64,000 nt of DNA from an uncultured Gammaproteobacteria bacterium (GTDB lineage: Bacteria; Cyanobacteriota; Vampirovibrionia; LMEP-6097), in the NCBI GenBank assembly GCA_964512985.1, contig CAZELI010000002.1, positions 11,252 to 75,251 on the forward strand, read 5' to 3'. The notes below the pieces were generated by a model that was given only the letters and a program-made list of their open reading frames with translations, had not been told where the DNA came from and searched no databases. A program made the translations under genes and the position numbers. This document shows positions 1 through 64,000 of this stretch, one piece after another; within the stretch, counting starts at the first letter, position 1, and the number at the start of each line of letters is the position of its first letter.

Positions 1-87
1 TTAGAATTGGAGACTGCCATCGCTGATATCCGTAACTTTGTGAGAAAGAAGGCCGTCTTAGCACCGTTATTAAAACAATTAGCGTAA
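1..87 (+). CDS. 3' end of an unidentified CDS entering from upstream of the window (partial)
   Basis: Frame 1 is open from base 1 (LELETAIADIRNFVRKKAVLAPLLKQLA) to TAA at 85-87. It is too short to identify and overlaps the argC 3' end by 9 nt. Confidence 0.3.
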   Translation, partial: LELETAIADIRNFVRKKAVLAPLLKQLA

Positions 88-1140
88 ACCAGTTTCTTCA
101 GCTAGACCAAACAATAAATTCATATTCTGTACTGCCTGTGAGGCAGCGCCTTTCATAAGGTTGTCTATGGCACAAACAATAGTTGCACGCTTGAGGCGAG
201 GATCGTACTTCACTTGCAAGAAAGCTTGATTGGTTTCTACTGCCCATTTGGTTCGTGGATAGATATCTGGAGCTAGTACTGTAACAAATTGCTCATTAGC
301 ATAACGGTTCTCATAGATCTCTCTGAGTTTCGTTTCGCTTAGATCTTCCGTAAAGCTTATATATGAAGTAGTAAGTAAACCTACCGTCATAGGAATGAGG
401 TGCGGAGAGAAGCTTAGCTGTATTTTAGTAGATGCTAGTTCTGAGAAAAACACTTCTAGTTCAGGTCCATGTCTATGACTATTAGCTAATTTATATGGTG
501 AACATGATTCATTTAGTTCTGAAAACAGTAATTCTGTAGAGGCTTGACGCCCTGCACCGCTGACACCAGATTTGCCATCAATGATTATAGAATCTAAATT
601 AATTATGCTTGAATATTTTTCAAGCAAAGGTGCTAGAGCTAATATCGCTGAACTAGTGTAACAGCCTGGGTTACCAATAACTGCTGGTCTTTTTAGTTTT
701 TTGATTTCGGAGCGTCTAAATTCTACTAAACCATAAACAGCATGTGTATTTAATTCATGATCACTGCGCTTAAAGCCATACCACTGTTCATATATAGTAA
801 GATCCCTAAATCTATAATCAGCACTAAGATCTATGAGGCTAATACCTCGCTCAATTAATGAGGGAGCATATTTATGGCAAATACCATTAGGTGTGGCAAA
901 AAATATTAAATCAATTTGTTTTGAGTTTAATGACCCTAGGTATTGATCATTAGCATCTATACATTCTAAATCTATAAGTTTGTTATATTGGGGATAGATT
1001 GTGGAAAATTTCTTTCCAGCGTATTGTTGAGATCCCAGGAAAATGATCTCGATATTGGGATGTTTAACAAGTATTGCAGCTAAAGTAGCACCAGTGTAGC
1101 CCGTGCTGCCCAATATACCAACTTTAAATTTTTGAGACAT
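79..1140 (-). CDS. argC: N-acetyl-gamma-glutamyl-phosphate reductase
   Basis: 353 aa. It has an N-terminal GSTGYTG Rossmann motif and the active-site GNPGCYTS motif typical of ArgC. Confidence 0.9.
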   Translation of the reverse strand: MSQKFKVGILGSTGYTGATLAAILVKHPNIEIIFLGSQQYAGKKFSTIYPQYNKLIDLECIDANDQYLGSLNSKQIDLIFFATPNGICHKYAPSLIERGISLIDLSADYRFRDLTIYEQWYGFKRSDHELNTHAVYGLVEFRRSEIKKLKRPAVIGNPGCYTSSAILALAPLLEKYSSIINLDSIIIDGKSGVSGAGRQASTELLFSELNESCSPYKLANSHRHGPELEVFFSELASTKIQLSFSPHLIPMTVGLLTTSYISFTEDLSETKLREIYENRYANEQFVTVLAPDIYPRTKWAVETNQAFLQVKYDPRLKRATIVCAIDNLMKGAASQAVQNMNLLFGLAEETGLR

Positions 1141-1202
1141 TAGTTAACATCTTACATTATGTATGATTTAATATAAGGAGGAAGCCTTAGGCTTGTATTG
1201 AC

Positions 1203-2855
1203 GTGCATAAAACATTAAAAAAGATAAGTTCGATTCTCTTGTGCCTTTTGGTATTTAGCTTGCCTAGTTTGGCTAGCGAAAAAGATATCAAAGTCAAAGA
1301 CGTTATTTTTAGAGATACAACTTTAACTATCAGCCATGACTCTTTCGGTGATGTTCAGTTTAAGCGTAGGATTTATGAGAACCCACCACGTTTAGTTTTT
1401 GATTTGATTAATGCTCATATGGGTCAGAGAAGTTTTGTTTTTGATTTACCTAGGGGTAATGATGTAACCAAAGTAAGAGTTGCTCAGTTTGATGATAATA
1501 CAGTACGTGTAGTAAGTGAGGCTAGAACGGTTACAGCTCTTGAGAAGATTAGTATAGAAAACATTGGGCAGAATTTATTTTTTAAATTCCATGTAAATGA
1601 TGTCGAGATTCAAGATTTAAGTTTTCTTGATGGTGATATAAGAATCACTGCTAACGGACCTATAGTACCGCGTACAATACTATTGGATAATCCAGAACGA
1701 TTAGTATTGGATTTGATCGGAGCTAAGCTCAAGAGTGAGGCTCAGGCACAGAAGTTTACAAATGGGACCGAGGTTATTAGAGTTGCTAAGTTTGATGATT
1801 CTATTGTAAGGATTGTTTTTACTGGTACTAAAACTCATAAGCGTGAAGTGCGTATTAGTAACAATGAAAGGCAATTAATAGTATTAGGTAGCGAAAGAAG
1901 TGAAGTTAAAGCAGAAACTAATCCTAATAAAATACCTAATAAAGTATTAGGTCTAAAAATTATTAAAGCTACTAAAGATGAATCTATCTATGCCGTAGAA
2001 TCAGTTAGAAAGCTTGATTATAAATTCTTGAAACTACATAATCCAGAACGATTATTAGTAGATCTTATTGGAGTTAATTTTGATGAATCTTTGGCTTCTA
2101 TTCAGTTACCACCGACCGCTCAAGTAGAGAATGTAAGATTAGGACTTGCGACTTTAGGTAGCCCTGTTACTAGAATAGTTTTTGATCTTAAGAGTAAGAA
2201 TCTATTAGAAGAGTTTAAAGAAGGTGAAGGTGGTAAAACACTTTTGATAAGAATGTTAGGTGCTGGAACCGATAAAGTCGAGGCTCTAAGCGATATAGAA
2301 GCTGCTCAGAAAAGCCTAGGAAGTTCTGTCGTAATAGATGCTGGACATGGAGGCTATGACCATGGTGCAATCTATGGAGGGCATAATGAGAAGGATGTTA
2401 CTCTGAGTTTATCTCAGAAGGTCGCAGGTTATTTAGAAGCTGCTGGGATTAAATCCTATCTAGTTAGAAATGATGATAGATTCGTTTCTTTAGCAGAAAG
2501 AGTGGAGGTCTCTAATTCCATCGACCCAAAGTTGTTTGTCTCTATTCACGTAAATGCTTTAGCAACTAATCCTAATATGGAAGGTTTGCAGACTTATTAT
2601 TACTCTCCCTCGGGATTAGAATTAGGAAACGTTATTCATAAACAATTATTGAAGGATGTTGGTATGCCAGACCAAAGAGTACGTAAGGCAGGCTTCTGGG
2701 TTATTAAACATGCTGAAGCTCCTTCTGTTTTACTTGAACTGGGTTTTATGACCAATGTTGAAGAGCGTAAAAAATTAACCAGGGATAGTTATCAGAATGA
2801 TTTAGCTAAAGCAGTAGCGAGAGGAATTATTAACTACTTGGAGGGAGCAAAGTAA
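1203..2855 (+). CDS. amiC: N-acetylmuramoyl-L-alanine amidase with repeated N-terminal AMIN-like domains
   Basis: Signal peptide, three recurrences of NP(P/E)RL(V/L)(F/L/V)DL-type AMIN motifs, and a C-terminal Amidase_3 domain (VVIDAGHGGYDHGA, SIHVNA). GTG start. Confidence 0.85.
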   Translation: MHKTLKKISSILLCLLVFSLPSLASEKDIKVKDVIFRDTTLTISHDSFGDVQFKRRIYENPPRLVFDLINAHMGQRSFVFDLPRGNDVTKVRVAQFDDNTVRVVSEARTVTALEKISIENIGQNLFFKFHVNDVEIQDLSFLDGDIRITANGPIVPRTILLDNPERLVLDLIGAKLKSEAQAQKFTNGTEVIRVAKFDDSIVRIVFTGTKTHKREVRISNNERQLIVLGSERSEVKAETNPNKIPNKVLGLKIIKATKDESIYAVESVRKLDYKFLKLHNPERLLVDLIGVNFDESLASIQLPPTAQVENVRLGLATLGSPVTRIVFDLKSKNLLEEFKEGEGGKTLLIRMLGAGTDKVEALSDIEAAQKSLGSSVVIDAGHGGYDHGAIYGGHNEKDVTLSLSQKVAGYLEAAGIKSYLVRNDDRFVSLAERVEVSNSIDPKLFVSIHVNALATNPNMEGLQTYYYSPSGLELGNVIHKQLLKDVGMPDQRVRKAGFWVIKHAEAPSVLLELGFMTNVEERKKLTRDSYQNDLAKAVARGIINYLEGAK

Positions 2856-2870
2856 TTTGCTCAGGCTAAA

Positions 2871-3617
2871 ATGAGGCTCGGTTTCTATGATTCAGGCTTG
2901 GGTGGTTTGTCTGTATTAAAAGAGTTTGTTGCTAAGTTTGGTACTAAATATTCATATAGTTATTTTGGAGATTCTGCACGTGCACCTTATGGTGACAAAA
3001 GTCCAGAACAATTAAAAAGTTATGTTTTTGAGATTGCTGAATATATGCAAGCTGATGATGTAGATATATTAATATCCGCTTGCAACACTAGCTCTATGTA
3101 TCTTGATGAGATTGATTTAAGTGATTTTAGTTTTCAAATTATTAGTTTGAGAAATGTAATGGATAAGTATTTTGCTGATAATGCTCATAAATATAAGAAT
3201 AAGCAAGTAGCATTAATGGCAACCAATGCAACTATCGATTCTGGGCGTTATAAGAATTGGCCCGTAAATATTTATCCTGTTAAATGTCCGACTATAGTTC
3301 CATTATTAGAAGATACTAAGTTAGAAGCTGCTAAAGTCGAATGGCAAAAATATCTAAAAGAACTACCAGAAGATGTCAAGGACATTATTATTGGTTGTAC
3401 GCATTTTTCTTTCTTAAACTCAACAGCAACTTCTAATTATAATTTTATTGATCCAGCAGATATAGTGCTAGAGCAATTTTCAAGTTCTATCTTTAATGAT
3501 GGAATGATTAACTATGTTAAAGATCAAACTAAACTAGAGCTTGATATTAAAATTAATTTTACTAAAGGCTCTGAAGAATATTTAAACTTGGCTACTGAAC
3601 TTTTAGGTCTGAACTAG
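2871..3617 (+). CDS. murI: glutamate racemase
   Basis: GFYDSGLGGLSV N-terminus and the two catalytic Cys motifs (SACNTSS, GCTHFSF). Confidence 0.85.
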   Translation: MRLGFYDSGLGGLSVLKEFVAKFGTKYSYSYFGDSARAPYGDKSPEQLKSYVFEIAEYMQADDVDILISACNTSSMYLDEIDLSDFSFQIISLRNVMDKYFADNAHKYKNKQVALMATNATIDSGRYKNWPVNIYPVKCPTIVPLLEDTKLEAAKVEWQKYLKELPEDVKDIIIGCTHFSFLNSTATSNYNFIDPADIVLEQFSSSIFNDGMINYVKDQTKLELDIKINFTKGSEEYLNLATELLGLN

Positions 3618-4086
3618 TGAAAGGATTAAGTCTGTCATTGATTGACAGCAGCATCTTCCCCAATATAGATCTTAGTTCTGGATCAATTATATATTGGTTA
3701 GGATCTGCTTTAAACGCTTCTCTCAGTTCTTCAAAAGATGGTTTAGTACTTAAGATCTCATAAGAACGTAATAGATCTAGTCCAACAATTAATCCGGAAT
3801 TATTGAAATTAAAGGGATTAACTTTTAAACCTAAATTCAGTGGTCCAAACTTTCTATTTAAGGAAGCTAGTTTCCTGCGAGTTTTTTTATTAGGGCTGTA
3901 GTTAGCAGTAAAGCTTTCTTTAGTTAAAACTCGCTCTGTTTGATTTAAAATTAATTTGGTCTCTATAGTTTCCTCGGAGGGAATGCTAATAATCTCTAAG
4001 GGTGTAGAACCTTCTTCTGTCGCTAAAACCGCTTGTGGACTGCTTAATAGCCATATTAAAATAAAGATATACGGGAACTTACCCAT
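3592..4086 (-). CDS. hypothetical secreted protein
   Basis: 164 aa ORF with a hydrophobic signal-like N-terminus (FILIWLLSSPQAVLA) and no recognised domain. It overlaps the murI 3' end by 26 nt. Confidence 0.4.
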   Translation of the reverse strand: MGKFPYIFILIWLLSSPQAVLATEEGSTPLEIISIPSEETIETKLILNQTERVLTKESFTANYSPNKKTRRKLASLNRKFGPLNLGLKVNPFNFNNSGLIVGLDLLRSYEILSTKPSFEELREAFKADPNQYIIDPELRSILGKMLLSINDRLNPFTSSDLKVQ

Positions 4087-4128
4087 ACCCTCTTTATACC
4101 CATATAGGATTAAGGGTGGATTATAGGC

Positions 4129-5502
4129 TTAGATTACTCTAGAAGCCGCTGCTGAACTAGAAGAAATATGTACCTTTTCTAATGCTTCTTGCTCTAGATC
4201 TCGCTCTCTATAAAAGCCTTCTAAAAGCTGTTCCTTAATAGCACAAACCTTGTTTTTATCACAAATTATAGTATTATTGCCGCCAAGCCCAGCACCACTA
4301 ATAGATGAACCATAAACCCCAGCTAGATTATTAGCAGCATATTGTAATTGATCATTAGCAATAGTGCTTGCTAAGTAGATTCCAGAATGAGATGAAATAG
4401 GTTCTTGAGGGTTGAATTTATAATTTAGTTGCTTGGCTTTATCAATAGCTTGCCAGCTTTGAGTCTTGTTGTTGTAACAATAATTAGCTTCAGCTTGGTG
4501 AGATAGATTGAGATGTTTACCTATAGCTTGAATATCTAAATGCTGCTTTAATTCTTTAACGCGGGCACCTTCCGCAAGTCCATATAATGCAAGTCCCCGT
4601 AATGATTTATCTTCTATATCTTCAAGTATTTTAAATAATTCAGCTTCAGTAAACTTATATAAAAGATCTCCAAGGAATTCACAATCATATTTATGAGAAA
4701 GTTCATTGATCTTTTTATAGGCTTTGATATTGTCATTAGCAGCTTGAAACTCAGGCAGGCTCTTGTCAGCGTTAATAAAACTAGGAGCACTGATGATTGC
4801 TAAGTCATCTGGCATTGCTCTGTATTCAACTTTTACTTGTGGAAAGAGTTTAATAAAACTAAACTGATCTTTCTTGCAGAGTAATTGTGCGCTTTGATCT
4901 CCGAGCCCGGAACTGAATCCACGAGCGTTTTCCACTTCTTGGCAGAGGGGGATAAGTTCTGTTGACTGCGACTGTTGATTAATTTCAAGTAAGGCTATTG
5001 CTGTACTAAGCATTAAAGCGTGTGATGAACTTAAACCGCCTGCTGCTGGTAAATCACTAGTGTATACAAGAACCATTCCTTGATTAGTTTTGGTTAGTTT
5101 TTGGTAGAGTGTAGCTGGATAAAATGCCCATGAAGATTTATTAATTTGATGGAGTTCATCTAATGAGAGTTCAAAGTTTTCAAAGTTTTCACTTAGATTA
5201 ACAAGTATCAATTTATTCTCATTAATTGTTTGCGCGGCTAAATAAATATCTCTATCGCCTAGAGTATAAAGTAGATCATTATTGATGTAATCGGCATGCT
5301 TACTGAGACTGATGCGTCCGGGGCATCTGGTGATAATGGTGTTTCTATTGGGATCTAATTGTGGATGTTCAAGAATTTGCTTGATTCTGGAAATCTTATG
5401 AGTGACTATATGTGGATCAGAATATTGAGCTTGAATTGAAGTAATAAAAGGACTCTTAGTGTCGTTAAGCTGTGATAAAAGCTGGGATTTGGTATAAATC
5501 AA
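4129..5502 (-). CDS. GHMP-family sugar kinase (galactokinase-like)
   Basis: PGRISLSKHADY resembles the galactokinase signature GRVNLIGEHTDY. LPAAGGLSSSHALMLS matches the GHMP ATP-binding motif. Confidence 0.7.
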   Translation of the reverse strand: MIYTKSQLLSQLNDTKSPFITSIQAQYSDPHIVTHKISRIKQILEHPQLDPNRNTIITRCPGRISLSKHADYINNDLLYTLGDRDIYLAAQTINENKLILVNLSENFENFELSLDELHQINKSSWAFYPATLYQKLTKTNQGMVLVYTSDLPAAGGLSSSHALMLSTAIALLEINQQSQSTELIPLCQEVENARGFSSGLGDQSAQLLCKKDQFSFIKLFPQVKVEYRAMPDDLAIISAPSFINADKSLPEFQAANDNIKAYKKINELSHKYDCEFLGDLLYKFTEAELFKILEDIEDKSLRGLALYGLAEGARVKELKQHLDIQAIGKHLNLSHQAEANYCYNNKTQSWQAIDKAKQLNYKFNPQEPISSHSGIYLASTIANDQLQYAANNLAGVYGSSISGAGLGGNNTIICDKNKVCAIKEQLLEGFYRERDLEQEALEKVHISSSSAAASRVI

Positions 5503-5503
5503 C

Positions 5504-5722
5504 TTAACTTTGCATTGATTGAATTTTGATTGCTTCTATAAGATCATTAGGTTCTATGCAACCTTCTTCTAATAAAATTCTTCCGATAGGATATTTTTCA
5601 TCTGCTGCTTGTTTTGCTTGGATGTCTAAAGCTTTTTGTAGATTTTCTTCTGTTAGTGCGCCTAATTGGATTAAAATTTCTCCAAGTCTATATTTCTTCT
5701 TCTCTTGTTGTTCGCCAGTCAT
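5504..5722 (-). CDS. stand-alone MshEN / T2SS-E N-terminal-like domain protein
   Basis: 72 aa made almost entirely of two tandem motifs, RLGEILIQLGALTEENLQKALDIQ and PIGRILLEEGCIEPNDLIEAIKIQ. Both match the RLGxx(L/I)(L/I)xxGx(L/I)xxxxLxxxLxxQ pattern. Confidence 0.55.
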   Translation of the reverse strand: MTGEQQEKKKYRLGEILIQLGALTEENLQKALDIQAKQAADEKYPIGRILLEEGCIEPNDLIEAIKIQSMQS

Positions 5723-5765
5723 AATTTCTATTATATTCCCAGTTTTTTTTGTTTCTATCTAAAAG

Positions 5766-5857
5766 ATGCTGTAGCGGCACCTAAAAGCACTAAAGCTTAA
5801 GGCTGCTTGGTTTCCCATCTGACCTGGTTCGCTGGCTTTTACCACCAGCTACAGCAC
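5766..5857 (-). ncRNA. ffs: signal recognition particle RNA (4.5S type)
   Basis: The minus strand reads GUGCUGUAGC...ACCAGGUCAGAUGGGAAACCAAGCAGCCUUAAGC...GCUACAGCAU. The core matches the E. coli 4.5S core ACCAGGUCAGGUCCGGAAGGAAGCAGCCAAGGC. It has a GNRA (GAAA) tetraloop and 10 bp 5'/3' terminal pairing. Confidence 0.75.
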
Positions 5858-6136
5858 TTAGGATTGTAACACATTCATTCTTTCTGCAAAGTCAGTTAAA
5901 ATAGTTACATGATTATTAGAAACTTCTAGTATTCCACCACGCACTGAAATTTGATCTTTGTTTCCATTTTCTAAAGTGTATTGCACTGGAGCTGTGTCAA
6001 GTTTTGCTTTGAAATTAGCGTGATTATATAAAATCCCAACCTCTCCAGTTTCTGTAGTTGCCACCAATTCTTTAATCTCATTTTTTAATAAGATCCCTTC
6101 TGGAGTAATAAGCTCAAAGTCAAGTAATTTAGACAT
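5858..6136 (-). CDS. atpC: F-type ATP synthase epsilon subunit, N-terminal beta-sandwich only (short form)
   Basis: 92 aa with the typical ITPEG...GEVGIL..HA....L....V......G......V.GGILEV..N.VTIL pattern. It stops just after the AE that normally precedes the C-terminal helical hairpin. Confidence 0.75.
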   Translation of the reverse strand: MSKLLDFELITPEGILLKNEIKELVATTETGEVGILYNHANFKAKLDTAPVQYTLENGNKDQISVRGGILEVSNNHVTILTDFAERMNVLQS

Positions 6137-6153
6137 ATGGATTATTATATCAT

Positions 6154-6176
6154 GCGCGCCGAAGGCGCGGAACCAC
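6154..6176. repeat. partial (right-end) copy of the 100 bp GC-rich palindromic element
   Basis: gcgcgccgaaggcgcggaaccac is identical to the right terminus of the copy at 28061-28160. Confidence 0.6.
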
Positions 6177-6217
6177 GATAAAAATGAGATTAGAAATTTT
6201 CTGCTATCCTATACTTT

Positions 6218-9004
6218 GTGTACAAGAAACTAAAATTACTAATAATAATTTGGAGCATTATGATGATGAATACAGCGGTTTTAAGCGCTAAAGAAAGCAA
6301 TAATATAAATATTAAAGGGGTAAAATTTATTAAGTCTTTTGCCGGAATTAGTGAATATCAATTAGATAATGGTCTGAAGATTTTACTTAAACCTAATACT
6401 GATGTTCCTTTATTATCCTGGCAGGTTTGGTATAAGGTTGGTAGCCGTAATGAACCTTTGAATTTAACGGGAATTGCTCACTATTTAGAGCATATAATGT
6501 TTAAAGGTACACAAACTTTCGCGAAAGGTGAGATTGCTCAGGTTATACAGCTTAAAGGTGGAGTATTTAATGCTTTCACTAGTGATGACTATACTGCTTA
6601 TTTCGAAAACTTTGCTCCTGATCAATTAGAGCTGGCTATTAAGATTGAATCTGATCGTATGCAGAATTCTAGGCTCAACGCTGAAGAAATTAATTTAGAA
6701 CGTAGCGTGATTGTCTCTGAGCTTGAAGGTAATAGAAATGATCCGAATAATATTCTATATGAAACGCTGAGAGCGACTGCTTATCAAGTGCATACTTATC
6801 GTAATCCAGTTATTGGTTGGCGTGATGATCTTGAGAATATTAATGCCGAGAACATGCGTGAGTTTTATGAGAATTATTACTATCCTGATAATGCAACTGC
6901 AATTCTTGTAGGTAATTTTGATTCGAGTGTTGCATTAAATCTAATCCAAAAATACTTTGGTAAATATAAACCTAAGAAAAATATCAGAGCGCATGCCCCT
7001 AAAGAACCTGAACAGATAGGTACTAAGAAAGTTGTAATTAAGAATGGTGGCGCTGTAAAGCTCTTGGGGATTGCCTTCCATATTCCTGAGTTCGCTCATG
7101 CAGATATACCTGCTTTAAGTATTATTGGAGATGTGGTGTTTAGTGGAATGACTAGTCATCTGTATCCTAAGTTAGTAGATACTGGATTGGTTTCTGGAAT
7201 ATCTGGTCTCGCTGAGCCTAGTCGTGATCCTGGATTGTTTAGAATCATTGCAAATATCAATGATGAAGCTGATATAGAAAAAGTTGAGCAGATAATTTAT
7301 CAAGAAATAGAAGCAGTGAAGAAGGGTATTACTGAGGAAGACTTGAAACTTGCCAAAGCTAGAGAGGAAGCGTCGTTTATCTATCAACAGGATGGTGTTT
7401 ATGATGAAGGTCTGCAGATAGGATACTTTGAATCGATTTGTAATGATTGGACTAAATATGCAACTTGGGTGAATGAGATTAATGCTGTAACTAATGAAGA
7501 TGTGATGAGAGTCGCTAAGAAATATTTCACTGAGACTAATAAAACTGTGGTGTATTTATTACCAGAAGAAGCTAATAATAGTTTACTAAAACCTGAAAAA
7601 CTCTTGGATATTGAGTTAACTAATACTACTCCAGATACAGAAGCTCATTATGGCTCAGCAACAGTGGATCCTATTAACCCAGATAAGTTGAAACAGCTTA
7701 TGAAGATTAGTCAACCTAAGTATTCTAAGGGAATTAAATATTCTAAGCTTGATCTTAATTTTAAGGAATTGGATTCTGCTATGCCTGGTGTGAAAATCTT
7801 ACATCGTCAAGATCATAGTATTCCTATAATTTATATGAATGCCTATGTTTATGGGGGTTCTGTCAATAATGGAGATGATCTTGGTCTAGCTTATTTCACT
7901 AGTAAAATGTTGTCTCGTGGTACCAAAGCTAAGGATAAATATGAGATAGCAAGGTTATTAGATCTCTATGGTGCTGATATTAGCTTTGAATCAGGGGTGG
8001 AGACTGGTAGAATCCACGTTTCTACTCTTACTAAATATGTACCTGAAGTATTTGGGATTCTTAAAGAGATGATTAGCGAGCCTCGCTTTGATACTACTGA
8101 GTTAGATAGGCTCAAAGTACAGACCATAGCGCAAATCAAACAGGAAGATGATTTCCCGCGTAAGATAGCTAAGCGTGAAATGAAACGTGCTGTATACCCT
8201 AAAAGACATCCATATTATTCATATAGTATTAGTGAAAGAGTTTCTGCTATCCAAAAAATTACTATTGATGATCTAAAGCAATTCTATAAGGCTAACTATA
8301 ATACTAATAATATTCTTGTGTCTGTAGTTGGGGACATCGATACAGCTAAAACACAAGAACTAACTCTAAGTACCTTTAAGGATTGGAATGCTGGTGGTCA
8401 GGGTAACCAGCCGCCAGTAATCCCTAATGTTGAGCTTAAAGGACCTATCGAAGAGATTATTGCTAAAGCCGATAAAACACAGACAGAGATTGTGATGGGG
8501 CATGCTTGCCATATAGATAGAATGAATCCAGATTTCTTCCCTCTCTTGATTGCTAATCAAGCCTTAGGTGGCAGTTCTTTATCTTCTAGGTTGGGAACTG
8601 TGGTTAGAGATGAGAACGGTCTTGTTTATAACGTAAGAACTTCTTTCTCTGCAACGCTTGGTGCTGGTGAGTTTGAAGTAGTTCTAGGTTGTAATCCTAA
8701 GAACACTACCAAAGCTATAGAGTTAACGAAGAAAGTTATTGGAGACTTCTTGAAAGCGGGTATCAATGCTACTGAGCTTGAAATAACGAAGTCCTATTTA
8801 ATTGGTTCTTTTGGTCCAAGAACACTTGCTAGTAATGAAGCTATTGTTGACACTTTATCTCAATTACAACTTTATAAGCTTGGCAATGATTATATTAAAA
8901 CTTATGAAGATAGGATTAACGCGATCACTTTAGAAGATGTGAATCGTGTTGCAAGAAAGTATATTCATCCTGATAAGCTTAATGTGGTGATTGTTGGGCC
9001 GTAA
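6218..9004 (+). CDS. tandem M16-family zinc peptidase (two pitrilysin-like units, PqqL-like)
   Basis: 928 aa with a signal peptide, the HxxEH zinc motif (HYLEHIMFKG) in the first unit and a second inactive-type M16 unit. GTG start. Confidence 0.85.
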   Translation: MYKKLKLLIIIWSIMMMNTAVLSAKESNNINIKGVKFIKSFAGISEYQLDNGLKILLKPNTDVPLLSWQVWYKVGSRNEPLNLTGIAHYLEHIMFKGTQTFAKGEIAQVIQLKGGVFNAFTSDDYTAYFENFAPDQLELAIKIESDRMQNSRLNAEEINLERSVIVSELEGNRNDPNNILYETLRATAYQVHTYRNPVIGWRDDLENINAENMREFYENYYYPDNATAILVGNFDSSVALNLIQKYFGKYKPKKNIRAHAPKEPEQIGTKKVVIKNGGAVKLLGIAFHIPEFAHADIPALSIIGDVVFSGMTSHLYPKLVDTGLVSGISGLAEPSRDPGLFRIIANINDEADIEKVEQIIYQEIEAVKKGITEEDLKLAKAREEASFIYQQDGVYDEGLQIGYFESICNDWTKYATWVNEINAVTNEDVMRVAKKYFTETNKTVVYLLPEEANNSLLKPEKLLDIELTNTTPDTEAHYGSATVDPINPDKLKQLMKISQPKYSKGIKYSKLDLNFKELDSAMPGVKILHRQDHSIPIIYMNAYVYGGSVNNGDDLGLAYFTSKMLSRGTKAKDKYEIARLLDLYGADISFESGVETGRIHVSTLTKYVPEVFGILKEMISEPRFDTTELDRLKVQTIAQIKQEDDFPRKIAKREMKRAVYPKRHPYYSYSISERVSAIQKITIDDLKQFYKANYNTNNILVSVVGDIDTAKTQELTLSTFKDWNAGGQGNQPPVIPNVELKGPIEEIIAKADKTQTEIVMGHACHIDRMNPDFFPLLIANQALGGSSLSSRLGTVVRDENGLVYNVRTSFSATLGAGEFEVVLGCNPKNTTKAIELTKKVIGDFLKAGINATELEITKSYLIGSFGPRTLASNEAIVDTLSQLQLYKLGNDYIKTYEDRINAITLEDVNRVARKYIHPDKLNVVIVGP
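8956..9004 (+). repeat. left copy of a 49 bp perfect direct repeat (the 3' end of the M16 peptidase gene including its stop)
   Basis: aaagtatattcatcctgataagcttaatgtggtgattgttgggccgtaa recurs exactly at 9959-10007. Confidence 0.9.
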
Positions 9005-9958
9005 GTGAGTCTTTGAATGATGTCATTAATACAAGAAATTTTTAATTTTATTTTTGCGCAACCAGGCATAGTTCAAATACTTCTCTTTACTCAAGTATTG
9101 ATTTTGATTATATTCTTACCAAGAATTCTTGTTCTATTAGTTCAATTATTTATAAAGAAAAAGAAGGTTAAAACTATAGAGTTATCGATGACCAGAGATC
9201 AGTTTATAACTTCTTTGAAAAATAAATTGTTTGAAACTAATATAAATTTTGAAAAGATTAATGCAACTAAATTTACTCTCTATGACATTTTTTCTACATT
9301 ATTTATTTTGCCAATTTTGCCATTGAAGTTATTTCTACTAATCAAGAATTTATTTTATAAGTCCAAGAGTAGTACTGAAATTGATATTGAAAAATATCTT
9401 AGAGATTTAAGTATGAAAGGATCATTTCATCTGATCTTTTTAGATAATCCAAATAGAGAGTTTGATTTTGAAAGCTATTTTACTAACAGTGATATTACTA
9501 AATATCCTTTAGCGGGAAAAATAGAGGATAACAATATAAGTCTTTATCTCACACAAAAATATCCAAATGAAAATGTTTATTTTCAACAAGATGCAAAAGC
9601 TTTTTTATATGAAATTAGAATTAAGGAGAACAGTGATCGAAATTTAGTTCTTGAATTATATAAGGAAAAATTTTGGTTTATTAGGGATGCTTTTGATATT
9701 TTATATGATAATTATTTGATAGTTATTCCTAAACATTCAACAATTAGTAAGCTAGCTATTCAGCTATTTATACTTCCTTGTTTTTTTTTCTATTGTATTT
9801 TGCAATTCCAAGCCTAAGAATTTTCTCAGTCTTACCATTAGGTTTACTTTTGTTTGATATTTATTCAACCATAAAACAATCTCAGTTAATAATGAAACAA
9901 AGAAAGTTACTAGATGAGACTGTGATCGATTTAATTACAAAATTATCAAAAAATATTT
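9005..9958 (+). mobile_element. 954 bp very AT-rich insertion bounded by the 49 bp direct repeats; no recombinase gene
   Basis: It is flanked by perfect 49 bp repeats. Its composition is visibly more AT-rich than the flanks. It carries only a membrane-protein ORF. Confidence 0.5.
9017..9817 (+). CDS. hypothetical membrane protein inside the insertion; possibly continues to 9960 after a frameshift at a T9 tract
   Basis: 266 aa ORF with hydrophobic segments. A second ORF (9778-9960) overlaps it at a run of nine T (9781-9789) in another frame. Confidence 0.4.
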   Translation: MMSLIQEIFNFIFAQPGIVQILLFTQVLILIIFLPRILVLLVQLFIKKKKVKTIELSMTRDQFITSLKNKLFETNINFEKINATKFTLYDIFSTLFILPILPLKLFLLIKNLFYKSKSSTEIDIEKYLRDLSMKGSFHLIFLDNPNREFDFESYFTNSDITKYPLAGKIEDNNISLYLTQKYPNENVYFQQDAKAFLYEIRIKENSDRNLVLELYKEKFWFIRDAFDILYDNYLIVIPKHSTISKLAIQLFILPCFFFYCILQFQA

Positions 9959-10007
9959 AAAGTATATTCATCCTGATAAGCTTAATGTGGTGATTGTTGG
10001 GCCGTAA
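9959..10007 (+). repeat. right copy of the 49 bp perfect direct repeat
   Basis: Identical to 8956-9004. It ends immediately before the stop codon of the minus-strand gene at 10008. Confidence 0.9.
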
Positions 10008-11762
10008 TTAAGGTGCTAAGTGGCTACCTTTACTAAGTACTATCAGGCTTTTGTCGTCATTAAACTCTCGAGAGTATTGTAAATATGCTTGAATAATTTT
10101 TTGAGGATTAGTACCAGCGCTTAATACTGGTGTGATAACTGAATTTAGTTGATCAAATCGAGGGGGTATAACTTCTTCACGTTTTAGCTTATCGCCTGAT
10201 TTACTTTTTAATATACCATCTGAAGCAAGAACCAAACCTTCAATATTCTTTTTATCAATAAAACAAACAGTAAATTTTGCGGGATTTTGTTTATGCCAAC
10301 CTTGACCTCGATTCACTACCCCTAAATATGATTTTACTGTACCTTCTCCTGGTATACGATCTGCCGAATTCAAAGAATTTTCAATAATCCCATTAGCATT
10401 AAAAGCAGAAGCAATAGTATCTCCAGCTGAAATTAACATCAATCTTTCACCAAGATCAATAGCCAGGGAAACTGTAGTATTTGCTTCTATAAATTCTTCT
10501 TCTTTATTTTGTGATTTTGTTTGAGTTATTCCAACTGTTTCAATTCTAGTGTTTCTTTCAAGTGGCTCAGCTTTAATCGTTGTAGGTGATTTAATAACTG
10601 TCTCTGGGATTATTTCTTCGCATCTAGATTTAATTTGATCAACTGAATCATTTAAAACTTTCATCGCATTTAGAATCGGCTTATAATCATCAATCAAAAA
10701 CGTTTTCGCAAGCTCATCTAAACTCTTATTCTGATAGAATTTCAAAGATTCATTCTCTAGTTTTTTCAAATCAATAGGTGTATAACCAGCTCTTGTTAAT
10801 GTAGTTCCTTCACCCAATTGACTATAGTCAAACTCATTCCTTCTCTGATTATGAATGTCCCTATTTTTAATAACTAATTTCATCGAACAATCACTGAATT
10901 CATCTTTTGCTAAGTTCAACCCAAGATGCTCTAAATATAAATCCTGTAATTTTTTCTTAGCGTCAATACCTGGTTTTAAGAACTGTCGTAAATTACTAGC
11001 TAATAATGTTTGATAACTATTAGCATCAAATAAATTAGAAAATAATTCTTCAACAGTGGAAATATTCAAGCCTGGTTTAGTTTTTTTTACAAATTTAGAA
11101 CCAAGCTTTTCAAAATCAGCAAACTCTAATTCATGATTTTTAACATGATCAATTACCGCATCTGCTGCGATTTTGCCAGTAGATAATTCTCTATCTAAGC
11201 CAGCTCCACTAATGCCATCTGCAACAGCTGCTAATAATACTGGAGCTTTATTAACATTAGCAGGATTTCTCTGATCTAAACCTACACAATAAGTCGCATC
11301 AGAATTATCACTAAACATTCTACGCTTACCAGCTAAACTTTCTCTCCCCACTGTGAAAGGCTGGTCTTCATTAGCTCCTAAATTGATATTTTTTGCGTTA
11401 ATTAAAATTGGATCAGCAATAGTCCTTAGTAAACGATTTGTATCTCTCAAGGCAGTGACAAAATTAATTTTAAATTTGTCATAAATACTTTTAACTCGTT
11501 CATTTTCATTTTGAACAGAATCGGTAGCTAAATTAAAAATTCCAGCTAAGCTCTCTATAAAGTTAGCAACAGATTGATTAATAATTTTGCTAATTTCAGA
11601 AAAGAACCAGGATGCATAGTCATAACTTAATCCAGAACTAGGAATATCTTTTATTTGAATTTCCTGAACAGCAGCTTTTAATTCAGGCTCAGAAAAATTT
11701 GCATTAATTAAAACCTCTTGCCATCTCGGTATTTGATTGCCAGGAATAGTAGACATGGGCAA
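10008..11762 (-). CDS. PP2C-family phosphatase-like protein with an N-terminal extension and a large internal insert
   Basis: PP2C-like motif series: AAVADGISGAG, ISAGDTIASAF, LVLASDGILKS and a C-terminal DDKSLIVLS. About 230 aa lie between the first two motifs. Confidence 0.55.
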   Translation of the reverse strand: MPMSTIPGNQIPRWQEVLINANFSEPELKAAVQEIQIKDIPSSGLSYDYASWFFSEISKIINQSVANFIESLAGIFNLATDSVQNENERVKSIYDKFKINFVTALRDTNRLLRTIADPILINAKNINLGANEDQPFTVGRESLAGKRRMFSDNSDATYCVGLDQRNPANVNKAPVLLAAVADGISGAGLDRELSTGKIAADAVIDHVKNHELEFADFEKLGSKFVKKTKPGLNISTVEELFSNLFDANSYQTLLASNLRQFLKPGIDAKKKLQDLYLEHLGLNLAKDEFSDCSMKLVIKNRDIHNQRRNEFDYSQLGEGTTLTRAGYTPIDLKKLENESLKFYQNKSLDELAKTFLIDDYKPILNAMKVLNDSVDQIKSRCEEIIPETVIKSPTTIKAEPLERNTRIETVGITQTKSQNKEEEFIEANTTVSLAIDLGERLMLISAGDTIASAFNANGIIENSLNSADRIPGEGTVKSYLGVVNRGQGWHKQNPAKFTVCFIDKKNIEGLVLASDGILKSKSGDKLKREEVIPPRFDQLNSVITPVLSAGTNPQKIIQAYLQYSREFNDDKSLIVLSKGSHLAP

Positions 11763-11854
11763 AATAATACCATGATTTTAATAGTTGCCTAGGAGTGGAA
11801 ATACCTACTAAATCAAGGTTTTATAATAATTGAGTTTTTGAAAGAAGCTAACTA

Positions 11855-12394
11855 CTACTCACCTAATTCAGAACCAGATGACTTATCAAGAGTAAAGTCA
11901 GAGGCTTTGACAGTTTTGAGGAATTCTTTAAATTCTTTACGTGCTTCGGGATTAGAGATAGGGTCTATTTGATCTTCGCTGTCTTGCAAGACTTCCATCT
12001 GACCACAAACATCTTCGATAATTTTCTCAGATACGAATATAGAAGCTTCTAGTCTAAGAGCAATGGAGATAGCATCGCTAGGTCTTGCATCGATTGCCAT
12101 TGAGGCACCGTCTTTGTCATTTAAAATTATTGATGCAAAGAAAGTAGATTCTTCATATGAATTAATTTCGATACAGTCTACTTCTGCTTCAAGTGAATCG
12201 ATCATGTCTACCATTAAATCGTGTGTCATAGGGCGTTCTGTTTCTGCTCCAGTAAGACCACGTGCGATAGCTTGTGCCTCAGCTTGTCCAATCCAAATCG
12301 GTAGTGTGTGTTTACGCTGGGCATCGTTGAGGATGACCAGAGGTATATTGGTTCTAACGTCTAGTGCGACGCCGGTAACGAACATCTCAAGCAT
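11855..12394 (-). CDS. bifunctional nuclease family protein (DUF151/BFN)
   Basis: LPIWIGQAEAQAIA, RPMTHDLM and DARPSDAISIALR motifs are characteristic of the family. Confidence 0.7.
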   Translation of the reverse strand: MLEMFVTGVALDVRTNIPLVILNDAQRKHTLPIWIGQAEAQAIARGLTGAETERPMTHDLMVDMIDSLEAEVDCIEINSYEESTFFASIILNDKDGASMAIDARPSDAISIALRLEASIFVSEKIIEDVCGQMEVLQDSEDQIDPISNPEARKEFKEFLKTVKASDFTLDKSSGSELGE

Positions 12395-12446
12395 GCAAAT
12401 TTTATACCCTGCTGAAATATTGATATCGCTAGGTACTATAAATGAT

Positions 12447-13949
12447 CTAGATAATAAGGGTTGAAGCTAGCTGAATTACTTTTATCAAGGCCCCAGCTTT
12501 ATTATAGGTTTCTTGGAGTTCTTTTATTGGCTCAGAATCAGCGACTATACCAGCTCCAGCTTGCACTTCCACAGAATCTGGAGTGATTAATAAAGTACGA
12601 ATCATAATGGCACTATCCACCATTCCGTCTAGTCCAAAATATCCAATTGTGCCACCATAAGGACCTCTAGCTTCTTTCTCTAGAGAAGTGATAATTTTTA
12701 TTGCTTCTATTTTAGGAGCGCCACTAAGAGTACCAGCTGGGAAGCAAGCTTGTAGTAATTTTAGTCCTGCTTTAAGTCCTAGGGATTTTTTGATCTTGCC
12801 TAATACAGAGCTAACTATATGCAGTACGTGAGAATACTTCTCTACTATCATGCTCTGGGCGACTTGAATTGAGCCGTTCTCGCAAACTCTTCCTAGGTCG
12901 TTTCTAGCTAAATCCATGAGCATAACATGCTCGGCTATCTCCTTGGGATCGTTTAATAATTTATCAGTTAGGGCATTATCCTCTAGTTCATTAGCACCAC
13001 GTTTATAAGTACCTGCTATAGGACGTATCTCTGCTTCTAAAAACTCTTGACCTAATGAGTCCTGTTTATGAGTTGCTTTAACTAACATTTCTGGCGATGA
13101 GCCTACTAAACTCAATCTCTGATTGTTTTTCAGCTTGATATTATAAATGAATTGATATGGTGAAGGATTAACAGTTCTTAGAATTCTATAGACTTTCAGT
13201 GGATCAACTTTAACCTTTCTTGATAATTTATGTGAGAGTACTACTTGGAATATATCTCCTTCCTTAATGTGTTGCTTGGCTTGGATTACCATCTGCTGAA
13301 ACTCATTAGATCCAGTATTAGACTGAAACTCATTAACATCAACTTGAATGTTTTCATTAATAGCGAGTCGCTTTAGATTAGTTTTCTGATCAATTAATTC
13401 TTTAATTTGATTGATTGCTTTAATAGAATCATTATAAGTATTCTCTAGGTATAGATTATCGTTAATTTTAGATTTATCTATAAGAGAATTAACTACTATA
13501 TAGAACTTATTACTCACATTGTCAAAGACAATCAATGAACCAGCTAGAGCCATATACATCTGCGGATAGATAGATGTTTTCATTTTTAAACTTGGTTCTA
13601 TGTTTTGTATAGATTCAAAGGAGAAATAACCTACATAACCTTGGTGAAAGAAAGGTAATTGTGTGCTTGCTAAATTTAAGGTTTCAAGCTTAGTTTCAAG
13701 TAGTTTATAAGGATTACCCTCATAAGCTTCTATGATTTCTAAAGCTTTATATCCTACAAAGCTATAGCGTCCAATCTTCTCTCCACCAATAACCGATTCA
13801 AATAAAAATGTACCTGAACCACTAGCTTCTAATTTAGAGTATATGGATACAGGAGTGTCTAAGTCAGCAAGTACTTCAATCCAATTAGTGACTAGGCTCT
13901 GTTTGCTAGCTAATGCTTTAAATTTTTCTAAGTCTATGCCAAAGGACAT
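12447..13949 (-). CDS. trpE: anthranilate synthase component I
   Basis: 500 aa with a chorismate-binding C-terminal domain (GTLSGAPKIEAIKII, RGPYGGTIGYF, GAGIVADS). Confidence 0.9.
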   Translation of the reverse strand: MSFGIDLEKFKALASKQSLVTNWIEVLADLDTPVSIYSKLEASGSGTFLFESVIGGEKIGRYSFVGYKALEIIEAYEGNPYKLLETKLETLNLASTQLPFFHQGYVGYFSFESIQNIEPSLKMKTSIYPQMYMALAGSLIVFDNVSNKFYIVVNSLIDKSKINDNLYLENTYNDSIKAINQIKELIDQKTNLKRLAINENIQVDVNEFQSNTGSNEFQQMVIQAKQHIKEGDIFQVVLSHKLSRKVKVDPLKVYRILRTVNPSPYQFIYNIKLKNNQRLSLVGSSPEMLVKATHKQDSLGQEFLEAEIRPIAGTYKRGANELEDNALTDKLLNDPKEIAEHVMLMDLARNDLGRVCENGSIQVAQSMIVEKYSHVLHIVSSVLGKIKKSLGLKAGLKLLQACFPAGTLSGAPKIEAIKIITSLEKEARGPYGGTIGYFGLDGMVDSAIMIRTLLITPDSVEVQAGAGIVADSEPIKELQETYNKAGALIKVIQLASTLII

Positions 13950-13995
13950 GGTGGCTTTATTATAGCTTGTTGATTAAGAGTTTAGAGAATTATTC

Positions 13996-14020
13996 ATTAG
14001 GCAACTTTTTTCTTGGTATG
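13996..14020. repeat. left copy of a 25 bp imperfect direct repeat (24/25)
   Basis: attaggcaacttttttcttggtatg matches attaggtaacttttttcttggtatg at 16158-16182. This copy covers the 3' end of the antitoxin gene. Confidence 0.7.
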
Positions 14021-14308
14021 AAGAAGTTTACTAATAAGCTTGGGTGCCCTCTGAATACAAATTAGATATGAAGCAACACTGTGATCTGGAGAATTCACTC
14101 CCTGTTCCCATTTCCTGAGTGTCTCTAATGAGAAGCCAAAAGTTGTAGAAAAAGCCTGCTGAGTCATCTTAAGTGATCTACGGATTTTTTTTACATCAAT
14201 ACCTTTTCTTACGGTTCTTACAGAGCTTGGGTTGGCAAGAGCTTCTTCAATAGACTCTATTAGTTCTTCACCTAAGGATTTTTCTTGTTTTATCTTTTTG
14301 GTTGACAT
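13997..14308 (-). CDS. XRE/NadS-type helix-turn-helix antitoxin
   Basis: 103 aa with the HTH segment IRRSLKMTQQAFSTTFGFSLETLRKWEQG. It lies 2 nt downstream of the toxin ORF. Confidence 0.75.
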   Translation of the reverse strand: MSTKKIKQEKSLGEELIESIEEALANPSSVRTVRKGIDVKKIRRSLKMTQQAFSTTFGFSLETLRKWEQGVNSPDHSVASYLICIQRAPKLISKLLHTKKKVA

Positions 14309-14310
14309 AA

Positions 14311-14646
14311 TTATTCTTTAAATTGTTTAATTAATTTAGGGATTAGTTTCTTGAGTTGATTTCTTTCCGCATCAGATATATTTTCTTTTTTAGTTTTCTC
14401 GTATGTCCCTATCATTATAATTAAAAGTCCTTTTGAGTAATGATATAGTATCCTTAATCCCCCACTTTTACCTCTATGACTATGTTGAGATTGCCATCGA
14501 AGTTTCCTAACACCACCAGTTCCGCTTATAATTTTTCCTGCGTCAGGATATTGCATTAGGTAGTCATATAGATTCTCTAAATCTCCAAGACTAAGTACAT
14601 CACTTGAATCCTTTATGAATTTAGCTGTGGTTTTAATAGTAATCAT
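14311..14646 (-). CDS. RelE/HigB-2-like type II toxin
   Basis: 111 aa. GGVRKLRW...GKSGGLRILYHY is the motif typical of HigB-2/DUF1044-type toxins. Toxin-first order as in hig systems. Confidence 0.7.
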   Translation of the reverse strand: MITIKTTAKFIKDSSDVLSLGDLENLYDYLMQYPDAGKIISGTGGVRKLRWQSQHSHRGKSGGLRILYHYSKGLLIIMIGTYEKTKKENISDAERNQLKKLIPKLIKQFKE

Positions 14647-14655
14647 ACTTTTCAG

Positions 14656-14688
14656 ATGGTATGATATACTACTAGTATGTTATACCAT
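14656..14688. promoter_or_regulatory. 33 bp near-perfect palindrome upstream of the toxin gene (putative operator), overlapping an extended -10-like TGGTATAAC on the minus strand
   Basis: atggtatgatatactactagtatgttataccat has 14 of 16 arm positions complementary around centre 14672. It lies 10 nt upstream of the toxin ATG. Confidence 0.45.
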
Positions 14689-14829
14689 ATTTTTTCAATT
14701 TAAAACAATTTAGGTTATAAAATAAGTTAATATTTTGCCATTGGTACCAGATTTTAACAGAGCTTTCTCTTAAAAATAAAAATTTGCGGGATTTACGTTA
14801 AACTATGAAAGCCTTATTGGGTGATTATT

Positions 14830-15354
14830 TTAAAATATTGCGGACGCTTGTGACGTCTGAGCGCACATAGGAATCTTTTTTATTAATCTAAAAGCAAAAA
14901 TACATAAGCTAATTCCTAAAGCAAAATTTAGAATTATATCAATTAAAAATCCTGGAATAGCTCCAAATAAAGGGTTTGTGTTTGATATAGGATATAGTGG
15001 ACTCATATCTTTATCATATAAACAACTAACAAAAAAGACACCGAGAGTACCTAATGTACTACCAAATAAAATAGAGGACCAAGAACTGGTGAACTTTAAT
15101 ATACTAGCAATTAACTTAGTAATGAGAATAGTGAGAATTAAATATATCAAGGCACCTGGAAGTTTACTAAATAAGCTTGGTGGTTCACCAACTTCGTATG
15201 CTCCAATTAAATAAATTATTTCTGCACAGATCATTATTAGAGCAACACAGTAAGAGGTAAATGAAAAATGTTTTGTAAATATTGCTTTGAAGAATAATGC
15301 TGGAGCAAAGCAAATCAATAAACCATAAATTAAAAGGAATAAAACTTTTATCAT
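14830..15354 (-). CDS. hypothetical polytopic membrane protein (candidate immunity partner)
   Basis: 174 aa with about 5 hydrophobic helices. Its start overlaps the stop of the upstream ORF by 4 nt (translational coupling). Confidence 0.45.
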   Translation of the reverse strand: MIKVLFLLIYGLLICFAPALFFKAIFTKHFSFTSYCVALIMICAEIIYLIGAYEVGEPPSLFSKLPGALIYLILTILITKLIASILKFTSSWSSILFGSTLGTLGVFFVSCLYDKDMSPLYPISNTNPLFGAIPGFLIDIILNFALGISLCIFAFRLIKKIPMCAQTSQASAIF

Positions 15355-16007
15355 CCTAAATTATTCTCCCCTATTCCATCTAATTTAGACATTGGTGTTT
15401 CAATATCATTAATAAGTGCAACTGTATAACCAGGATATTCACCTGAGTTGATTTTATTAACAAACTCTTCCCTGTACATTGTAAAATTTGTACTCAAATC
15501 TAAAAATCTTATATTTCTACCTGTTTCACTTTCTTCAATAACTCTGACAGGTTTAACTAAATAACCTTGATAAGCTCTGGAATCTTCATCTTGATTAGTT
15601 GTAGTAATTAAACCATTATTTTCTATTTCTTTTTTCAAGGCATCTGCTAAATCTTTTTTTGAACTTGTAGAGCTGCCATATGAGCGTCCAACTTCGTTGT
15701 TCCAGAGATCCATATTTTTTTGTTCTGGTGGTTGCTTTCGAATTAAATCCCCCATCAGTTCATTGAATTGCCCTAAAAGATTAGCAGTGAGTTCATGATA
15801 TTTTTGAGTATAAACTCCACTTACATAGGCGTGACGAAAAGCATCAACATCATTATTAGAAAATGCTCCGCTATCAATATCCCAATCACCATCTGAAGTT
15901 TTAGGTAATGCTCTGATATTGTCATTAAAATATTGGTAAGCCTCATTTTGAGCTTCTTTCTTAGCATTCCATAGTTTAGCTATTTCTTCAAAAAGTGAGT
16001 TCAACAT
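15351..16007 (-). CDS. hypothetical soluble protein with a DxFRHAYxSG...NE...MDLWNNxxGR motif block (candidate toxin/enzyme)
   Basis: 218 aa ORF with conserved-looking His/Glu/Asp motifs. The C-terminal segment ends in a ...PMSKLDGIGENNLG pattern. No confident family assignment. Confidence 0.5.
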   Translation of the reverse strand: MLNSLFEEIAKLWNAKKEAQNEAYQYFNDNIRALPKTSDGDWDIDSGAFSNNDVDAFRHAYVSGVYTQKYHELTANLLGQFNELMGDLIRKQPPEQKNMDLWNNEVGRSYGSSTSSKKDLADALKKEIENNGLITTTNQDEDSRAYQGYLVKPVRVIEESETGRNIRFLDLSTNFTMYREEFVNKINSGEYPGYTVALINDIETPMSKLDGIGENNLG

Positions 16008-16157
16008 GGTAACTCCATTGTAACATTAGCCATTTTATTCTTCTACTGACTTTCGAGTTTGAAAGCCTTTGTATATAAGGTTTTCAGGAAAATATTAATA
16101 GTAATATTGTAGTTAAATTTCTTTAATAATATGGGTTGATTTATATAGGTGGTTTTA

Positions 16158-16182
16158 ATTAGGTAACTTTTTTCTTGGTATG
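16158..16182. repeat. right copy of the 25 bp imperfect direct repeat
   Basis: attaggtaacttttttcttggtatg lies in non-coding DNA between the island and secA. Confidence 0.7.
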
Positions 16183-16241
16183 TAACCGATCACCAAAGTA
16201 ATTATTTTGAAAAGGTAACAGGAGCGTGTGAAGTCAGAACG

Positions 16242-19115
16242 TTACCTAACCCCTTTGGTTTCTACTTTAGCTCCTACAAGTTTAGCTTTCTCACTTACTA
16301 TCTGAGCATGGTAGAGCAGTGATACAGTGTTCTTTCTGATTTCCACTAGTAAATTATCAAACATATCAAAACTTTCACGCTTATATTCTATAAGCGGGTC
16401 TTTTTGTCCGTAACCTTGTAAGTGAATACCTTCCTTAAGTGAGTCCATAGAATGAATATGGCTGATCCACTTAGAATCTATAACATGAAGCATGATTTGT
16501 CTTTCTGCTTCGCGTAGTATCTCAGCTCCTAACGTTGCTTCCTTGTTAGTATAAATTCGTTGCGCTGAAGTTTTCACTTGGTGCATTAATGCTTCAAAAT
16601 TAGCATCGTCAGCTGTTTCGCCGATATCAATACCAGTCATTATATCTTCGGTAAAATCAGCCTTGAGTGATTCAAACAGCTTGGTAATAGCGCTTGGACC
16701 TTGGCTATCATCGTACCAAAGTTCCTTGGGGGTATTAGGAGTGATCTGAGCTAAAACCAAAGTCTCTATATGCTCATCTATCATGTCAAGTATATGAGCA
16801 TGTATATCCTGCCCCTCAAGGATTTCTCTCCGCTCTCTATAAATTACTTCTCTTTGGGTATTAATGACATCGTCGTATTGTAAGACATGCTTACGTATAT
16901 CAAAGTTATGAGCTTCAACTTTCTTCTGAGAGTTATTGATAGCACCAGTGATGATACTTGCTTCTATTGGTAGATCTTCATCAGCCTTAAGCATATTCAT
17001 TACCGATACTACTTTCTCACCACCAAAGATTCTCATCAAGCTATCTTCAAGCGATAGATAAAACTTAGACGCTCCAGGATCACCTTGACGACCGCATCTA
17101 CCTCTAAGCTGATTGTCTATTCTTCTACTTTCGTGCCTCTCACTACCTATTACATAGAGACCACCTTCTTCGATAATTTTCTTTTGCGCTTCAAGATTAA
17201 CAGTGTTGTAATCGGGACTCTCTGGGTCACTAGAAAGATGTCCGCCGAGTATGATGTCGGTACCACGACCTGCCATGTTCGTAGCGATAGTGACAGCACC
17301 AAGCTTTCCTGCTTCTCTAATAATCTGCGCTTCTTTCTTGTGATGCTTAGCGTTAAGGACGTTAGCATTGATACCCTTGCGAATAGCTGCTAAGACCATT
17401 ACCACTTTCTCGAAGCTCTCTATGGCGAACTTCAAGTCTTCACTTGGCTTAGCAATGCTTACTGAAATGAAGTCTATGATTGGTTTAATGTTCTCAGGGC
17501 TTAGGTTGCCAGGTTTATCCAGAACTTTAAGAGCAGCAGCATCTAACTCTATCTTATTAGATTTGAGTTGACGTTGGAGCCGATCTATTCTAAATTGCAG
17601 AACATTTAATGCAGTATTAGGTTTAGTAAGAATATTAGCTAAATATTCTGATTTCTCGATACTAGTAGTACCTACTAAGGTAGGGGTTCCCTGATTATGA
17701 GCCTCTACTATATCTTCCGCTATCGCAAAAAACTTAGCTGCTTCTGTTTTATAAACTACATCATTGAGATCTATTCTGATACAAGGTTTATTAGTTGGAA
17801 TAGTAAGAACTCCAAGGTTATAAATTTTCTCAAACTCTTCAGCTTCAGTAGTTGCTGTACCAGTCATACCGCCAAGTTTAGGATATAGCCTAAATAAGTT
17901 TTGGAAAGTGATACTTGCCATAGTAAGGGTTTCGTCTTGAATTGGCACGCCTTCTTTCGCTTCTACAGCTTGATGTAAGCCATCTGACCATCGACGACCT
18001 TCCATTAAACGTCCAGTGAATTCATCAACTATGACGATTTCTTTTTTGCCATTTTTTTCGCTTTTCTTCACGATATAGTCAGTGTCTGCGATAAATAATT
18101 CTTTAGCACGCAAGGCTTGAATCAAATGATGGGCTAGGTTTAATTCTGGATCCCATAGATCAGTAACTTTTAATATAGATTCAGCTTGTTTAATACCAGC
18201 ATCTGTAAGAATCACATTGCGAGCCTTCTCATCGACATAGTAATGTGAGTCAGCTGAAGTATCTTTCTCTCCAGTGCCACGTTTCATTTGTTTCACGGTT
18301 TTGCTCATGGCTTGATAAACCTCACCCTTGCGAGCATCTGGCATACCACTAATGATTAATGGAGTACGAGCTTCATCTATAAGAATACTGTCTACCTCGT
18401 CTATGATTGCCATGTAGTATGGCTTTTGGACGCAATCATTGATCTCTGTTTCCATATTGTCACGGAGATAATCAAACCCAAACTCATTATTAGTACCGTA
18501 AGTGATGTCACTGGCATAAGCTTCCTGACGAGCTTTAGAGTTCTTGCCAGAAATAATTAAACCAACACTTAAACCAAGAAATTTATATAGTCTACCCATC
18601 CACTCAGAGTCCCGTTGAGCTAAGTAATCATTGACGGTAATTACATGTACACCTCGTGCTGCTAAGGCATTCAGGTAAGCAGGTAAAGTACAAACCAAAG
18701 TCTTACCCTCGCCAGTTTGCATCTCAGATATGCCACCACGATGTAACTGTATTCCACCAATTAACTGCACATCAAAATGACGCATTTTAAGTACACGTCT
18801 AGCAGCTTCTCTACAAACTGCAAACGCTTCTGGTAATATTTCTTCCAAGATTTCTTTTAGGGCTTTATCATGGCTGGTTCTAACTTGACCAGGCATTTTA
18901 GGGACATCATCCTTGATAAGTTTTTCGAATGGAGTTTCGCTGATTCTAACTTGAATTTTTGATTGAAATTCACGAGTTTTGGCTTTAAGTTCTTCGTCGT
19001 TTAGAGTTTGTATTTGTGGTTCTAAAGAATTGATCTGTTCAACAATGGGCTTTATCTTGTCTAGGATCTTTTTATTTGGGTCACCTGTGAAAATTTGTAG
19101 TACTTGGTCGAGCAT
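16242..19115 (-). CDS. secA: preprotein translocase ATPase SecA
   Basis: 957 aa with DEAD-like motor motifs (MQTGEGKTLV, IDEVDSILIDEARTPLIIS, TNMAGRGTDI). Confidence 0.95.
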   Translation of the reverse strand: MLDQVLQIFTGDPNKKILDKIKPIVEQINSLEPQIQTLNDEELKAKTREFQSKIQVRISETPFEKLIKDDVPKMPGQVRTSHDKALKEILEEILPEAFAVCREAARRVLKMRHFDVQLIGGIQLHRGGISEMQTGEGKTLVCTLPAYLNALAARGVHVITVNDYLAQRDSEWMGRLYKFLGLSVGLIISGKNSKARQEAYASDITYGTNNEFGFDYLRDNMETEINDCVQKPYYMAIIDEVDSILIDEARTPLIISGMPDARKGEVYQAMSKTVKQMKRGTGEKDTSADSHYYVDEKARNVILTDAGIKQAESILKVTDLWDPELNLAHHLIQALRAKELFIADTDYIVKKSEKNGKKEIVIVDEFTGRLMEGRRWSDGLHQAVEAKEGVPIQDETLTMASITFQNLFRLYPKLGGMTGTATTEAEEFEKIYNLGVLTIPTNKPCIRIDLNDVVYKTEAAKFFAIAEDIVEAHNQGTPTLVGTTSIEKSEYLANILTKPNTALNVLQFRIDRLQRQLKSNKIELDAAALKVLDKPGNLSPENIKPIIDFISVSIAKPSEDLKFAIESFEKVVMVLAAIRKGINANVLNAKHHKKEAQIIREAGKLGAVTIATNMAGRGTDIILGGHLSSDPESPDYNTVNLEAQKKIIEEGGLYVIGSERHESRRIDNQLRGRCGRQGDPGASKFYLSLEDSLMRIFGGEKVVSVMNMLKADEDLPIEASIITGAINNSQKKVEAHNFDIRKHVLQYDDVINTQREVIYRERREILEGQDIHAHILDMIDEHIETLVLAQITPNTPKELWYDDSQGPSAITKLFESLKADFTEDIMTGIDIGETADDANFEALMHQVKTSAQRIYTNKEATLGAEILREAERQIMLHVIDSKWISHIHSMDSLKEGIHLQGYGQKDPLIEYKRESFDMFDNLLVEIRKNTVSLLYHAQIVSEKAKLVGAKVETKGVR

Positions 19116-19170
19116 AGGCTTTAAATTATAGCATTTTACCTGAATTTATAAGGAGAAGGGCTCTATCTAT

Positions 19171-19281
19171 CGTCATCCTGAGGAGCCTGCGAAGCAGGCG
19201 ACGTCAGGATCCACTCATACGAATAGTCTATTAATAAAAGTGGATCCTTACGGTCGGGCTTTGCCCTCCCTCAGGATGACG
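19171..19281. repeat. 111 bp nested palindromic element
   Basis: Outer arms are cgtcatcctgagg / cctcaggatgacg. An inner hairpin is gcctgc-gaa-gcaggc. A second inverted pair is aggatccact / agtggatcct. Confidence 0.6.
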
Positions 19282-19289
19282 GAGTGAGT

Positions 19290-20300
19290 TTATCTCCTAT
19301 CTGCTAACTCTCTAAGATATTTATAAGTAGTAATTTCCTCATCAGTAAGTTTCTTAGGAATATCTATAGAAATATGTACGTAATGGTCACCAAGTACTTC
19401 TCCGTGAGAGTTTTTAAGTCCCTTATCTCTGAGCCTTAGTATTCTGCCGTTGTTGGTATTTTGAGGGATCACTAATTCTACCACTTCTTCAAGCGTAGGA
19501 ATCTTTTTAGTACAGCCTAATACAGCTTCTTGTGGCTCTATAGTTATCTCACTATGAACATCATCTCCATCAATCCAAAACTTATCATGCTCTTTAAGCT
19601 TAACTATTAAATATAAATCACCATTAATACCACCGTTGGTTCCAGCTTTGCCTTCGCTTGCGACTTTGATCTTAGTACCAGTTCTTACACCAGCAGGAAT
19701 ACTTACTTCTAATCTTCTTACTTGTTTACCTGTATTTGTGATCTCTATTTTACGAATACAGCCATGATAAGCATCTTCGAGACTTAATTCAATCTCCATC
19801 TCAAAATCTTCACCACGTGAAGGTTTTTTCTTAGGAGCTTCTTGTTCAGGATTAACAACTTTTTCTTTTTGTTTACCAAAAAACATCTCAAAGAAATCAC
19901 TAAAACTTTCATCTTTTTTGTTATTAGTGTTGTAAGGGGCTTGAGCAGAGGCTTTGGCTGCGGTAGATTTTTCTCTGAGTTCTTGTTCTTTTTGTTTATA
20001 GAAATCAGCAAATGAGCTATAGTTAGAATACATTTTTTGCTGTTTGAAGTTTTGAGATTTATTACCAGAGAATGCATTAGTGGAATTGCTCATATTAGAG
20101 TATAAATAGTCGTAGCGACTTCTTTTTGTTTTATCCTGAAGTACCTCATGGGCTTCATTGATTTCTTTAAATTTTTCTTCTGATCCACCTTCAGTATCTG
20201 GGTGATATTTTTTAGCTAATTTTTTATATGCGTCTTTTATCTCTTTATCATCAGAGTCTTTTTTTACACCGAGTACTTTGTAATAATCTTTGAAATCCAT
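19290..20300 (-). CDS. DnaJ-family co-chaperone without a zinc finger (CbpA-like)
   Basis: J domain (DYYKVLGV...KKYHPD), a low-complexity linker and C-terminal DnaJ substrate-binding domains. No CxxCxGxG repeats. Confidence 0.8.
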   Translation of the reverse strand: MDFKDYYKVLGVKKDSDDKEIKDAYKKLAKKYHPDTEGGSEEKFKEINEAHEVLQDKTKRSRYDYLYSNMSNSTNAFSGNKSQNFKQQKMYSNYSSFADFYKQKEQELREKSTAAKASAQAPYNTNNKKDESFSDFFEMFFGKQKEKVVNPEQEAPKKKPSRGEDFEMEIELSLEDAYHGCIRKIEITNTGKQVRRLEVSIPAGVRTGTKIKVASEGKAGTNGGINGDLYLIVKLKEHDKFWIDGDDVHSEITIEPQEAVLGCTKKIPTLEEVVELVIPQNTNNGRILRLRDKGLKNSHGEVLGDHYVHISIDIPKKLTDEEITTYKYLRELADRR

Positions 20301-20316
20301 AAAGCAGTACTAAAGA

Positions 20317-21033
20317 CTATTTCGCTGTGGAATAGACTCTGCTTAATATTATGCCCGTTGCTACTGAAACATTCAGACTTTCAAAAGCTATAGGAATGTG
20401 AATTTGAAAATCGCAGTGCTTGAGAATATTATCACTAAGTCCTTTTCCTTCATTTCCTACTAGAACTACTGATTTTTTATCAAAATCTAACTTGTATAAA
20501 TCTTGTGAATTATCTTGAGATACGTTTGAGCCATAAATCCAAAACCCATTCTTCTTAAGTTTTTCAATGCAGTTAACAATATTAGTAACTCTTACTATTG
20601 GTAATTTAAGAGCGGCACCAGCACTAGTACTAATTACAGTATTGTTTACTGGAGAGCCTTTATGCTTAGTGATTACTATCGCATCAACATTAAAAGCGTA
20701 AGCTGTTCTAATAATGGCTCCCAGATTATGTGGGTCTTCAATGTTTACTGGTATCAGGATTTTTTGTATTTGTTCTTGTTCTAAGAAGCTTTCTTCGTGA
20801 ATTGTAATGGGAGCTATCTCTGCAATTACTGATCTATGTTCTGCCCCATTTGCGATACGATCTAGATCTTTCTTCTCTAGTTTAATGATAGGGATTTTTT
20901 TTGCACGAGCTTTCTCTTCGATCTCTTGTAAACGTGGATTAGGATGATTGCTTATCCATATTTTATTGATAGATAAATTAGAATCTAAGCACTCGATGAC
21001 AGCATTTTTACCAAATATTTTTTCTTCATTCAC
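20317..21033 (-). CDS. rlmB: SpoU/TrmH-family RNA 2'-O-methyltransferase (RlmB-like)
   Basis: N-terminal substrate-binding domain plus SpoU motifs (HNLGAIIRTA, LVGNEGKGLS, LNVSVATGI). Confidence 0.75.
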   Translation of the reverse strand: MNEEKIFGKNAVIECLDSNLSINKIWISNHPNPRLQEIEEKARAKKIPIIKLEKKDLDRIANGAEHRSVIAEIAPITIHEESFLEQEQIQKILIPVNIEDPHNLGAIIRTAYAFNVDAIVITKHKGSPVNNTVISTSAGAALKLPIVRVTNIVNCIEKLKKNGFWIYGSNVSQDNSQDLYKLDFDKKSVVLVGNEGKGLSDNILKHCDFQIHIPIAFESLNVSVATGIILSRVYSTAK

Positions 21034-21041
21034 TTTTCTTA

Positions 21042-23273
21042 TTAAGGTGCAGATGCAGGTTCTGCTTCATTCTCTGCTGGAGCTGTATTAGTATCAGTTT
21101 CGCTAGCACTAGTATCAATTTTAAAATGTTTAGGTTTTGGTGCTATGCGAGGTTTAGCTTGGTAGTTTGTGTTTTGGTTTGCGCTTTGTTTTTCAGTTTC
21201 TTCACGGATACTTCTAAGTTGTTTATCTTCTTTGGATAATTTCTTACGAAGAGTCGAGAACCCACTATCATGTTCTTGTGTTTGACTTGCATCAGTGTCT
21301 GGCATAGGTGATACTTCGGTAGGTTCGGTACCTGGTACGAATCTTTTAAATACTGGGTTTGGGGTAGATTCATTAGCTAGCAATCCTGTAAGTGGATCAA
21401 TAGCTACTAGATTATAGTTACTAGAAAAAGTGAAAGCTCGAGAAGGTTTAGGTTTAGCCTCATAAAGCTGAGTCATATATTCTTTCCAGATCCAAGCTGG
21501 TGTACTTCCACCTGTGGCGTATCTAGAATACACTTCATTGTTTCTCTCGTTACCACACCAGACTGTGGTTACATAGTCTGTGGTAAATCCCGTAAACCAA
21601 ATATCTCTACTACCATCAGCGGTGCCCGTCTTGCCTGCTATAACTCTGCCTGGAATTTGTGCCATAGCTCCTGTTCCGAACTTAACTACATCCTCCATAA
21701 TGTTTACTAATTGGGCTACATACATCTCAGGCAGACTGTTCTTGGCAACAGGCTTATTTAGCTCCAAAACTCGTCCTTGACTGTCTGTTATTTTACGAAT
21801 AAGTATCGGATCTATTTCAACACCACCTCTAGCAAACGTTGCATATGCAGTAGCCAGTTCTAATGGGGTTACTGCTTGAGCGCCAAGAGCAAGAGATAAA
21901 TGTGGTTCAAGTTTGGTCTTGATACCAGCCTTATGAGCTGTATCTATAATGTTGTTCATGCCAGCCTTCATTGCAACTTTAATTGCTGGAATATTTCTTG
22001 AGAATATTAATGCTGCTCTTGCAGTAATAGGTCCGTGGAATTCGTTATCAAAGTTACTTGGTTGCCAGTAACCAGATGCTTGCGAGACGTCAGGTATTCT
22101 CAGTGGCTCATCTTCAATAATAGTGCTTGGATCTATTACCCCATTCATGAATGCTGTTAAATACACAAACGGCTTGATTGCACTACCAATAGTATGAGGA
22201 TTAGTTGCTCTATTGTATTGGTATTGCCAGTAATTACCTACTCCCCCTACTAGAACTCTGATTTCAGCAGTAGGTACATCTAGAGTTACAATCGCTCCTT
22301 GGTTAATCCCTGCGGCTGCATTTGCAATTCCAGTCTCTAAGGCTCTTTGAGCCAATTCTTGTGCTACTGGATCTAATCCTGTATAAACTTTTAGTCCTTT
22401 AGATTTAAGATCGTTACGATTAAAGCGCTTAGTTAATTCTTGTTCGACGTAACTGAAGTAGTAGGGAAATACAGACATATTTCCTTGAGAGCGTTTGAAG
22501 TTGATCTTAGCTGCTTTAGCTTTATCATAATCTGCTTTGTTTATATAGCCATGTTCATACATCTTATCTAAGACATAATGTTGCCTATTCATTGCGGCTT
22601 CTAAATTCTTGGATAAATAGCTTGGTGCCGTAAGTAATCCTGCAAGATATGCTGATTCTTCTATATTGAGCCGGGAAGCTGGTTTGGAGAAGTAACGTTG
22701 AGCTGCTCTTTCAATACCGTAGGCAAGATTACCGAAATATACTTGGTTTAAATAAAGTTCTAGAATTTTTTCTTTAGAGTATTTAGCTTCTACTTCAAAT
22801 GCGATTAATAATTCAAGAATTTTACGACTTAAAGTTCTCTTATATCTTTCATCTTCCTTGATGAAAAGGTTCTTTACCATTTGCTGAGATATGGTACTTC
22901 CACCCTGCACTACTCTTCCTGCTTTAATGTTAGTCGCTAATGCACGTAACACTGATGTGAGGCTGAATCCAGAGTGATGAAAGAAGTCACTATCTTCTGC
23001 TGCTAAAACTGCTTGTTTGGTATAGTCTGAAATCTGTGCAAGTTTAATTACTTGTCTATCTTCTTTACCTTGCAGCACTCCAACAAAGCTATCTTTATAG
23101 TCATAAATTTCAATACTGCCAATGGGTTGATAATCCTCCAGACTTGAAAGATCTGGAGCTCCCATGATTGCTCCTAGTACTGGTACTACTACCCTTAAAC
23201 TTAAAGGTATGCCAATAAAAATCACAAAAATAGCAATAATGATTTTTATGGCAAGATCTCGATTTAATGACAT
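21042..23273 (-). CDS. mrcA: class A penicillin-binding protein (glycosyltransferase/transpeptidase)
   Basis: GT51 motifs (EDSDFFHHSGF, GGSTISQQ), transpeptidase motifs SAIKPF and KTGT, and a low-complexity C-terminal tail. Confidence 0.9.
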   Translation of the reverse strand: MSLNRDLAIKIIIAIFVIFIGIPLSLRVVVPVLGAIMGAPDLSSLEDYQPIGSIEIYDYKDSFVGVLQGKEDRQVIKLAQISDYTKQAVLAAEDSDFFHHSGFSLTSVLRALATNIKAGRVVQGGSTISQQMVKNLFIKEDERYKRTLSRKILELLIAFEVEAKYSKEKILELYLNQVYFGNLAYGIERAAQRYFSKPASRLNIEESAYLAGLLTAPSYLSKNLEAAMNRQHYVLDKMYEHGYINKADYDKAKAAKINFKRSQGNMSVFPYYFSYVEQELTKRFNRNDLKSKGLKVYTGLDPVAQELAQRALETGIANAAAGINQGAIVTLDVPTAEIRVLVGGVGNYWQYQYNRATNPHTIGSAIKPFVYLTAFMNGVIDPSTIIEDEPLRIPDVSQASGYWQPSNFDNEFHGPITARAALIFSRNIPAIKVAMKAGMNNIIDTAHKAGIKTKLEPHLSLALGAQAVTPLELATAYATFARGGVEIDPILIRKITDSQGRVLELNKPVAKNSLPEMYVAQLVNIMEDVVKFGTGAMAQIPGRVIAGKTGTADGSRDIWFTGFTTDYVTTVWCGNERNNEVYSRYATGGSTPAWIWKEYMTQLYEAKPKPSRAFTFSSNYNLVAIDPLTGLLANESTPNPVFKRFVPGTEPTEVSPMPDTDASQTQEHDSGFSTLRKKLSKEDKQLRSIREETEKQSANQNTNYQAKPRIAPKPKHFKIDTSASETDTNTAPAENEAEPASAP

Positions 23274-24058
23274 AAACAGGAATATTCTAACTCAAGAAAG
23301 CGACCCTCAGTTAAATTATCTAAAATAATAATATTCTGGATAATATTGTTCAACTCCTGATACTTTTTCAATGCTAGATTACTAATCCTTATTCTATAGA
23401 TGTCTATGACTTCATTGCCTAAGGCCTTGACCATTTCCCTTATTTGTCTTTTATAACCTTGTTTCAATATAGTAGTAAATTGCTTAGCTTGAATTTTTTT
23501 TATATTGCATGGCATAGTTGTGACAACTTCCATACCATCTTCTAGTGTGATTTTTACTCCACTTGCAAACTTATCCAAAAATATATTATCCAGGTTGTCT
23601 CTGCAAGTTACTAGATATTCTTTCTCGTGTTGATGTTTAGGATGAGTTAATTTCTGCGTCAAGTCTCCATCGTTAGTAAGTAGTATTAATCCTCTAGAGT
23701 CTTTATCTAATCTACCGATAGGATAAATCTTATGAGATATGATTTTTTCAATTAAACCCTTACTAAGAGATTGATCTGGATTGGCTAATAAGTAATCAAT
23801 AATATTATCGGGATCTTCTTCGCTGCAAGTACAGACCACTCCAGGAGGTTTATTGAAAGCAATATATATTTTCTCGATATTGGTTTGTTCTTGAAAACTT
23901 AACTCTTGGTCACGATATTTAATATGATCCCCAGCTTGCAGCAATTGTCCAAGCTTAGCACTAACACCATTAACTAAAACCTCACCATCAGTGATGGCTT
24001 GATCGATCTCTCTTCGAGAGCCGAGTCCTTGGTTTGCTAAGTATTTGTTGATGCGCAT
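23264..24058 (-). CDS. S4-domain pseudouridine synthase (RsuA/RluF family)
   Basis: S4 domain (MRINKYLANQGLGSRREID) and the catalytic GRLDKDSRGLILLTNDG motif. I prefer the internal ATG at 24058 over the track start at 24097. Confidence 0.8.
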   Translation of the reverse strand: MRINKYLANQGLGSRREIDQAITDGEVLVNGVSAKLGQLLQAGDHIKYRDQELSFQEQTNIEKIYIAFNKPPGVVCTCSEEDPDNIIDYLLANPDQSLSKGLIEKIISHKIYPIGRLDKDSRGLILLTNDGDLTQKLTHPKHQHEKEYLVTCRDNLDNIFLDKFASGVKITLEDGMEVVTTMPCNIKKIQAKQFTTILKQGYKRQIREMVKALGNEVIDIYRIRISNLALKKYQELNNIIQNIIILDNLTEGRFLELEYSCLCH

Positions 24059-24078
24059 TGTAGTTTGTTCAGAATGTT

Positions 24079-24507
24079 CTAATGACAAAAGCTCCAATGA
24101 TTATTTATTCCATCATAAATCAGTATGCCTAATGCAAGAAAGTCTCTACCAATTAAAGCATCATATGGTTGCTCTTCCAAATGAACTCCACATACTTGTA
24201 GATTGAAGGGAACATCACCCGTTGCTTGAAAGAAGATGGTGACATCATATAAAAATTGTTCTGATCTACCGCTTGGCGTGAAAATGGTTTTTTTATCATG
24301 AGGGACTAATCCTAGTTCCTCAGCAATTGTTACGTCAACGCAAGTATTTGTGCATCCTGTGTCTATCAATCCATGTACTTGTTTGTGAGGAATTTGCTTA
24401 TTTTCTTTTTGAAAAATCTGAATAATAGGAATTGGCGGCATGACAGTCACGTTCATGTATGGACCATCTATTTGTAAATTATTAGAATTTTGACTCGTTA
24501 TAGACAC
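24079..24507 (-). CDS. retropepsin-like (clan AA) aspartic protease
   Basis: 142 aa with the LIDTGCT (D-T-G) catalytic motif and an ALIGRDFL flap-like motif. Confidence 0.65.
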   Translation of the reverse strand: MSITSQNSNNLQIDGPYMNVTVMPPIPIIQIFQKENKQIPHKQVHGLIDTGCTNTCVDVTIAEELGLVPHDKKTIFTPSGRSEQFLYDVTIFFQATGDVPFNLQVCGVHLEEQPYDALIGRDFLALGILIYDGINNHWSFCH

Positions 24508-24539
24508 AGTTTCGCGATGCTCATGATAGCACGCCCATT

Positions 24540-24785
24540 CTATGTGCCGACTTGTCCGAATACAAGTGGCTTACTAAAATTCAATACAGTATTTTGTTCA
24601 TTGATATCTCTTACGAGAAATGGTTGATTCCCATACTTCTCAATACCTTGTTTAAGAGCATCCTGCCTATTAAGCCATACTCCCAAAATTTCTTTATCCT
24701 TAATTACCACAAACCCACCCTGAGGATTTACCTGTTTTAATGAAGGTAAATTTTCTTTTAAAGTTTTAAGTTCCTGTTCAAACAT
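24540..24785 (-). CDS. small hypothetical protein upstream of the aspartic protease
   Basis: 81 aa ORF on the same strand, 32 nt upstream of the protease gene. Confidence 0.4.
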   Translation of the reverse strand: MFEQELKTLKENLPSLKQVNPQGGFVVIKDKEILGVWLNRQDALKQGIEKYGNQPFLVRDINEQNTVLNFSKPLVFGQVGT

Positions 24786-24863
24786 ACAAGCTGTACCTAT
24801 TATACCCTGATTTGGATTGTGTTTGGGTTAAAATTTAGCTTCTATTTGGCTTATACTTAAAAC

Positions 24864-25986
24864 ATGTCCGATCTTTCTGAACAAACCTATGATTTAAATG
24901 AACTTAAGCTTCGTTACTCTTCACTAAAGGAGTATCTTTGACCAAGAAGAGGTCAAAAAAGAGATAGCAGATTTAGAAGCTGAGATGTCTGCGCCGGGGT
25001 TTTGGGATGATACCAATGCTGCACAAGCCAAATCACAAACTCTTGCACAAAAGAAAAATCAATTAGGACAATTTCAAAGTTGGAACAAGCGTCTACAAGA
25101 TATCTTGGATATGGAAGAGTTTCAATCCTCTTCTTCTGATAATGAAGAGAAGCTGCAATATCAAGCAATGATTTTAGATGAGTATTTGTCTTTAAGTAAA
25201 GAATTTAAGGTTTTTGAATTTCAAAAAATGATGTCAGGTGACTATGATAAGTCTGATGCCATAGTTTCTATTAACGCAGGTGCCGGTGGTACGGACGCGC
25301 AGGACTGGGCGGAAATGCTGCTTCGGATGTATACTCGTTGGGCAGAGAATTACCGAAGTTATACTGTTGAATTGTTAGAACGTTCTGATGGAGAGGAAGC
25401 TGGGATTAAATCAGCTACTATAAAGGTGACTGGTCCTTATGCTTATGGATATTTAAGTGCAGAGAAAGGTGTGCATCGTTTAGTACGTAAATCTCCGTTT
25501 AAATCTTCTGCTGACTCTAGGCAAACGAGCTTTGCTGGTTTAGAAGTTACGCCAGTAGTAGCTGATATGTCTAAGATCATTGAGCTTGAGGAAAAAGATC
25601 TTGAGATAGATACAATGCGTTCTGGTGGTGCTGGTGGACAAAACGTTAATAAAGTAGAAACGGCAGTGCGTGTTAAACATATACCAAGCGGCATAGTGGT
25701 GAAATGTACTCAGCAGCGTAGTCAGATGCAGAATAAAGCTAGTGCTTTAGACCTTATTCGTTCCAAGCTACTTGCAATTAAAGAAGCTGAGCAAAAAGCC
25801 AAAATTATTGAGCTTAAAGGGGAATCGGTATCTGCTTCTTGGGGAAACGCTATAAGATCCTATGTTCTAGATGAAGGTAGGGTGAAAGATGTTCGTACTA
25901 AATATGAGACTCGTGATGTGGAATCTGTTCTAAATGGCGATATTGATGCTTTTATAGAGGCATATTTAAGACAAGAAGCGAAGTAA
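24864..25986 (+). CDS. prfB: peptide chain release factor 2, requires programmed +1 frameshift at 24936-24942
   Basis: ATG at 24864 opens a 25-codon frame ending ...AAG GAG TAT CTT TGA C. The +1 frame continues [24 protein letters not shown] into the long ORF, which carries [17 protein letters not shown] (GGQ). An SD-like AGGAG lies upstream of CTT TGA C. Confidence 0.9.
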
Positions 25987-26021
25987 AGTGTCCAAGTGGC
26001 TTAGTGACAGGGTGGCTGAGT
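25987..26021. repeat. single arm of the octamer-repeat element, just after the prfB stop
   Basis: agtgtccaagtggcttagtgacagggtggctgagt shows an 8 nt periodic AGTGnCnn pattern like the arms at 39299, 45732 and 53079. Confidence 0.45.
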
Positions 26022-26114
26022 AATAAAATGAGTAACTATTTAGATACTTAACTGAACCTTAACTTACTTATGTTTATCTATGTCTAAGCATGGTAAGGCC
26101 TTCTCAGCTTCATC

Positions 26115-26567
26115 ATGGGGGAAGAGGACAGGAGAAATAATATAATGGCAGCGATTAACTCAACATTACAGTTAGCAAAGATTAGGAGTCAGATTGACAC
26201 TCAGCAACAGATTGTCGCTGATTTAGAGTCTGCATTGCAAGCCTCTATTTTAGGATCCCCTAACAGTCTTACACAGGGATCACTTGGAGATATAGTTGAT
26301 GATGTCCAAAAAACCTATGACAGTGTCGTAGGCGGTAGTTTTTTAGGAGCCGCTTTTAAAAGAGGTGTTGAGGAGTTCGTTAAAGATGCTAGTGGTAAAG
26401 TGCCTGATATGCACAAGATCGTACCAGAGCAAGATGTTATAAGAAGTATGCTTTATCAAGCAAGAGCACTTCTTGGTGAATTGAGAGTTGAAGAGCAGGG
26501 TTGGAATATAGAAGTACAAGAAGAAAAGGCTCGTAAAAAAGAATTAAATGAATTTGCTAAAGGCTAA
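26115..26567 (+). CDS. hypothetical protein, paralogue of the ORF at 31563-31841
   Basis: 150 aa. Its C-terminus ARALLGELRVEEQGWNIEVQEEKARKKELNEFAK aligns with VRELLGNARINQQFWMEVAKADKEAYKKANELIK of the other ORF. Confidence 0.5.
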   Translation: MGEEDRRNNIMAAINSTLQLAKIRSQIDTQQQIVADLESALQASILGSPNSLTQGSLGDIVDDVQKTYDSVVGGSFLGAAFKRGVEEFVKDASGKVPDMHKIVPEQDVIRSMLYQARALLGELRVEEQGWNIEVQEEKARKKELNEFAKG

Positions 26568-26576
26568 TCTATAGAT

Positions 26577-27440
26577 TTATATCTCATAACCTTTCATTAG
26601 TATTTTAAGTTTTTGTAATACCTTCATATGTAACTGTGAAGCTCGTGATTCAGAGACTCCCAGTACTTCACCAATCTCTCTAAATGTAAGCTTTTGATAA
26701 TGATATAAGGCTACTACTATTCTCTCTCTTGGATTGAGTGAGTCTATTGCTTTAGCTAATTTATCTTTTAATATATTCTGATCAGTGTATTCTTCTTGGC
26801 TTTGATCTTCAGAAGCAAGGTTATCTACTAAGGCAACTTTAGATTCTTCAAAAGGTCTAGTAGCTTCTGTTGAATCTAATGAGAAAATAAGTGCACTAGC
26901 TTCAGTCTTGATCTGTCTTAAATCTTCGGAGTCTATATTAAGAGCTGTTTTAACTTCAGTATCATTAGGAGCCCTACCGAATTGTCTTTCAAGCTTGGCT
27001 ACTGCTTCATTAAAGCGTTTAACCCTTGTTCTACCTGTTCTACTTAGGAAGTCTCTTGATCTTAAGAAGTCAAGAATCTCTCCTCTTACTCTATTAATCG
27101 CAAAAGTTTCAAAGGAGCATTTTTGCTGAGGATTAAATCTATCTACAGCTTCTATTAAGCCAATAGTACCGTAACCTAGTAAATCTTCTCTATCAAAGTC
27201 TGCTGTTTCGATATATGGAAAACGACCAATGACCCAATTAACAATATAGGCATAGCGTCTAATAAGTTGCTCTCTAATTTGGCCAGGTTTGTTTTGAGTG
27301 GTGTAGCGATTCCAGATGCGCATAGACTCCTCTCTGTCGCGCACATTAGCGGGGGCAATCTGAGCAAGAGTCTGAGAGTCTACTGGACTCTTCCTTGCTG
27401 AAGCTATTATTGGATCGTTGTCTATGGTTTTTTTCATCAT
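26577..27440 (-). CDS. fliA: sigma-70 family sigma factor of the FliA/sigma-28 type
   Basis: Region 2 (GYGTIGLIEAVDRFNPQQKCSFETFAINRVRGEILDFLR) and region 4.2 HTH (LTFREIGEVLGVSESRASQLHMKVLQKLK). Confidence 0.8.
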   Translation of the reverse strand: MMKKTIDNDPIIASARKSPVDSQTLAQIAPANVRDREESMRIWNRYTTQNKPGQIREQLIRRYAYIVNWVIGRFPYIETADFDREDLLGYGTIGLIEAVDRFNPQQKCSFETFAINRVRGEILDFLRSRDFLSRTGRTRVKRFNEAVAKLERQFGRAPNDTEVKTALNIDSEDLRQIKTEASALIFSLDSTEATRPFEESKVALVDNLASEDQSQEEYTDQNILKDKLAKAIDSLNPRERIVVALYHYQKLTFREIGEVLGVSESRASQLHMKVLQKLKILMKGYEI

Positions 27441-27454
27441 TTATATCTTTTTTT

Positions 27455-27817
27455 TTAAATTACCTGTAACTTTGCTTGTCTAATTGCTATCTGTTCTTCT
27501 ATGTATCTTTTTCGCTCATCTCTTTTTCGTTTTATGTCACCGAGTCTTTTTCTTTGCATATGAGCCCCTGAAACACTCCCAAGGCAATAACCAACTAAAG
27601 CGAACACCAATGAGACTAAGAAGCTTTGATAGAGAGCTTCCAGAATTTGAATACTGATGGCATCTTTAGTAGCGATTGAGCAGGTATAATGGATTGCTAG
27701 AGATAGTGACCACGCAAGGATTGCAAGCTTCACAGAAATATTTCTATACGCCTTAAGTTCACTCATCAATGTTTCTTTGAGTAATCCTCCGCTTTCTAAT
27801 ATGCCTTGTGTTGCCAA
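27455..27817 (-). CDS. hypothetical membrane protein upstream of fliA
   Basis: 120 aa with two hydrophobic helices followed by a basic coiled tail. It lies 14 nt upstream of fliA on the same strand. Confidence 0.4.
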   Translation of the reverse strand: MATQGILESGGLLKETLMSELKAYRNISVKLAILAWSLSLAIHYTCSIATKDAISIQILEALYQSFLVSLVFALVGYCLGSVSGAHMQRKRLGDIKRKRDERKRYIEEQIAIRQAKLQVI

Positions 27818-28060
27818 ATTAAACTGTCTCCAAGGGGTTTATTCCAATAAAGGCTATATGTGGTAAGTCCCTCTTATGCATGAAATTTTCAAGTAAAAAT
27901 CCAATAATAGAACTACTAATCTAGTCCTAAAGTCCAGTTAATGAGCTATTTAGATTAATCACAATAGAGAGGAGGGCTGATTATGATTATGGTGAGGTAA
28001 AGGATTAGAACTAACTGCTTATTTATATTTTTATTTAAAATCCCAATTTAGGAAGGGAAA

Positions 28061-28160
28061 GTGGGTTCCGCCGCTTCGCGGCGTTTGCGCTGCGCGCGGC
28101 TGAATGAAAGAAATTATTTAGTAGTCCGCAGGGCGAACCGCGCCGAAGGCGCGGAACCAC
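28061..28160. repeat. 100 bp GC-rich palindromic MITE-like element, copy 1
   Basis: gtgggttccgccgcttcgcggcgtttgcgctgcgcgcggc...AT-rich centre...agtccgcagggcgaaccgcgccgaaggcgcggaaccac. The termini are inverted (GGTTCCGC / GCGGAACC). Internal hairpins are gccgc-ttcg-gcggc and cgcgcc-gaa-ggcgcg. Confidence 0.85.
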
Positions 28161-28217
28161 AATATAAATAAAATCTAGAAATAGAATTGATAAGGCGATG
28201 ATTAGAAGGATTGCTTA

Positions 28218-29090
28218 TTAATCTATAAATAATAATGGTGTTAAAAAGCCGTCTAGGATTACTATTCCTACTATGACTAAAGCTGTGGCCTTAGTAGTCG
28301 TGAGTCCTACTTCTTTAGCTCCTCCACTACAATTAAGTCCCATAGTAACGCTTATTAATAATGCATAAAGGCAAAATACTTCAGTCTTGATTAATGGATA
28401 AAAATATTCTTTAAGACCTATATTCGCCCATGCAGAGTCGAGAAATTCTGCAAACTCTAGATTGATTACTAACTTAGCGACTAGCATTCCAGCAAACATG
28501 CTAACCATGGCTGCTATAGCAAGTATAAAAGGAGCTAATAGTATAGTTGCTAATACTGTAGGAACTAGTAAGAAATATAAAGGATCAATCTTAAGTACTC
28601 GAAGTACGTCAATTTGTTCTGTGACTTTCATAGTCGAGATTTCCGCTGTAAGTGCTGTACCACATCTGGCTGCTATCGCAAAGGCAATGAAAGTAGGAAT
28701 AATTTCGCGCAGGTTAGCTAATGCAATAAGCGCACCTACTAGTTCTCTACCGCCATGTTTAGTTAATTCAATTGCAGTATTATAAGTTAGTATCATACTT
28801 GCTAGTGAACAAAGAGCTATAACCATTAATATGGATTCATAGCCAATGAATAATAACTTAGAGACTAATTGCTCTTTTTGGATTTCACCACGGATTATAT
28901 ATCTAAAAGATTTAAGTAAGTATAAGATCGCTGATCCTAAAACCTCCAGGAAATTAGCTTTGTCTGAGGGAGTGGTAGTTAGATTTAACACTGATGCTAT
29001 AAAATTGTAGCGTATTCCCTGAAACTCAAGTTCATCATATAATAACTTAAGGTGCCAGACAAAAAGCACAATTACATAACTCACAACCAT
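28218..29090 (-). CDS. mlaE: MlaE/Ttg2B-type ABC transporter permease
   Basis: The central motif AARCGTALTAEISTMKVTEQIDVLRVLKIDPLYFLLVPTVLA is typical of MlaE. The true start is probably downstream of the track start, which overlaps the bamA ORF. Confidence 0.75.
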   Translation of the reverse strand: MVVSYVIVLFVWHLKLLYDELEFQGIRYNFIASVLNLTTTPSDKANFLEVLGSAILYLLKSFRYIIRGEIQKEQLVSKLLFIGYESILMVIALCSLASMILTYNTAIELTKHGGRELVGALIALANLREIIPTFIAFAIAARCGTALTAEISTMKVTEQIDVLRVLKIDPLYFLLVPTVLATILLAPFILAIAAMVSMFAGMLVAKLVINLEFAEFLDSAWANIGLKEYFYPLIKTEVFCLYALLISVTMGLNCSGGAKEVGLTTTKATALVIVGIVILDGFLTPLLFID

Positions 29091-31046
29091 ATTTCATTAA
29101 GTCAAGGCTCATTTTATAGCTGCTTCTTAGTGTTGGTTTTGTTTTGTTTGGCTTTGCCTTCTTTTGCAGAAGCGGAGGAAAATTATCAAGGTTTAGTATC
29201 TGAAATAAGAATTAGTGGTAACAGACTAGTAGATGATTCTGCAATCATTGAACAAATAAGGACTTATCCAGGTCGGTCGTTTTCTAGAGATATAGTGATT
29301 GAAGATCTTAAGCGGATCAATGAGATGGGTTATTTTGTTGCTAAAAGTGTTGAAGCCAGACCTTACCAAAAACCAGACGGCAGCATAATTCTAGAATATA
29401 TTGTCGTAGAGAATCCTCCTATCACTGATTTAGTAGTCTATGGTAATACTTTGGTAGGAGAACTCGATAGCTTCTCTTACTTTAATGGTTTGGTCGGGAA
29501 ACCGGAAAACGCTAAATTAATCTCTGAAAGAATTCAAAAGCTAGAGAGAGAATACTACTCAAAGGGCTATATAGTAGCGAGGGTAAAAGATATAGATTTA
29601 GATGAAAGTGGTCTTCTAAAAATTTATATTGATGAAGGCACTATCACTGAAATCCAATATGTTGGTAATAATTTGACTAGAACAAGTTACTTGAAACATA
29701 TAGTCTCTAATACCCAAGCTAATGAACCATATAATGAAGCTAAGTTTGCTAAGGATTATAAGAAGCTCCAAGGCTCGGGCTATTTTGAAAACGTCACCCG
29801 AGTCGTGAAACCTAATGCTGATGGGGAAGGTTACATACTTGAGATCCAGGTAAAAGAGAAGGAGAAATTTACTAGCCTAGGATTAGGAGGTGGTGTTAAC
29901 TCCTCTGCAGGTTTGTTTGGTAATGCTAATTTCTCTAAGGGTAATATTAAAGGCAAGGGAGAAACTTTAAATATTAATGCCATTCTAGGAAGTGGTTATG
30001 GAGCTGGTTCTACGTTTAACACTAATAGTAATCTAGTTCGTACTGGTAGATATACCTCTATTAGTGCATCCTATACTTCTCCGTTCTTTAAAGATAGCGA
30101 TTATATGCTTAAGGAGTTTATTAATTACTCTAAAGGACCTAATTTTACAGTGGATCTTTCTGAGCAGAGCTTGCTTTCAGCTGGTGCCTCTGTATCTAGA
30201 GCTATTGATGATAATCAAAGTATTAGTTATGGAAGCTCTTTAAACTTAATTAATGTGAAGGACAGAGATAGAAAGACTTATATAAATGAAGTGGCTGATA
30301 ATATTTTAGAGGTAGATCATCTTACTAATAGAGATCTCTTCAATGCAGATCCAGATCAATTTCTTGGTGGTAAGAGAGCTATTGCTCTTGCAGAAGCACG
30401 TGCTTTAAGAGACAGCCAGATTGTTAAAGGTAATTTTATAGACTTCACTACTAATTATGCTTATCAAGATTTAGATGATAATTCTAGACCACGAGAGGGT
30501 TTTAAGTTTAGAGCGGGTATGACTCCTACACTAGGACGCGGTGATGTAACAAGCTTCACTAAGCTACATGGAAGTGCTACTCGTTTTATACCATTGCCAT
30601 GGAGATCGACTTTTATATTTAATGTGCGTGGTGATTATGGTCTGCTCGGTACTATTCCACAGTTCTCTAAATTTAGATTGGGGACTAGCACTGGTGTTAG
30701 AGGCTATCGCCAATTTACAGAATTAGGTGTGGGTGATAAATTATTGATTTCTACTGCTGAATATAGAACTCCTATATATAATGTGATCCCTCCATTACAG
30801 AAATTCAAGCTGCTCAAGAATGTCGACTTTGCTTTATTTGCAGACGCAGGAGTTGTTGGTGGTGATAGTAGATTGAACTTAATTACTGATAGATTATCGC
30901 GCGCTGGGGCTGTTGGCTTTGGTATAAGAGTGAATGTCCCATTAGTTGGGGCCTTAAGGTTTGATGTGGGCTTCCCTTTAGTTAAAGCTCTTACAAATAA
31001 TACGAAATTATATAGATTTAACTTTGGTCCAGCGAATTTCTATTAA
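29052..31046 (+). CDS. bamA: Omp85/BamA-family outer membrane protein assembly factor
   Basis: Signal peptide, POTRA-like repeats (ISEIRISGNRLVDDSAI...) and a C-terminal beta-barrel with alternating aromatic pattern ending ...FNFGPANFY. Confidence 0.8.
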   Translation: MPDKKHNYITHNHISLSQGSFYSCFLVLVLFCLALPSFAEAEENYQGLVSEIRISGNRLVDDSAIIEQIRTYPGRSFSRDIVIEDLKRINEMGYFVAKSVEARPYQKPDGSIILEYIVVENPPITDLVVYGNTLVGELDSFSYFNGLVGKPENAKLISERIQKLEREYYSKGYIVARVKDIDLDESGLLKIYIDEGTITEIQYVGNNLTRTSYLKHIVSNTQANEPYNEAKFAKDYKKLQGSGYFENVTRVVKPNADGEGYILEIQVKEKEKFTSLGLGGGVNSSAGLFGNANFSKGNIKGKGETLNINAILGSGYGAGSTFNTNSNLVRTGRYTSISASYTSPFFKDSDYMLKEFINYSKGPNFTVDLSEQSLLSAGASVSRAIDDNQSISYGSSLNLINVKDRDRKTYINEVADNILEVDHLTNRDLFNADPDQFLGGKRAIALAEARALRDSQIVKGNFIDFTTNYAYQDLDDNSRPREGFKFRAGMTPTLGRGDVTSFTKLHGSATRFIPLPWRSTFIFNVRGDYGLLGTIPQFSKFRLGTSTGVRGYRQFTELGVGDKLLISTAEYRTPIYNVIPPLQKFKLLKNVDFALFADAGVVGGDSRLNLITDRLSRAGAVGFGIRVNVPLVGALRFDVGFPLVKALTNNTKLYRFNFGPANFY

Positions 31047-31136
31047 ATAATTTTCTGATCAAACCCATAAAACTTGGATCGGGTTTGGGTTCCGCGATTT
31101 TTTTTAGCTTTCCCTTAATCTTTCAATATATAATAC

Positions 31137-31496
31137 ATGTTATTATTAAGCCCTATGTCAAATCAAGATGAATTAAAAGATATTAATCAGGCAATGAGCG
31201 AAGACCAGCCAAAAGAAGAAATTACTGAATTAAGTGATGAGGCTAGGATTGCTTTTGCTTTATATCTCGATGTAATGAAAGAAGGTAAAGTAACCAAAGA
31301 TGGTACTAGAATACCCCCTCTAAATACTCATAAGATCTCTAGATTGGCAGAAGTTAACGCTAAACAAGTATCTAAAGGTTTTGATAGATTGAGAACCAAG
31401 GGTTTCCTCAATAATGATGATAATGGTGATTTATATATTCCTGATATTATAGCGTTTGAAGATTGGCTTAAATCAGAAGGTGCTGCCATCGTTTAA
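31137..31496 (+). CDS. hypothetical protein with a possible winged-helix DNA-binding segment
   Basis: 119 aa. The segment HKISRLAEVNAKQVSKGFDRLRTKGFL resembles a wHTH recognition helix plus wing. Confidence 0.4.
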   Translation: MLLLSPMSNQDELKDINQAMSEDQPKEEITELSDEARIAFALYLDVMKEGKVTKDGTRIPPLNTHKISRLAEVNAKQVSKGFDRLRTKGFLNNDDNGDLYIPDIIAFEDWLKSEGAAIV

Positions 31497-31562
31497 GAAT
31501 ATAAGTTTTATTTCTTTTCCGTTAACCAAAGCATAAACTTCATAGTTTATATATACTGCATC

Positions 31563-31841
31563 ATGGCAATATATCAACATGTTCCGTATATAAACCCTGC
31601 TGAAAGAATGGCTGACGCAGAGGCTCTCGTCTCCCAGACACAAGCAGATAACGCATTTGCTGAGCAATTACAACAACAAGCAATATTAGGAGTTGGTGAT
31701 GCGCAAGCAGCAAGACAGTTACTCGCAGTAGTAAGAGAGCTCTTGGGTAATGCAAGAATCAATCAACAATTTTGGATGGAAGTCGCTAAGGCTGACAAAG
31801 AAGCTTACAAGAAAGCAAACGAACTTATTAAGAGTACATAA
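31563..31841 (+). CDS. hypothetical protein, short paralogue of 26115-26567
   Basis: 92 aa with shared QxxILG and RxLLGxxR(I/V)xxQxW...EV...K.A.KK..NE motifs. Antisense ORFs of similar length exist, but the paralogy supports the plus strand. Confidence 0.5.
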   Translation: MAIYQHVPYINPAERMADAEALVSQTQADNAFAEQLQQQAILGVGDAQAARQLLAVVRELLGNARINQQFWMEVAKADKEAYKKANELIKST

Positions 31842-31850
31842 AGGATAGAT

Positions 31851-32327
31851 ATGATAACTTACAACAACGCACCGCCAGAAACTAATTACCTGGACTGGGA
31901 ATTACAAGCAGACTTCAACGATCGTGCATTAAAACAGCTCTCTGCAAGTAACTTTCAGGATATTTTCAATATGACGAAGAGAATTTCTGAAGTTGAAACT
32001 AAGATGGGTAAGATTAAGTTTCGTGCTCAGGGTATCGGTGGTATGCTCGGTATCGCTGCTGGAGCTATGGGTGGTCCACTTGGTAGTGTTATCGGATTTG
32101 GTGTAGGTAGATCTATTGGTGGATTTGTTGGTAATGCATTGTCTAATAAATACTATGGCGAAGAGCAGATGACTATTAATGAGAACCTATTCATGGCTCG
32201 CCAAAGAGACACTCAGATCAAATATATGATTGGTGAATTTGACGGACTTCAAAGCACTCTTGGAACTCTACGTCAGAACGCCATCAACGACGATAAGAAA
32301 ATCATACAGGACATGATGGTCCTATAG
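31851..32327 (+). CDS. hypothetical glycine-zipper membrane protein
   Basis: 158 aa with the central segment GIGGMLGIAAGAMGGPLGSVIGFGVGRSIGGFVG. It starts 9 nt after the preceding ORF. Confidence 0.45.
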   Translation: MITYNNAPPETNYLDWELQADFNDRALKQLSASNFQDIFNMTKRISEVETKMGKIKFRAQGIGGMLGIAAGAMGGPLGSVIGFGVGRSIGGFVGNALSNKYYGEEQMTINENLFMARQRDTQIKYMIGEFDGLQSTLGTLRQNAINDDKKIIQDMMVL

Positions 32328-32363
32328 TATTTAACAATTCTCCCTCCCTCCCAAAAATAAAAG

Positions 32364-32390
32364 GACCAGCTTTCGGGCTGGTCTTTTTAT
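32364..32390 (+). terminator. rho-independent terminator
   Basis: A gaccagc-tttcgg-gctggtc hairpin followed by TTTTTATTT, 37 nt after the stop at 32327. Confidence 0.7.
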
Positions 32391-32458
32391 TTGTAGTAAT
32401 TACGTAACTATTCAGATCTTTATGTATATTTCTATTTTATCCCTAGAACCGGGATGGG

Positions 32459-32558
32459 GTGGGGTTCCGCCGCTTCGCGGCGTTTGCGCTGCGCGCGGCT
32501 TAATATAATGAATTATTTAGCAGTCCGCAGGACAAACGCGCCGAAGGCGCGTAATCAC
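32459..32558. repeat. 100 bp GC-rich palindromic element, copy 2 (degenerate right terminus)
   Basis: The left half is identical to copy 1 (ggttccgccgcttcgcggcgtttgcgctgcgcgcggct). The right end reads gcgtaatcac instead of gcggaaccac. Confidence 0.85.
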
Positions 32559-32617
32559 AACATAAAATGAAATTTAGATAAATCAATGATTATTTGATTA
32601 GCTGAGTAGTTACGTAA

Positions 32618-33145
32618 TTATTTCTTTGGATAATTTAAAGGTTGATTTAATTCATCAACAGGCCCAATGTAATCCTTGCGTAGCGGGAATCCTTCCCATT
32701 TATCTGGGTTGAGTATTCTAGTGAGATTAGGATGTCCTTCGTACTCTATGCCAATCATGTCGTAAGCTTCACGTTCTTGCCAATTAGCACTTGCAAATAT
32801 ATCTGTAAGGCTTGGCACTATTGGTTTATTACGCGGTACTGTTACTTTCAATGCTACAGCGGCTCTAGCCGAACCATCTATACCAAGATTCTCTAATCTA
32901 GTGATAGATTGATAACCATCTTTAACTTCAAGTGCTGTTATAAAATTTAAGAAATCTAACTTTTTAGATTTCTTAAGATCTTTACAAGCTTGCACTAAGT
33001 CCGCTGCTTCTATTGCAATCATCTCTGTGCCACTCTTATCGTTGCCAAGAGCTTTGATCTTAAGACCTTTTTCTTTTAGAAAATTTCCAAACTCACCAAA
33101 TTCTATAGCTGGAGTTTCTGCTGCTACTGCTGCTGTTTCTGACAT
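32618..33145 (-). CDS. nuoC: NADH-quinone oxidoreductase subunit C / NdhJ-like
   Basis: 175 aa with the 30 kDa subunit signature region ANWQEREAYDMIGIEYEGHPNLTRIL. Confidence 0.85.
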   Translation of the reverse strand: MSETAAVAAETPAIEFGEFGNFLKEKGLKIKALGNDKSGTEMIAIEAADLVQACKDLKKSKKLDFLNFITALEVKDGYQSITRLENLGIDGSARAAVALKVTVPRNKPIVPSLTDIFASANWQEREAYDMIGIEYEGHPNLTRILNPDKWEGFPLRKDYIGPVDELNQPLNYPKK

Positions 33146-33201
33146 AATCTATAGAATAACATTGGAATAGAATTTGTTGTATGTATTAATAGATTAGATT
33201 G

Positions 33202-33618
33202 TTACATGTTGCCACTGGAAAGAAATTCATCTGGGGTCATTACTGGAAGTTTAGACAATTTAAAGTCTTTTTTGTTACGAGTAATGATGCAATCTACTTT
33301 TCCTCTTAAAGCGGTAAAATATTGAACAGCATCTTCAAAATCCTTAAATTCTGAGTTTAAAGCTAAGTCAATTTCTTCATTATTGGAAGCAATAATATCA
33401 ATGATTGATCTTAATTTAGTCAAGTTAGCCTTAACTTGTTTTGGAGGCGCTTGTTGAGATAGAAAATAATTAACATTAGTAAAAACTACTGCAGAAGAAA
33501 ATGCTTTTAATCTTTCTCTATAGGCAAGTTCTAAAATTTTAGCGGAAGATTCATAAAATGATTTTCTAGCCAAGAAAAAATCCAAAATTACATCAGAATC
33601 AATAAAAACTTTTCTCAT
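33202..33618 (-). CDS. vapC: PIN-domain toxin (VapC-like)
   Basis: 138 aa with an N-terminal FIDSDVILDF acidic motif and a C-terminal ITRNKKDF. It overlaps the upstream antitoxin ORF by 1 nt. Confidence 0.8.
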   Translation of the reverse strand: MRKVFIDSDVILDFFLARKSFYESSAKILELAYRERLKAFSSAVVFTNVNYFLSQQAPPKQVKANLTKLRSIIDIIASNNEEIDLALNSEFKDFEDAVQYFTALRGKVDCIITRNKKDFKLSKLPVMTPDEFLSSGNM

Positions 33619-33872
33619 TACCTGTTACCATATTTTTTTTGAATGGCGGCTTTAATTTCTTTTTTATAATTACCAGAGGTCTTGATATTTTTAAATGCAC
33701 CTCCCATCTCCGCAACTATGCCTGTGGGAGTAATATCTTCCTTAGAATCAGAAACTAATAATAAAAAATAATTTTCAACTAAATCTGAAATATTTTGGTC
33801 TGTTTTAGTTGCATATTTCTTAACCCTTTGTATTATATTTTCATTAATACTCAAAGTCAATTTCTTGTTCAT
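33618..33872 (-). CDS. small antitoxin-like protein (VapB position)
   Basis: 84 aa ORF directly upstream of and overlapping the PIN gene. Confidence 0.6.
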   Translation of the reverse strand: MNKKLTLSINENIIQRVKKYATKTDQNISDLVENYFLLLVSDSKEDITPTGIVAEMGGAFKNIKTSGNYKKEIKAAIQKKYGNR

Positions 33873-33900
33873 ACGTATAATTATACCATTTTCGTACGTA
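33872..33900 (-). promoter_or_regulatory. putative vapB promoter/operator: extended -10 TGGTATAAT (minus strand, 33880-33888) flanked by two TACGTA hexamers
   Basis: tacgta occurs at 33872-33877 and 33895-33900. The -10 ends 7 nt before the ATG (33870-33872), which implies a leaderless or near-leaderless mRNA. Confidence 0.4.
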
Positions 33901-33988
33901 CAGTAAACTTCCCTAACCTAATTTAAATAGAAATTTATATATATTTATATATTGTGCCTTCTATAATTATTTGTTATTGTCTTGAGCT

Positions 33989-34591
33989 ATGGAGTTAATA
34001 TCATTGCAGGGATTGGGTAAAGTTTTTAGTCATTTGGCAAAAACTAACCCTATTTTAGTTCAGGATTTTCGCGATAATGTCCATCAGGTATCCGCTATTC
34101 TAAAAGCACCGCCTGCTCATCAAAGAGACCCTGCGCCAACTGCTAAATTTTTATCAGAACTTTTTAAGCCTCGTGAGGGTTGCCCCTTTGTCGGAATTTC
34201 TAGTAGCTTATTAGATGGTAGTACTAGGTATTTCTCTAACTTTAACCCAATAAAATTAAATTCAATATATCTTGATAATCCAAAGTTGTTTCTAGACAAT
34301 GAAAATCTTCTTAAGAGAGTTATTAGTATAACTGTTGATCATAAAAATGATAAGCATAGTTATTTTCACTTTCATTTGGGAGATGATCAAGCTTGTTGTC
34401 TTGAAGTTACGGAGTTGAATAATCAAACGGATCCTTATCAGGCGGCAACTGTTTGTCTTAATAAAGGTACGGAAGTTAAGGTTGATATAGAACATGGTCC
34501 AGCAGTTTCGCTAGCTGATAGTAATTTATCGAGATTGTTGATTATGAAAGATTCTTTATTGCTCCAACGAGAGCTTGCTCAAGCTAACTAA
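33989..34591 (+). CDS. hypothetical protein
   Basis: 200 aa ORF with no recognised motif. It is on the opposite strand to the flanking ndh/vap genes and overlaps the nuoB 3' end by 8 nt. Confidence 0.35.
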
Positions 34592-35204
34592 TTATTAGCC
34601 CAGTCTCTTCATCTACATCTCTAGTCTTGTTTTCGTGGGCGATAGCGATAGCTCTACGCTCTGCAAGCTTCTCACGACGGATCTTGCGTTGGAGTGTGAA
34701 GAGCCCATGTAATAAACCTTCTGGACGAGGCGGGCAGCCAGGTACATAAACGTCTACAGGAATAATTCTATCTACACCCTGTACTACTGAATAGCTGTCA
34801 TGAAACATGCCACCAGTAATGGTGCAAGCTCCCATAGCGATAACGTATTTAGGTTCTGGAAGTTGTTGATAGAGTCTTACTAAAGCAGGTGCCATTTTAC
34901 GAGTAATGGTTCCAGCTGTAATGATCAGGTCTGCTTGTCTTGGTGTTGCGCGAAATACTTCTGAACCAAATCTAGAGATATCAAACTTAGACATACCCAC
35001 TGACATCATCTCGATAGCACAGCAAGAAGTACCAAAAGTAAGCGGCCAAACACTATTAGATCTAGCCCAATTATAAATACTATCTAGGAAGCCACCAACA
35101 GTAGTGACAATTAAGTTCTCCTTCAAGCCTTCAGGGACTACCAGATCCGTGCTTGGAGGAGGGGTTACCTTGCTTTCTGAAAATAGCTCTTGAATATTAG
35201 CCAT
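34584..35204 (-). CDS. nuoB: NADH-quinone oxidoreductase subunit B / NdhK-like
   Basis: 206 aa with Cys motifs for cluster N2 ([26 protein letters not shown]). Confidence 0.9.
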
Positions 35205-35239
35205 ATATATAAATTATAGCAATTTAGGGTTTATGGCAA

Positions 35240-38197
35240 GTGCAAGGTGTTTTGTTGCATAATAATATTCAAGTGCAAACAACAACTAAACCCACCTTAT
35301 TATTAATTGATGGCAGTAATTTAGCATTTCGCATGTATTTTGCTCTAGAGATGAGTAATTTACGTGATTCTCAGGGTAAGCCAACTTGGGCAGTATATGG
35401 AACGCTTAAAGCTTTATTTGATGTTATTGAGTTTGCTAAGCCAAGTGCCGCCGCTGTAGCGTTTGACCTACCTGAGCCTACTCATAGACATGTGATTTTT
35501 GATGAATATAAGGCAAACCGTCCTGATGAGATGCCAGATGATTTACAGTTGCAATGGGAAGTTATTAAAGAAAGCTTTCGTCGTTTCCATATACCAGTAC
35601 TAGAAGAGCCTGGCTATGAAGCAGATGACCTTATTGGGATTATGGCCAAAAAGGCTGAGCGAGAGGGTTACCATGTGGTAATACTTTCTGGTGATAAAGA
35701 TCTATTCCAATTAATTAACGAGAATATAGAGATGGCTGTACCACAGCGCGGTGGTGGTCTGGAGATATTTACACCCGAGCATGTGCTTGAGAAGATGGGC
35801 GTACATCCTTATCAAGTCCCAGATTATAAGGGCATTGCTGGAGACAGTTCTGACAATATTCCTGGAGTGAAAGGTCTAGGTCCTAAAGCTGCTACTACTT
35901 TACTTGGGGCTTATAAAACACTTGAAGGAATTTATGAAAATATCGATAAAGTAGGACCACCGAAGACTAAGGAGAAGCTTGTTGAGCAAGAAGATTCAGC
36001 GCGTATGTCTAAGCATATAGCAACGATTATTCTTGATGCTTCAGGTGTGAAAAATACCGATCTTACTCTGAGTCATTGCCATCTTGATATGCCTCATACT
36101 GATAATTTAATTCAGTTTCTAAAAGATCTACAATTTTTCTCAATACTTAAACGTTTACCCATGATACTTAAGCCTTTTAATAATGGTGAGATGGCAAAAG
36201 TAGACGTTGGAGATCTTCCTGAAATGGTTGGTAATTCCAGCTTCGCTAGCGCTTCGCAGGACAAGCAAAGATCCGCAGCAAGCAGTGAACAATCTGACTA
36301 TGAACCTGTGGATAGAAGGGTTGTAAGTGATCCTAAGAATTTAGATAAATGGGATACGGTAGAAAAAGAGATCACAGATTTAGAAGTCAAGCCTTTTATT
36401 ATTATCGATGAAATAGGTTTAAATTCTTTAATTAAAGAATTAGAGCTAGTGGATTTCTATGCTATAGACCTAGAGACAGATGGACTAAACACACTTAATT
36501 GTGAGATAGTTGGTTGGGCGCTAGCTTATGGAACTAAGACTTTTTATATACCAGTACTACACCAGGGGGTAAAACAGTTAAGTCCTAAACTAGTTATAGA
36601 AAAACTTCGAATAATACTCGAAGATTCAAGCAAATTACAGATTATTCAAAATGCTAAATTCGAGCAAAAAATACTTAAGCGCTTAAGTATTAAAACCCAT
36701 AGTAACTTCTTTGATACTATGCTTGCAAGCTATGTCGACAACCCTTCTAATAAACATGGACTCAAGATTCAATCTAAGAGAATCTTTGCGCAGAGAATGA
36801 TTGAGTATGAAACTCTCACTGGTACAGGTCGTAAACAAATTACTATTGATCAAGTGCCTTTGGATAAGGTTGCAGCTTATGCTGCCGCTGATGCTTATAT
36901 GACTCTTAAGCTCTATGATTATTATTCTACTAAGCTTGATGCACGTGAACAGAAGCTGCTGAAAGAATTAGAGTTTCCTCTTGTAGAAGTACTTCGAGAT
37001 CTTGAGTTAGCTGGAATTAGTTTAGATGTGGGATTTCTGAAAGACTTAAGCGTCGATATTCGCCAGAAGATTAATATTGTTGAGAAGCAAATATTTGAGC
37101 ATACTCTAGAAGTGTTTAATATATCTTCTCCTAAACAACTAAGTACCATTCTTTATGAGAAGATGAAGCTGCCTACTGTTGGTAAGAAAACTAAAGCTGG
37201 AGGCTATTCTACAGATATGGGTACACTCGAGACTATCTTACAAGATTATGAACTTGACGCTAAGCAAACTCAATTAATAAATGACATAGTTGAATACCGC
37301 ACTCTGACTAAATTAGCTTCTACTTATATAGATAGCTTACCGACACTGGTTAGTAAAGAAACCAATAGATTACACTCGGACTTTAATCAAGTGGTTACTG
37401 CTACTGGTAGATTGAGTTCTAGTAATCCTAATCTCCAGAATATTCCTATTAAATCAGAATATGGTAGAAAGATTCGTAGGGCTTTTGTTGCTTGTGATGC
37501 TGATCATGTGCTTATAAGTGCAGATTATTCACAAATAGAACTGAGAGTATTAGCGCATATGGCAAATGAACCTGCCCTTATAGAAGCCTTTAGTCAGGGA
37601 CAGGATATACATAGTAGAACTGCCATGGAGATCTTTGGAATTACAGAAGATCAGGTCACTAGTGATCAGCGCCGTGTCGGTAAGACCCTTAACTTCGCTC
37701 TAATTTATATGCAGGGACCTTATGCTACAGCTAAACAGCTAGGTATAACAATGTCTGAAGCGAAAGGGTTTATTGATAAGTATTTTAATGCTTTCAAACA
37801 TATCAAACCCTTTATGGATACGACGCTTAAGGCTGCTCACGAGAATGAATATACCGAGACTATGTTTGGGCGTCGTCGCTACTTCCGTAATATTAATAGT
37901 CCTAATAAAGCTCTAATGAAGGAAGAAGAAAGACAAGCTTTTAATGCTGCGCTTCAAGGTACAGCTGCTGACATCATGAAGCAAGCGATGATTAATCTTT
38001 ATTTCAAGCTAAACCAGAAGCAGCTTAAATCACAGATTATTCTTCAGGTACACGATGAATTGATCTTAGAAGTGCCGAGAGATGAGGTAGATGAAGTTAA
38101 AGCTTTGGTAGTTCAAGAGATGTCTAATGCAGCTAAACTCAATGTACCACTTAAGGTAGATATTGGTGTAGGAGAGAATTGGTTAGACTGTGATTAG
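35240..38197 (+). CDS. polA: DNA polymerase I
   Basis: 985 aa with a 5'-nuclease domain (LLLIDGSNLAFR, GIAGDSSDNIPGV), a 3'-5' exo domain (AIDLETDGL) and polymerase motifs (ADYSQIELRVLAH, RRVGKTLNFALIYM, QVHDELI). Confidence 0.95.
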   Translation: MQGVLLHNNIQVQTTTKPTLLLIDGSNLAFRMYFALEMSNLRDSQGKPTWAVYGTLKALFDVIEFAKPSAAAVAFDLPEPTHRHVIFDEYKANRPDEMPDDLQLQWEVIKESFRRFHIPVLEEPGYEADDLIGIMAKKAEREGYHVVILSGDKDLFQLINENIEMAVPQRGGGLEIFTPEHVLEKMGVHPYQVPDYKGIAGDSSDNIPGVKGLGPKAATTLLGAYKTLEGIYENIDKVGPPKTKEKLVEQEDSARMSKHIATIILDASGVKNTDLTLSHCHLDMPHTDNLIQFLKDLQFFSILKRLPMILKPFNNGEMAKVDVGDLPEMVGNSSFASASQDKQRSAASSEQSDYEPVDRRVVSDPKNLDKWDTVEKEITDLEVKPFIIIDEIGLNSLIKELELVDFYAIDLETDGLNTLNCEIVGWALAYGTKTFYIPVLHQGVKQLSPKLVIEKLRIILEDSSKLQIIQNAKFEQKILKRLSIKTHSNFFDTMLASYVDNPSNKHGLKIQSKRIFAQRMIEYETLTGTGRKQITIDQVPLDKVAAYAAADAYMTLKLYDYYSTKLDAREQKLLKELEFPLVEVLRDLELAGISLDVGFLKDLSVDIRQKINIVEKQIFEHTLEVFNISSPKQLSTILYEKMKLPTVGKKTKAGGYSTDMGTLETILQDYELDAKQTQLINDIVEYRTLTKLASTYIDSLPTLVSKETNRLHSDFNQVVTATGRLSSSNPNLQNIPIKSEYGRKIRRAFVACDADHVLISADYSQIELRVLAHMANEPALIEAFSQGQDIHSRTAMEIFGITEDQVTSDQRRVGKTLNFALIYMQGPYATAKQLGITMSEAKGFIDKYFNAFKHIKPFMDTTLKAAHENEYTETMFGRRRYFRNINSPNKALMKEEERQAFNAALQGTAADIMKQAMINLYFKLNQKQLKSQIILQVHDELILEVPRDEVDEVKALVVQEMSNAAKLNVPLKVDIGVGENWLDCD

Positions 38198-38671
38198 ACT
38201 ACTAATAAACTCTTCGATTGAAATTTTGGTACTTACAAACCTCAACCCTAAGCCATCCCAGGTATAAACTAATTGTTGAGTATTGCCAGCATCTACCCAG
38301 CAATAGACCTTAATCTCACTGGCATCAATAGTGCGCTCTAGAATTAGTTCAAAACTTGGATCTGCTGGTTCAAAGCGATAACTCTGAACATCTGATTCTA
38401 AGAAGGATTGAATACCGCTGGTGAAAGCTTCAAGTTCATTGTATGGTTCAATCGATAATGCAAATTTACCTATCTCACCAATGGTTCCTAAAGCAGTAAT
38501 TGCCTGGCGGTTTTTAGAGGAGAATTTATAAGTCTCTTGCCCCATATGAAAAACTATTTCATAATTTAACCAAGTAGCCTTATCAATAGAAACTCTTTCA
38601 AGTAAATTAAACTCTAGGCTTACTTTAGAATTAGTATCATTATTGTCGTTGGTACAATGAAGTGTGGGCAT
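38183..38671 (-). CDS. hypothetical protein downstream of lpxB
   Basis: 162 aa ORF. Its start codon overlaps the lpxB stop (38671) and its 3' end overlaps polA by 15 nt. Confidence 0.4.
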   Translation of the reverse strand: MPTLHCTNDNNDTNSKVSLEFNLLERVSIDKATWLNYEIVFHMGQETYKFSSKNRQAITALGTIGEIGKFALSIEPYNELEAFTSGIQSFLESDVQSYRFEPADPSFELILERTIDASEIKVYCWVDAGNTQQLVYTWDGLGLRFVSTKISIEEFISSLITV

Positions 38672-39921
38672 TATTTCAAAATCTCTTCCGCTACTAATCT
38701 TGCAGTATTGTATCCGCTAAGCTTACTCTTTAATTCAGACAAATCAGTTTTAATTTTCTGGTAATAAGCACTATAAGCTCCGTTCTTTTCAAACCAAGAC
38801 TCTGTTTCTGTTACAAAGTTTTTAACGTTAGCCTCATACTGTAAAAATTCTTTAATTATATACTTACCTGCAATAATATTAGCTAAGCCAGCCATAGTGA
38901 TAGTTCTGAAACATAGATAGAGAAGGTAATTGAATAAATTAGACCTGTAACTAAGGAAGTAAGGAGTAGTATAAAGTGCGGCTTCTAGTGTTACTGTTCC
39001 TGAGCAAAGCCAGAGTGCATCAGCGGCTGAGAGTAATTTATGATTAGAACTGAGCATATCTTGTGATTCTAATATTTCGATATGATGACTTTGTTTTCCT
39101 TCAAGTGCCATATTTAAAGGTGTTTTAAGCCCACATTGCTCTAGAAGTGATTTACTTATCGTTGGAGCTTTAGCTAGGATAAATCTAAAATTAATTTCTG
39201 GGTTTCTTTTAATTAACTGCTCTGATGCTTGAATCATTAGTGGAAGCATTTCTTTGATTTCCGCTTTGCGACTGCCAGGAAATAATCCTATTAATGTTTG
39301 AGTGGCTGAGTGGCTGGGTGCTTGGGTGACTGTATTGATTGATAGCCCTCTTCTATATTGGATTTCACCAAATTGCCTCAGAAATTCTTCTTTATTGATT
39401 GGTTTAGCAAGCGAGTCTAAGACTGGGTTTCCTACGTATTTGTATGGAATGCCAGATTTCTGATAGAGCTTTTCTTCTAAGGGTAAAGTACAAAGAACTT
39501 TATCTATATATTTCTTGATGTTATTGATACGCCAAGGTCTAGATGCCCAGATTTGGGGTGCGATAAATTCTATGATTTTAATTTCAGAAGATTGTTTTTT
39601 AATTGCTTGAGCGAGTTGTAAATTAAATCCACCATAATCTACAAGTAAGACTATATCTGGCTTCCAGTTTATAATTTCTGTCGCTATTTCTTGTTTCAGT
39701 GAAAGTATGGTAGAGATATTGGCGATAACTTCACTGATACCAGAGAAACCATAATCTCGGTAATCTTTAATTACTTTCACTCCTAGTTCTTCTAGTATCT
39801 CTGAGCCAAAGGCTCTAATCTCTGCTTCTGGACAGAGTTTGAAGATTTCTATTACAACTCTAGAAGCATGACTCTCGCCGCTTAACTCCCCGCATGAAAT
39901 AAATACTTTTGGTTTAGTCAT
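38671..39921 (-). CDS. lpxB: lipid-A-disaccharide synthase
   Basis: 416 aa with an N-terminal ISCGELSGESHASRVV motif and GT19 family architecture. It contains an octamer-repeat insertion (VTQAPSHSATQT). Confidence 0.85.
   Translation of the reverse strand: MTKPKVFISCGELSGESHASRVVIEIFKLCPEAEIRAFGSEILEELGVKVIKDYRDYGFSGISEVIANISTILSLKQEIATEIINWKPDIVLLVDYGGFNLQLAQAIKKQSSEIKIIEFIAPQIWASRPWRINNIKKYIDKVLCTLPLEEKLYQKSGIPYKYVGNPVLDSLAKPINKEEFLRQFGEIQYRRGLSINTVTQAPSHSATQTLIGLFPGSRKAEIKEMLPLMIQASEQLIKRNPEINFRFILAKAPTISKSLLEQCGLKTPLNMALEGKQSHHIEILESQDMLSSNHKLLSAADALWLCSGTVTLEAALYTTPYFLSYRSNLFNYLLYLCFRTITMAGLANIIAGKYIIKEFLQYEANVKNFVTETESWFEKNGAYSAYYQKIKTDLSELKSKLSGYNTARLVAEEILK
39299..39331. repeat. single-arm octamer-repeat element inside lpxB
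   Basis: tgagtggc tgagtggc tgggtgct tgggtgac t. Read on the gene strand it encodes VTQAPSHSATQT. Confidence 0.6.
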
Positions 39922-40381
39922 GACTTTCCTGTGAGGGTTGAGCGTATGTTGCGGCTATATTGCGCATCATAGTAAACGTATTCATAAAACCATTAGCCCG
40001 CGATGCTGTTAAGGTTTGACTTAAGCCCATACCCTCAATGAATCCAGGGTCAATTCTTAGGATCTCGTCAGGACTATAACCACTCATGCCTTCTACTAAA
40101 AGAGCTAGTAATCCAAGTACTAAGTGTGAATTCGACCAACCTTCATAAAATATTAGATTATCCTGAAATTTTCCTCGTATATAGGTGAGTGAGGCGCAGC
40201 CTTTTACTTGGTTTTCTTCGGTCTTATATTCTTCTGGATAAGGGGCTAGTTTCTTGCCAAGCTGAATAATTCTTTCAAAGCGTTTAGTCTTATCATCGAT
40301 CTTCGCGAATTGTTGATAGCGTTTTTCTAGGGTAGGGGTTAATTTATATGGATTATCCAAGATTTGTTTCGGCATCAACAT
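39914..40381 (-). CDS. sufE: SufE-like cysteine desulfuration protein
   Basis: 155 aa with VKGCASLTY (the conserved Cys loop of SufE/CsdE) and a C-terminal RANGFMN motif. Confidence 0.75.
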   Translation of the reverse strand: MLMPKQILDNPYKLTPTLEKRYQQFAKIDDKTKRFERIIQLGKKLAPYPEEYKTEENQVKGCASLTYIRGKFQDNLIFYEGWSNSHLVLGLLALLVEGMSGYSPDEILRIDPGFIEGMGLSQTLTASRANGFMNTFTMMRNIAATYAQPSQESHD

Positions 40382-41039
40382 CGATGGCTACATCATCCCA
40401 GTGATTTGTTGCCTTTTTACTCCCGGATTTAAATATTAGCTTATCTTTGAACCTATTTTTCAAGTTAACAAAAACCTCTTTAATTTTACGTTTAACTTCA
40501 AAATCTTCACTTAATGATACAAAGGTACTCGGTCCAGCCTGCATTTCGACATCTAATAAATCTCCCAAAGCTTGAAATAATGCTCTGAACTTGATTCTAT
40601 CAAAACTATAATCTCTAAACGTTATCTCATGACTTAAGTCAAAGGCTTCCATAAACTGTAATATTTCTGCTGTACTAATAGTTCGGTCAAATTTAATTAA
40701 ATTGCGTAAGGAAATAGGTAGATTTTCGAATTCTTCCAGACTATAGTCATAAGCAAGGATTTCCTTTAAACGCCTTCCTTTAATAATGCGCCTGATATCC
40801 TTCCTGAGTTCATAGAGGTAGCGACTATTAATTAATTGAGAGACTGCTCCATAGTATTGGCTTTGTGGAGTGACTGACTCCACAGCGAGTGGAGTTACTG
40901 GTCTAATATTACTGATAGGCTGTATTGATCTTATGTAATGATTATTAATATGTGGTGTTTTAAGCGAATTACGCTCAGGATGATGACCAGAATTAAAATT
41001 ATGGGGAAGGATATACATAATAAGAGGTTCCTGAGACAA
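40353..41039 (-). CDS. hypothetical protein
   Basis: 228 aa ORF with no recognised motif. It overlaps the sufE start by 29 nt. Confidence 0.4.
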   Translation of the reverse strand: MSQEPLIMYILPHNFNSGHHPERNSLKTPHINNHYIRSIQPISNIRPVTPLAVESVTPQSQYYGAVSQLINSRYLYELRKDIRRIIKGRRLKEILAYDYSLEEFENLPISLRNLIKFDRTISTAEILQFMEAFDLSHEITFRDYSFDRIKFRALFQALGDLLDVEMQAGPSTFVSLSEDFEVKRKIKEVFVNLKNRFKDKLIFKSGSKKATNHWDDVAIDVDAETNLG

Positions 41040-41120
41040 GGCTAAATTTGCATAAAATTACGCTTTCTTAGAGACGAAAGTTAAGCTTTATTGTTCTTCC
41101 TATGTTAAATTTATTTTAAT

Positions 41121-41194
41121 GGTGGCATAGCCAAGTGGTAAGGCAGAGGTCTGCAACACCTTTATCCCCAGTTCAAATCTGGGTGCCACCTCCA
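41121..41194 (+). tRNA. tRNA-Cys (GCA), CCA encoded
   Basis: ggtggca acceptor pairs with tgccacc. The anticodon loop cuGCAac is flanked by gaggu/accuu. The T-arm is ccccaGTTCAAATCtgggt, followed by 3' tCCA. Confidence 0.9.
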
Positions 41195-41224
41195 TTATCT
41201 TGAGTGACAGCTGCGATTATTATT

Positions 41225-42595
41225 ATGCAAGAACTAGAAGCCATAAGTCCAATAGACGGTAGATATAGAAAGAAAGTTGAATCACTTAAAACCTATTTTA
41301 GCGAAGCTGCTTTAATTCAATATAGAACTAGAGTTGAAATCGAATATTTAATCGCTTTATCAGAAACTAAGGGTTTAAACCTTAGGGCTCTTACTCAAGC
41401 TGAAAAAACTCAATTAATTAATATCTATAAGAACTTTACCCTTGCTGATGCCGAGATGGTAAAAGACAAGGAAGCTATCACTAATCATGATGTTAAGTCT
41501 GTAGAGTATTTTCTCAAGGAAAAGCTCACGGGTACTTCACTTGAAGATATCGTGGAGTGGATACACTTTGCACTTACTTCAGAAGATATCAATAATCTTG
41601 CTTACGCTTTAATGCTTAGTGAGGCTATTCATAATGAAATAATTCCAGCAATGCAAAATCTCGTATCTATAATTGATGGATTTGCTGATGCTAATAAATC
41701 TGTGTCTATGCTAGCTAGAACACATGGTCAATCTGCTTCTCCGACTACATTTGGTAAAGAGATGAAGGTCTTCAGCGCAAGATTAACAAGACAATTAGAG
41801 CAGCTTCAATCTTATAAAATTCTTGCTAAATTAAATGGTGCAACTGGTAACTATAACGCTCATATGATTGCATTCCCTAAGATTAATTGGACAAAATTCA
41901 CTTGTAAGTTTATTGATAAGTTAAACCAGGATTTAACAATTAAACTTGAAACTAATTTATTAACGACACAGATTGAGTCTCATGATACTTATGCTGAATT
42001 ATTTGATATAATTTCTCGTTTTAATACTATTCTTATTAGTTTTAATCAAGACATTTGGCGTTATATTAGTGATAACTGGGTATCCCAGAAACCTAAAGCC
42101 GGAGAAGTTGGTTCTTCAACTATGCCGCATAAGGTCAATCCTATTGACTTTGAGAATAGCGAGGGTAATCTTGGACTGGCTAATGCCTTATTCGGTTTCT
42201 TTAAATCTAAATTACCTATTTCTAGACTGCAACGTGATCTAACAGACTCGACTGTCGTTCGCAATATGGGAGTTGCATTAGCTTATTCTTTAATTGCATA
42301 TCAATCTGCTATTAAGGGACTAAGTAAAGTTTCTGTGAATGAAACTAAGATTAAAGAAGCTCTATATGATCATCCAGAAGTTATAGCTGAAGCTATCCAA
42401 ACTGTAATGCGTAGAGAAGGGAAAGCGGTTCCCTATGAGCAACTTAAAGAGCTTACTCGTGGTAAAAAAATTACTCTAGATGATTTTCAGAAGTTTATAA
42501 ACGAACTTGATGTAAATAAAGAAGTAAAAGCTGAGTTACATGCAATTAGTCCTGAGAATTACATAGGAATTGCTGTGCAATTAGTGTCTGAGTGA
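41225..42595 (+). CDS. purB: adenylosuccinate lyase
   Basis: It starts MQELEAISPIDGRY (typical PurB N-terminus) and carries the fumarate-lyase signature GSSTMPHKVNP. The track start at 41204 is a GTG only 10 nt after the tRNA, so I prefer the ATG at 41225. Confidence 0.9.
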   Translation: MQELEAISPIDGRYRKKVESLKTYFSEAALIQYRTRVEIEYLIALSETKGLNLRALTQAEKTQLINIYKNFTLADAEMVKDKEAITNHDVKSVEYFLKEKLTGTSLEDIVEWIHFALTSEDINNLAYALMLSEAIHNEIIPAMQNLVSIIDGFADANKSVSMLARTHGQSASPTTFGKEMKVFSARLTRQLEQLQSYKILAKLNGATGNYNAHMIAFPKINWTKFTCKFIDKLNQDLTIKLETNLLTTQIESHDTYAELFDIISRFNTILISFNQDIWRYISDNWVSQKPKAGEVGSSTMPHKVNPIDFENSEGNLGLANALFGFFKSKLPISRLQRDLTDSTVVRNMGVALAYSLIAYQSAIKGLSKVSVNETKIKEALYDHPEVIAEAIQTVMRREGKAVPYEQLKELTRGKKITLDDFQKFINELDVNKEVKAELHAISPENYIGIAVQLVSE

Positions 42596-42598
42596 TTG

Positions 42599-43075
42599 TC
42601 ATTTACTCGTTTTTCCTCTAACCATAGCAATAGTTCCAGTTCTGGATACTTCCTTGATGCCATAAGGTCCGAGGATTTGAATAATTGATGAGATCTTCTC
42701 ATTGTCACCAACGGCTTCTATAATAATAGAATCATCAGCTACATCAATAATGCGTGATCTGAATAGAGATGCAATTTCTATAATCTCACTACGATTAGCT
42801 CTAGAGGATACTTTAATCAATGCAAGTTCTCTATCTATAAAGCTTTGTGCAGAAAGATTAGATACTTTAATGGTGTTGATTAATTTATAAAGTTGCTTTT
42901 GAATTTGTTCAACATCAGCGATATCAGTAACTATAACCATACGGCTAAGACCATCCGTCTCCGAAGGACCAACAGTAATACTGTCTATGTTATAGCCGCG
43001 ACGACTAAACATACCAGAAATCCTAGCTAGGACACCCGATTCATTTTCGACCAAAACTGATAGTACGTTGCGCAT
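42599..43075 (-). CDS. ilvN: acetolactate synthase small (regulatory) subunit
   Basis: 158 aa with an ACT domain N-terminus VLVENESGVLARISGMFSRRGYNIDSITVG. Confidence 0.85.
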   Translation of the reverse strand: MRNVLSVLVENESGVLARISGMFSRRGYNIDSITVGPSETDGLSRMVIVTDIADVEQIQKQLYKLINTIKVSNLSAQSFIDRELALIKVSSRANRSEIIEIASLFRSRIIDVADDSIIIEAVGDNEKISSIIQILGPYGIKEVSRTGTIAMVRGKTSK

Positions 43076-43124
43076 AGTCCAGTATTACTTACCCACTGGA
43101 GCATTTATAATAGCATTTTTGAAT

Positions 43125-43529
43125 TTATTCTACTCTAATTCTGTCGACAACTGATACTACTCCAGGTAGTTCACTAACTACTCTTAATGCAAGCTCTTTC
43201 TCTGAGAAGTTGTCCACTGTGCCAGATAGGGTTACATTGCCATCATCTACTTTGAAGCTTATATCATCGTCTAACTCGTTCATACTATCGATTTTACTGT
43301 CGACATCATTACGGATAGTAGTATCATCCTTAGACACTCTAGGGGTTTGCGTTGTAGTTACTCTAGTTTCTTTGTATGAATAAGATGATTTCTCTTCTTC
43401 GTCATTAGCTTTTGCACTGTGGCTAATTCCTAATGTTAAGCAAAGAATACTTGCTATTGATAGTAATTTTGAAATTTTCATTTTGTTCTCCTTCTTGAAA
43501 TTGTTGTTATATAATTTATTATTTATCAA
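43125..43529 (-). CDS. secreted BON-domain protein
   Basis: Signal peptide plus a C-terminal VDDGNVTLSGTVDNFSEKELALRVVSELPGVVSVVDRI BON pattern. Confidence 0.6.
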   Translation of the reverse strand: MINNKLYNNNFKKENKMKISKLLSIASILCLTLGISHSAKANDEEEKSSYSYKETRVTTTQTPRVSKDDTTIRNDVDSKIDSMNELDDDISFKVDDGNVTLSGTVDNFSEKELALRVVSELPGVVSVVDRIRVE

Positions 43530-43578
43530 ATTATTTCAATACTAATTATTATAGCACAATTAGTTGATTGAAACATTT

Positions 43579-44013
43579 TTATTTTTCTTCGATTAAATCT
43601 ACTCGTAGTTGGTGGCGCCCGCCAGCAAACTCGGTATTAAGCCAAGTGTTTACAATACTTTCAGCAAGTTCTTTATCAATAAATCTTGCTCCCATAACTA
43701 AAATATTAGAGTCATTATGTTCACGGCTTAATTTAGCATATTCAACAGAAGTACAAAGCGCTGCTCTAATGCCTTCATGACGATTAGCAGCCATACTCAT
43801 ACCAATGCCACTGCCACATACTAAAATACCCCTAGCCTTAGTTGCTAAGACTTCCTTGGCGACTTGATGAGCATAGTCGGGATAATTTACAGAATCAAGT
43901 GAATTACAACCTAAGTCTTTAACTTCATATTTATTATTCTGTAGATAGTTCTTAATATGCTCTTTCAGTTCGTAGCCTGCATGATCTGAAGCTATGATTA
44001 TTTCTTCTGACAT
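43579..44013 (-). CDS. rpiB: ribose-5-phosphate isomerase B
   Basis: MSEEIIIASDHAGYELKE start and the GILVCGSGIGMSMAANR motif. I prefer the internal ATG at 44013 to the track start at 44049. Confidence 0.85.
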   Translation of the reverse strand: MSEEIIIASDHAGYELKEHIKNYLQNNKYEVKDLGCNSLDSVNYPDYAHQVAKEVLATKARGILVCGSGIGMSMAANRHEGIRAALCTSVEYAKLSREHNDSNILVMGARFIDKELAESIVNTWLNTEFAGGRHQLRVDLIEEK

Positions 44014-44093
44014 AACTATATTATATCTAATTAGTAACCACTCACCCATTAAATAATATTTTCTATTAAAAATCCTTCAAACCAGGATGGTGT

Positions 44094-44193
44094 ATGGGTT
44101 CCGCCGCTGCGCGGCGGTTGCGCTGCGCGCGGCTTGAGATATATTTTATTTCAGCAGTCCGCAGGACGAACCGCGCCGCAGGCGCGGAACCAC
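44094..44193. repeat. 100 bp GC-rich palindromic element, copy 3
   Basis: gggttccgccgctgcgcggcggttgcgctgcgcgcggc...agtccgcaggacgaaccgcgccgcaggcgcggaaccac lies between atpH and rpiB. Confidence 0.85.
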
Positions 44194-44217
44194 AAGAAAA
44201 AAATGTGTGTAACTACT

Positions 44218-44751
44218 CTAATTCAGTAATAATGCTCTTAAGTTCTTTAATTTAGCTTTAAGGCTTGAGTCTATTACTTTATTGGCCATCTGAATTTTAA
44301 TACCTGCAATTAAAGATTCATCTATCGTATTATTGATCTCGATTTTTTTCTTAAGACCAGCTTCTAAGCTAGCTCTTATATCCTCTAGTTCATGATCTTG
44401 AAGTACTGATGCTGAGCTAACTTCAGCGAGTTCTATATTGGCTCTGGATAAATAAATCTGTTTATAATTATCAGCAAGAAGTGGCACTAAAGCAATTCTA
44501 CGTTTTTCAAGTAAAACTAATAATGTATTTAAAACTTCTTTCTGTACTTTATCTTTAAAAATCTTGTTAAGTAATTGCTGTTTAACATCGCGACCGTATT
44601 GTGGATTAGCTAAGAAACTTGTTAACTCCTGAGAGCCATTGAATGTATCCTTAACTAGAATAAGATCTTCTAATACTGTTTCACCTTCTCTTAGCTCAGC
44701 AAGAGCCTCTGCGTACTTTTTAGCGATTAAATTGTCTTTTTGGCTTTGCAT
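44218..44751 (-). CDS. atpH: F-type ATP synthase delta (OSCP) subunit
   Basis: 177 aa with an IAKKYAEALAEL start and an OSCP-like C-terminus. It follows the b subunit gene. Confidence 0.8.
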   Translation of the reverse strand: MQSQKDNLIAKKYAEALAELREGETVLEDLILVKDTFNGSQELTSFLANPQYGRDVKQQLLNKIFKDKVQKEVLNTLLVLLEKRRIALVPLLADNYKQIYLSRANIELAEVSSASVLQDHELEDIRASLEAGLKKKIEINNTIDESLIAGIKIQMANKVIDSSLKAKLKNLRALLLN

Positions 44752-44769
44752 TATTTTTAAGTTAGTGTT

Positions 44770-45264
44770 TTATTTTATTTCGGCTAAATCTTGTTTTAAT
44801 TTGGACTTAATTAGAGCATCAACTTCTGATTTCTGTAATCGTAATGCTTTCTCTGTTTCTGCTAAGGCTGCATTTGCTATTTCTTTCTTGATGCTATCTA
44901 TGGCAAGTGTTTTTTGCATCTCGATTTCTTTAGCAGCGCTTAGGTTCATCTTGTCGATTTCTAATCTAGCTTCTTCCATTACTTTATATCCAAGCTTCTC
45001 AGCAGTATCCTTAGCTGTGATAACAATTCTCTCAGCCTCAAGCTTAGTCTTCTCTATTTCTTTCTCTATTTCCTGTAGTTTTAGTTCGGCAAGCTCACGT
45101 GCTTCTTTAGCTGCTGCAATTTCTCTTTCTAATTCTTGCTTGCGTTTGCTTTGGGATTCTGGTAAAAACTTGCATAATACATAAGCTACTAGACTAAAAG
45201 CCACTGCAAAATTCAGTATGTTACTGTCAAGTATTAGTTTAAATAAATTAGTTTCTTCGTGCAT
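44770..45264 (-). CDS. atpF: F-type ATP synthase b subunit
   Basis: 164 aa with a single N-terminal TM helix followed by a long charged coiled coil. Position is between b-prime and delta. Confidence 0.7.
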   Translation of the reverse strand: MHEETNLFKLILDSNILNFAVAFSLVAYVLCKFLPESQSKRKQELEREIAAAKEARELAELKLQEIEKEIEKTKLEAERIVITAKDTAEKLGYKVMEEARLEIDKMNLSAAKEIEMQKTLAIDSIKKEIANAALAETEKALRLQKSEVDALIKSKLKQDLAEIK

Positions 45265-45726
45265 TTAAGATGTAAGTGCTTCTTTAGCTCTGGGTCTTTG
45301 AATTTCACCTAATAATTTATCGACTGAGCTGCTAACTACTTCTGCTATAAGATTATCAATATTCGATCTAATCTTGTCTGACTCTCTATTCAATCCTTCT
45401 AGACTAGTATTTAACCTATCTTGAAGCTTAATCCTATTATCATCAAGAAATTTTTGCTTGTTGACATTGGCTACTGTTAAAGCTTCGGAGACTAAACTAT
45501 GAGCCTGCTCTTTTGCTTTAGTAAGAATATTACTAGGGTTCTTAGTTAGAATTTCATCTTGAATTTGCTTTTGAAGAGACTTACTCTTCTGAAGGTTTTC
45601 TGCAATGAAATTTTCTCGCTCATTAATCACTCTGGCTAATGGATCAAAGAAGCAAAGCTTCATCAAACCCAGAAATACAATGAAGCTGAGTGTGAATAAT
45701 ACTGCGGTAAAGTCTAAATTAACCAT
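45265..45726 (-). CDS. atpG: F-type ATP synthase b-prime subunit
   Basis: 153 aa with an N-terminal TM helix then PLARVINERENFIAENL, typical of b/b-prime. Position is between c and b. Confidence 0.7.
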   Translation of the reverse strand: MVNLDFTAVLFTLSFIVFLGLMKLCFFDPLARVINERENFIAENLQKSKSLQKQIQDEILTKNPSNILTKAKEQAHSLVSEALTVANVNKQKFLDDNRIKLQDRLNTSLEGLNRESDKIRSNIDNLIAEVVSSSVDKLLGEIQRPRAKEALTS

Positions 45727-45731
45727 AATAA

Positions 45732-45799
45732 AGTGTCTAAGTGTCTGAGTGTCTGGGTGGATATGTAGCAGGCACTCACAACCCAGTCACTCAGACACT
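45732..45799. repeat. complete octamer-repeat palindromic element between atpE and the b-prime gene
   Basis: agtgtcta agtgtctg agtgtctg ggtgg - loop - cactcaca acccagtc actcagac act. The arms are largely complementary (about 17 of 19 in the best register, by eye). Confidence 0.8.
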
Positions 45800-45806
45800 G
45801 CTTAAT

Positions 45807-46043
45807 TTATCCTATTTTGTAAAATAACAAAATAGACATTAGCCAAGCAAGAATACCAAGGGCTTCCGACATACCTGCAAAAATAATTGCATTAGTAAAT
45901 AAAGAACCTGTATGTTCTGGTTGTCTTGCTGCACCTTCTAACATTTTACCAGCTACATTTCCTACTCCTAGAGCTGGTCCAGTAACTCCTAAAGCTGCAA
46001 TTCCAGTACCTATTGCTAAACCTAATGTATCTAATCCTTCCAT
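45807..46043 (-). CDS. atpE: F-type ATP synthase c subunit
   Basis: 78 aa hairpin protein with a GAARQPE loop and a carboxylate in the second helix (MSEALGI). Confidence 0.9.
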   Translation of the reverse strand: MEGLDTLGLAIGTGIAALGVTGPALGVGNVAGKMLEGAARQPEHTGSLFTNAIIFAGMSEALGILAWLMSILLFYKIG

Positions 46044-46147
46044 TGATAATTTTCTCCTCGTTGCGATTATATCAAAATACCTAAAATCAGCAAGGAAATT
46101 TGTTCTGCCTTAACTAAATCATAACTTTGATTTAGTTAGATGTACTC

Positions 46148-46504
46148 ATGAATTCATTTAGTCAACAAGGATTAGATTCTATGTTTAAGGCTCAGGGTTA
46201 CGGTAGCATGCCGCTGCCACCTGGTTTACCTGATGGACAGAAGCAATTATATGGTCACATTAGTGGCGGTAATCAAGTCTCTGGTGCGACTTTTGGCGAT
46301 ACAATCAGTCACATGTTGAATCAAGCCAACGCTACTTTGGGAAAACCAGAGCAATTAACTATTGAAGCCGTTAAAACTGGCAAGGTTGACATACATGAAG
46401 TTATGATCGCCTTAGGTAAGTCTGGAGTAGCATTTAAGCTAATTACAGCAGTAACTCAAAAAATAGTTGGAGCATTTGATAAGTTAAGTAGTATGCAAGT
46501 TTAA
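46148..46504 (+). CDS. fliE: flagellar hook-basal body protein FliE
   Basis: 118 aa with C-terminal HEVMIALGKSGVAFKLITAVTQKIVGAFDKLSSMQV, matching the FliE C-terminal pattern ending in MQV. Confidence 0.75.
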   Translation: MNSFSQQGLDSMFKAQGYGSMPLPPGLPDGQKQLYGHISGGNQVSGATFGDTISHMLNQANATLGKPEQLTIEAVKTGKVDIHEVMIALGKSGVAFKLITAVTQKIVGAFDKLSSMQV

Positions 46505-46636
46505 TCTTATATAAGTAAGGTGCAATACTTGGTAAATAACATATCTTTAATTTATTCTGCTTCCTATGAGTTAATAAGGGGAATAAAATCCCTAGGCTTT
46601 TGTAACAAGGAAGCTGGAGAATAAACGCGCAAAATC

Positions 46637-48373
46637 ATGGCAGGCGAGGTCACAACAGGACAAGATTTAGATTTAGGTACAGGTGGAATAGCTGGCCCTA
46701 AAACCGCTGGTGTGCAGGGATTTTTTCAAGATATTTTTACAGATCCACAAAAACGTATATATGCAATTATTGCAGGTGTTGTTCTTTTGGCATTGTTTAG
46801 TTTTATGATTTTTTCTGTACCTAAATCAGATGAGAATAAAGGTAAATTAGTTAACTTAGTTCAAGAAACAGATCAAGCTAGAGCATTTGAAATAGTTGCC
46901 AAACTTAAGTCAGTAAACATCGACGCTAAAGTTGGTCCAGGTGAGAGACCGGGCGACTACACAGTGCAAGTTTATGAGAAAGCCGTAGAAAGTTCTTACT
47001 TAGCATTGGCTAGAACTAATTTATTGCAAGATGATGATTACGGTTTGTTTGATTCTAATGATTGGGCATCGAGTGATTATGACAAACGCATCAAGCTATC
47101 ACGTGCTATTAATGGTGATCTTTCAAGAATTCTCTCACGTATGGATGGACTTAAGTCCGCTATTGTTAGGGTTAACATCCCTGAACAACAAATATTTACT
47201 GAGTTACAGTCAGCAACAACAGCAACTGTACAGATTGAGTTATTAAATGAAGGTGATGAGTTAACTAAGTCTCAAATCAAAAGTATTGTAAATTTACTTA
47301 GAGGTTATGTTCCTAATCTTGATAAAGAGAAGATTTCTATCGTAGATACTCAAGGACGTAACTATAATATTTTTAAAGAAGATGATGAATCTGACACTGA
47401 GAACTATATTGATGAAGTAGAAAGAGTTAATAAGCTCATTAAAGAGAGAGTAGCTAAATATTTAGATGTAGTTTTAGGTCCTAAAAATTATGAAGTAAGT
47501 ATCAGTGCTTCAGTTAGTCGCGAGAAAGTAGAACAACAAGAAACTTTATATAAAGAAGGTGCAGTTGGTTCAAGACATACTGATTCAGAGGTACTAGTCG
47601 CTGGTTCTAATCCTAATGTGGCTGGACCAGGCGGTGGCGGTAATAGTAAAGATTATAGTTCTCAATCTGTGAATGAAACATTGCTTCCAAGTTTTGAACA
47701 GAAGCAAGTAACTTATTTACCAGGTCGCGTTACTAAAGTAACAGTAGCACTTGCAGTAGATAAAACTATACCAACTATGATCTCACTATCTCAATTACGT
47801 GAGAGTGTTGCTGCGGTGATTGGACCAGAAGCTACAGCTGAAGATGTGAAGCTTACTATTATTGATATGAATGCAATGAATGCTAATGCTGGTGCTATAG
47901 CTGTCGCTAAACCTACTTTCATTCAGCATATAAGTAATTTCTTCCGTGGTGGTATTTGGAGTGTCATCATGAAGATCTTTACTATAATCGCTATCATTAT
48001 CGGTTTACTATTAGTGGCAATTATAAGTCTAAATTTCTTAAGTGCAGCTGCTAATAAGAATTATACGGAGGTTGATCCAAGCTTAGCTAATGAGTTTGGT
48101 CAAGTGATGAATGATGAAGCTGGTGGAGTAGATTATGGTGAAGCTGCAGCTTTAGCTCAACAAGAAGCGCTCCTGAAAGAAATGATGGGAGAGTCTTTTG
48201 AACCGACTGCAATACCAAAGGGACAAGCTAGTTCTTACTCAAGTGAGAATCCAGTAGAGCAAGAAGATAAAATGCAGTTTGATAATTTATTGAATAATTT
48301 TCAGTCAGTGGCTAGTAGCAAGCCAGATATACTGGCGCGCAAAATACAAATGTGGCTGGAAGAAGATTCTTAA
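46637..48373 (+). CDS. fliF: flagellar MS-ring protein FliF
   Basis: 578 aa with an N-terminal TM helix, the LSRILSRMDGLKSAIVRVNIPEQQIF (YscJ/FliF) motif, a second TM helix near residue 440 and a C-terminal cytoplasmic tail. Confidence 0.85.
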   Translation: MAGEVTTGQDLDLGTGGIAGPKTAGVQGFFQDIFTDPQKRIYAIIAGVVLLALFSFMIFSVPKSDENKGKLVNLVQETDQARAFEIVAKLKSVNIDAKVGPGERPGDYTVQVYEKAVESSYLALARTNLLQDDDYGLFDSNDWASSDYDKRIKLSRAINGDLSRILSRMDGLKSAIVRVNIPEQQIFTELQSATTATVQIELLNEGDELTKSQIKSIVNLLRGYVPNLDKEKISIVDTQGRNYNIFKEDDESDTENYIDEVERVNKLIKERVAKYLDVVLGPKNYEVSISASVSREKVEQQETLYKEGAVGSRHTDSEVLVAGSNPNVAGPGGGGNSKDYSSQSVNETLLPSFEQKQVTYLPGRVTKVTVALAVDKTIPTMISLSQLRESVAAVIGPEATAEDVKLTIIDMNAMNANAGAIAVAKPTFIQHISNFFRGGIWSVIMKIFTIIAIIIGLLLVAIISLNFLSAAANKNYTEVDPSLANEFGQVMNDEAGGVDYGEAAALAQQEALLKEMMGESFEPTAIPKGQASSYSSENPVEQEDKMQFDNLLNNFQSVASSKPDILARKIQMWLEEDS

Positions 48374-48402
48374 AATGAAAAGTGAGAGGAGTAGGGTTAT
48401 AA

Positions 48403-48777
48403 ATGAAATTAGAAAGAAAATTAAAATCCTTAGCACTAATTCTTAGATCGTTACCTCCTTCAATTCAGAAAGCGATTTTTGAACAATTACCATTACCCCT
48501 GGTACAACGTATTAGTGATGTGGACTTAACTATAGATGAAACCTTATCTCAAGAAGATTGGGATTATTTCGCTCAATCTTGGCCTGAGTTCTATAAGCTA
48601 ATAGAGAATGTTAGGCATGAATCTAAATTAGAGAGGAGTCATGAATATCTCGAATCTGAAAGACCTAAAGTGAGAGAGTATATTGAGTATCGTTTAAATA
48701 AACGCAATAATAGACCTAATCTTTCTCATGCCATTGCCAGAATAATTGATGAAATGGTCTTGGAGTTTAAGTCGTAG
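48403..48777 (+). CDS. short helical protein in the fliG position; possible FliG N-terminal-domain-only protein
   Basis: 124 aa at the synteny position between fliF and fliH. It has a helical repeat pattern (LALILRSLPPSIQKAIFEQLPLPLVQRIS) resembling FliG-N. There is no middle or C-terminal torque domain. Confidence 0.4.
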   Translation: MKLERKLKSLALILRSLPPSIQKAIFEQLPLPLVQRISDVDLTIDETLSQEDWDYFAQSWPEFYKLIENVRHESKLERSHEYLESERPKVREYIEYRLNKRNNRPNLSHAIARIIDEMVLEFKS

Positions 48778-50126
48778 TGATTATCAAGCGAAAAATTCTC
48801 AAGTCTATTTATGGTGAGGATATTCTTCCCTTAGATTTGAAATTAGTTACTAAACTACAACCGAAGCAATTTGATAGTAATTCTTCTCCGCATCAAGCAC
48901 AAGAGCAATCTATAGATGCATTGGCTGAAGATCTAGTACAAGCGAGGGTAGATGAGTTATATGCTCAGAAAGAAGCTGAAGTAGCTGAGATCGAAAAGCA
49001 AGCTCAAGCAGATATTCAGAAGGCACTAGATGATTCTAAGGTTCTTGCGCAGCAGATCTTAGATGATGCGCAGCTTCAAGCTAATAATTTAACTAATCAG
49101 GCTTTAGCCGTGATTGAGAAGCAGAAACAAGAGATTAGTAAGCTAGCTAAAACTGAATCTGAGCGAGGTTTCAAGGAGGGCATGGCAAAAGCCGATATTT
49201 ATATCCGCGACTTGATGAAAATGCTTGCTAGTTTTAATAATGCCAAAAAAGATATTTTATTAGAAGTGAAGAATGAAATTGCTAGCCTTGCAATCCATGT
49301 AGTAAGGCAAATATTCAAAAGAGAAGTACAAATTAATCCTGAACTGCTGGAAGAGCAAATACTTAAAGCAGTAAACCTTGTTTCTGATGGTAAAGGAATC
49401 ATTCAGGTTTATCTTAATCCAATAGATCAGGCTAAGGCAGTTTTTCTAGAACAGAATTTGTCTAAACTTATTGATGAGTCTATAAAGTTAATATTCTTAA
49501 AGGACGAAACTGTCGATGAAGGTTCTTGTATTATCAATACTAAAGGTGGCAGCTTAGATGTAAGTTTTTCAAGCCAAATTGAGCTAATAAAAGTTGCCTT
49601 TGAAATGTATTTAGGGCATAAAATTGAAGAGATCCCTGAACCTAATGAGTTGAGTGGGTCCGATCAAGCAGAGACAGAATCAATGCGAGTAGATCCAGAT
49701 AAAATTATAAAAACTAAATTCGGCCCGATTAAAGAGCCATCAGATGAAGACCTTGAAATGATAGAACTTGAAGCGGATGAGTTTGATGATCTTATTATTG
49801 ATGATGATTTAGATGCCTTACTTAAAGAAGTAATGATGGAAGATGGTGCTGATATTAAAGATGAAGATGTTATAAAAACCGATGATGATATACCCCTTTC
49901 GGAAATTGAAGATGAAAATTATAATAAGAATGATAAAAATGAGGAGGAGATAACATTGAGTTACGATGATGATGACGATAGTTTAGACCTCGATGAGGAT
50001 AAAGACGATTTAGCTGACGATGATGATTTAGATCTTGATATGGATGAGTTTGATGAACTTGCTGATGATCCAGAAGCTGGTGGAGATGATGATTCTGGCA
50101 TGGATGAGCGTTTCCCAGAGTACTAA
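48777..50126 (+). CDS. fliH: FliH-like flagellar export regulator with a long acidic C-terminal extension
   Basis: An N-terminal coiled coil (AQKEAEVAEIEKQAQADIQKALDD) is followed by the FliH/NtpE-like core (ERGFKEGMAKA...IASLAIHVVRQIFKREV) and about 165 aa of D/E-rich tail. GTG start overlapping the previous stop. Confidence 0.65.
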   Translation: MIIKRKILKSIYGEDILPLDLKLVTKLQPKQFDSNSSPHQAQEQSIDALAEDLVQARVDELYAQKEAEVAEIEKQAQADIQKALDDSKVLAQQILDDAQLQANNLTNQALAVIEKQKQEISKLAKTESERGFKEGMAKADIYIRDLMKMLASFNNAKKDILLEVKNEIASLAIHVVRQIFKREVQINPELLEEQILKAVNLVSDGKGIIQVYLNPIDQAKAVFLEQNLSKLIDESIKLIFLKDETVDEGSCIINTKGGSLDVSFSSQIELIKVAFEMYLGHKIEEIPEPNELSGSDQAETESMRVDPDKIIKTKFGPIKEPSDEDLEMIELEADEFDDLIIDDDLDALLKEVMMEDGADIKDEDVIKTDDDIPLSEIEDENYNKNDKNEEEITLSYDDDDDSLDLDEDKDDLADDDDLDLDMDEFDELADDPEAGGDDDSGMDERFPEY

Positions 50127-50704
50127 AACACTTGAGTAACTGTTTCTACTATATCTGGCACTTCAGCAAGTAGTGCACGTTCTACTCCCATCTTCATAGT
50201 CATAAGTGCGCTAGGACAAGTACCACAAGCGCCAACCATGCGTAAGCGTACATCAGTTCCTACTAAGTCTACAAATTCAATATTACCGCCATCAGAAACT
50301 AAAGCAGGACGAATCTTGTCTAGTACCGCTTCTATGCGCGCTCTAGTGTCACCTTCAGCACCAGGCTTGACTTCAGCAATAGCTGGTTTATTAGCTTCAG
50401 CCCAACTACGCATATCATCGATAGAAGTCTTGATGATGTTCTTAATTTCCATGTGAACATCTTTCCAATTAATATGTTCTTCTTTGTCAACAGTAACGAA
50501 GTTTGACATGATAAATACTTTGATTACACCTTCAATGCCAAACAAGCTTTCTGCAAGTTTATTACCAGCTGTTTGGGCTTCCTTGATACTTAGGTAACTC
50601 AAGGATTGAGGGTAAGGGTATAGAGTCTCACTTGAGATAAATTTAAGCGAGTTAGGATTAGGGGTATATTCAGCGCGAACTGTTACTTCTAGAGAGTTGG
50701 TCAT
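50123..50704 (-). CDS. nfuA: Nfu-type Fe-S cluster scaffold (Nfu_N + NifU C-terminal domain)
   Basis: TPNPNSLKF N-domain and GGNIEFVDL...GACGTCPSALMTMKMGVERAL CxxC motif. Confidence 0.8.
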   Translation of the reverse strand: MTNSLEVTVRAEYTPNPNSLKFISSETLYPYPQSLSYLSIKEAQTAGNKLAESLFGIEGVIKVFIMSNFVTVDKEEHINWKDVHMEIKNIIKTSIDDMRSWAEANKPAIAEVKPGAEGDTRARIEAVLDKIRPALVSDGGNIEFVDLVGTDVRLRMVGACGTCPSALMTMKMGVERALLAEVPDIVETVTQVF

Positions 50705-50763
50705 AATTAGTATTGTAGCATTTTATTGACTTTCTTAGGTATTTTATAGTTCTTTACATTTAT

Positions 50764-50846
50764 AACTACTATAGAATATATAGCCTAACTACTATAAATT
50801 ATATAGTGCAACTACTATAAAAAATATGGTATAACTACTATATATA
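50764..50846 (+). repeat. four phased 23 bp direct repeats directly upstream of the fic start codon
   Basis: aactactata starts at 50764, 50787, 50810 and 50833, an exact 23 bp spacing. The units also share downstream A/T-rich similarity (aactactata-r-aa-w-atata). Confidence 0.75.
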
Positions 50847-52322
50847 ATGGTTAACCTTAAGGAACTAGAACGAGATGCTAAAGTTTGGCTCAATAAGGAG
50901 CTCAAGAAATCTAGAATTGTATTTGAGAAGCAAACAATACCAAGTGAAATATATAACTATCTTAAAACTAAATCTTTAATTGCTGATCTTACAAAACAAT
51001 ATGTTTTTATTAAATCAGAATATGATAATGAAATAAATGCTTTTCGTAATAATTTCTGGTTGATAATTTTTCAATATCTAAATTTAGCCTTTGATAATAA
51101 TTGGTATTTAACTGGTCATTATGCTTATAAATTTATGGTGGAAGATTTTAGTCTAGCAAGTAAACAGTTAACAATATCTACGCAAGCTAAATCCAATCGT
51201 ATGCTTAGTTTACTTGATGGTGTTCAGATACTTGCTAGCTATGATAAAGATTTTGAAAGTAAGCCTTTAATTAGTAAAAGTTTCTTTGATGAAAAGATTG
51301 AATTATTAAAACCAGAATATTTATTAATCAATTCTAGTAAAAATGATTACCATAATTATAAATCTGAATTAATATCTATTATTAAAAGTTCTGAACGTGA
51401 TGAAGCTTATATAGTGAATTACTTTACAGAAAACAGTTCACCAGTTTTACTTACAAGATTAATAGGAGCACTTAGAGATTTAGAAGACTTTACTCTTAGG
51501 ATTGAGCTTGAAGAGTTGCTTAAGCTCTCTGGCACACAGATTAAGATAGAGAGTCCTTTTGATAGTTTTATTCTACTAGAATCAAGTGAAAGACCTGCCT
51601 ATCTTGCTAGGTTTGAGATATCGATGACTAAAGCGATAGAAACCCTATCTAAGCTGAAAAAACCAAAGCGTTTAAGTAAGAGATTTACTGTTGAAGATCT
51701 CGATGCGATAGTTATCGATGAAACCTACCATAGTTTAACCATAGAGGGTTATACCGTAACTCGTGCTTTAATTGAATTTTTACAAAACGAAGAATCCTTA
51801 AATAATGCTAGTGAACTACGAGATCAACTGGCTGCTAAGGGTTTTATGAATGCTCTTGCTTATATTCGTAAATTGATTACGGCTAAATTTGTTATTCATG
51901 AAAATCTAGCAAAAAAACTCTTCGAAGAACTCTGGAAACCTAGTATTAATGCTGGTTCTATTAATACTAAGTTTGATATTTATCGTAAACATATGGTGGC
52001 TATTAAAGGCGCGCAGTATGTGCCACCTAGTCATGAGAAAGTACCTTATATGATAGATGAGGTTTTTGATTATGCTCGTAAGATTACTAATGGATTTGAG
52101 CTGGCAATATTCTTGCATTATTTTTATGTGGGAGTACATCCTCACGCTGACGGTAATGGACGTATTTCTCGTTTCTTGATGAACCTTGCTTTGATCCAGG
52201 ATAAATATCATTGGCTTACTATTCCGTCTGAAGATCGTAAGAATTATTTTGGTGCTTTAGAACGCTCTCAGTTAGAGGATGATATTAGTTATTTTGCGGA
52301 GTATATTGTTAGTCAATATTAA
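50847..52322 (+). CDS. fic: Fic-domain protein with an internal inhibitory-helix motif
   Basis: The active-site motif HPHADGNGRISRF follows the HxFx(D/E)GNGRxxR pattern. An upstream SLTIEG matches the (S/T)xxxE(G/N) auto-inhibition motif. A large N-terminal region of about 290 aa is unassigned. Confidence 0.8.
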   Translation: MVNLKELERDAKVWLNKELKKSRIVFEKQTIPSEIYNYLKTKSLIADLTKQYVFIKSEYDNEINAFRNNFWLIIFQYLNLAFDNNWYLTGHYAYKFMVEDFSLASKQLTISTQAKSNRMLSLLDGVQILASYDKDFESKPLISKSFFDEKIELLKPEYLLINSSKNDYHNYKSELISIIKSSERDEAYIVNYFTENSSPVLLTRLIGALRDLEDFTLRIELEELLKLSGTQIKIESPFDSFILLESSERPAYLARFEISMTKAIETLSKLKKPKRLSKRFTVEDLDAIVIDETYHSLTIEGYTVTRALIEFLQNEESLNNASELRDQLAAKGFMNALAYIRKLITAKFVIHENLAKKLFEELWKPSINAGSINTKFDIYRKHMVAIKGAQYVPPSHEKVPYMIDEVFDYARKITNGFELAIFLHYFYVGVHPHADGNGRISRFLMNLALIQDKYHWLTIPSEDRKNYFGALERSQLEDDISYFAEYIVSQY

Positions 52323-52352
52323 AAGCTGTTATGATATCTAACGAGATTATTA

Positions 52353-55040
52353 ATGAACGAATATAACCCTAAATTAATTGAAGCTAAATGGCAAAAACTC
52401 TGGGAAGAGTCTGGTATCTATAAGTTTGACGATAAACCTGATAATGCTAAGCGTTTTTATTCACTAGTAATGTTTCCTTATCCTTCTGGGAATTTGCATA
52501 TGGGGCATATGCGAGTTTATACAGTTTCGGATTTGATTTCCCGTTATAAAACGATGCAAGGTTATAAGGTACTTAATCCTATGGGCTTTGATGCTTTTGG
52601 TTTGCCAGCAGAGAACGCTGCTATCGAGCGTGGTGTACATCCAGGCAAGTGGACTGACTCAAACATCGCTTATATGCGTGATGAGCAGCTTAAACGCATG
52701 GGTACTAGCTATGACTGGTCGCGTGAGGTGATTTCTTGTCACGAAGATTACTATAAATGGACTCAATATTTATTTCTCAAGTTATACGAGAAGGGATTAG
52801 CCTATCAGAAAGAAGCGCCAGTGAACTGGTGTCCAGAATGTAACACGGTACTTGCTAATGAGCAGGTAGAAGATGGCATGTGCTGGCGCCATACTAATAC
52901 TCCCGTAAATAAACGCATGATGAAGCAATGGTTCTTGCGCATCACTGATTATGCAGAAGAATTACTTAATGACCTAGATAAGTTAGAACACTGGCCTGAA
53001 AGCGTTAAGACTATGCAACGTAATTGGATAGGGCGTAGTGTCGGTGCTGAAATTGATTTTGAAATTTGTCAAAGTGGCGGAGTGTCTGAGTGTCTGAGCG
53101 ACAGAGTAACTGACCCAGCCACCCAGTCACCCAGCCACTCAATTACAGTTTATACTACTAGACCTGATACGGTTTATGGAGTGACTTATATGGTGCTTGC
53201 ACCAGAACATAAATTAGTTAAAGGACTTACTACTAAGGATCGCCTTGCAGAAGTAGAAACATATATTAAAGAGTCTTCTAGTAAGTCTGAGATAGAGCGT
53301 ACTGCTGAAGGTCGCAAGAAGACTGGAGTCTTTACTGGCGCTTATTGTATTAATCCTTATACTGAAGAAAAAATTCCAGTATGGATAGCAGATTATGCTT
53401 TAGTAGATTACGGTACTGGTGCGGTGATGGCAGTGCCTGCACATGATGATAGAGATTGGGAGTTTGCAAAGGAATTTGGATTGCCGGTAAGGGAGGTAAT
53501 TAGAGTGACCGAGTGTCCGAGTGTCCGAGTGTCTGAAAGTTCAGTCACTCAGTCACCCAGCCACTCAGTCACTAAAAATGCTTACACTGGTCCTGGAACA
53601 ATGATCAACAGCCAACAGTTTAATGGTCTGGATAATGAAACTGCTAAGCAGAAGATCGTAAAATATGGCTCAGAGCAAGGCTTTGCGCGAGAGACTGTTA
53701 AATATAGATTACGCGATTGGTTGATTAGTCGTCAGAGATATTGGGGTTGTCCGATTCCATTAGTAGAAGCTGAATCAGGCGAGATAGTAGCTGTCCCTTA
53801 TGAATCGCTTCCAGTGAAGCTTCCATTAGATATAGACTTTAGCCTTGCTAAGTCTGAAGGTGGTTCTATATTGGCTAATAAACCTGATTGGTATAATGTC
53901 ACTCTTCCTGATGGACGTAAGGCTAAGCGCATCACTGATACTATGGATACTTTCATGTGTTCATCATGGTATTTCTTGCGTTATCCTGATGCTCATAATT
54001 TAGAGAAGCCATTTGCTAAAGATCAAGTGTTTCCTGTTGATCAATATGTGGGTGGTATTGAACATGCGATCTTACATCTCTTGTATTCTAGGTTTTTTAC
54101 TAAGGCATTACGTGATTGTGGGATGCTAGATTTCTCGGAACCTTTTACTAGATTGCTTTCTCAAGGGATGGTAGTTAAGTATTCAGAGAAAGAAAACAAG
54201 ATAGTGAAGATGTCTAAATCTCGCGGGAATGTTGTGGGTACTAATGAGTTCTTTGATGAATATGGTGCAGATGCAGCTAGATTGTTTATATTATTCGCTG
54301 CTCCAGTAGAAGCTGAAGTAGAGTGGGTTGATGAAGGAGCCCAAGGGCAATATAGATTTATTAATAGAGTTTGGAGGATGTATGCTGCGTTGAGTTCGGC
54401 ATTTAATACGACCTCATCTAGTGAAGAAATCGACTTTAATGCTCTTTCTCCAGCTAATCAAGAGATTCTCCGTATTTTTCATTTTACGCTTAAGTCTATT
54501 ACTGAGGATCTTAGTCCTGAGCGTAATGGCTTTAATACTGCGATTGCTCGTATGTTTGAGTTTGTGAATGCAATGTACAAGTATATGAACGCAAAGGGCT
54601 TTGATGTAGGTAAAGGTATATTAAATGATGAAGATAGTTTAGTAGTGAAACATGTTCTGGTGAATTTTATTAAAACACTTGCACCGTTCACGCCACACTT
54701 AGCAGAGGAACTATGGCAAATATATAGTGTCCGATTGACTGAGAGTCTGAGTGACCGGAACCCAGTCACCCAGTCACCTAGTCACTTAGTCACTAATTCT
54801 GTACACTTGCAACGTTGGCCTATATATAATCCTAATTATTTAGAATCTAAGACTGTTAATTTAGTATTGCAAATCAAAGGTAAAAAAGTAGATGTTATAG
54901 AAATAGCTAAAGACCTCTCAGAGAAAGACCTTGAGCAATTAGCTATGGATAATGAGAAGATGAAGAAACGTTTAGAAGGATTGGATATTAAGAAGGTTAT
55001 TATAGTACCAAATAAATTAGTTAATGTGGTAGCAGGTTAA
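52353..55040 (+). CDS. leuS: leucyl-tRNA synthetase carrying three in-frame repeat-element insertions
   Basis: 895 aa with HMGH ([11 protein letters not shown]) and KMSKS motifs plus a CP1 editing domain (TTRPDT). Confidence 0.95.
53079..53140. repeat. octamer-repeat palindromic element inside leuS, copy 1
   Basis: ggagtgtc tgagtgtc tgagcgac agagtaac tgacccag ccacccag tcacccag ccactc. It encodes [21 protein letters not shown] just before the conserved TVYTTRPDT. Confidence 0.8.
53503..53573. repeat. octamer-repeat palindromic element inside leuS, copy 2
   Basis: gagtgacc gagtgtcc gagtgtcc gagtgtct gaaagttca gtcactca gtcaccca gccactca gtcact. It encodes [23 protein letters not shown]. Confidence 0.8.
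54726..54794. repeat. octamer-repeat palindromic element inside leuS, copy 3
   Basis: agtgtccgattgactgagagtctgagtgaccggaacccagtcacccagtcacctagtcacttagtcact encodes [23 protein letters not shown]. Confidence 0.8.
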
Positions 55041-55043
55041 TTT

Positions 55044-55997
55044 ATGTTCATGAGAATTTTGAAAACAGTATTTAAGGTTTATATATTAATAGTTTTGCTG
55101 AGTACTCAAGTCTCTGCTAGAACTCTAACTACCCATCCTGTAACTAAAACTGAAACTACAGCTACAGTAATAAGTCCTTCTACTATTGTTTCTTTTGATC
55201 TAGATGAAACTTTAGTTGAATCTAATCATCTAACTAAAACTGAATTAAAGAAGGCTAAAGATCTAGGCTATGAGATTAAGACTACGGTTAATGGTCAGGA
55301 CTATGTGTTACGTCCAGGCGCCATGGAACTATTAGAATTCGCTAAGTCACAGGGTTTTACGTTGATGCTCTTTACTCATAATCTTCATAGTTATGCAGAA
55401 GATATATTAGAAAGTTCAGGCATGGCTGAGTATTTTACTAATATCAAATCGCATGAAGATGTAATTAAACCTTATAATGTTGATTTTACGAAGTACCCTA
55501 ATCATCGTAATAGAACTTATCCACAAAAATCCCCGTTAGAGGTCTATACTGTTGATTTATATAAAGCTTTTTTTGTGAATGGTTTTGCACGTATGCAAGG
55601 TGAGCACAATATTCAGAGCTATATACCATCTATCAATGCTGCCAAATATCCACCTCTCTATGGAGCAAGAGTTCATATTGATAACAGTAAAGAACATGTT
55701 GATAAACCTCTGGATTTTGTTGGCATATTAGTCGAACCTTTCTGTGCTAATAAAATAGAACCCCAAGACGCTAATGGTCACTATCTTTGGGTAGAGAAAT
55801 TAAAATCAGATTTAATATACCTCAAAGAGCATAATTGGGTAGAGCTTTATAAGCTTAAATACAAGAAAGAACCTATTGTTGATGAAGTCGAAATTCAATC
55901 TCTAGAACAACTTCCTAAATATCTTCTGAATTATTCCGCTGTCTCTATCCTTGGTCAATGCACCACTGCCAATGATTTGGATCTGTGCGTTAGCTAA
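55044..55997 (+). CDS. secreted HAD-superfamily phosphatase of the FCP1/NIF-like type
   Basis: Signal peptide and the DxDxT motif in FDLDETLVES. The last 96 nt overlap the flgH 3' end, so the true stop and C-terminus are uncertain. Confidence 0.55.
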   Translation: MFMRILKTVFKVYILIVLLSTQVSARTLTTHPVTKTETTATVISPSTIVSFDLDETLVESNHLTKTELKKAKDLGYEIKTTVNGQDYVLRPGAMELLEFAKSQGFTLMLFTHNLHSYAEDILESSGMAEYFTNIKSHEDVIKPYNVDFTKYPNHRNRTYPQKSPLEVYTVDLYKAFFVNGFARMQGEHNIQSYIPSINAAKYPPLYGARVHIDNSKEHVDKPLDFVGILVEPFCANKIEPQDANGHYLWVEKLKSDLIYLKEHNWVELYKLKYKKEPIVDEVEIQSLEQLPKYLLNYSAVSILGQCTTANDLDLCVS

Positions 55998-56564
55998 TTT
56001 ATAGCTTGGTACTTCGTTGTTGGAGTCTATGTCTTTAGGGAAGATGATGCCTCTAACATAAAGACTTTTAGTCTCGCCTTCCATGAGTATTTGTCTAGAA
56101 CCTTCTACTATCATATTGCCGCTTTCTGGGTCTATCTCTACAACTAAGCAACTCACCATTGCTGTAAATCGTTCTTGATTGTTTACTGATATATCTCTAA
56201 GATTTCTTCTAGAATAATTCACAGGTAATGCAAAATTAGTAAGCATATTAGCTACGTCATTAGTGTCAGGTGTAAGTGAACTGGTAACGGTCATAGCCAT
56301 CTGGAAAATTAAATTAGCATCGCTACGGACATCATTATCTAAAGTAACTTCTGCATTCTTAATAGATTCAACGTTTTCTACTATCTTGACGGTTACTACA
56401 TCACCGACATTCTTAGCGATGAAAGCTTCTATGTAACCTCTTGGGGCTCTGCTTATAGAATTGTTTCTAATGCCACCGCCATCTAATAGCGATACCGATT
56501 CTACTGGACTTAATAGTAACCAGCAGTTAACTAGCACAAATAAATTAAAGAGTGTTTTGCGCAC
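55902..56564 (-). CDS. flgH: flagellar L-ring lipoprotein FlgH
   Basis: 220 aa with the VGDVVTVKIVENVES motif, IVEGSRQILMEGETKSLYVRGIIFPKDIDSNNEVPSYKLANAQIQIIGSG and a C-terminal GIIQKIFRKLF, matching the FlgH pattern. Confidence 0.8.
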   Translation of the reverse strand: MRKTLFNLFVLVNCWLLLSPVESVSLLDGGGIRNNSISRAPRGYIEAFIAKNVGDVVTVKIVENVESIKNAEVTLDNDVRSDANLIFQMAMTVTSSLTPDTNDVANMLTNFALPVNYSRRNLRDISVNNQERFTAMVSCLVVEIDPESGNMIVEGSRQILMEGETKSLYVRGIIFPKDIDSNNEVPSYKLANAQIQIIGSGALTKDRDSGIIQKIFRKLF

Positions 56565-56593
56565 TAAATAAGTTATACCTTTGCTTGTATTGC

Positions 56594-57316
56594 CTATACT
56601 AGGTTATTTGTATTAGAAGCAAGCTTGCATGCTCCCCATAATGTAGGATACTCTAGGGTAGATTTTTGGATTTTTAGATCATAAACTAGGACTTGGGATA
56701 AATAAGACATGGCTTCTTGAATAATAGGCTCTATTTCTGTATCCCAGTTTTGGGTAGCTTTGGAGCCACCTATAACTATAATCTGCGGGGAGAATAAACA
56801 GGCTAAATTAATCAAAGTGTCTTTAAGAGAATTAGCTGTGGTAGTGAAGCTAAGGCGTAGCGCTGGAGAATAGTCTGTAGTAAATATTTCTCCATCTTTA
56901 TACAAGCCAGCACTAAATCCAGTTCCCATATTTATATAAAGTACACTAATGAATTGATTCTTTAATCCATATATAGCTTCGCCACTTGCAGCCAGTTCTA
57001 CGTCAGTAGCTAAAGATACTGGAAGCTTTGTGAGCTTAGAGATTTCTTGCCATAATGGATAACCAATATATTGAGGAAGATTAATGCTTTGTCTTAGAAC
57101 CTGCTCAGAGTCCCAGAAGCCAGCAGCACCAACTCCTATCTGAGATATATTTTCTAATTTAATATTTTTAATTTCTTCGCTAAATTTTTTTATAAACTCT
57201 TGAGGAGTTGGAGGAGTTTCATATTTAATAAGTTGTTTGAGCTTTTGAGATTCAAACAAACCTATTCTTGTATAAGTACCACCCAGGTCTACTGTTATTG
57301 CTCTGCCATTGACCAA
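56594..57316 (-). CDS. ROK/ASKHA-type sugar kinase-like protein (short)
   Basis: VDLGGTYTRIGLF phosphate-1 motif, GVGAAGFWD, and ATDVELAASGEAIYG resembling the ROK xNDANAAALGE motif. It lacks the usual C-terminal Zn motif. Confidence 0.5.
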   Translation of the reverse strand: MVNGRAITVDLGGTYTRIGLFESQKLKQLIKYETPPTPQEFIKKFSEEIKNIKLENISQIGVGAAGFWDSEQVLRQSINLPQYIGYPLWQEISKLTKLPVSLATDVELAASGEAIYGLKNQFISVLYINMGTGFSAGLYKDGEIFTTDYSPALRLSFTTTANSLKDTLINLACLFSPQIIVIGGSKATQNWDTEIEPIIQEAMSYLSQVLVYDLKIQKSTLEYPTLWGACKLASNTNNLV

Positions 57317-59262
57317 AATTTCTCATCTCCGATATAGAGTATACCTGAATTAACAATAGTATTAGCATGCCTCCCAAGTGTCTCAAGGTTAAGTAAAACT
57401 TTCGGTGATTTCTTAGTGGCTGAACAAATGACAAACTGCGGTTTGGTTAGTTCTACTAAAGTATTCAAGTAAATATCGCTCTCTTTAAGATTAGGAAGAA
57501 TTAGTAAATTAACTTCTTTAATATTATCAACTAAACCATTGAGATCCTTTAGGGAATTACGTTTCTTGATAATGAGAGTGTCTAGATTATTGACTTTGAG
57601 GTATTTATAATTGATTGTTTTGTCTTCTAAGATTTGTTCTAATTCTTTGTTCCCTTGTATCTTACCGTCTTTTATTATTAGCTTAACAATATTAGATGGA
57701 CATAAATTAATGGCTAATATCATTGCAATAGAGCTGATAATAATGCTTGCTCTAATATATTTATCGTTGAATAGTCTTTTAAAGATCCGAATAATAAAAT
57801 CATCTAATTTATCATCTTGAGATATAGTGTCGTTTATTACGAGGTCAGTCTTATTAAAAATACTATAAGCAGTCAGATTAAAAGCTATTATTAAAAATAT
57901 AAATGTTTCTGCATTGACATTTACATGGGAGTCTATACAAGGTAAATAGTTAGAGAGTTCTAGTAAATATTTAAAGAAATTAAGTAGCGGTTCTATAATG
58001 AAACAGAGTCCTAGAAAGGAAGTTACTGTTAGTACTGAAAATAAAGGTGCAAGTAAGAGGTTTGCAAGTATAGACCAAGCTTGCAGAGTATCAAAGTAGT
58101 ACATTATTAATGGAAGTAATAATATTTGGACGGCAATAGTTACTGATATAACTTCTTTAAAATAAGATGGAATGTAATTTACTTCCTTTAGTTTATTATT
58201 GATGCGCGGTGTCCAAATTAAGATAGCTAAAGTTGCCAGATAGCTTAATTGAAAACCAATGTCAAAGATAGTATAGGGATCGATTATGAGTAATATTGTT
58301 GCCAAGTAAATAAGGAAGTGCATGCTGCGCGGTTTACGCTTCATGAGACTAAGAATTAGAAATGCAGTAATTAATATATCTGCTCTAACGATTGATGCAC
58401 TAAATCCTGCTAAACCCGTATAAATAAAGCTGGCAACGATGATAATCGGAGCGGAGATTTGTGGTTTGAGTTTGAGAATATTAGCGATCCAGGTCAGCAT
58501 CAAGCTCAGCAACATTAAATTAAATCCTGATGCTGAGAATAAATGTCCTAAACCTAAATTAAAGATTGCGGGAACGATTCTTGGAGGTATCTCAACTACT
58601 TGTGAGCCTAAGACTAGGCTGGTGACGATTTGAGCATTCTCTGGACTTAGATATCTGCTGAAATATCTTTGAATATAGCCTTGCATTTCTTGTAGCCAAG
58701 AGTTCTTGTGACTAATGTAGGCGACATCTTTATTAGTAGCTTGATAAAATACTTTATCTTTCTTGTAAATCTTAGCTCTATTGCTTTTAAGTTTTTCTAA
58801 TGTGAAATTTTTACTAGATTCTAATCCAACAACATCATTAATGCTCAAACCCTTACTAGAATCGCTTTTTGCTAGGATTCTGTATGGTAAAAATATTTCA
58901 CGTATTTTCTCTTTTAGGTCAGGATCCTTAGCTTTAAGTTCAATAATAAAATCAGATTTAAAGAATTTTTCACGAGGATTGTTAATAATGAGGCAATAAT
59001 AATCTCCGCTGCGAATTTTATTGTTGATAATATTTTCGATATCCTGGAATTCTAGTTGTTCTGATCGTAGATTATAGTTAAAGAACACTAGTAGAAAAGC
59101 GATAAAGGTGCTGATAATTTCTTTCTTACGATGTGCCAGTGAAGTAAATACCGTCGTAGAAATAAATAAGCAAACTACTCCTGCAAGCAAAACTCTATAA
59201 TCTCCCAATACAAAATATATGGAGCCGATTATAGTGCCAATGGCAATCGCAAATAAGGACAT
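57295..59262 (-). CDS. comEC: ComEC/Rec2-family competence membrane protein
   Basis: 655 aa polytopic protein with the competence-domain motif LGLGHLFSASGFNLMLLS. I did not see an HxHxDH metallo-beta-lactamase motif in the C-terminal region. Confidence 0.7.
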   Translation of the reverse strand: MSLFAIAIGTIIGSIYFVLGDYRVLLAGVVCLFISTTVFTSLAHRKKEIISTFIAFLLVFFNYNLRSEQLEFQDIENIINNKIRSGDYYCLIINNPREKFFKSDFIIELKAKDPDLKEKIREIFLPYRILAKSDSSKGLSINDVVGLESSKNFTLEKLKSNRAKIYKKDKVFYQATNKDVAYISHKNSWLQEMQGYIQRYFSRYLSPENAQIVTSLVLGSQVVEIPPRIVPAIFNLGLGHLFSASGFNLMLLSLMLTWIANILKLKPQISAPIIIVASFIYTGLAGFSASIVRADILITAFLILSLMKRKPRSMHFLIYLATILLIIDPYTIFDIGFQLSYLATLAILIWTPRINNKLKEVNYIPSYFKEVISVTIAVQILLLPLIMYYFDTLQAWSILANLLLAPLFSVLTVTSFLGLCFIIEPLLNFFKYLLELSNYLPCIDSHVNVNAETFIFLIIAFNLTAYSIFNKTDLVINDTISQDDKLDDFIIRIFKRLFNDKYIRASIIISSIAMILAINLCPSNIVKLIIKDGKIQGNKELEQILEDKTINYKYLKVNNLDTLIIKKRNSLKDLNGLVDNIKEVNLLILPNLKESDIYLNTLVELTKPQFVICSATKKSPKVLLNLETLGRHANTIVNSGILYIGDEKFWSMAEQ

Positions 59263-59293
59263 GGTTCTATTATAGTTGATGCTATTAAGAAGT

Positions 59294-60397
59294 TTAATAG
59301 ACGTCTCTACAATATCTTTGTGTATCTTTCAGATCTTTAATATAAGCTTCTGCATTTTTGCCATGCATACCAATTATTTGTTGTAATACTGTATCTACGT
59401 CTTTTGCCATGCGTCTAGCATCACCGCAAACATAGAAGTAAGCGCCATTCTCTAGCCATTGAAATATTTTATTAGCCTGTTCTTCCATTCTGTTTTGCAC
59501 ATAGAATTTTTGTTCTTGATCACGGGAGAATGCAGTAGTGATTTCGGTACCATATTTAGCTTTATAAGCTTCAAGCTCATCTCCATAGATATAATCGTAA
59601 GCTTGTCTTTGATCACCAAAGAATAACCAATCCTTGCCTACCTTCATACCCTGGTCACGCTGCCAATTACGTTCTTCAATAAAAGCTCTAAACGGTGCAA
59701 TACCAGTCCCAGGTCCAACCATAATAATATTGGTCTCTGGATTTTCTGGTAACCTGAATTTATCATTGACATGCAAGTATATTTTAAGTTTCTTTTCATT
59801 CAATGGAACTCTTTCAGAAAGATAGTTTGAGCAAACTCCTAATACTTTTTGTCCATTGACCTCGGTATCAACTCTAGCGATACATAGTTGTACTTCTTGT
59901 GGGTGTGCTTTAAGTGAGCTAGCTATAGAATAAGCTCTGGCTTGTAGTTTAGATGAGTTCTCAGCTACTTCATTAGTTCCTAGTATAAGGCTACTATGTT
60001 CATTCTTAAGTTCTTTAATTAAAGCTGGCACTGAATAACCATTGAACCTTTCGTTCATTGTTGCTACATCTATTGCAGTATTGAGTTTAGTTTCAATTAT
60101 TTTATAAAGCTTATTGCTCACTCGGGTGATATTAACATCTTGAGTAAATCTTCTAAGTTCTTCTGCTTTATCATTATCAAGCTTAAGCAGTGACAATAAT
60201 TCATTGACTAAATTGATTTCGTTTTCTGGATAAACATATAGCGAATCCCCAGGTTTGTATTCTATGTCAGAACCTTTAAGACTGATAGAGAAGTGTCTGG
60301 TATCTTTACTAGAACCTGGATTATTGAGTTTATAGTTCTCAATTAACTCCGTCACAAAGGGAGTATCTTTGGTATAAGTCTGGGTGGCTGTAGACAT
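59294..60397 (-). CDS. CysJ/CPR-type FAD- and NADPH-binding reductase module (no flavodoxin domain)
   Basis: RAYSIASS (FAD-binding RxYS), GPGTGIAPFRAF, FYVCGD, and a C-terminal RYCRDVY like the sulfite reductase flavoprotein. Confidence 0.75.
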   Translation of the reverse strand: MSTATQTYTKDTPFVTELIENYKLNNPGSSKDTRHFSISLKGSDIEYKPGDSLYVYPENEINLVNELLSLLKLDNDKAEELRRFTQDVNITRVSNKLYKIIETKLNTAIDVATMNERFNGYSVPALIKELKNEHSSLILGTNEVAENSSKLQARAYSIASSLKAHPQEVQLCIARVDTEVNGQKVLGVCSNYLSERVPLNEKKLKIYLHVNDKFRLPENPETNIIMVGPGTGIAPFRAFIEERNWQRDQGMKVGKDWLFFGDQRQAYDYIYGDELEAYKAKYGTEITTAFSRDQEQKFYVQNRMEEQANKIFQWLENGAYFYVCGDARRMAKDVDTVLQQIIGMHGKNAEAYIKDLKDTQRYCRDVY

Positions 60398-60460
60398 AGT
60401 TACAATTTACCCCTAGTTTGCTAAAAAATCACTGGCTTAGTTTCAATCTTGCTGTAAAAA

Positions 60461-61906
60461 CTAGATTTTTGCTTTAATATCTAAAATAATACGCTTTAGT
60501 GCGCCTGCGCTTGGTAATTTAGACTGTAGCTGTCCATTTACGGTTTTAATAGAATGAATAATTGAGCTGTGTTTTCTACCACCGAAGTATTCTCCTATTC
60601 TTGAATAACTAATTTCTAGTAACTCATGACTAAGATATATTGCAATATGCCTTGCTCTGGTTATATCTTGTAGTCTTTTCTTGCTTATTAGGTCTTTATT
60701 CTTCAGTGAGAAATAATCTGCGACTGTTGAGCTTATTTTTTCTATGCTTAAACCTTTATTGCGAGGTTCACTTATACCACCAAATAATCTTGCAATAAGC
60801 TCGTCATCTACGTTCTCACCTGCAAAGTTCTTGTATGCAGAGATTTGGTAGAGAGCGGCTTCTAGCTCTCTAATGCTTTCTGGGTATTTTCTAGCGATAG
60901 TTTCAGCATAGATTTCATTGATTTCTATCTTAGAAGCTTGTGACTTGTTTTGCAAGATGGAGATTCTGTCAGTGAAGCTTGGCGAACTGATTTGACTTAA
61001 TAATGATGACTTGATTTTATTGTTTAAATTATTGCTGAGTTTGATTTCATCAATGTTTCTTTGTGCAGCGATGATAACCTTAGCGCCAGAACTAATTAAG
61101 GCATCAAAGGTATATAAGAACTCTTCTTGGCAAGTTTTCTTCCCTTCAAGAAACTGAAAATCATCAAACAATAATAAATCTAGATTGCGATATTGGTTTC
61201 TGAATTCTTGAGTTTGATTTCTTTGGATAGAAATTATAAGTTCATTAGTGAACTCTTCTGCTTTCACATATCTCACTCTCATTCCCGAATCGATTTCAGT
61301 GACTGAATTACCAAGTGCATGTAGTAAGTGTGTTTTGCCTAAGCCTGGTGCTGAATATATAAATAATGAATTGTAAAACCCTGAACCATTCTCTACGATT
61401 GCTTTTGAGAAGTTGATTGCAGATTGATTGAATTCTGCTTGATAAAGATTATTAAAGTTATATTTAGGCTCGAGTTTTGTTTTAGCTTTGCGAAATTGTG
61501 TGTTAACGGGATTAATTTTATCTAATGATGTATTGATAGTAGCTAAGCTTACTTGCACTTGATCTGAGCTTCTTAGTTCGTTTATTGAATAATCTAGATT
61601 CGGTTCAATCACTATGCGCAAAGCAAGAGCCTGAGCCATAACTTCGGTGATAGCTGCTTGTATTTCTTTTTGGTAGCTTTGTATTAAGAAATTACGTGTA
61701 AACTCGTTTCTGACAGCGACTACGGCTTCTGTTTCATTAATAGAACTTAATAAAGTTGGTCTAATCCAAGTCTGGAAGCTCGGTTTACGGATTTTTTTCT
61801 CAAGAACCAAGAGAACCTTAAGCCATATCTCATTTATTCTAGGATCTATGGCAGGGGTTAACCCTAGCATCGGGGATGCTTGGTGTTCAATTTGGTTTTT
61901 AATCAT
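60461..61906 (-). CDS. dnaA: chromosomal replication initiator DnaA
   Basis: 481 aa with AAA+ motifs (APGLGKTHLLHA, LLLFDDFQFL) and a domain IV HTH (RARHIAIYLSHELLEISYSRIGEYFGGRKHSSIIHS). Confidence 0.95.
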   Translation of the reverse strand: MIKNQIEHQASPMLGLTPAIDPRINEIWLKVLLVLEKKIRKPSFQTWIRPTLLSSINETEAVVAVRNEFTRNFLIQSYQKEIQAAITEVMAQALALRIVIEPNLDYSINELRSSDQVQVSLATINTSLDKINPVNTQFRKAKTKLEPKYNFNNLYQAEFNQSAINFSKAIVENGSGFYNSLFIYSAPGLGKTHLLHALGNSVTEIDSGMRVRYVKAEEFTNELIISIQRNQTQEFRNQYRNLDLLLFDDFQFLEGKKTCQEEFLYTFDALISSGAKVIIAAQRNIDEIKLSNNLNNKIKSSLLSQISSPSFTDRISILQNKSQASKIEINEIYAETIARKYPESIRELEAALYQISAYKNFAGENVDDELIARLFGGISEPRNKGLSIEKISSTVADYFSLKNKDLISKKRLQDITRARHIAIYLSHELLEISYSRIGEYFGGRKHSSIIHSIKTVNGQLQSKLPSAGALKRIILDIKAKI

Positions 61907-62071
61907 TATCAGACTTATTTAGCTCTTACAATCACCGAGCAAGTTTCCTTGCTTGGGCTTACTAATATAGCAGCTTAGACTTAAATCTGTCTCTAAGAAA
62001 TATTTAACTTGCTCTTCTTGATAATTTAGCTGGTAGCTAATTTTTGTTAAGTACTTAACCATTCTTTAACC

Positions 62072-62563
62072 TTGAGTTTTTACACTAGAGCTGTAATGGG
62101 AATTAGCTTTAATTCTGCTTTTAATAATCAGGCTGGCCGCCAGGAAGCTGGTTTGATATTGAAAGGGGCAACCCAGAGACCACCGAGACCCAAGAATGAA
62201 AAATTTGATCCAATAGATGCAGACTATGTATCAGTTGCAGCTTCAATTGTTAACCCTGATGCAGATTCAAAAAATAAAAAACAACAACAAGCTTTTAATG
62301 ACAAACCACGTTTTGGAAATGATAAAAATATGTTCCAAGCAAGACAACAAATTTCAGGCTTTGACAGAAGCTTAGCTAATCGTAGTTCTACTCCAGTAGA
62401 AGCTTTGGAGCAAAAAGTTGATAGCTTACAACAACAAGTTTCATTAATGCAAGGTCAAATAGCTTCTTTAATCGGATCTAAATTGGGGAACCCTGAACAA
62501 CGGGGCTTGAAGCAAGCAATATCTGCAAATAATCAAGACGGAACGACTCTAGGAATGGCATAA
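62072..62563 (+). CDS. hypothetical Q/N-rich protein
   Basis: 163 aa ORF with a TTG start in the track (an internal ATG at 62096 is possible). It has a coiled-coil-like C-terminal half and no recognised domain. Confidence 0.35.
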   Translation: MSFYTRAVMGISFNSAFNNQAGRQEAGLILKGATQRPPRPKNEKFDPIDADYVSVAASIVNPDADSKNKKQQQAFNDKPRFGNDKNMFQARQQISGFDRSLANRSSTPVEALEQKVDSLQQQVSLMQGQIASLIGSKLGNPEQRGLKQAISANNQDGTTLGMA

Positions 62564-62590
62564 ACAGAGTCTTGCATTATAATGTAAGCT

Positions 62591-63757
62591 ATGCAAAAAG
62601 TTTCCTTAGTTGATTTCGCTGGTCTTGAAGGCTTACTTTCTCCTGAAGAAGTTTTGATAATGAATAGTACTCGTGACTTTGTGAATAAAGAAATTATTCC
62701 TATTATTGATGATTGTTTTTTAGAAGATAGGTTTCCATCAGAAATTATTCCTAAGCTTGGTGAGATGGGATTCTTGGGCGCGCCAATAGAGGGCTATGCT
62801 TGTCCTGGTATAGGCTATGTCTCTTATGGTTTGATCAATATGATGCTCGAGGCTGGTGACTCAGCAATGCGTTCTTTTAATTCTGTACAAACCTCGCTGG
62901 TAATGTTTCCTATCTCTCACTTCGGATCTGAAGAGCAGAAGAGTAAATGGCTACCAAAGCTTGCTCAAGGTACTGCCATAGGTTGCTTTGGTCTGACTGA
63001 GCCAGATCATGGTTCTAATCCTTCTGATATGGAAACTCGCGCTGTGAAGATTGCTGAGGGCTACAAGCTCAATGGTTCTAAGATGTGGATTACTAATGGT
63101 TCTGTAGCTGATATAGCTGTAGTCTGGGCTAAGCTTGATGGCAATATTCGTGGCTTTTTGGTAGAGAAGGACACTCCAGGATTTTCTACGCGCCTCATGA
63201 CTAGAAAGCTTTCGCTAAGAGCTTCTGTGACGTCTGAGTTGATCTTTAATGATTGTATTATTCCTGCTGGTAATATATTGGAAAAAACCGACGGACTTAA
63301 ATCCGCGTTCATGTGTCTTAATTCAGCGCGTCTTGGTATCGCTTGGGGTTCTATTGGGGCTGCTATGGTTTGCTATAAGACTGCGCTAGATTACTCTTTA
63401 ACCCGAGTACAGTTTAATAATCAGCCTATTGCCTCACATCAATTAATTCAAGAGAGTCTTGCTGAGATGATTACAGAAATCACTAAGGCTCAGTTCTTAA
63501 CTCTGCATATTACTAGATTAAAAGAGCAGGGTAAAATTAAACCCGAGCATGTCTCCATGCTTAAACGTAACAATGTACGTATGGCTCTTAATGTAGCTCG
63601 AAAATCAAGGGACATCCTGGGTGCCAATGGCATTTCCGCAGAATATCCCGTAATGAGACATATGTGTAACCTTGAGTCTGTGCTGACATATGAAGGTACT
63701 GAGAACATACACACTCTGGTAATTGGTAAGTCGCTCACGGGGATTTCAGCTTTCTGA
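62591..63757 (+). CDS. gcdH: acyl-CoA dehydrogenase of the glutaryl-CoA dehydrogenase type
   Basis: 388 aa with CFGLTEPDHGSNP and a C-terminal YEGTENIHTLVIGKSLTGISAF closely resembling GCDH. Confidence 0.85.
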   Translation: MQKVSLVDFAGLEGLLSPEEVLIMNSTRDFVNKEIIPIIDDCFLEDRFPSEIIPKLGEMGFLGAPIEGYACPGIGYVSYGLINMMLEAGDSAMRSFNSVQTSLVMFPISHFGSEEQKSKWLPKLAQGTAIGCFGLTEPDHGSNPSDMETRAVKIAEGYKLNGSKMWITNGSVADIAVVWAKLDGNIRGFLVEKDTPGFSTRLMTRKLSLRASVTSELIFNDCIIPAGNILEKTDGLKSAFMCLNSARLGIAWGSIGAAMVCYKTALDYSLTRVQFNNQPIASHQLIQESLAEMITEITKAQFLTLHITRLKEQGKIKPEHVSMLKRNNVRMALNVARKSRDILGANGISAEYPVMRHMCNLESVLTYEGTENIHTLVIGKSLTGISAF

Positions 63758-64000
63758 TTTTCCGTGTTTCCCTTCAGACGCCTCGAGATCAAGTTCAAAA
63801 CCACACCGGTCTCCCCCCTCAACTCATGCTTCTTAATATAATCTTTCCCCTAAAAGGACTAGTCTTAACGGTTTAGAGTAGGTGTTTTTATTATTTAAAA
63901 TTAATTCATTAACCTAGAGTTAACCTCGATACGAAAGTTTTACGAATTTTTTGTGATTCTCGCTCACTCCCTAATCCTCAAAGCTCTTCGAAGTCAAGCT

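Follow-up and report, generated by a model that had tools for sequence, protein, structure and literature searches.

The flagellar rotor gene fliG normally lies between fliF and fliH. We analysed a stretch of 64,000 nucleotides (the window) from a member of the Caenarcaniphilales, i.e., of the Vampirovibrionia (Melainabacteria), non-photosynthetic relatives of the cyanobacteria, in which that place is held by an open reading frame of 124 codons, ORF124. What is its product, and what kind of machine could a cluster with such a protein build?

A reduced flagellar cluster with a small gene in the fliG place

A preliminary description of this DNA had listed fliE, fliF, a 124 aa ORF and fliH at 46148-50126, preceded by a divergent atpE and followed by a convergent nfu instead of fliI, with flgH and fliA as singletons elsewhere. 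All were recovered at these positions (Table 1), flgH and fliA through their matches to PF02107 and TIGR02479, and fliI was absent 3' of fliH. FliF is the MS-ring protein, FliE the adaptor between MS ring and rod, and FlgH the L-ring protein. No further flagellar genes were found in the window with E. coli reference proteins as queries. When the flanks of fliF were searched, flgH lay near it in five Caenarcaniphilales sources including the window, with a matching relative position in the related loci L001 and L002; it is probably part of the same apparatus as ORF124 and fliF. The product of fliA is possibly a regulator of this flagellar-type set.

Table 1. Positions of the features discussed, in window coordinates
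Feature	Position (nt)	Strand	Details
Motif of 150 aa ORF	26047-26063		CTTAAC-N6-ATAAC
150 aa ORF	26115-26567	+	no known function; no Pfam match
fliA, singleton	26577-27440	-	FliA/WhiG-type sigma-28; TIGR02479, 206.8 bits (cutoff 189.6)
atpE	45807-46043	-	divergent, upstream of fliE
Motif of fliE	46109-46125	+	CTTAAC-N6-ATAAC; direct TTAAC repeat, 11 nt spacing; 23 nt 5' of fliE start
fliE	46148-46504	+	PF02049, 4.8e-15; TIGR00205, 52.1 bits (cutoff 30)
fliF	46637-48373	+	578 aa; PF01514, 1.1e-33; PF08345, 4.3e-11
FliF C-terminal tail	48275-48370	+	residues 547-578; kept in relatives
ORF124	48403-48777	+	124 aa; fliG slot; single predicted ARM-type domain
fliH	48777-50126	+	449 aa; PF02108, 7.7e-16; NF005198, 2.8e-16
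FliH domain (PF02108)	49206-49583		residues 144-269
FliH acidic tail	49629-50123	+	residues 285-449; 165 residues; 43% Asp+Glu, 7% Lys+Arg
ERFPEY motif of FliH	50106-50123		conserved C-terminal end
nfu	50123-50704	-	convergent with fliH
flgH, singleton	55902-56564	-	PF02107, 2.8e-29
Motif of 163 aa ORF	62054-62070		CTTAAC-N6-ATAAC
163 aa ORF	62072-62563	+	no known function; no Pfam match

ORF124 is a real gene of a class-wide family

ORF124 is a real gene. Its homologues fall into 48 clusters, every one of 119-129 aa, and it is preceded by an AGGAG ribosome-binding site. Purifying selection on it is strong, with a dN/dS of about 0.03: against close relatives the values are 0.024-0.038, compared with 0.046-0.057 for fliF. 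The stop codon of ORF124 overlaps the GTG start of fliH (TAGTG), and the two genes are predicted to be translationally coupled. The product had been described as helical, and its AF2 model is indeed all-helical, with seven short helices; it had no Pfam or NCBIfam match at E <= 0.01.

The preliminary description had not recognised the class-wide nature of the ORF124 family. A scan in which each species was represented by a single genome yielded 80 loci, every one from the Vampirovibrionia, and in these genomes the gene 3' of fliF comes nearly always from a single unnamed family. An ORF124-like gene of 119-150 aa occupies this position in the Caenarcaniphilales and the 2-02-FULL-35-15 group, and a relative of 314-357 aa does so in all Gastranaerophilales except one (L047). 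With both short and long forms the next gene is fliH, and the arrangement fliF-X-fliH is kept across three Vampirovibrionia lineages. FliF homologues were found throughout the Vampirovibrionia at 23-100% identity. The wider order, i.e., atpH-F-G-E, divergent fliE-fliF-ORF12x-fliH (long) and nfu, is kept down to 49% identity. In an hhalign comparison with the 317 aa form from Gastranaerophilales, ORF124 matched residues 187-310 (probability 83%, E = 9e-6), so that it corresponds to the C-terminal third of the long form; the extra N-terminal domain is also helical and is unrelated to the middle (M) and C-terminal (C) domains of FliG. The arrangement in the fliG slot is not peculiar to the source genome, but belongs to a class-wide family.

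ORF124 resembles the N-terminal domain of FliG below significance

The preliminary description had proposed that ORF124 corresponds at best to the FliF-binding N-terminal domain of FliG (FliG-N). Its lack of a FliG middle or torque-generating domain was confirmed. As to FliG-N itself, FliG recurred in profile, hhalign and Foldseek comparisons, although no single test reached significance. When the family profile was used to search the PDB, where FliG accounts for 16 of 177,635 distinct sequences, the top two matches were FliG chains, and FliG made up four of the top eight (E = 0.27-1.8). Comparison with the FliG_N alignment by hhalign gave a probability of 65% (E = 6e-5), in register from residue 10, against 32% for FliG_M; an alignment of ORF124 alone gave just 8% with FliG_N. 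The ARM-type helical motif near the N terminus of ORF124, KSLALILRSLPP..QKAIFEQLP, lies in register with FliG residues 10-63, and the best Foldseek match was 5tdy_D, from a FliF-C:FliG-N complex (E = 3.2). Sub-threshold Pfam matches among 32 family members were to MgtE_N (11), FliG_N (5), FliG_M (3) and FliG_C (2). The negative control, the N-terminal domain of the long (317 aa) form, showed no FliG signal. When 1.84 billion proteins were searched exhaustively with a profile, six short relatives and no FliG were returned. Sub-threshold and consistent across methods, these results weakly suggest that ORF124 is homologous to the ARM domain of FliG-N. Against this counts the position of the FliG-like domain, which is C-terminal in the 317 aa relatives, whereas the FliF-binding domain of FliG is N-terminal.

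Could ORF124 instead be a small FliJ-, FliT- or FlgN-like protein, either an export chaperone or a regulator, and its FliG matches be noise arising from helical composition? Its small size and all-helical fold, its predicted coupling to and co-expression with fliH, and the low scores throughout would all suit such a protein. However, FliG was repeatedly the best match, by each of four independent methods, and a helical domain of the same family, used as a control, yields none of this signal; the seven short helices of the model differ from the two-helix coiled coil of FliJ, and there was no Pfam match to FliJ, FliT, FliS or FlgN. We therefore regard an origin unrelated to FliG as unlikely.

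The presumed binding partner is also present. The C-terminal tail of FliF (QFDNLLNNFQSVASSKPDILARKIQMWLEEDS) resembles that of E. coli (...DPRVVALVIRQWINNDHE), and Trp-573 is invariant in an alignment of 15 Vampirovibrionia sequences. In canonical flagella this part of FliF binds FliG-N, as in 5TDY and 5WUJ, complexes of the FliF C-terminal tail with FliG-N from Thermotoga and Helicobacter, respectively. The conserved tail, together with a best similarity to FliG_N that is in register, would also suit a split FliG, in which ORF124 is the FliF-binding domain and a middle-plus-C-terminal protein encoded elsewhere completes the rotor. Neither the window nor 1.35 Mb of related loci contains a FliG_M/C-like ORF, however; the extra domain of the long Gastranaerophilales forms is not FliG M/C, and we know of no described case of a split FliG. 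We consider this very improbable.

The search for a canonical fliG and a possible second flagellar gene set

An E. coli FliG query, which matched a Chloroflexi FliG at 4.8e-57 as a positive control, detected no canonical fliG in 1.35 Mb around Vampirovibrionia fliF genes of this type. From this search of the window and the fliF loci, we tentatively infer that the source genome lacks one. Published gene lists are informative here. In Vampirovibrio chlorellavorus (Table S3 of Soo 2015, PMC4451040) there are two fliE-fliF sets, of which only one adjoins fliG-fliH-fliI; the second is arranged like that of the window and coexists with a complete canonical set, with two copies each of fliE, fliF, fliH, flhA, flhB and fliPQR. 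This list suggests a two-set picture of Vampirovibrio. For Ca. Caenarcanum and Gastranaerophilus, Table S5 of Soo 2014 (PMC4040986) gives no FliG, FliM, FliN, MotA/B, FliC or FlgE. It omits FliF and FliH too, although both are present, and its absences therefore reflect annotation limits. By these lists, the non-motile relatives appear to keep the second set only.

One of the two readings offered in the preliminary description was a scattered but ordinary regulon, with full fliG, fliM/N and motAB elsewhere driving a rotating flagellum and ORF124 a lineage-specific accessory. Flagellar genes are indeed dispersed in all these genomes, some Melainabacteria are reported to be motile with full gene sets (PMC3787301; PMC4451040), annotation-based absences are unreliable, and a canonical FliG could just as well use the conserved FliF tail. 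The fliA and flgH genes in the window would fit a working scattered regulon too, and count against a basal-body module. However, no fliG was near any of the 80 fliF loci, and in V. chlorellavorus it adjoins a fliF of its own, separate from the second fliE-fliF cluster (PMC4451040). In addition, selection constrains ORF124 no less than fliF, its FliG-type ARM signal falls exactly in the fliG slot, and Ca. Caenarcanum has no annotated FliG (PMC4040986). An ordinary regulon thus seems doubtful, if less so than the alternatives considered above. The other reading, a remodelled basal-body module, fits better, because fliF-X-fliH is kept in three lineages and the two clusters coexist in V. chlorellavorus (PMC4451040).

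The FliH tail and a shared upstream motif

The preliminary description had noted about 165 extra D/E-rich residues in FliH, as found (Table 1). This tail is probably disordered, and in relatives its end almost always reads D[E/D/P]R[F/Y]P[E/D]Y. Whole FliH spans 361-975 aa in relatives, so tail length varies greatly; in Gastranaerophilales FliH has 228-309 aa and no tail. A long FliH tail pairs with the short ORF124 form, and a short FliH with the long 317 aa form.

The motif CTTAAC-N6-ATAAC, which may mark a promoter or a regulator site, occurs three times in the window (0.69 expected), each time directly 5' of a + strand ORF, and is found 5' of fliE in nearly all Caenarcaniphilales loci. From this common motif, the 150 aa and 163 aa ORFs may tentatively be considered co-regulated with the fliE set.

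A proposed basal-body module that may not rotate

Taking these results together, we lean modestly towards a single joint reading: in the Caenarcaniphilales, ORF124 represents an unnamed, Vampirovibrionia-specific family in the place of fliG, closest to FliG-N and without the FliM-binding middle and torque-generating C-terminal domains, and it acts as a minimal FliG-like adaptor in a class-wide, flagellum-derived basal-body and export module. As only one FliG-like domain is kept in the fliG slot, this suggests a machine that may not rotate. ORF124 would dock on the conserved FliF tail under the MS ring, like canonical FliG-N, and would therefore be a static adaptor rather than a rotor. FliH would be translated off the ORF124 message through translational coupling, and its acidic tail with ERFPEY may anchor the complex of FliH and ATPase at the base in the absence of a FliM/FliN C ring. 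The module would belong to a second, class-wide flagellar-type set (rod, FliE, FliF, FliH, export gate and L ring), which seems to persist in lineages reported without motor and filament genes and to coexist with a canonical set in motile Vampirovibrio. The most probable product of this second set is a basal-body-like structure, for export or in the envelope, that does not rotate.

Comparison with known systems

Like FliG-N, ORF124 is encoded directly 3' of fliF and 5' of fliH, and the tail of its FliF partner is kept, including the Trp. Unlike FliG, it has 124 rather than about 330 residues, lacks the FliG_M domain (EHPQR motif) and the FliG_C torque helix, and does not reach the threshold of any curated family.

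In injectisome type III secretion, the order sctJ-sctK-sctL parallels fliF-fliG-fliH. As proposed for ORF124, SctK is a small helical cytoplasmic adaptor, encoded between an inner-ring gene and a FliH/SctL stator gene, in a non-rotating, flagellum-related machine. No sequence similarity between ORF124 and SctK was found, and the neighbours of ORF124 are of flagellar type (full-length FliF, FliE and FlgH, with FlgB/C/F/G in relatives) rather than injectisome type.

Chlamydia has a partial flagellar set (FliF, FliH-like, FliI and FlhA). As here, it has orphan fliF and fliH-like genes with no recognised complete flagellum, and NCBIfam models of chlamydial origin gave weak matches. However, genes for FliE, the rod and the L ring are missing from Chlamydia, nothing resembling ORF124 is in its slot, and sequence similarity is at the shared-family level only.

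In the known dual flagellar systems (polar plus lateral), both sets are complete motors with their own fliG, fliM/N and stators. V. chlorellavorus likewise has duplicate fliE, fliF, fliH, flhA, flhB and fliPQR, but by the published list its second set lacks fliG, fliM/N and stators (PMC4451040).

The preliminary description had likened the module to basal bodies retained by endosymbionts. The resemblance is that genes for MS ring, rod and export apparatus are apparently retained without motility genes, and are under selection. Basal bodies of Buchnera aphidicola lack filament and stator and have been proposed to be protein exporters; this obligate endosymbiont, whose genome is decaying, has retained fliG, fliM and fliN in canonical form. 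The analogy is not apt, because the Vampirovibrionia hosts are free-living or gut bacteria whose genes are under purifying selection. Unlike in Buchnera, the protein encoded in the fliG slot is remodelled, and one motile relative has a full flagellar set besides this one (PMC4451040).

Gene Content of the Cluster

The preliminary description had read positions 46148-50126 of the window as a minimal flagellar cluster, i.e., fliE and fliF, a 124 aa ORF in the place of fliG (ORF124), and fliH. Pfam and NCBIfam profiles identified fliE, fliF, and fliH, with PF01514 and PF08345 in FliF each above the Pfam cutoff, and the FliH domain (PF02108) scoring 58.6 bits against a cutoff of 24.1 (E = 7.7e-16). 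As had been described, atpE is divergent and upstream of fliE, followed by the genes for the b', b, and delta subunits, and a convergent nfu gene lies downstream of fliH, fliI not being adjacent. The extra acidic tail of about 165 residues claimed for FliH corresponds to residues 285-449 (165 residues, 43% Asp+Glu), and profile matches placed fliA and flgH elsewhere in the window as singletons, i.e., fliA 20 kb upstream of the cluster (a FliA/WhiG sigma factor, above the curated cutoff) and flgH 6 kb downstream. Because the gene identities and positions were all confirmed, the original observation was right in every particular. The adjoining ATP synthase operon fragment has the cyanobacterial-type gene order without an adjacent a or alpha subunit gene, an arrangement kept across Caenarcaniphilales, the order of the host (L001-L004 among the numbered loci from other genomes).

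Positions of the cluster and other features in the window
Feature	Position	Strand	Remarks
HigB/RelE-like and HTH antitoxin-like ORF pair	13997-14646	-	apparent; judged from translations
prfB (release factor 2) ORF	24985-25986	+	start without the usual N-terminal segment
CTTAAC-N6-WTAAC	26047-26063	+	upstream of unknown 150 aa ORF beside fliA
PIN-domain-like ORF	33202-33618	-	apparent toxin-antitoxin type; judged from translation
31-nt element	39302-39332	-	inside lpxB
ATP synthase operon fragment	44218-46043	-	divergent to fliE; order c, b', b, delta
31-nt-type element site	45784-45798		between atpG (b') and atpE genes
CTTAAC-N6-WTAAC	46109-46125	+	upstream of fliE
fliE	46148-46504		same direction as fliF, ORF124, and fliH; Pfam and NCBIfam
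fliF	46637-48373		578 aa; Pfam and NCBIfam, both FliF domains
ORF124	48403-48777		124 aa; no Pfam or NCBIfam match
fliH	48777-50126		449 aa; Pfam and NCBIfam, FliH domain at residues 144-269
31-nt element	53116-53146	+	inside leuS
31-nt element	53542-53572	+	inside leuS; with partly complementary run in front, 53517-53594
31-nt element	54763-54793	+	inside leuS
CTTAAC-N6-WTAAC	62054-62070	+	upstream of unknown 163 aa ORF beside dnaA

The window and all related loci were queried with the E. coli reference sequences of 38 genes for flagella or chemotaxis. Only FliF, FliA, and FlgH were matched in the window; these queries found no further flagellar genes in its 64 kb, and specifically no FliG, FliM, FliN, MotA, MotB, FlgE, FlgK, FlgL, or FliC. 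Across 1.35 Mb of related loci they matched FliE, FliF, FliH, FliI, FlhA, FlgB, FlgC, FlgE, FlgG, FlgH, FliA, and CheY, and there was again no FliG, FliM, FliN, MotA, MotB, FlgK, FlgL, or FliC.

ORF124 Is a Functional Gene

ORF124 is a functional gene under strong constraint. It is preceded by an AGGAG ribosome-binding site, and its TAG stop codon shares nucleotides with the GTG that starts fliH. Its homologues formed 48 clusters, all 119-129 aa in length, and their sources, where named, were Caenarcaniphilales, Melainabacteria, or Vampirovibrionia, the last being the non-photosynthetic sister class of cyanobacteria. The neighborhood, i.e., atpH-atpF-atpG-atpE, the divergent fliE-fliF-ORF12x-fliH(long), and nfu, is kept down to 49% identity. 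When the window was compared with two close relatives, dN/dS was 0.024-0.038 for ORF124, 0.046-0.057 for fliF, and 0.08-0.11 for fliH.

A Class-Wide Protein Family in the fliG Slot

When one genome per bacterial species was scanned with an alignment of Vampirovibrionia FliF, 80 loci were recovered, all of them (80/80) in Vampirovibrionia, and the gene after fliF in each was assigned by local profile searches. It encoded an ORF124-like protein of 119-134 aa in Caenarcaniphilales and of 130-150 aa in the 2-02-FULL-35-15 group, the next gene in both being a long fliH. In Gastranaerophilales, except at locus L047, it encoded a related protein of 314-357 aa (the 317 aa form), followed by a short FliH and FlhA. 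A gene of the ORF124 family thus lies between fliF and fliH in the window and in nearly all complete loci among the 80 related genomes, and the fliG slot is filled by an unnamed, class-wide protein family. An exception was one 2-02-FULL-35-15 genome, in which unrelated genes come after fliF and a methyltransferase-like gene stands in the place of ORF124-fliH behind rod-fliE-fliF (L005 and L037, compared with L032-L039). In the isolate nzgw191, fliF occurs on two contigs (L035 and L038). The records of the closest public genomes (L011, i.e., CAZKAT010000004.1, L012, L015, L025, L026, and L028-L031) are titled "uncultured Gammaproteobacteria bacterium," and those of certain Gastranaerophilales loci "Muribaculaceae" or "Clostridiaceae"; these titles look mislabelled, because all of these genomes belong to Vampirovibrionia by their gene content and synteny. 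FliF of the L011 genome is 97% identical to that in the window.

The 317 aa form has 287 database relatives; among the 120 matches listed, all were of about 317 aa with no Pfam domain, and the annotation, where given, was "hypothetical." ORF124 aligns to its C-terminal third (hhalign probability 83%, E = 9e-6), and its N-terminal domain had no detectable relatives. An AF2 model of the 317 aa form (pLDDT 84) gave no significant Foldseek match in the PDB, and the protein is no canonical three-domain FliG. The E. coli FliG query found no match in 1.35 Mb of loci with a fliF of the window type; as a positive control, it detected Chloroflexi FliG at 4.8e-57, and the control Chloroflexi locus (L095) had the canonical order flgC-fliE-fliF-fliG-fliH-fliI-fliJ.

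Relationship of ORF124 to FliG

Canonical FliG, of about 330 aa, consists of the FliG_N, FliG_M, and FliG_C domains. The EHPQR motif of the middle domain binds FliM, and conserved charged residues on the C-terminal torque helix face MotA. ORF124 gave no match at E ≤ 1 with PF14842, PF14841, PF01706, or the NCBIfam FliG model, PDB sequence and profile searches with ORF124 alone returned nothing relevant, and when 1.84 billion representative proteins were searched exhaustively with a HMMER profile, the yield was only six short relatives and no bridge to FliG.

The AF2 model of ORF124 (pLDDT 79) has seven helices, and its best three Foldseek matches in the PDB were FliG chains, with E values of only 3.2-4.7; the top one was 5tdy_D, i.e., FliG-N from the FliF-C:FliG-N complex (E = 3.2). 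Among ORF124 members, FliG_N was the Pfam domain matched below threshold by the largest number (6/28), and the best sub-threshold E values among family members were 7.7e-4 for FliG_M and 0.0032 for FliG_N. A PDB profile search with a diverse alignment of family members from all three lineages returned FliG as the top two matches (E = 0.27 and 0.32) and as four of the best eight, FliG accounting for 16 of the 177,635 distinct sequences in the PDB. Sub-threshold Pfam matches with this alignment were to MgtE_N (11/32), FliG_N (5), FliG_M (3), and FliG_C (2), which belong to one superfamily. Against a small FliG_N alignment, hhalign gave a probability of 65% (E = 6e-5; residues 10-56 of ORF124 with 10-63 of FliG), and against FliG_M 32%; against the single E. 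coli FliG sequence the family gave no significant match, the best local one being again in FliG_N. The helical domain at the N-terminus of the 317 aa form served as a negative control and gave no FliG signal in any of them.

On these comparisons we are moderately confident that the family has a single ARM domain of the FliG type, closest to FliG-N; homology of ORF124 itself to FliG-N is weakly shown. The earlier proposal that ORF124 corresponds at best to FliG-N gains from the convergence of these signals on FliG, which are consistent but weak; in the profile and structure comparisons called for, FliG-N was favored by hhalign and by 5tdy as top match, but not by the Foldseek E value or the unmatched curated models. 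The accompanying claim that middle and C-terminal domains are lacking held: reading of the sequences revealed no EHPQ-like motif in ORF124 or the family consensus, and there is no FliG_C domain, ORF124 ending after the ARM-like domain and a few more helices. Because it has neither an EHPQR middle domain nor a torque-generating C-terminal domain, ORF124 is not FliG in a functional sense. The idea that ORF124 is an export chaperone or a coiled coil of the FliJ type is unsupported, the model having seven short helices and there being no such Pfam match.

The FliF Tail and FliH

The C-terminal tail of FliF, whose counterpart in canonical flagella co-folds with FliG-N (5TDY, 5WUJ), is conserved in the window (...KPDILARKIQMWLEEDS), and its Trp (W573) is invariant across Vampirovibrionia. 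A FliG-N-like partner is therefore implied to persist, and ORF124 would be the obvious candidate. Judged from sequence, conservation of the tail would be needed for binding of ORF124, yet it is no proof thereof.

FliH proteins beside the short ORF124 form are 361-975 aa long, with an acidic tail of highly variable length, and in Caenarcaniphilales their C-terminal end is nearly always D[E/D/P]R[F/Y]P[E/D]Y (...DERFPEY in the window); those beside the 317 aa form are 228-309 aa and tailless. Because FliH length co-varies with the form of its ORF124-family partner, the sequences suggest that the peptide at the end of the tail may serve for docking on a tether, and that the tail may substitute for the extra N-terminal domain of the Gastranaerophilales form. 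An example of such a shared job might be to anchor FliH-ATPase at the base when there is no ring of FliM and FliN. FliH reaches 669-975 aa in some relatives (L003 10380-13106, L021 10173-13100, and L001 10369-12378), and the tails of these proteins contain internally repeated acidic segments, e.g., EEIPLELEAVTE; it looks as if the tails grow fast through tandem duplications that leave the final 6-7 residues unchanged.

Published Gene Lists and a Proposed Second Flagellar Set

Most Melainabacteria are stated to have only some of the flagellar genes, from which no working flagellum would be built (Soo et al., 2014, PMC4040986). Table S5 of that study lists FlhA, FlhB, FliI, FliP, and FliR for Ca. 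Caenarcanum, and rod genes, FliE, FlhA/B, FliI, FliJ, and FliP/R for Gastranaerophilus, with no FliG, FliM, FliN, MotA/B, FlgE, or FliC for either (PMC4040986). It also omits FliF and FliH, which the gene numbering puts between the listed fliE and flhA (PMC4040986); because these are present yet unlisted, absences from the table are limited by annotation. For Ca. Caenarcanum, this annotation has no gene for the C ring, stator, hook (FlgE), junction (FlgK/L), or filament, but it misses genes that are present (PMC4040986). The order in genome ACD20 is fliF, an unnamed gene, fliH, flhA, and fliI, and the 13 flagellar genes common to the four genomes of that study do not include fliG (Di Rienzi et al., 2013, PMC3787301). 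The main rival explanation is an ordinary flagellar regulon that is scattered, with a full fliG elsewhere in the genome, and fliA and flgH in the window would fit it. We infer, tentatively, that a canonical motor is absent elsewhere in the host genome.

The most telling gene list is that of the motile Vampirovibrio chlorellavorus, for which two flagellar sets are given (Soo et al., 2015, PMC4451040, Table S3). The canonical one comprises flgB-flgC-fliE-fliF-fliG-fliH-fliI plus fliN-fliM-fliL-motB-motA and the rest, and the second a flgF-flgG-flgB-?-flgC-?-fliE-fliF cluster, with fliH-flhA as a pair apart from it (PMC4451040). The layout of the second closely resembles the loci of the 2-02-FULL-35-15 group and Gastranaerophilales. 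The module in the window would then be a class-wide second set, which genomes without motility genes have kept and which, in genomes with them, is a duplicate beside a normal flagellum. In the literature searched, we found no description of a second or C-ring-less flagellar system in Vampirovibrionia.

Upstream Motif and Repeats

A 17-nt motif, CTTAAC-N6-WTAAC, occurs three times in the window, compared with 0.69 expected. In relatives (L001 3788-3804 on the minus strand; equivalents in L015, L020, L025-L028, and L030) it is found in front of fliE and, in addition, of a conserved ORF for a helical protein of about 201-224 aa that lacks Pfam domains and has no homologue in the window. The motif may mark a regulon, possibly including secreted substrates. 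A scan of the region for sigma-70 promoters and terminators found sites no more often than chance.

The window also contains a 31-nt element made up of octamer repeats (CAGTCACC, about four copies), with four copies at ≤3 mismatches, compared with none expected. Each is inserted into a housekeeping gene without breaking the frame, adding peptides such as TQSPSHS, and the element accounts for a local rise in GC at 52-54 kb. Because a partly complementary run precedes at least the second leuS copy, the sequence suggests a hairpin-forming miniature mobile repeat. The missing N-terminal segment of the prfB ORF would fit the programmed +1 frameshift for which that gene is well known.

Discussion

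The feature is a remodelled flagellar-type system with an unnamed family, FliG-derived insofar as the weakly shown homology to FliG-N holds. The reading with the best support is that of a module for basal body and export, derived from the flagellum, in which ORF124 would act as a one-domain FliG-like adaptor capping the FliF tail and the tailed FliH would link the ATPase complex. Such a structure is predicted not to rotate, as the module has no parts for torque or switching. The preliminary interpretation is partly supported: the remodelled basal-body module that it offered agrees with the class-wide slot family and the second set of V. chlorellavorus, but its parallel with endosymbionts failed, endosymbiont-style decay of the cluster being rejected because dN/dS is very low.

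A broader proposal, which we regard as possible but somewhat doubtful, is that Vampirovibrionia have a second, class-conserved, C-ring-less flagellum-derived machine, which would not rotate but serve in secretion or in the envelope. Its components would be rod, FliE, FliF ring, L ring, export gate, and FliH-ATPase, with only a one-domain adaptor left of FliG (ORF124 or the 317 aa family) and FliH having gained a tethering tail; it would outlast motility where that is lost, and motile members would have it in addition to a normal flagellum. To our knowledge, FliG, which receives torque, is a universal and otherwise invariant core protein of bacterial flagella. If the proposal is true, the machine would show what stays useful in a flagellar base once rotation is gone and offer a natural minimal system for the FliF-FliG interface, and the "incomplete flagellar gene sets" of gut and environmental Melainabacteria would represent a maintained apparatus rather than decay. 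The unnamed family and the conserved FliH C-terminal peptide are newly defined, and both are directly testable.

Injectisomes have a SctC secretin, SctD, an SctF needle, SctI, and SctJ instead of FliF. No injectisome families were matched; by contrast, the window encodes FliE, FlgH, and, as ring protein, a FliF of full length that includes the flagellar C-terminal domain, and relatives carry FlgB/C/F/G. The locus is thus not that of a non-flagellar type III secretion system. The machine proposed here, if real, would be a flagellar exaptation independent of the one behind the injectisome, and possibly a second evolutionary path from flagellum to secretion device alongside it. Whereas a typical FliH has 230-300 aa and an adjacent fliI, that in the window has 449 aa and an acidic tail, with nfu next. 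ORF124 has one domain in 124 aa, compared with the three domains of FliG, and the FliG-like domain is C-terminal in the 317 aa form, whereas the FliF-binding domain of FliG is N-terminal; like FliG, however, ORF124 sits between fliF and fliH.

Follow-up and report, generated by a model that had tools for sequence, protein, structure and literature searches.

In-frame foldback repeats of tandem octamers in leuS of a Cyanobacteria-related bacterium

Until now, palindromic selfish DNA lying in frame within essential genes has been known chiefly as a peculiarity of Rickettsia. The Rickettsia palindromic elements (RPEs) of Ogata et al. 2000, as summarised in PMC10969869 and PMC3184786, are in-frame and intergenic palindromes that were read as selfish DNA tolerated in essential proteins; the same summaries give them a length of ~105-150 bp and ten sequence families known from Rickettsia, each with a conserved full-length consensus and encoded peptide. 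The TAACTGA heptamer repeats of Beggiatoaceae and cyanobacteria are described as direct and mostly intergenic, typically lying just upstream of start codons, with one inverted set reported; every frame of their forward unit contains stops, and inserted copies persist for the most part at the periphery of proteins (PMC4679880). Accounts of small palindromic elements distinguish MITEs, with IS-related terminal inverted repeats, flanking direct repeats and a family-specific interior (Nezha, Correia), from REPs, which are 20-40 bp long, extragenic, GTAG/CGTC-tagged and linked to RAYT transposases (PMC3184786, PMC3733652, PMC3116915). Borg elements, as described in PMC9879509, carry in-frame direct repeats that create disordered regions; within genes, the length of their repeat unit is divisible by three.

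Here, we characterise a 64-kb stretch of DNA (the window) that shows RPE-like behaviour in a free-standing Cyanobacteria-related lineage, from a structurally different repeat composed of tandem octamers in inverted arms. The best relatives of its LeuRS and LpxB proteins are MAGs named Melainabacteria or Cyanobacteria. A low-GC MAG labelled Gammaproteobacteria (CAZKAT01) gave a single match of 113 nt and is neither the source of this DNA nor closely related to it. A preliminary description of this DNA had not recognised the 8-nt periodicity from any described family, in agreement with our literature searches on the unit sequence, on octamer repeats and on foldback repeats in genes, in which no description of the octamer element was found.

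Octamer copies in leuS and elsewhere in the window

Four segments had been named initially, three in leuS and one in non-coding DNA, and we recovered all of them at the same coordinates and with the proposed architecture: two to five 8-nt units in tandem (GAGTG(T/A)C(T/C) in the window and RGTGNCNN in general), followed by a short, copy-specific and non-conserved spacer and by reverse-complement units, the leuS segments being 62-71 nt long. The host gene leuS (52353-55040, + strand) encodes an 895-aa leucyl-tRNA synthetase; its reading frame is intact and, as previously noted, open across all three segments, and its identity is established by LeuRS homologues with Pfam domains tRNA-synt_1, tRNA-synt_1_2 and Anticodon_1, and by PDB LeuRS matches with E ~1e-243. 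Copy 1 (53072-53140, +) has the left arm AAGTGGCG GAGTGTCT GAGTGTCT GAGCGACA GAGTAACT, a short spacer and the right arm CCCAGCCA CCCAGTCA CCCAGCCA CTC; it encodes approximately residues 241-263, directly ahead of a segment at the editing-domain entry, and probably starts one unit earlier than first read, at 53072 (AAGTGGCG). Copy 2 (53503-53573, +), which encodes residues ~384-407 within the editing-domain region, reads GAGTGACC (GAGTGTCC)x2 GAGTGTCT, spacer GAAAGT, TCAGTCAC TCAGTCAC CCAGCCAC TCAGTCACT. Copy 3 (54725-54795, +) encodes residues ~792-814, between the anticodon-binding and C-terminal domains, and has a degraded left arm (TAGTGTCC GATTGACT GAGAGTCT GAGTGACC), the spacer GGAA and the right arm (CCCAGTCA)x2 CCTAGTCA CTTAGTCACT.

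Further copies of the element, both coding and non-coding, occur within the window, as the preliminary description had anticipated for the genome. Copy 4 (45731-45800, non-coding) is the best-preserved palindrome, with 19-nt arms that are 95% complementary, and takes up most of the 80-nt spacer (confirmed in L247) between the minus-strand genes atpE (c subunit) and atpF (b'); by its position in this spacer, it is therefore transcribed inside the atp operon. In lpxB, a right arm lies in frame as NTVTQAPSHSATQT (39299-39337, - strand) in a hypervariable loop directly ahead of the conserved LFPGSR motif, with neither partner arm nor hairpin; we count it as a partial copy because only this arm is present and the net gain is ~4 residues. 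A partly decayed non-coding copy (25987-26016) begins one base past the stop codon of a release-factor gene (24985-25986), with four forward units (AGTGTCCA AGTGGCTT AGTGACAG GGTGGCTG) and a right arm that has drifted towards A+T. A two-unit fragment, TAGTGTCTGAGTGAT, at 42582-42596, overlapping the purB stop codon, is a possible remnant, to which we attach low confidence. The family is dispersed in the genome, in three LeuRS loops, the lpxB loop, the atpE-atpF spacer and the release-factor 3' flank, a distribution that suggests mobility. Another palindromic family, GC-rich and unrelated to the octamer element, also occurs in the window.

Of about six copies of the octamer element, three lie within a single 2.7-kb gene, and no copies were found in the other three window ORFs of approximately 900 aa or more (M16 peptidase, SecA and PolA). 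This clustering in leuS goes beyond what random insertion combined with a simple permissiveness filter obviously predicts, and could have a leuS-specific cause.

The repeat structure far exceeds that of shuffled sequence. The two-octamer pattern GAGTGWCYGAGTGWC, allowing ≤2 mismatches, gave 18 matches versus 0.25 expected, a count reached by 0/100 shuffles, and in-phase octamer chains numbered 17 and 10 on the two strands versus ~0.2 and 0 in shuffles. Tandem Repeats Finder delineated period-8 arrays at 53080-53098, 53113-53138, 53503-53533, 53541-53573, 54760-54793 and 45732-45759. Predicted hairpin energies for copies 1-4 were -29.3, -33.9, -25.3 and -34.6 kcal/mol (z = -4.0, -6.6, -3.1 and -4.7, respectively), with 25 pairs in the copy 1 hairpin.

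No frame of the ideal unit is free of stops, and in a perfect (GAGTGACT)n hairpin TGA would appear in all three frames of the left arm. This is presumably why the left arms of the coding copies contain GTGTC and CCGAG variants, whereas GTCAC is retained in their right arms, with regular stem mismatches as the result. The GAGTGTCC unit contains no stops, the leuS segments are in frame without in-frame stops, and all residual stop triplets (13/13) are out of frame. The encoded peptides in general end in TQSPSHS(I/V/L)T, as first proposed, with the exception of the third, which ends in TQSPSHLVT and not TQSPSHS-L-T. The intactness of this essential ORF suggests that the peptides are translated.

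Assemblers can create hairpin-like repeats, and the unit CCAGTCAC also occurs in an Illumina adapter, so that chimeric hairpins or adapter-derived sequence had to be considered. Such an assembly or sequencing artefact has next to no probability: the copies lie mid-contig and in frame within an intact essential gene; the leuS, atp and lpxB copies are base-for-base identical in independent assemblies of the same genome from other samples, with identity to one of these, retrieved through the neighbouring Fic protein, spanning 10,832 nt; diverged orthologous copies occur in a sister genome, in both ENA and Logan assemblies; and a further example is found in the isolate genome of Hymenobacter cavernae.

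LeuRS relatives and the origin of the copies

In orthologue alignments, related segments at the three LeuRS sites were found only in this sister genome (P0001/L001, 82% LeuRS identity), which carries orthologous, diverged copies at all three leuS sites. Three further relatives with 75-78% LeuRS identity (P0002-P0004) show clean gaps at sites 1 and 2. In L003, copy 1 is absent and the site of copy 2 is a clean 15-codon gap, while site 3 may have kept a decayed remnant. In Thermus LeuRS, sites 1, 2 and 3 align with gaps of 17, 10 and 18 residues. As judged from these alignments, the leuS copies predate the split between the window genome and its sister, and the next relatives lack them. At site 3, a hypervariable loop, the element takes the place of other sequence in the alignment and is not a simple addition. 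The preliminary description had placed the inserts at positions of variable length among LeuRS proteins, and these loops are indeed hypervariable in length across relatives. Homologous peptides at the same positions in unrelated lineages, which it had named as evidence against insertion, were not seen among the LeuRS relatives; other lineages carry different repeat-derived inserts, and in other Melainabacteria the same LeuRS loops hold different foldback repeats, either heptamer foldbacks or other palindromes (L122, L124, L126 and L123).

Structural prediction places the inserts at fold-compatible positions. The AlphaFold model of LeuRS falls to pLDDT <50 and loses all secondary structure over precisely residues 241-261, 388-407 and 796-808, flanked by confident strands and helices; all three insertion points thus map to predicted disordered loops, where the solved structure of Thermus LeuRS is gapped. 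The insert peptides are 55% identical versus 86% for the remaining LeuRS, with a ratio of non-synonymous to synonymous differences of 30:9 versus 111:258. On these values, the insert peptides evolve approximately neutrally, diverging about as fast as unconstrained sequence.

We consider it probable that the copies belong to a short foldback (hairpin) repeat whose genic survivors are selfish or mutational insertions tolerated in permissive linkers, made by replication/repair copying or by enzyme mobilisation. Copies would originate by insertion, the inserted DNA being selfish or mutational. With 91% of the genome coding, genic copies would survive only in frame, free of stops and within permissive linkers of large multidomain proteins, where they would persist as translated filler rich in Ser, Val, Thr and Pro. 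Existing copies might seed new ones by template switching or hairpin-primed synthesis; alternatively, some enzyme may mobilise them. We favour these routes because spacers are unconserved, unit number and phase are variable, there is no target-site duplication and no transposase was recognised nearby among the window ORFs scanned.

Some of the same observations would also fit an origin in situ, in which short hairpins in old low-complexity LeuRS linkers expanded by replication slippage and came to resemble each other via gene conversion, with nothing inserted. Loop lengths are hypervariable in all relatives, the arms differ in unit number and register, spacers are unconserved and no target duplication was found. 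The atpE-atpF spacer of the sister genome is only 29 nt long and contains a short degenerate sequence, so that this 'empty' site looks like a short remnant and, together with site 3 of L003, resembles a short degenerate version of the element. The filled-versus-empty comparisons revealed no recent insertion with a clean empty site; in the L124/L125 pair (91% nt identity), the loop was replaced and not simply interrupted, so that in situ growth from small proto-hairpins has some, if low, probability. Against this stand sites 1 and 2, fully empty in relatives at 75-78% identity, and the occurrence of the octamer unit in functionally unrelated coding and non-coding places of one genome and, in other phyla, in genes unrelated to these. 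That each site should have converged independently on one octamer is improbable unless sequence passed from site to site, and we regard the in situ origin as unlikely.

The strength of the hairpins (z -3 to -6.6) raises the question of a function at the nucleic-acid level, with the peptides as a by-product: ribosome pausing at LeuRS domain boundaries, REP-like stabilisation or attenuation of transcripts (for instance, raising atpE relative to atpF), or protein-binding arrays. Coding copies retain 76-89% of arm pairing after divergence, pointing to possible selection on nucleic-acid structure; the peptides themselves are unconstrained. Inserts lie at domain junctions of LeuRS, UvrB, GltB and M16 peptidase, and two independent copies occupy atp-operon spacers (copy 4 and one in L066). 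However, close relatives lack the elements, orthologous copies in the window and the sister genome have accumulated uncompensated arm mismatches and indels, and the lpxB copy has wholly lost one arm. In an Rfam scan of the window, only tRNA and SRP RNA reached the gathering score, with no match for the elements. Maintenance for such a function has, in our assessment, a low probability, and it would in any case be compatible with a selfish origin followed by occasional co-option.

Similar repeats in other phyla

A search restricted to the RGTGNC-core pattern detected octamer hairpins that share this core in no fewer than eight phyla besides that of the window, including Verrucomicrobiota, Planctomycetota and Bacteroidota, in frame in LeuRS, UvrB, GltB and other proteins. 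In UvrB, the in-frame hairpin is a clean 39-residue insertion; further in-frame examples were found in Verrucomicrobiota LeuRS, GltB, M16 peptidase, alpha-2-macroglobulin, thymidine phosphorylase and a TolC-like protein. An exhaustive scan with a HMMER profile of the three window peptides matched nothing but long arrays of translated tandem units, (CPSVRVSE)n and (SHSVTQSL)n among them; with this profile, a lone insert in a host protein does not reach significance, and the result does not represent a census of host families. A word-indexed protein search with a consensus element peptide covered two candidates and gave no match.

This distribution suggests that in-frame foldback repeats in genes extend far wider than Rickettsia. 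If this wider occurrence holds up, the origin of lineage-specific insertions and disordered linkers in conserved bacterial enzymes could be traced to a concrete mechanism, the sites at which enzymes such as LeuRS, an antibiotic target, tolerate insertions would be mapped by nature, and a repeat class with propagation outside known transposition signatures would be defined. More tentatively, and as a reading that we hold to be less likely than not, we propose an undescribed multi-phylum class of miniature foldback repeats, made of tandem 7-8 nt units (octamer core RGTGNC) and generated without a transposase. Such repeats would settle again and again in the same permissive linkers of large housekeeping proteins, LeuRS being a frequent host, and would generally supply bacterial proteins with new disordered loops.

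Dispersed, palindromic copies that are present or absent between relatives could also represent a classic non-autonomous transposon (MITE or REPIN) that depends for its movement on a transposase or RAYT gene at another place in the genome. The unrelated GC-rich palindromic family of the window shows that such elements are active in this genome, and in L017, forward and reverse arrays lie 455 nt apart, in the manner of a foldback transposon. Yet termini are unfixed, arm length is variable and the interior is unconserved; no consistent flanking direct repeat was seen in 20 well-preserved copies or at the filled-versus-empty comparisons, which are blurred by divergence. In contrast to REPs (PMC3733652), the sequences read end without a visible GTAG or CGTC tag. 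Among ~46 of the 59 window ORFs, none was recognised as a transposase, RAYT or reverse transcriptase, the 64 kb being a small part of the genome, and a scan of 2.9 million viral contigs gave zero matches to the element pattern, as did two control patterns that were not strict tandem designs. Non-conserved spacers, variable unit number and phase, and the absence of both target-site duplication and a nearby transposase argue against a classic cut-and-paste MITE, and a MITE or REPIN origin seems to us quite improbable.

A scheme that predicts variable junctions and unit numbers, no target duplication and an arbitrary outer phase, as seen here, is the healing of double-strand breaks, in which a single 8-nt template is copied over and over onto both 3' ends before these are joined again, yielding (unit)n-junction-(reverse-complement unit)n. 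It is also in line with the order of the arms: all 89 of 89 arrays of at least three units with a partner arm were GAGTG-first and none inverse, among genome loci that had been selected by a GAGTG-first pattern. In an unbiased metagenome scan, however, the inverse order occurred in at least 120 stretches, and the inverse arrangement is common, though in other repeat families. We know of no enzyme that heals breaks by copying one 8-nt template repeatedly, and none was found here; the scheme is purely conjectural, and we hold it to be very doubtful. A polarity rule, with the GAGTG arm always first, was dropped as general evidence on account of this selection of loci by orientation and of the inverse metagenome stretches.

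Comparison with described repeat systems

Our preferred reading, a foldback repeat tolerated in permissive linkers, can be set against the described systems one by one. The short tandemly repeated sequences (STRR) of cyanobacteria, which Mazel et al. reportedly described in 1990, are direct tandem heptamers such as CCCCAGT. Together with the TAACTGA repeats, they resemble the octamer elements as dispersed arrays of 7-8 nt units in a sister phylum, and the units themselves show some likeness (CCCAGTCA to CCCCAGT, (G)TGACTGA to TAACTGA). Sister Melainabacteria even use 7-nt units in the same LeuRS loops, but as foldbacks. STRR and TAACTGA repeats form direct, mostly intergenic arrays, whereas the octamer elements have a period of 8 and paired inverted arms and are mostly genic in the window; from TAACTGA repeats they thus differ in period, arrangement and location alike.

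MITEs, REPs and REPINs are likewise small, dispersed and palindromic, with stable predicted hairpins, and are sometimes fused to ORFs. In place of the terminal inverted repeats of MITEs, the octamer arrays begin at variable unit phase and vary in length, no IS was found in the window, and none of the 20 well-preserved copies supports a consistent target-site duplication. Relative to REPs and REPINs, the elements are longer, mostly genic in the window and have AGTG...CACT ends, and no Y1/RAYT domain was detected in the window ORFs scanned.

Eukaryotic foldback (FB) transposons have inverted arms of short tandem repeats and variable arm length, are of kilobase scale and sometimes have coding loops. 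Their arm arrays and variable arm length resemble those of the octamer elements, while their size and eukaryotic host differ; no relationship is implied. Borg repeats share the outcome, as genic repeat DNA gives rise to new intrinsically disordered protein segments, but they are direct and do not form hairpins, whereas the 8-nt period of the octamer elements means that all three frames of the unit are read in turn.

The likeness to RPEs drawn in the preliminary description holds for behaviour, namely in-frame palindromes in permissive loops of an essential gene, but not for family membership, the octamer elements being shorter, octamer-built, and without a conserved interior or target duplication. 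Published descriptions of RPE size and consensus set the two apart: copies here are 62-71 nt long, with tandem 8-nt units in variable number and an unconserved spacer, and only the 8-nt unit is common to them. The host differs as well, a Melainabacteria-like genome with Melainabacteria/Cyanobacteria relatives in place of Rickettsia, and look-alikes occur in many phyla. In common with RPEs, the octamer elements are hairpin-forming palindromes (-25 to -35 kcal/mol, z -3.1 to -6.6) that occur both between genes and in frame inside unrelated housekeeping genes (three times in leuS, once in lpxB, and in the atp spacer and release-factor 3' flank), adding peptide at positions compatible with the fold, as predicted by AlphaFold and as indicated by the gaps in the solved Thermus LeuRS.

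Octamer hairpins in leuS and the surrounding window

The intact leuS gene (52353-55040; ORF call and LeuRS homology), encoding a LeuRS of 895 aa, contains three segments built on one shared plan of tandem GAGTG(T/A)C(T/C) octamers, a short spacer and reverse-complement octamers. These segments (copies 1-3, at 53079-53140, 53503-53573 and 54726-54794) were found where the preliminary description had placed them, as was a fourth, non-coding copy (noted at 45732-45799; here about 45731-45800), which takes up the 80-nt atpE-atpF spacer. The same spacer measures 29 nt in the sister genome (L001) and apparently holds only a short remnant there. Tandem Repeats Finder returned the described period of 8 for every arm. 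The two-unit octamer pattern matched 18 times in the window versus 0.25 expected, and in-phase octamer chains were nearly nil in shuffled window sequence. On folding, all four copies formed long hairpins (-25 to -35 kcal/mol, z -3.1 to -6.6), the best palindrome being the non-coding atp copy. Further copies in the window comprised a right-arm-only copy inside lpxB (39299-39337, reading NTVTQAPSHSATQT), a half-decayed copy directly after the release-factor gene (25987-26016) and a two-unit fragment across the purB stop codon. An independent assembly from another sample was identical across 10,832 nt that take in the three leuS copies, and a third assembly reproduced the atp and lpxB copies; because these copies recur in separate assemblies, assembly artefacts can be ruled out.

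The window (35.9% G+C) carries 59 ORFs and is 91% coding, and protein search identified MAG proteins labelled Melainabacteria or Cyanobacteria by their sources as the nearest relatives of its LeuRS and LpxB. Among its four ORFs of ~900 aa or more (M16 peptidase, SecA, PolA and LeuRS), only leuS contains octamer copies. The ~46 of 59 ORFs that were scanned included no transposase, RAYT or reverse transcriptase. The dnaA gene (60461-61906) lies ~6 kb downstream of leuS, placing this repeat-rich gene near the probable replication origin; the synteny is shared by L001, L003 (DNA of the relative P0004) and three loci of other Melainabacteria (L122, L124, L125). A Fic-domain gene (50847-52322), not at that position in L001 or L122, separates nifU from leuS and is directly preceded by a 23-nt tandem repeat, TATAACTACTATAAAATATATAG (3.6 copies, 50761-50842). 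The window LeuRS was itself missing from the protein-search matches, yet the window LpxB and Fic proteins were in the collection at 100% identity. An identical leuS was called on ENA contig L248, and the absence probably stems from indexing, not from biology.

A second, unrelated palindrome family of ~98 nt, G+C-rich within this 36% G+C genome, occurs at 28063-28160 and 44096-44193, with conserved ends (TGGGTTCCGCCGCT.CGCGGCG.TTGCGCTGCGCGCGGCT ... AGTCCGCAGG.CGAACCGCGCCG.AGGCGCGGAACCACAA) and a variable, A+T-rich centre. Its 44.1-kb copy lies between rpiB and atpH; the corresponding spacer of L001 is only 13 nt long.

Probable insertion and reading frame in LeuRS

Among 26 aligned LeuRS sequences, peptides related to those at sites 1-3 (the positions of copies 1-3) were present only in the closest relative, P0001 (82% identity), while the next relatives, P0002-P0004 (75-78% identity), were without the segments at sites 1 and 2. 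When the window leuS was aligned by codon with its counterparts in L001 (syntenic DNA of P0001) and L003 (DNA of P0004), L001 proved to have orthologous, diverged copies and L003 clean gaps at sites 1 and 2. Clean insertion, as anticipated for all three segments, holds for sites 1 and 2; the site 3 loop varies in every relative, and a decayed right-arm remnant may persist there in L003. Thermus thermophilus LeuRS aligned with gaps of 17, 10 and 18 residues at sites 1, 2 and 3. On the Thermus structure we take these sites to be, respectively, the strand that leads into the editing domain, a stretch at the surface within that domain, and the junction of the anticodon-binding and C-terminal domains. 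Mapping onto an AlphaFold model of LeuRS (mean pLDDT 73) placed all three inserts in predicted unstructured stretches: residues 241-261, 388-407 and 796-808, which coincide exactly with the inserts, score below 50 in pLDDT and show no secondary structure, and strands and helices predicted with confidence lie on either side.

Identity between the window and L001 is 86% over the remaining LeuRS but 55% in the insert peptides, and non-synonymous to synonymous codon differences number 30:9 in the inserts versus 111:258 elsewhere; the peptide sequence is thus nearly free of constraint, beyond keeping the frame open. In a perfect (GAGTGACT)n hairpin, each frame of the left arm would contain TGA; the left-arm unit actually seen, GAGTGTCC, has no stop in any frame. 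This replacement of TGA-bearing units accounts for the regular T-T and C-T mismatches of the coding stems, which still pair at 76-89%. All 13 stop triplets remaining within the coding copies are out of frame; leuS stays open, as described.

In other Melainabacteria, sites 1 and 2 of LeuRS are occupied by inserts of different kinds, and the two within any one protein are alike. Heptamer foldbacks with the units GCTCAAG, GATCTAG and AAGGCTC occur at these sites. L122 has tandem hairpins of the form (GCTCAAG)4-spacer-(CCTAGAG)n (-53.5 kcal/mol; 10703-10801, 11156-11233 and 2241-2298, a third copy being intergenic), and an AAGGCTC-type foldback is found in L124 (4308-4406) and in L126. In L123, a non-tandem palindrome, CATTGCGAGG...GCTCGCGATGAC, appears twice in one LeuRS, in the same two loops (763-888 and 1240-1335), encoding ...SRRDARDD and ...SRRFARDD. 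The leuS DNA of L125 is 91% identical to that of L124 but lacks the inserts; since the surrounding loop has been replaced rather than cleanly interrupted, no junction is readable. A relative of LpxB, P0138, bears a peptide (APGSRL...GSQEPGA) resembling the same kind of insert.

Foldback repeats in other genomes

A pattern scan of 185,579 species genomes, with two units per arm, matched at least 118 stretches, against ~4 chance matches estimated on random sequence. Among the matches listed, ~60% belonged to another two-unit palindrome, AGTGACCGGGTGACT...AGTCACCCGGTCACT, or to a haloarchaeal family; the remaining 47 loci held 48 true tandem-octamer hairpins, in which 190 of 244 steps from unit to unit measured 8 nt. 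Their hosts, among the matches listed, were Verrucomicrobiota, Planctomycetota, Bacteroidota (including an isolate, Hymenobacter cavernae), Omnitrophica, Acidobacteriota, Lentisphaerae, Armatimonadota, and Gamma-, Beta-, Alpha- and 'delta'-proteobacteria. The distribution appears unexpectedly wide, as read from one pattern that itself requires an AGTG.C core and whose matches cannot show the octamer to be special among possible units. The same pattern gave zero matches in 2.9 million viral contigs.

Several of the listed hairpins lie in frame within real genes: a clean insertion of 39 residues in UvrB, between residues 405 and 406 of a solved structure; ~30 additional residues in an N-terminal loop of a Verrucomicrobiota LeuRS from the same MAG; ~33 between two domains of GltB; and others in an M16 peptidase, alpha-2-macroglobulin, thymidine phosphorylase and a TolC-like protein. 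Some long open frames at high-GC loci (L017, L053, L068) look spurious. Other listed hairpins occupy spacers, one just upstream of atpG (L066, a Mangrovibacterium MAG, 757-818); with the window copy at 45731-45800, ATP synthase operon spacers of two unrelated genomes carry an octamer hairpin. In L017, from a Planctomycetota MAG, a forward array of five octamers (6249-6286) and a reverse array of four (6741-6770) are 455 nt apart, a layout like that of a small foldback transposon enclosing an internal segment. Six predicted proteins (P0121, P0122, P0125, P0128, P0131 and P0132) are long translated arrays of this octamer, such as (CPSVRVSE)n, (SHSVTQSL)n and (VTEWPSDR)n, so long pure arrays are present somewhere in public assemblies.

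The AGTGACCGGGTGACT-loop-AGTCACCCGGTCACT palindrome, often with an inner TTTTAC...GTAAAA, is very widespread and distinct from the tandem-octamer hairpins. It accounted for ~60 of the genome-scan loci L004-L121 among the matches listed (for example L007, L021, L032 and L082). Its hosts there are Bacteroidia/Prolixibacteraceae, Saprospiraceae, Acidobacteriota, Fimbriiglobus and an actinobacterial MAG, each genome having several copies that lie mostly outside long ORFs. The haloarchaeal family is a 62-nt perfect palindrome, AGTGGCCAGGTGACGAGAACCCCCCGGGCT..AGCCCGGGGGGTTCTCGTCACCTGGCCACT, repeated in Halobacteria MAG CAZANW01 (L018, L061, L084, L105).

Origin and relation to known elements

Spacers are unlike between the octamer copies, the number of units and sometimes the register change from arm to arm, array start phase is variable, and no flanking duplication was seen at the copies examined; for these reasons neither a cut-and-paste MITE nor a REP fits. 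Repeated addition of one unit to both 3' ends of a break would yield just the observed anatomy, but metagenomes also show the inverse arm order often, though in other repeat families (unbiased scan, matches listed), and this model is speculation only. Such inverse-order hairpins were met in the metagenome loci L130-L246 (series Ga0126342, Ga0066190/91 and others), where one sample series is very rich in a (CAGCCACT)n(AGTGGCTG)n family and where a MITE-like element with long A+T-rich terminal repeats (ctaacctacatttttaatttctga CACTCGGGCACTCTGGCGCTCAGG...) also occurs.

The best-supported account is one of behaviour rather than of copying mechanism. A dispersed foldback repeat family, presumably propagated by replication or repair copying, would enter genes, where only in-frame, stop-free copies in permissive linkers would survive, persisting as translated but neutral filler; a role as RNA hairpins may have been acquired by some of the spacer copies. 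The original observation is confirmed, and its interpretation as selfish palindromes tolerated in frame is supported.

No Rfam family matches the octamer hairpins, and full-text literature yielded no description of the octamer unit, octamer repeats or foldback repeats in genes, in agreement with the earlier remark that the 8-nt periodicity was not recognised from any described family. Cyanobacterial STRR heptamers form direct arrays, mostly intergenic. TAACTGA heptamers also form direct, mostly intergenic arrays, with one inverted set only reported (PMC4679880). The octamer unit is similar to both, but it is arranged here as paired inverted arms. Rickettsia palindromic elements measure ~105-150 bp and are often fused in frame; they comprise ten families, and a conserved peptide characterises each family (PMC10969869, PMC3184786). 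The likeness to them that had been proposed stands for behaviour, whereas membership of these families fails on size, conserved consensus and host. The behaviour is thus of a known kind, and the octamer foldback architecture is undescribed.

Follow-up and report, generated by a model that had tools for sequence, protein, structure and literature searches.

The window, the whole 64-kb stretch of DNA analysed here, comes from a Melainabacteria-type draft genome of 76 contigs (G000, 87% complete) and carries an open leuS gene that hosts three in-frame copies of a short repeat (Table 1). The leuS product can be aligned over its full length with Thermus LeuS (2v0c/1h3n); the three element-encoded stretches fall in gaps of this alignment, and comparison of 30 orthologues places them in variable loops. 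Neither the congener G001 nor any of the other genera examined has the inserts. Diverged copies occupy the same three sites in a second congener, G002, whose LeuS is ~83% identical; on this protein the three species are mutually equidistant. Elsewhere in the window, a single-arm copy in lpxB is read on its stop-free CAGNCACY strand as VTQAPSHSAT, with TGAs on the opposite strand at 39299, 39307 and 39327. A full non-coding copy starts 4 nt upstream of the start of a minus-strand gene (45265-45726), and a further single-arm array is spanned by no long ORF, the longest spanning frames being 34 and 30 aa.

Table 1. Positions of the octamer repeat and its host genes in the window, with the gene-bearing copy of G002.
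Feature	Position	Strand	Details
Single-arm array	25985..26016	+	AAAGTGTC CAAGTGGC TTAGTGAC AGGGTGGC; = G000:C2:37236-37267
Single-arm copy in lpxB	39299..39330	-	gene 38671-39921, minus strand; PF02684, 224.6 bits
Non-coding full copy	45730..45801	+	left arm AAAGTGTC TAAGTGTC TGAGTGTC TGGGTGGA, loop, right arm ending CAGACACT
leuS CDS, 895 aa, host of three in-frame copies	52353..55040	+	open ORF
leuS copy 1	53071..53141	+	left arm 53071-53110, right arm 53118-53141; encodes 22 protein letters
leuS copy 2	53502..53575	+	left arm 53502-53533, loop 53534-53543, right arm 53544-53575; encodes 24 protein letters
leuS copy 3	54724..54796	+	left arm 54724-54755, right arm 54757-54796; encodes 23 protein letters
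Cargo copy: PF05635 (23S rRNA intervening-sequence protein) gene	G002:C5:180292-180609		Pfam 120.9 bits

These copies belong to a lineage-specific dispersed repeat built of two inverted arrays of 8-nt units, (YGRGTGNC)n and (GNCACYCR)n, with a short loop between them; single arms also stand alone. Copies span 50-140 nt with a variable number of units, and their ends read WAAAGTGNC ... GNCACTWW. TRF gave a period of 8 for all arrays of the window, and a strict period-8 caller recovered the family, with 34 arrays in the 2.31 Mb of G000 and 0 for a reversed control motif. A three-unit pattern matched 44 times in G000 and 71 times in G002 (control, 0). Among 401 genomes of the class, the family is multi-copy in G000 and G002 only, and it is absent from G001. 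About 17 loci in G000 are coding and about 10 intergenic, and more than half of the copies in this genome are translated. The catalogue was drawn from G000 and one congener, with G002 represented by fetched regions that hold three-unit matches, and decayed G002 copies are therefore under-sampled. A separate repeat family, of CGTC type, also occurs in the G000 genome.

Copies of the element are predicted to fold as hairpins, with z-scores between -1.9 and -22 across the family and between -1.9 and -6.4 for coding copies (leuS copy 2, -33.9 kcal/mol, z = -5.5; the non-coding full copy, -34.2 kcal/mol, z = -6.0). Folding energies per nucleotide do not differ significantly between coding and intergenic copies (-0.41 and -0.47 kcal/mol, p=0.18), and a loss of hairpin potential in coding copies was rejected. 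A known RNA family was likewise rejected, since no Rfam family matched the window at its gathering threshold, and the non-coding copy gave a chance match only (E = 0.91). The pattern (CAGNCACY)4 matches more than 117 contigs from many phyla, but an inverted GTGNC array lies upstream in only 7 of 90 and a PF05635 ORF nearby in only one or two. The majority of these matches are plain octamer microsatellites; homology is therefore not claimed, and the idea of a single cross-phylum hairpin family was dropped.

An earlier note on this DNA had pointed out that the left-arm junction creates a TGA every 8 nt, so that three TGA-bearing octamers block all three frames, and had read the leuS copies as purged of these codons. 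The arithmetic is correct, and in all three copies the leuS frame is the only open one, both unused frames being blocked. The left arm of copy 2 does consist of four GAGTG(A/T)CY octamers in frame in leuS (AGAGTGAC CGAGTGTC CGAGTGTC CGAGTGTC), facing four inverted TCAGYCAC octamers, (TCAGTCAC/CCAGCCAC)x4, in the right arm. Three of its junctions read CC·GAG, as described (the point marks the unit boundary), and the fourth reads CT·GAA. However, the in-frame junction codons of this copy are AGA (53502) and CGA (53526), whereas the other two CGAs (53510 and 53518) fall outside the leuS frame and needed no stop to be removed; with two of the three out of frame, the CC·GA run had been over-read. 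The TGA described as the only one left in copy 2 is indeed out of frame but has a companion, the two lying at 53506 (inside GTGACC, frame 1) and 53534 (frame 2). Copy 1 has in-frame codons GGA (53079) and AGA (53103), and its out-of-frame TGAs at 53087, 53095 and 53111 show the offsets p, p+8 and p+24 noted before. Copy 3 reads CGA (54732) and CGG (54756) in frame. Its TGAs, like those of copy 1, fall only in frames that leuS does not use, although there are four of them (54736, 54740, 54748 and 54752) rather than the two counted earlier. Its right arm carries out-of-frame TAGs at 54779 and 54787, so the right arm of this copy is not stop-free in every frame, contrary to the earlier reading.

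Across the family, TGA was found at none of the 15 junction codons read in frame, against 19 of the 29 (66%) that lie in the other frames of these translated arms (p=1.5e-5). This in-frame sample is small, its 15 junctions falling at about nine independent sites, and the p-values are optimistic because several copies were inherited in common by G000 and G002 and the units of one array are not independent. For the strand of coding copies that is not translated, the junction TGA count is 49/79 (62%), and for copies between genes it is 79/157 (50%); the out-of-frame class is no lower than either (p=0.16-0.32). The internal TGA behaves similarly, being present at 0/9 positions in frame, 11/27 (41%) out of frame and 75/159 (47%) in intergenic copies. 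Where in-frame junctions can be paired between G000 and G002, they read CGA/GGA, CGA/AGA, CGG/CGA and GGG/AGA, and never TGA. The depletion of TGA is thus specific to the host frame, and a general purge of coding copies is not supported.

Such a purge, in which selection or biased repair after insertion would strip TGAs throughout coding copies and not just in the host frame, is in our view very unlikely. It could draw on copy 2, with CGA at three consecutive junctions of which only one is in frame, and on the first junction of that copy, where a synonymous site holds C in G000 and G in G002. These details are outweighed by the counts: out-of-frame TGAs are about as common in coding copies as elsewhere, and in 9 of 11 translated left arms the host frame is the single open one, both unused frames still being closed. 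An in-frame TGA in the essential leuS would also be intolerable while awaiting repair. The junction comparison proposed in the earlier note points the same way. Intergenic copies carry the same substitutions, with a non-T junction base in 27% against 28% out of frame in coding copies (p=1.0) and CC·GA in 10% against 17% (p=0.33), which is the first half of what that note had said would count against its claim.

The second half concerned orientation and frame. A bias of orientation does exist: single-arm coding copies are read on the CAGNCACY strand, with two exceptions. Stop content is enough to explain it, because the frames of intergenic arrays are open far more often on the CAC strand (85%) than on the GAGTG strand (29%). 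The share of single-arm coding copies read on the GAGTG strand, 2/14, does not depart from the 25% expected on that basis (p=0.54), and the bias is thus driven by stops. No host frame was significantly favoured in relation to the end of the element: the phases with respect to the terminal unit were 4:1:2 at seven independent loci. The peptide VTQ(S/A)PSHS had been taken to single out one frame. It does not, since a perfect array with a period of 8, read in codons of 3, encodes one and the same cyclic 8-residue peptide in every frame; a common peptide is therefore mostly arithmetic, and it is frame-independent.

Two weaker signals go beyond stops. In-frame junction codons encode Arg, Gly or Cys and never Trp, with TGG at 0/15 in-frame junctions against 36/78 non-stop intergenic junctions (p=3e-4). 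At CYC codons Pro is preferred over Leu, with C at 14/22 against a background of 29% (p=0.003).

LeuS is one of at least 13 working genes (about a dozen besides leuS) that hold element copies in frame in surface loops or tails. Genes were called by ORF length, by Pfam matches and by alignment to orthologues, and the hosts, among them LpxB, KdsA, HemD and LeuS, are genuine by their Pfam matches. In KdsA and HemD, the octamer element supplies a new C-terminus and the stop codon. No host gene contains an in-frame TGA, and a recoding of TGA is therefore unsupported. Octamer arrays in a 76-contig draft could be suspected of being metagenome mis-assemblies or binning errors, repeats being error-prone in short-read assemblies. 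With every host frame open, and with the independently assembled G002 carrying diverged copies at the same three leuS sites and in several other genes, we regard an artefact as extremely improbable.

The pattern is best explained, and we think probably so, as the survival of readable copies, with purifying selection on in-frame positions at or after insertion giving the appearance of a purge. One strand of the unit brings a TGA at the junction and a second inside the unit when N = A, the other strand being free of stops in every frame. A copy would then persist in a gene only where the host frame happens to be stop-free. Single arms in genes would nearly always be read on the stop-free strand, and in full elements the junction and TGN codons of the host frame would never be TGA, with the TGAs of the other two frames left as they are. 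A second, weaker filter would act on the encoded residues, admitting Arg, Gly or Cys and not Trp at junctions and favouring Pro over Leu at CYC. Among full intergenic elements, 9 of 102 frame-by-orientation readings are open, so a minority of ordinary copies would already pass the frame filter. This filter, we infer, acted mainly at insertion. Of the two routes that the earlier note had left open, selection after insertion or survival limited by frame and orientation, the second agrees with the data. The two CGA junctions that copy 2 has beyond need are not accounted for by frame filtering alone; our guess is that slippage spread a stop-free unit.

Alternatively, the coding copies might have been domesticated, their Ser/Pro/Thr/Gln/His-rich peptides or mRNA hairpins being kept for host proteins or for regulation. 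Several are retained in both G000 and G002 at the LeuS distance given above, they still fold, and they show residue-level biases. Those biases are, however, the ones expected of surface-loop tolerance. The inserts, as noted, are lacking in G001 and in the other genera examined, and their sequences have diverged between G000 and G002 at roughly the rate of a variable loop. The same loops in relatives hold unrelated sequence or other repeat families. Domestication thus seems a highly improbable account.

A stronger contender, though still one we consider unlikely, is growth in place, in which coding copies do not arrive as finished elements but arrays extend from native unit-like seeds by slippage or by microhomology-guided template switching from other copies, each step being filtered by frame. 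In an amino-oxidase gene, the element-free G001 also has the 12 nt that end the G000 array (ACCCAGCCACTT, encoding TQPL); PL is conserved in other genera, and the extra sequence of G000 amounts to exactly three units (24 nt). The 'empty' second leuS site of G001 has AGAGTG at its boundary. Unit number differs at orthologous loci (4 at C29:2739 in G000 and 11 at L148 in G002, with 24-nt higher-order repeats), and the lpxB loop that holds the octamer copy in G000 holds a different, heptamer-armed hairpin in the G002 orthologue. Yet the comparison covers only some five empty sites, and 5-6 nt can readily match by chance; with the three species equidistant on LeuS, G001 might hold relics of lost copies instead of seeds. 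Moreover, more than 25 loci share the unit family, the terminal AAAGTG...CACTWW and mirrored arm variants, which argues for a common copying source.

A gene-bearing copy is found in G002, where a PF05635 gene is flanked by AAAGTGAC TGTGTGAC TGAGGGTC GGAGTGAC and CAGCCACT CACTCACT CTGTCACC CAGTCACTTT, inverted flanks of one repeat unit. This cassette, of 510 nt with GRGTGNCY arms, lies between two protein genes and is absent at the orthologous site of G000; no cargo copy was found in the 87% complete G000. The same layout occurs on a Planctomycetota contig, L099, with GAGTGCCT arms, and in G023 and G029 with other octamers. PF05635 (23S_rRNA_IVP) is related to the Avd proteins of DGRs. Because the G002 cargo copy has the same arms, the short copies may be gene-less derivatives of the cassette, a link based on shared arm sequence. 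As a tentative and, on balance, doubtful proposal, the octamer hairpins would be non-autonomous copies of a mobile, multi-phylum cassette whose sole gene encodes this small Avd-like nucleic-acid-binding protein, spread by microhomology-guided copying into sites with a unit-like seed, colonising protein loops, remodelling the same ones repeatedly and occasionally fusing or extending genes. Such hairpins would be able to colonise protein loops because one strand is stop-free and encodes a Ser/Pro/Thr/Gln/His-rich peptide. Like ORF-bearing 23S rRNA intervening sequences, the G002 cargo copy is a long inverted-flank stem around a small PF05635 gene. Unlike them, it lies outside rRNA, between protein genes and not at 23S rRNA helix 25 or 45 (the window itself contains no rRNA); its arms are tandem octamers, and the gene-resident copies have no ORF of their own.

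We then compared the family with known repeats. The STRR (short tandemly repeated repetitive) sequences of heterocystous cyanobacteria are tandem heptamers such as CCCCAGT, mostly intergenic, and resemble the octamer element in their short 7-8 nt tandem units, their many dispersed loci and their cyanobacterial phylum. In contrast, the unit here is 8 nt and not 7 throughout the window, the arrays are paired as inverted arms, and translated copies form the majority in G000; the two classes may nevertheless grade together, given the heptamer-armed hairpin in lpxB of G002. The element also resembles the Rickettsia palindromic elements (RPE), repeats of 100-150 bp that are abundant in intergenic and protein-coding regions, including the aminoacyl-tRNA synthetase gene pheT (PMC1779305). 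Both are hairpin-forming palindromic repeats dispersed between genes and in frame within housekeeping genes, tolerated in loops, proliferating in one lineage and lacking a transposase of their own. By description, rather than by alignment to the RPE consensus, the octamer element is set apart by its length of 50-140 nt, tandem units of variable number, single-arm copies, a PF05635 cargo form and a Melainabacteria-type host in place of Rickettsiales.

The QMITEs of Coxiella, whose terminal inverted repeats and direct repeats are well defined and which are tied to IS1111 biology (PMC5896051), are also small hairpins that sometimes lie in frame in ORFs or provide a new C-terminus and stop. For MITEs in general, defined by terminal inverted repeats, a target-site duplication and descent from an IS with a transposase, the observations are mixed: the octamer arms are themselves inverted, no clear target-site duplication was seen at five sites compared with G001 and G002, and no IS parent or transposase-bearing element was found, the sole gene-bearing copy carrying PF05635. 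REP and REPIN sequences with their RAYT transposases are likewise short palindromic dispersed repeats (PMC3116915, PMC3733652), but they carry a GTAG or CGTC tag at one end of a palindrome of 20-40 bp, and the octamer element has no such tag. A RAYT/IS200-type transposase was rejected as the mobiliser: PF01797 (Y1/RAYT) genes number one in G000, two in G002 and four in the element-free G001, and octamer arrays are absent from the 300-nt flanks of the G000 gene (C1:155286-156293).

With this family, the class of tandem 7-8-nt hairpin repeats that sit inside genes gains a Melainabacteria example; no description of the class was found in the literature searched, which for octamer-armed translated repeats or PF05635 cassettes gave only analogues (RPE, QMITE, REPIN and heptamer direct repeats). 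In itself, the TGA pattern is ordinary, being what purifying selection should leave behind on a translated repeat. The family is, however, a clean natural experiment, in which one and the same short sequence can be followed in frame, out of frame, in strands that are not translated and outside coding DNA, so that constraints at the level of stop codons, residues and structure can be separated. Its tie to the PF05635 cassette offers a concrete candidate for how such repeats arise and move.

The repeat studied here is a dispersed hairpin element with a left arm of GAGTG-type octamers, a loop and a right arm of inverted CAC-type octamers; single arms also occur. Three elements lie in frame inside leuS, and in each of them the leuS frame is the sole open frame. 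Random placement of 17 coding copies would very rarely put three of them in a single 2.7 kb gene (Poisson P ~2e-6). Copy 2 consists of the left arm AGAGTGAC CGAGTGTC CGAGTGTC CGAGTGTC, the loop TGAAAGTTCA and the right arm GTCACTCA GTCACCCA GCCACTCA GTCACTAA. An earlier note had described these copies mostly correctly, with four corrections needed. Copy 2 has two TGAs rather than one; those at 53506 and 53534 occupy one unused frame each. Its CGA junctions are present as reported, but only the one at 53526 is in frame, those at 53510 and 53518 being out of frame. The TGAs of copy 3 do fall outside the leuS frame, but we counted four of them, and its right arm, said to be stop-free in every frame, carries two out-of-frame TAGs. 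A 23-nt tandem repeat, TATAACTACTATAAAATATATAG, is present in 3.6 copies at 50761-50842, directly upstream of the ORF at 50847-52322.

Coordinates of the leuS gene and of element copies in the window and elsewhere in the source genome (G000; C numbers are contigs)
Feature	Position	Remark
leuS ORF hosting copies 1-3	52353-55040	895 codons, identified as LeuS
Copy 1	53071-53141	inside leuS
Copy 2	53502-53575	inside leuS
Copy 3	54724-54796	inside leuS
Single-arm copy in lpxB	39299-39330	lpxB on minus strand
Full non-coding copy	45730-45801	
Copy in the KdsA gene	G000:C10:61613-61692	last residues and stop codon come from element
Copy in the HemD gene	G000:C14:16153-16176	C-terminal tail from element
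Copy in chorismate mutase / CDP-alcohol phosphatidyltransferase open frame	G000:C19:13774-13855	outside window; element is the linker

The earlier note had proposed that coding copies are purged of the TGA codons created at octamer junctions. We classified all unit-junction triplets (NGR) of GAGTG-type arrays, pooling G000 with loci fetched from its congener G002. TGA occurred at 0/15 translated junctions in the host frame (CGA 6, AGA 4, GGA 2, GGG 2, CGG 1), compared with 19/29 (66%) translated junctions out of frame, 49/79 (62%) on the untranslated strand of coding copies and 79/157 (50%) in intergenic copies. A similar picture emerged for the internal TGN triplet, with TGA at 0/9 in-frame, 11/27 out-of-frame, 32/71 antisense-strand and 75/159 intergenic positions. 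The difference between in-frame and out-of-frame TGA is significant (p=1.5e-5), while out-of-frame and intergenic TGA do not differ significantly (junctions, p=0.16; internal triplets, p=0.68). CC|GA accounted for 47% of in-frame junctions, 17% of out-of-frame junctions and 10% of intergenic ones (p=0.33 for the latter two), and the junction base was other than T at 28% of out-of-frame and 27% of intergenic junctions. Of the 11 translated left arms, nine have a single open frame and two have two. Stops are thus absent only where the ribosome reads: the depletion of TGA holds for the host frame, and out of frame the coding copies resemble intergenic ones. Orthologous in-frame junctions of G000 and G002 are often unlike (CGA/GGA, CGA/AGA, CGG/CGA, GGG/AGA), with TGA in neither, and out-of-frame TGAs are often common to both genomes. 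The TGA "purge" is frame-limited purifying selection.

A special purge is unnecessary to explain the coding copies. Open frames make up 29% of those on the GAGTG strand of intergenic arrays and 85% on the CAC strand; for whole intergenic elements, 9/102 frame-by-orientation readings are open, with at least one open reading in 8/17. Single arms in genes are read on the GAGTG strand in 2/14 cases, against ~25% expected from the intergenic open-frame shares (p=0.54). Intergenic copies are therefore already partly open and the strand share is as expected, so no special purge is required. The orientation bias claimed for coding copies does exist, a 50:50 strand expectation for single arms in genes being rejected (p=0.013), but stop content explains it. 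Coding copies also tend to be single-arm more often than intergenic ones (12/17 vs. 10/27, p=0.06), as a stop filter would produce. An in-frame TGA in leuS would not be tolerable while awaiting repair; insertion is the most likely point at which the stop filter acted, and substitutions since then would have had no constraint other than avoiding TGA.

Coding copies had also been thought to share an orientation and a frame giving VTQ(S/A)PSHS. As 8 and 3 are coprime, all three frames of a tandem octamer array encode the same 8-residue periodic peptide and differ only in its phase. Thus (CAGTCACT)n gives QSLSHSVT, (GAGTGTCT)n gives ECLSV*VS and (GAGTGTCC)n gives ECPSVRVS, the peptide encoded by copy 2, in every frame; the general form of the right-arm peptide is [VADG]-T-Q-[SPTA]-[LP]-[SR]-H-[SP]. 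The "frame giving VTQSPSHS" therefore specifies no frame. Since a full element is a near-palindrome, with a GAGTG-type arm followed by a CAC-type arm on either strand, "orientation" is meaningful for single-arm copies only. Arithmetic accounts for most of the frame claim; there is also a small residue-level component, for which the tests used small, partly non-independent samples: TGG is absent from in-frame junction codons but accounts for 36/78 non-stop intergenic junctions (p=3e-4), and the internal TGN in frame is TGT or TGC (TGG 0/9 vs. 31/84, p=0.027). Where right arms are translated, the variable Y base is C in 14/22 CYC-codon middle positions, where it sets Pro vs. Leu, against a 29% intergenic background (p=0.003; mainly a G000 signal), and at the remaining two codon positions it matches background (21% and 28%). 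The recurrent "SPSHS" is partly real in that Pro is favoured over Leu and Trp disfavoured, but it reflects no frame preference.

Pfam confirmed the host genes, which encode, besides LpxB and the other products tabulated, a solute-binding protein, a pyridine-nucleotide disulphide oxidoreductase, a zinc alcohol dehydrogenase, a nucleoside phosphorylase, an amine-oxidase-type flavoprotein and a class IV aminotransferase. All three element-encoded stretches of LeuS are gaps relative to the Thermus structure sequence and fall in length-variable loops (30 orthologues). In G002, each of the three leuS sites holds a diverged copy, as do at least five further shared genes; the copies are missing from these sites in a second congener, G001, and in all other genera examined. 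In two LeuS orthologues (L029, L030; genomes G030 and G024), the loop of site 2 holds a ~150-residue insert resembling a GNAT acetyltransferase domain. KdsA and HemD end in 8–12 residues encoded by an element, and the KdsA tail is also found in G002. On contig C19, it links chorismate mutase type I (aa 5-119) and CDP-alcohol phosphatidyltransferase (aa 151-308) domains in one 336-aa open frame, which may be a gene fusion made by a read-through element.

A strict caller (units NGRGTGNC, exact 8-nt spacing, free junction base) found 34 arrays, or about 27 loci, in G000 (2.31 Mb, 36.8% GC), compared with 0 for the reversed control motif. Element termini are WAAAGTGNC ... GNCACTWW, and in well-preserved non-coding copies variants of one arm are mirrored in the other, as in a 140 nt copy from G002 (L159, -116.8 kcal/mol). 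Among 401 genomes of the class, with control counts zero throughout, the family is multi-copy only in G000 and G002; five others have 1-3 isolated matches each, and it is absent from G001 (78% complete). Because the three congeners are equidistant on LeuS (83-84% identity), gain in the G000 and G002 ancestor is indistinguishable from loss in G001. More than 117 contigs (L031-L147) contain arrays of at least four (CAGNCACY) octamers. They come from many phyla and include contigs of Planctomycetota, Anaerolineae, Bacteroidota and Streptomyces; the arrays are mostly solitary tandem ones, with an inverted partner upstream in 7/90.

A few sites hint at how copies arise. The array in the G000 amine-oxidase gene ends in 12 native nt, ACCCAGCCACTT (TQPL when translated), which are also present in G001 and whose PL is conserved in other genera; the added stretch is exactly three units. 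G001 has AGAGTG at the boundary of leuS site 2. Unit number at one orthologous non-coding copy differs between G000 (4) and G002 (11), with 24-nt higher-order repeats, and the lpxB loop holds an octamer arm in G000 and a heptamer-armed hairpin in G002 (L184). This in-frame hairpin, (CTAGAAG)3 ... (CCTCCAG)4, has arms that would pair better on the antisense strand via G-T wobble. These hints fit microhomology-guided copying and slippage at a few permissive sites, and are too few to decide.

We found no description of this element class in the literature searched, and the earlier observation is, minor errors aside, real. Rickettsia palindromic elements (PMC1779305) are closest in behaviour, followed by Coxiella QMITEs (PMC5896051), although the octamer family belongs to neither. 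Cyanobacterial STRR repeats are similarly constructed, but the octamer family differs in its 8-nt units, inverted pairing and translation. Y1 transposases showed no association with the family; a 335-aa open frame (G000:C1:155286-156293) that combines an N-terminal Y1 domain (PF01797, 49 bits) with a long C-terminal extension has no link to the octamers, and similar genes number four in G001 and two in G002.

Of the three congeners, only G002 carries a PF05635 gene, a single one scoring 120.9 bits (cut-off 33.8). The gene is bracketed precisely by the left arm AAAGTGAC TGTGTGAC TGAGGGTC GGAGTGAC and the right arm CAGCCACT CACTCACT CTGTCACC CAGTCACTTT, the latter encoding the protein's last residues, SQPLTHSVT. 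Both the unit family and the terminal motifs of these arms are those of the octamer elements. The sequences on either side of the cassette correspond to G000 contig C33, which lacks the 510-nt cassette and has several unrelated CGTC-type REP hairpins at the site instead (9202-9456); ~300 nt beyond these hairpins lies a 442-nt insertion relative to G002 (9772-10214). A Planctomycetota contig carries (GAGTGCCT)n, a PF05635 gene and (TCAGGCAC)n, and in two other genera of the class PF05635 genes (L177 and L182 in G023, L178 in G029) lie between inverted octamer arrays that differ in sequence (AAGATGCA..., AAGGCGAT...). The design of the cassette is therefore general and its arm sequence variable. 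The cargo-bearing form, although located outside rRNA, is reminiscent of ORF-bearing 23S rRNA intervening sequences. Judged from their sequences, these arrangements support a relationship in which the octamer elements would be derivatives of the PF05635 cassette.
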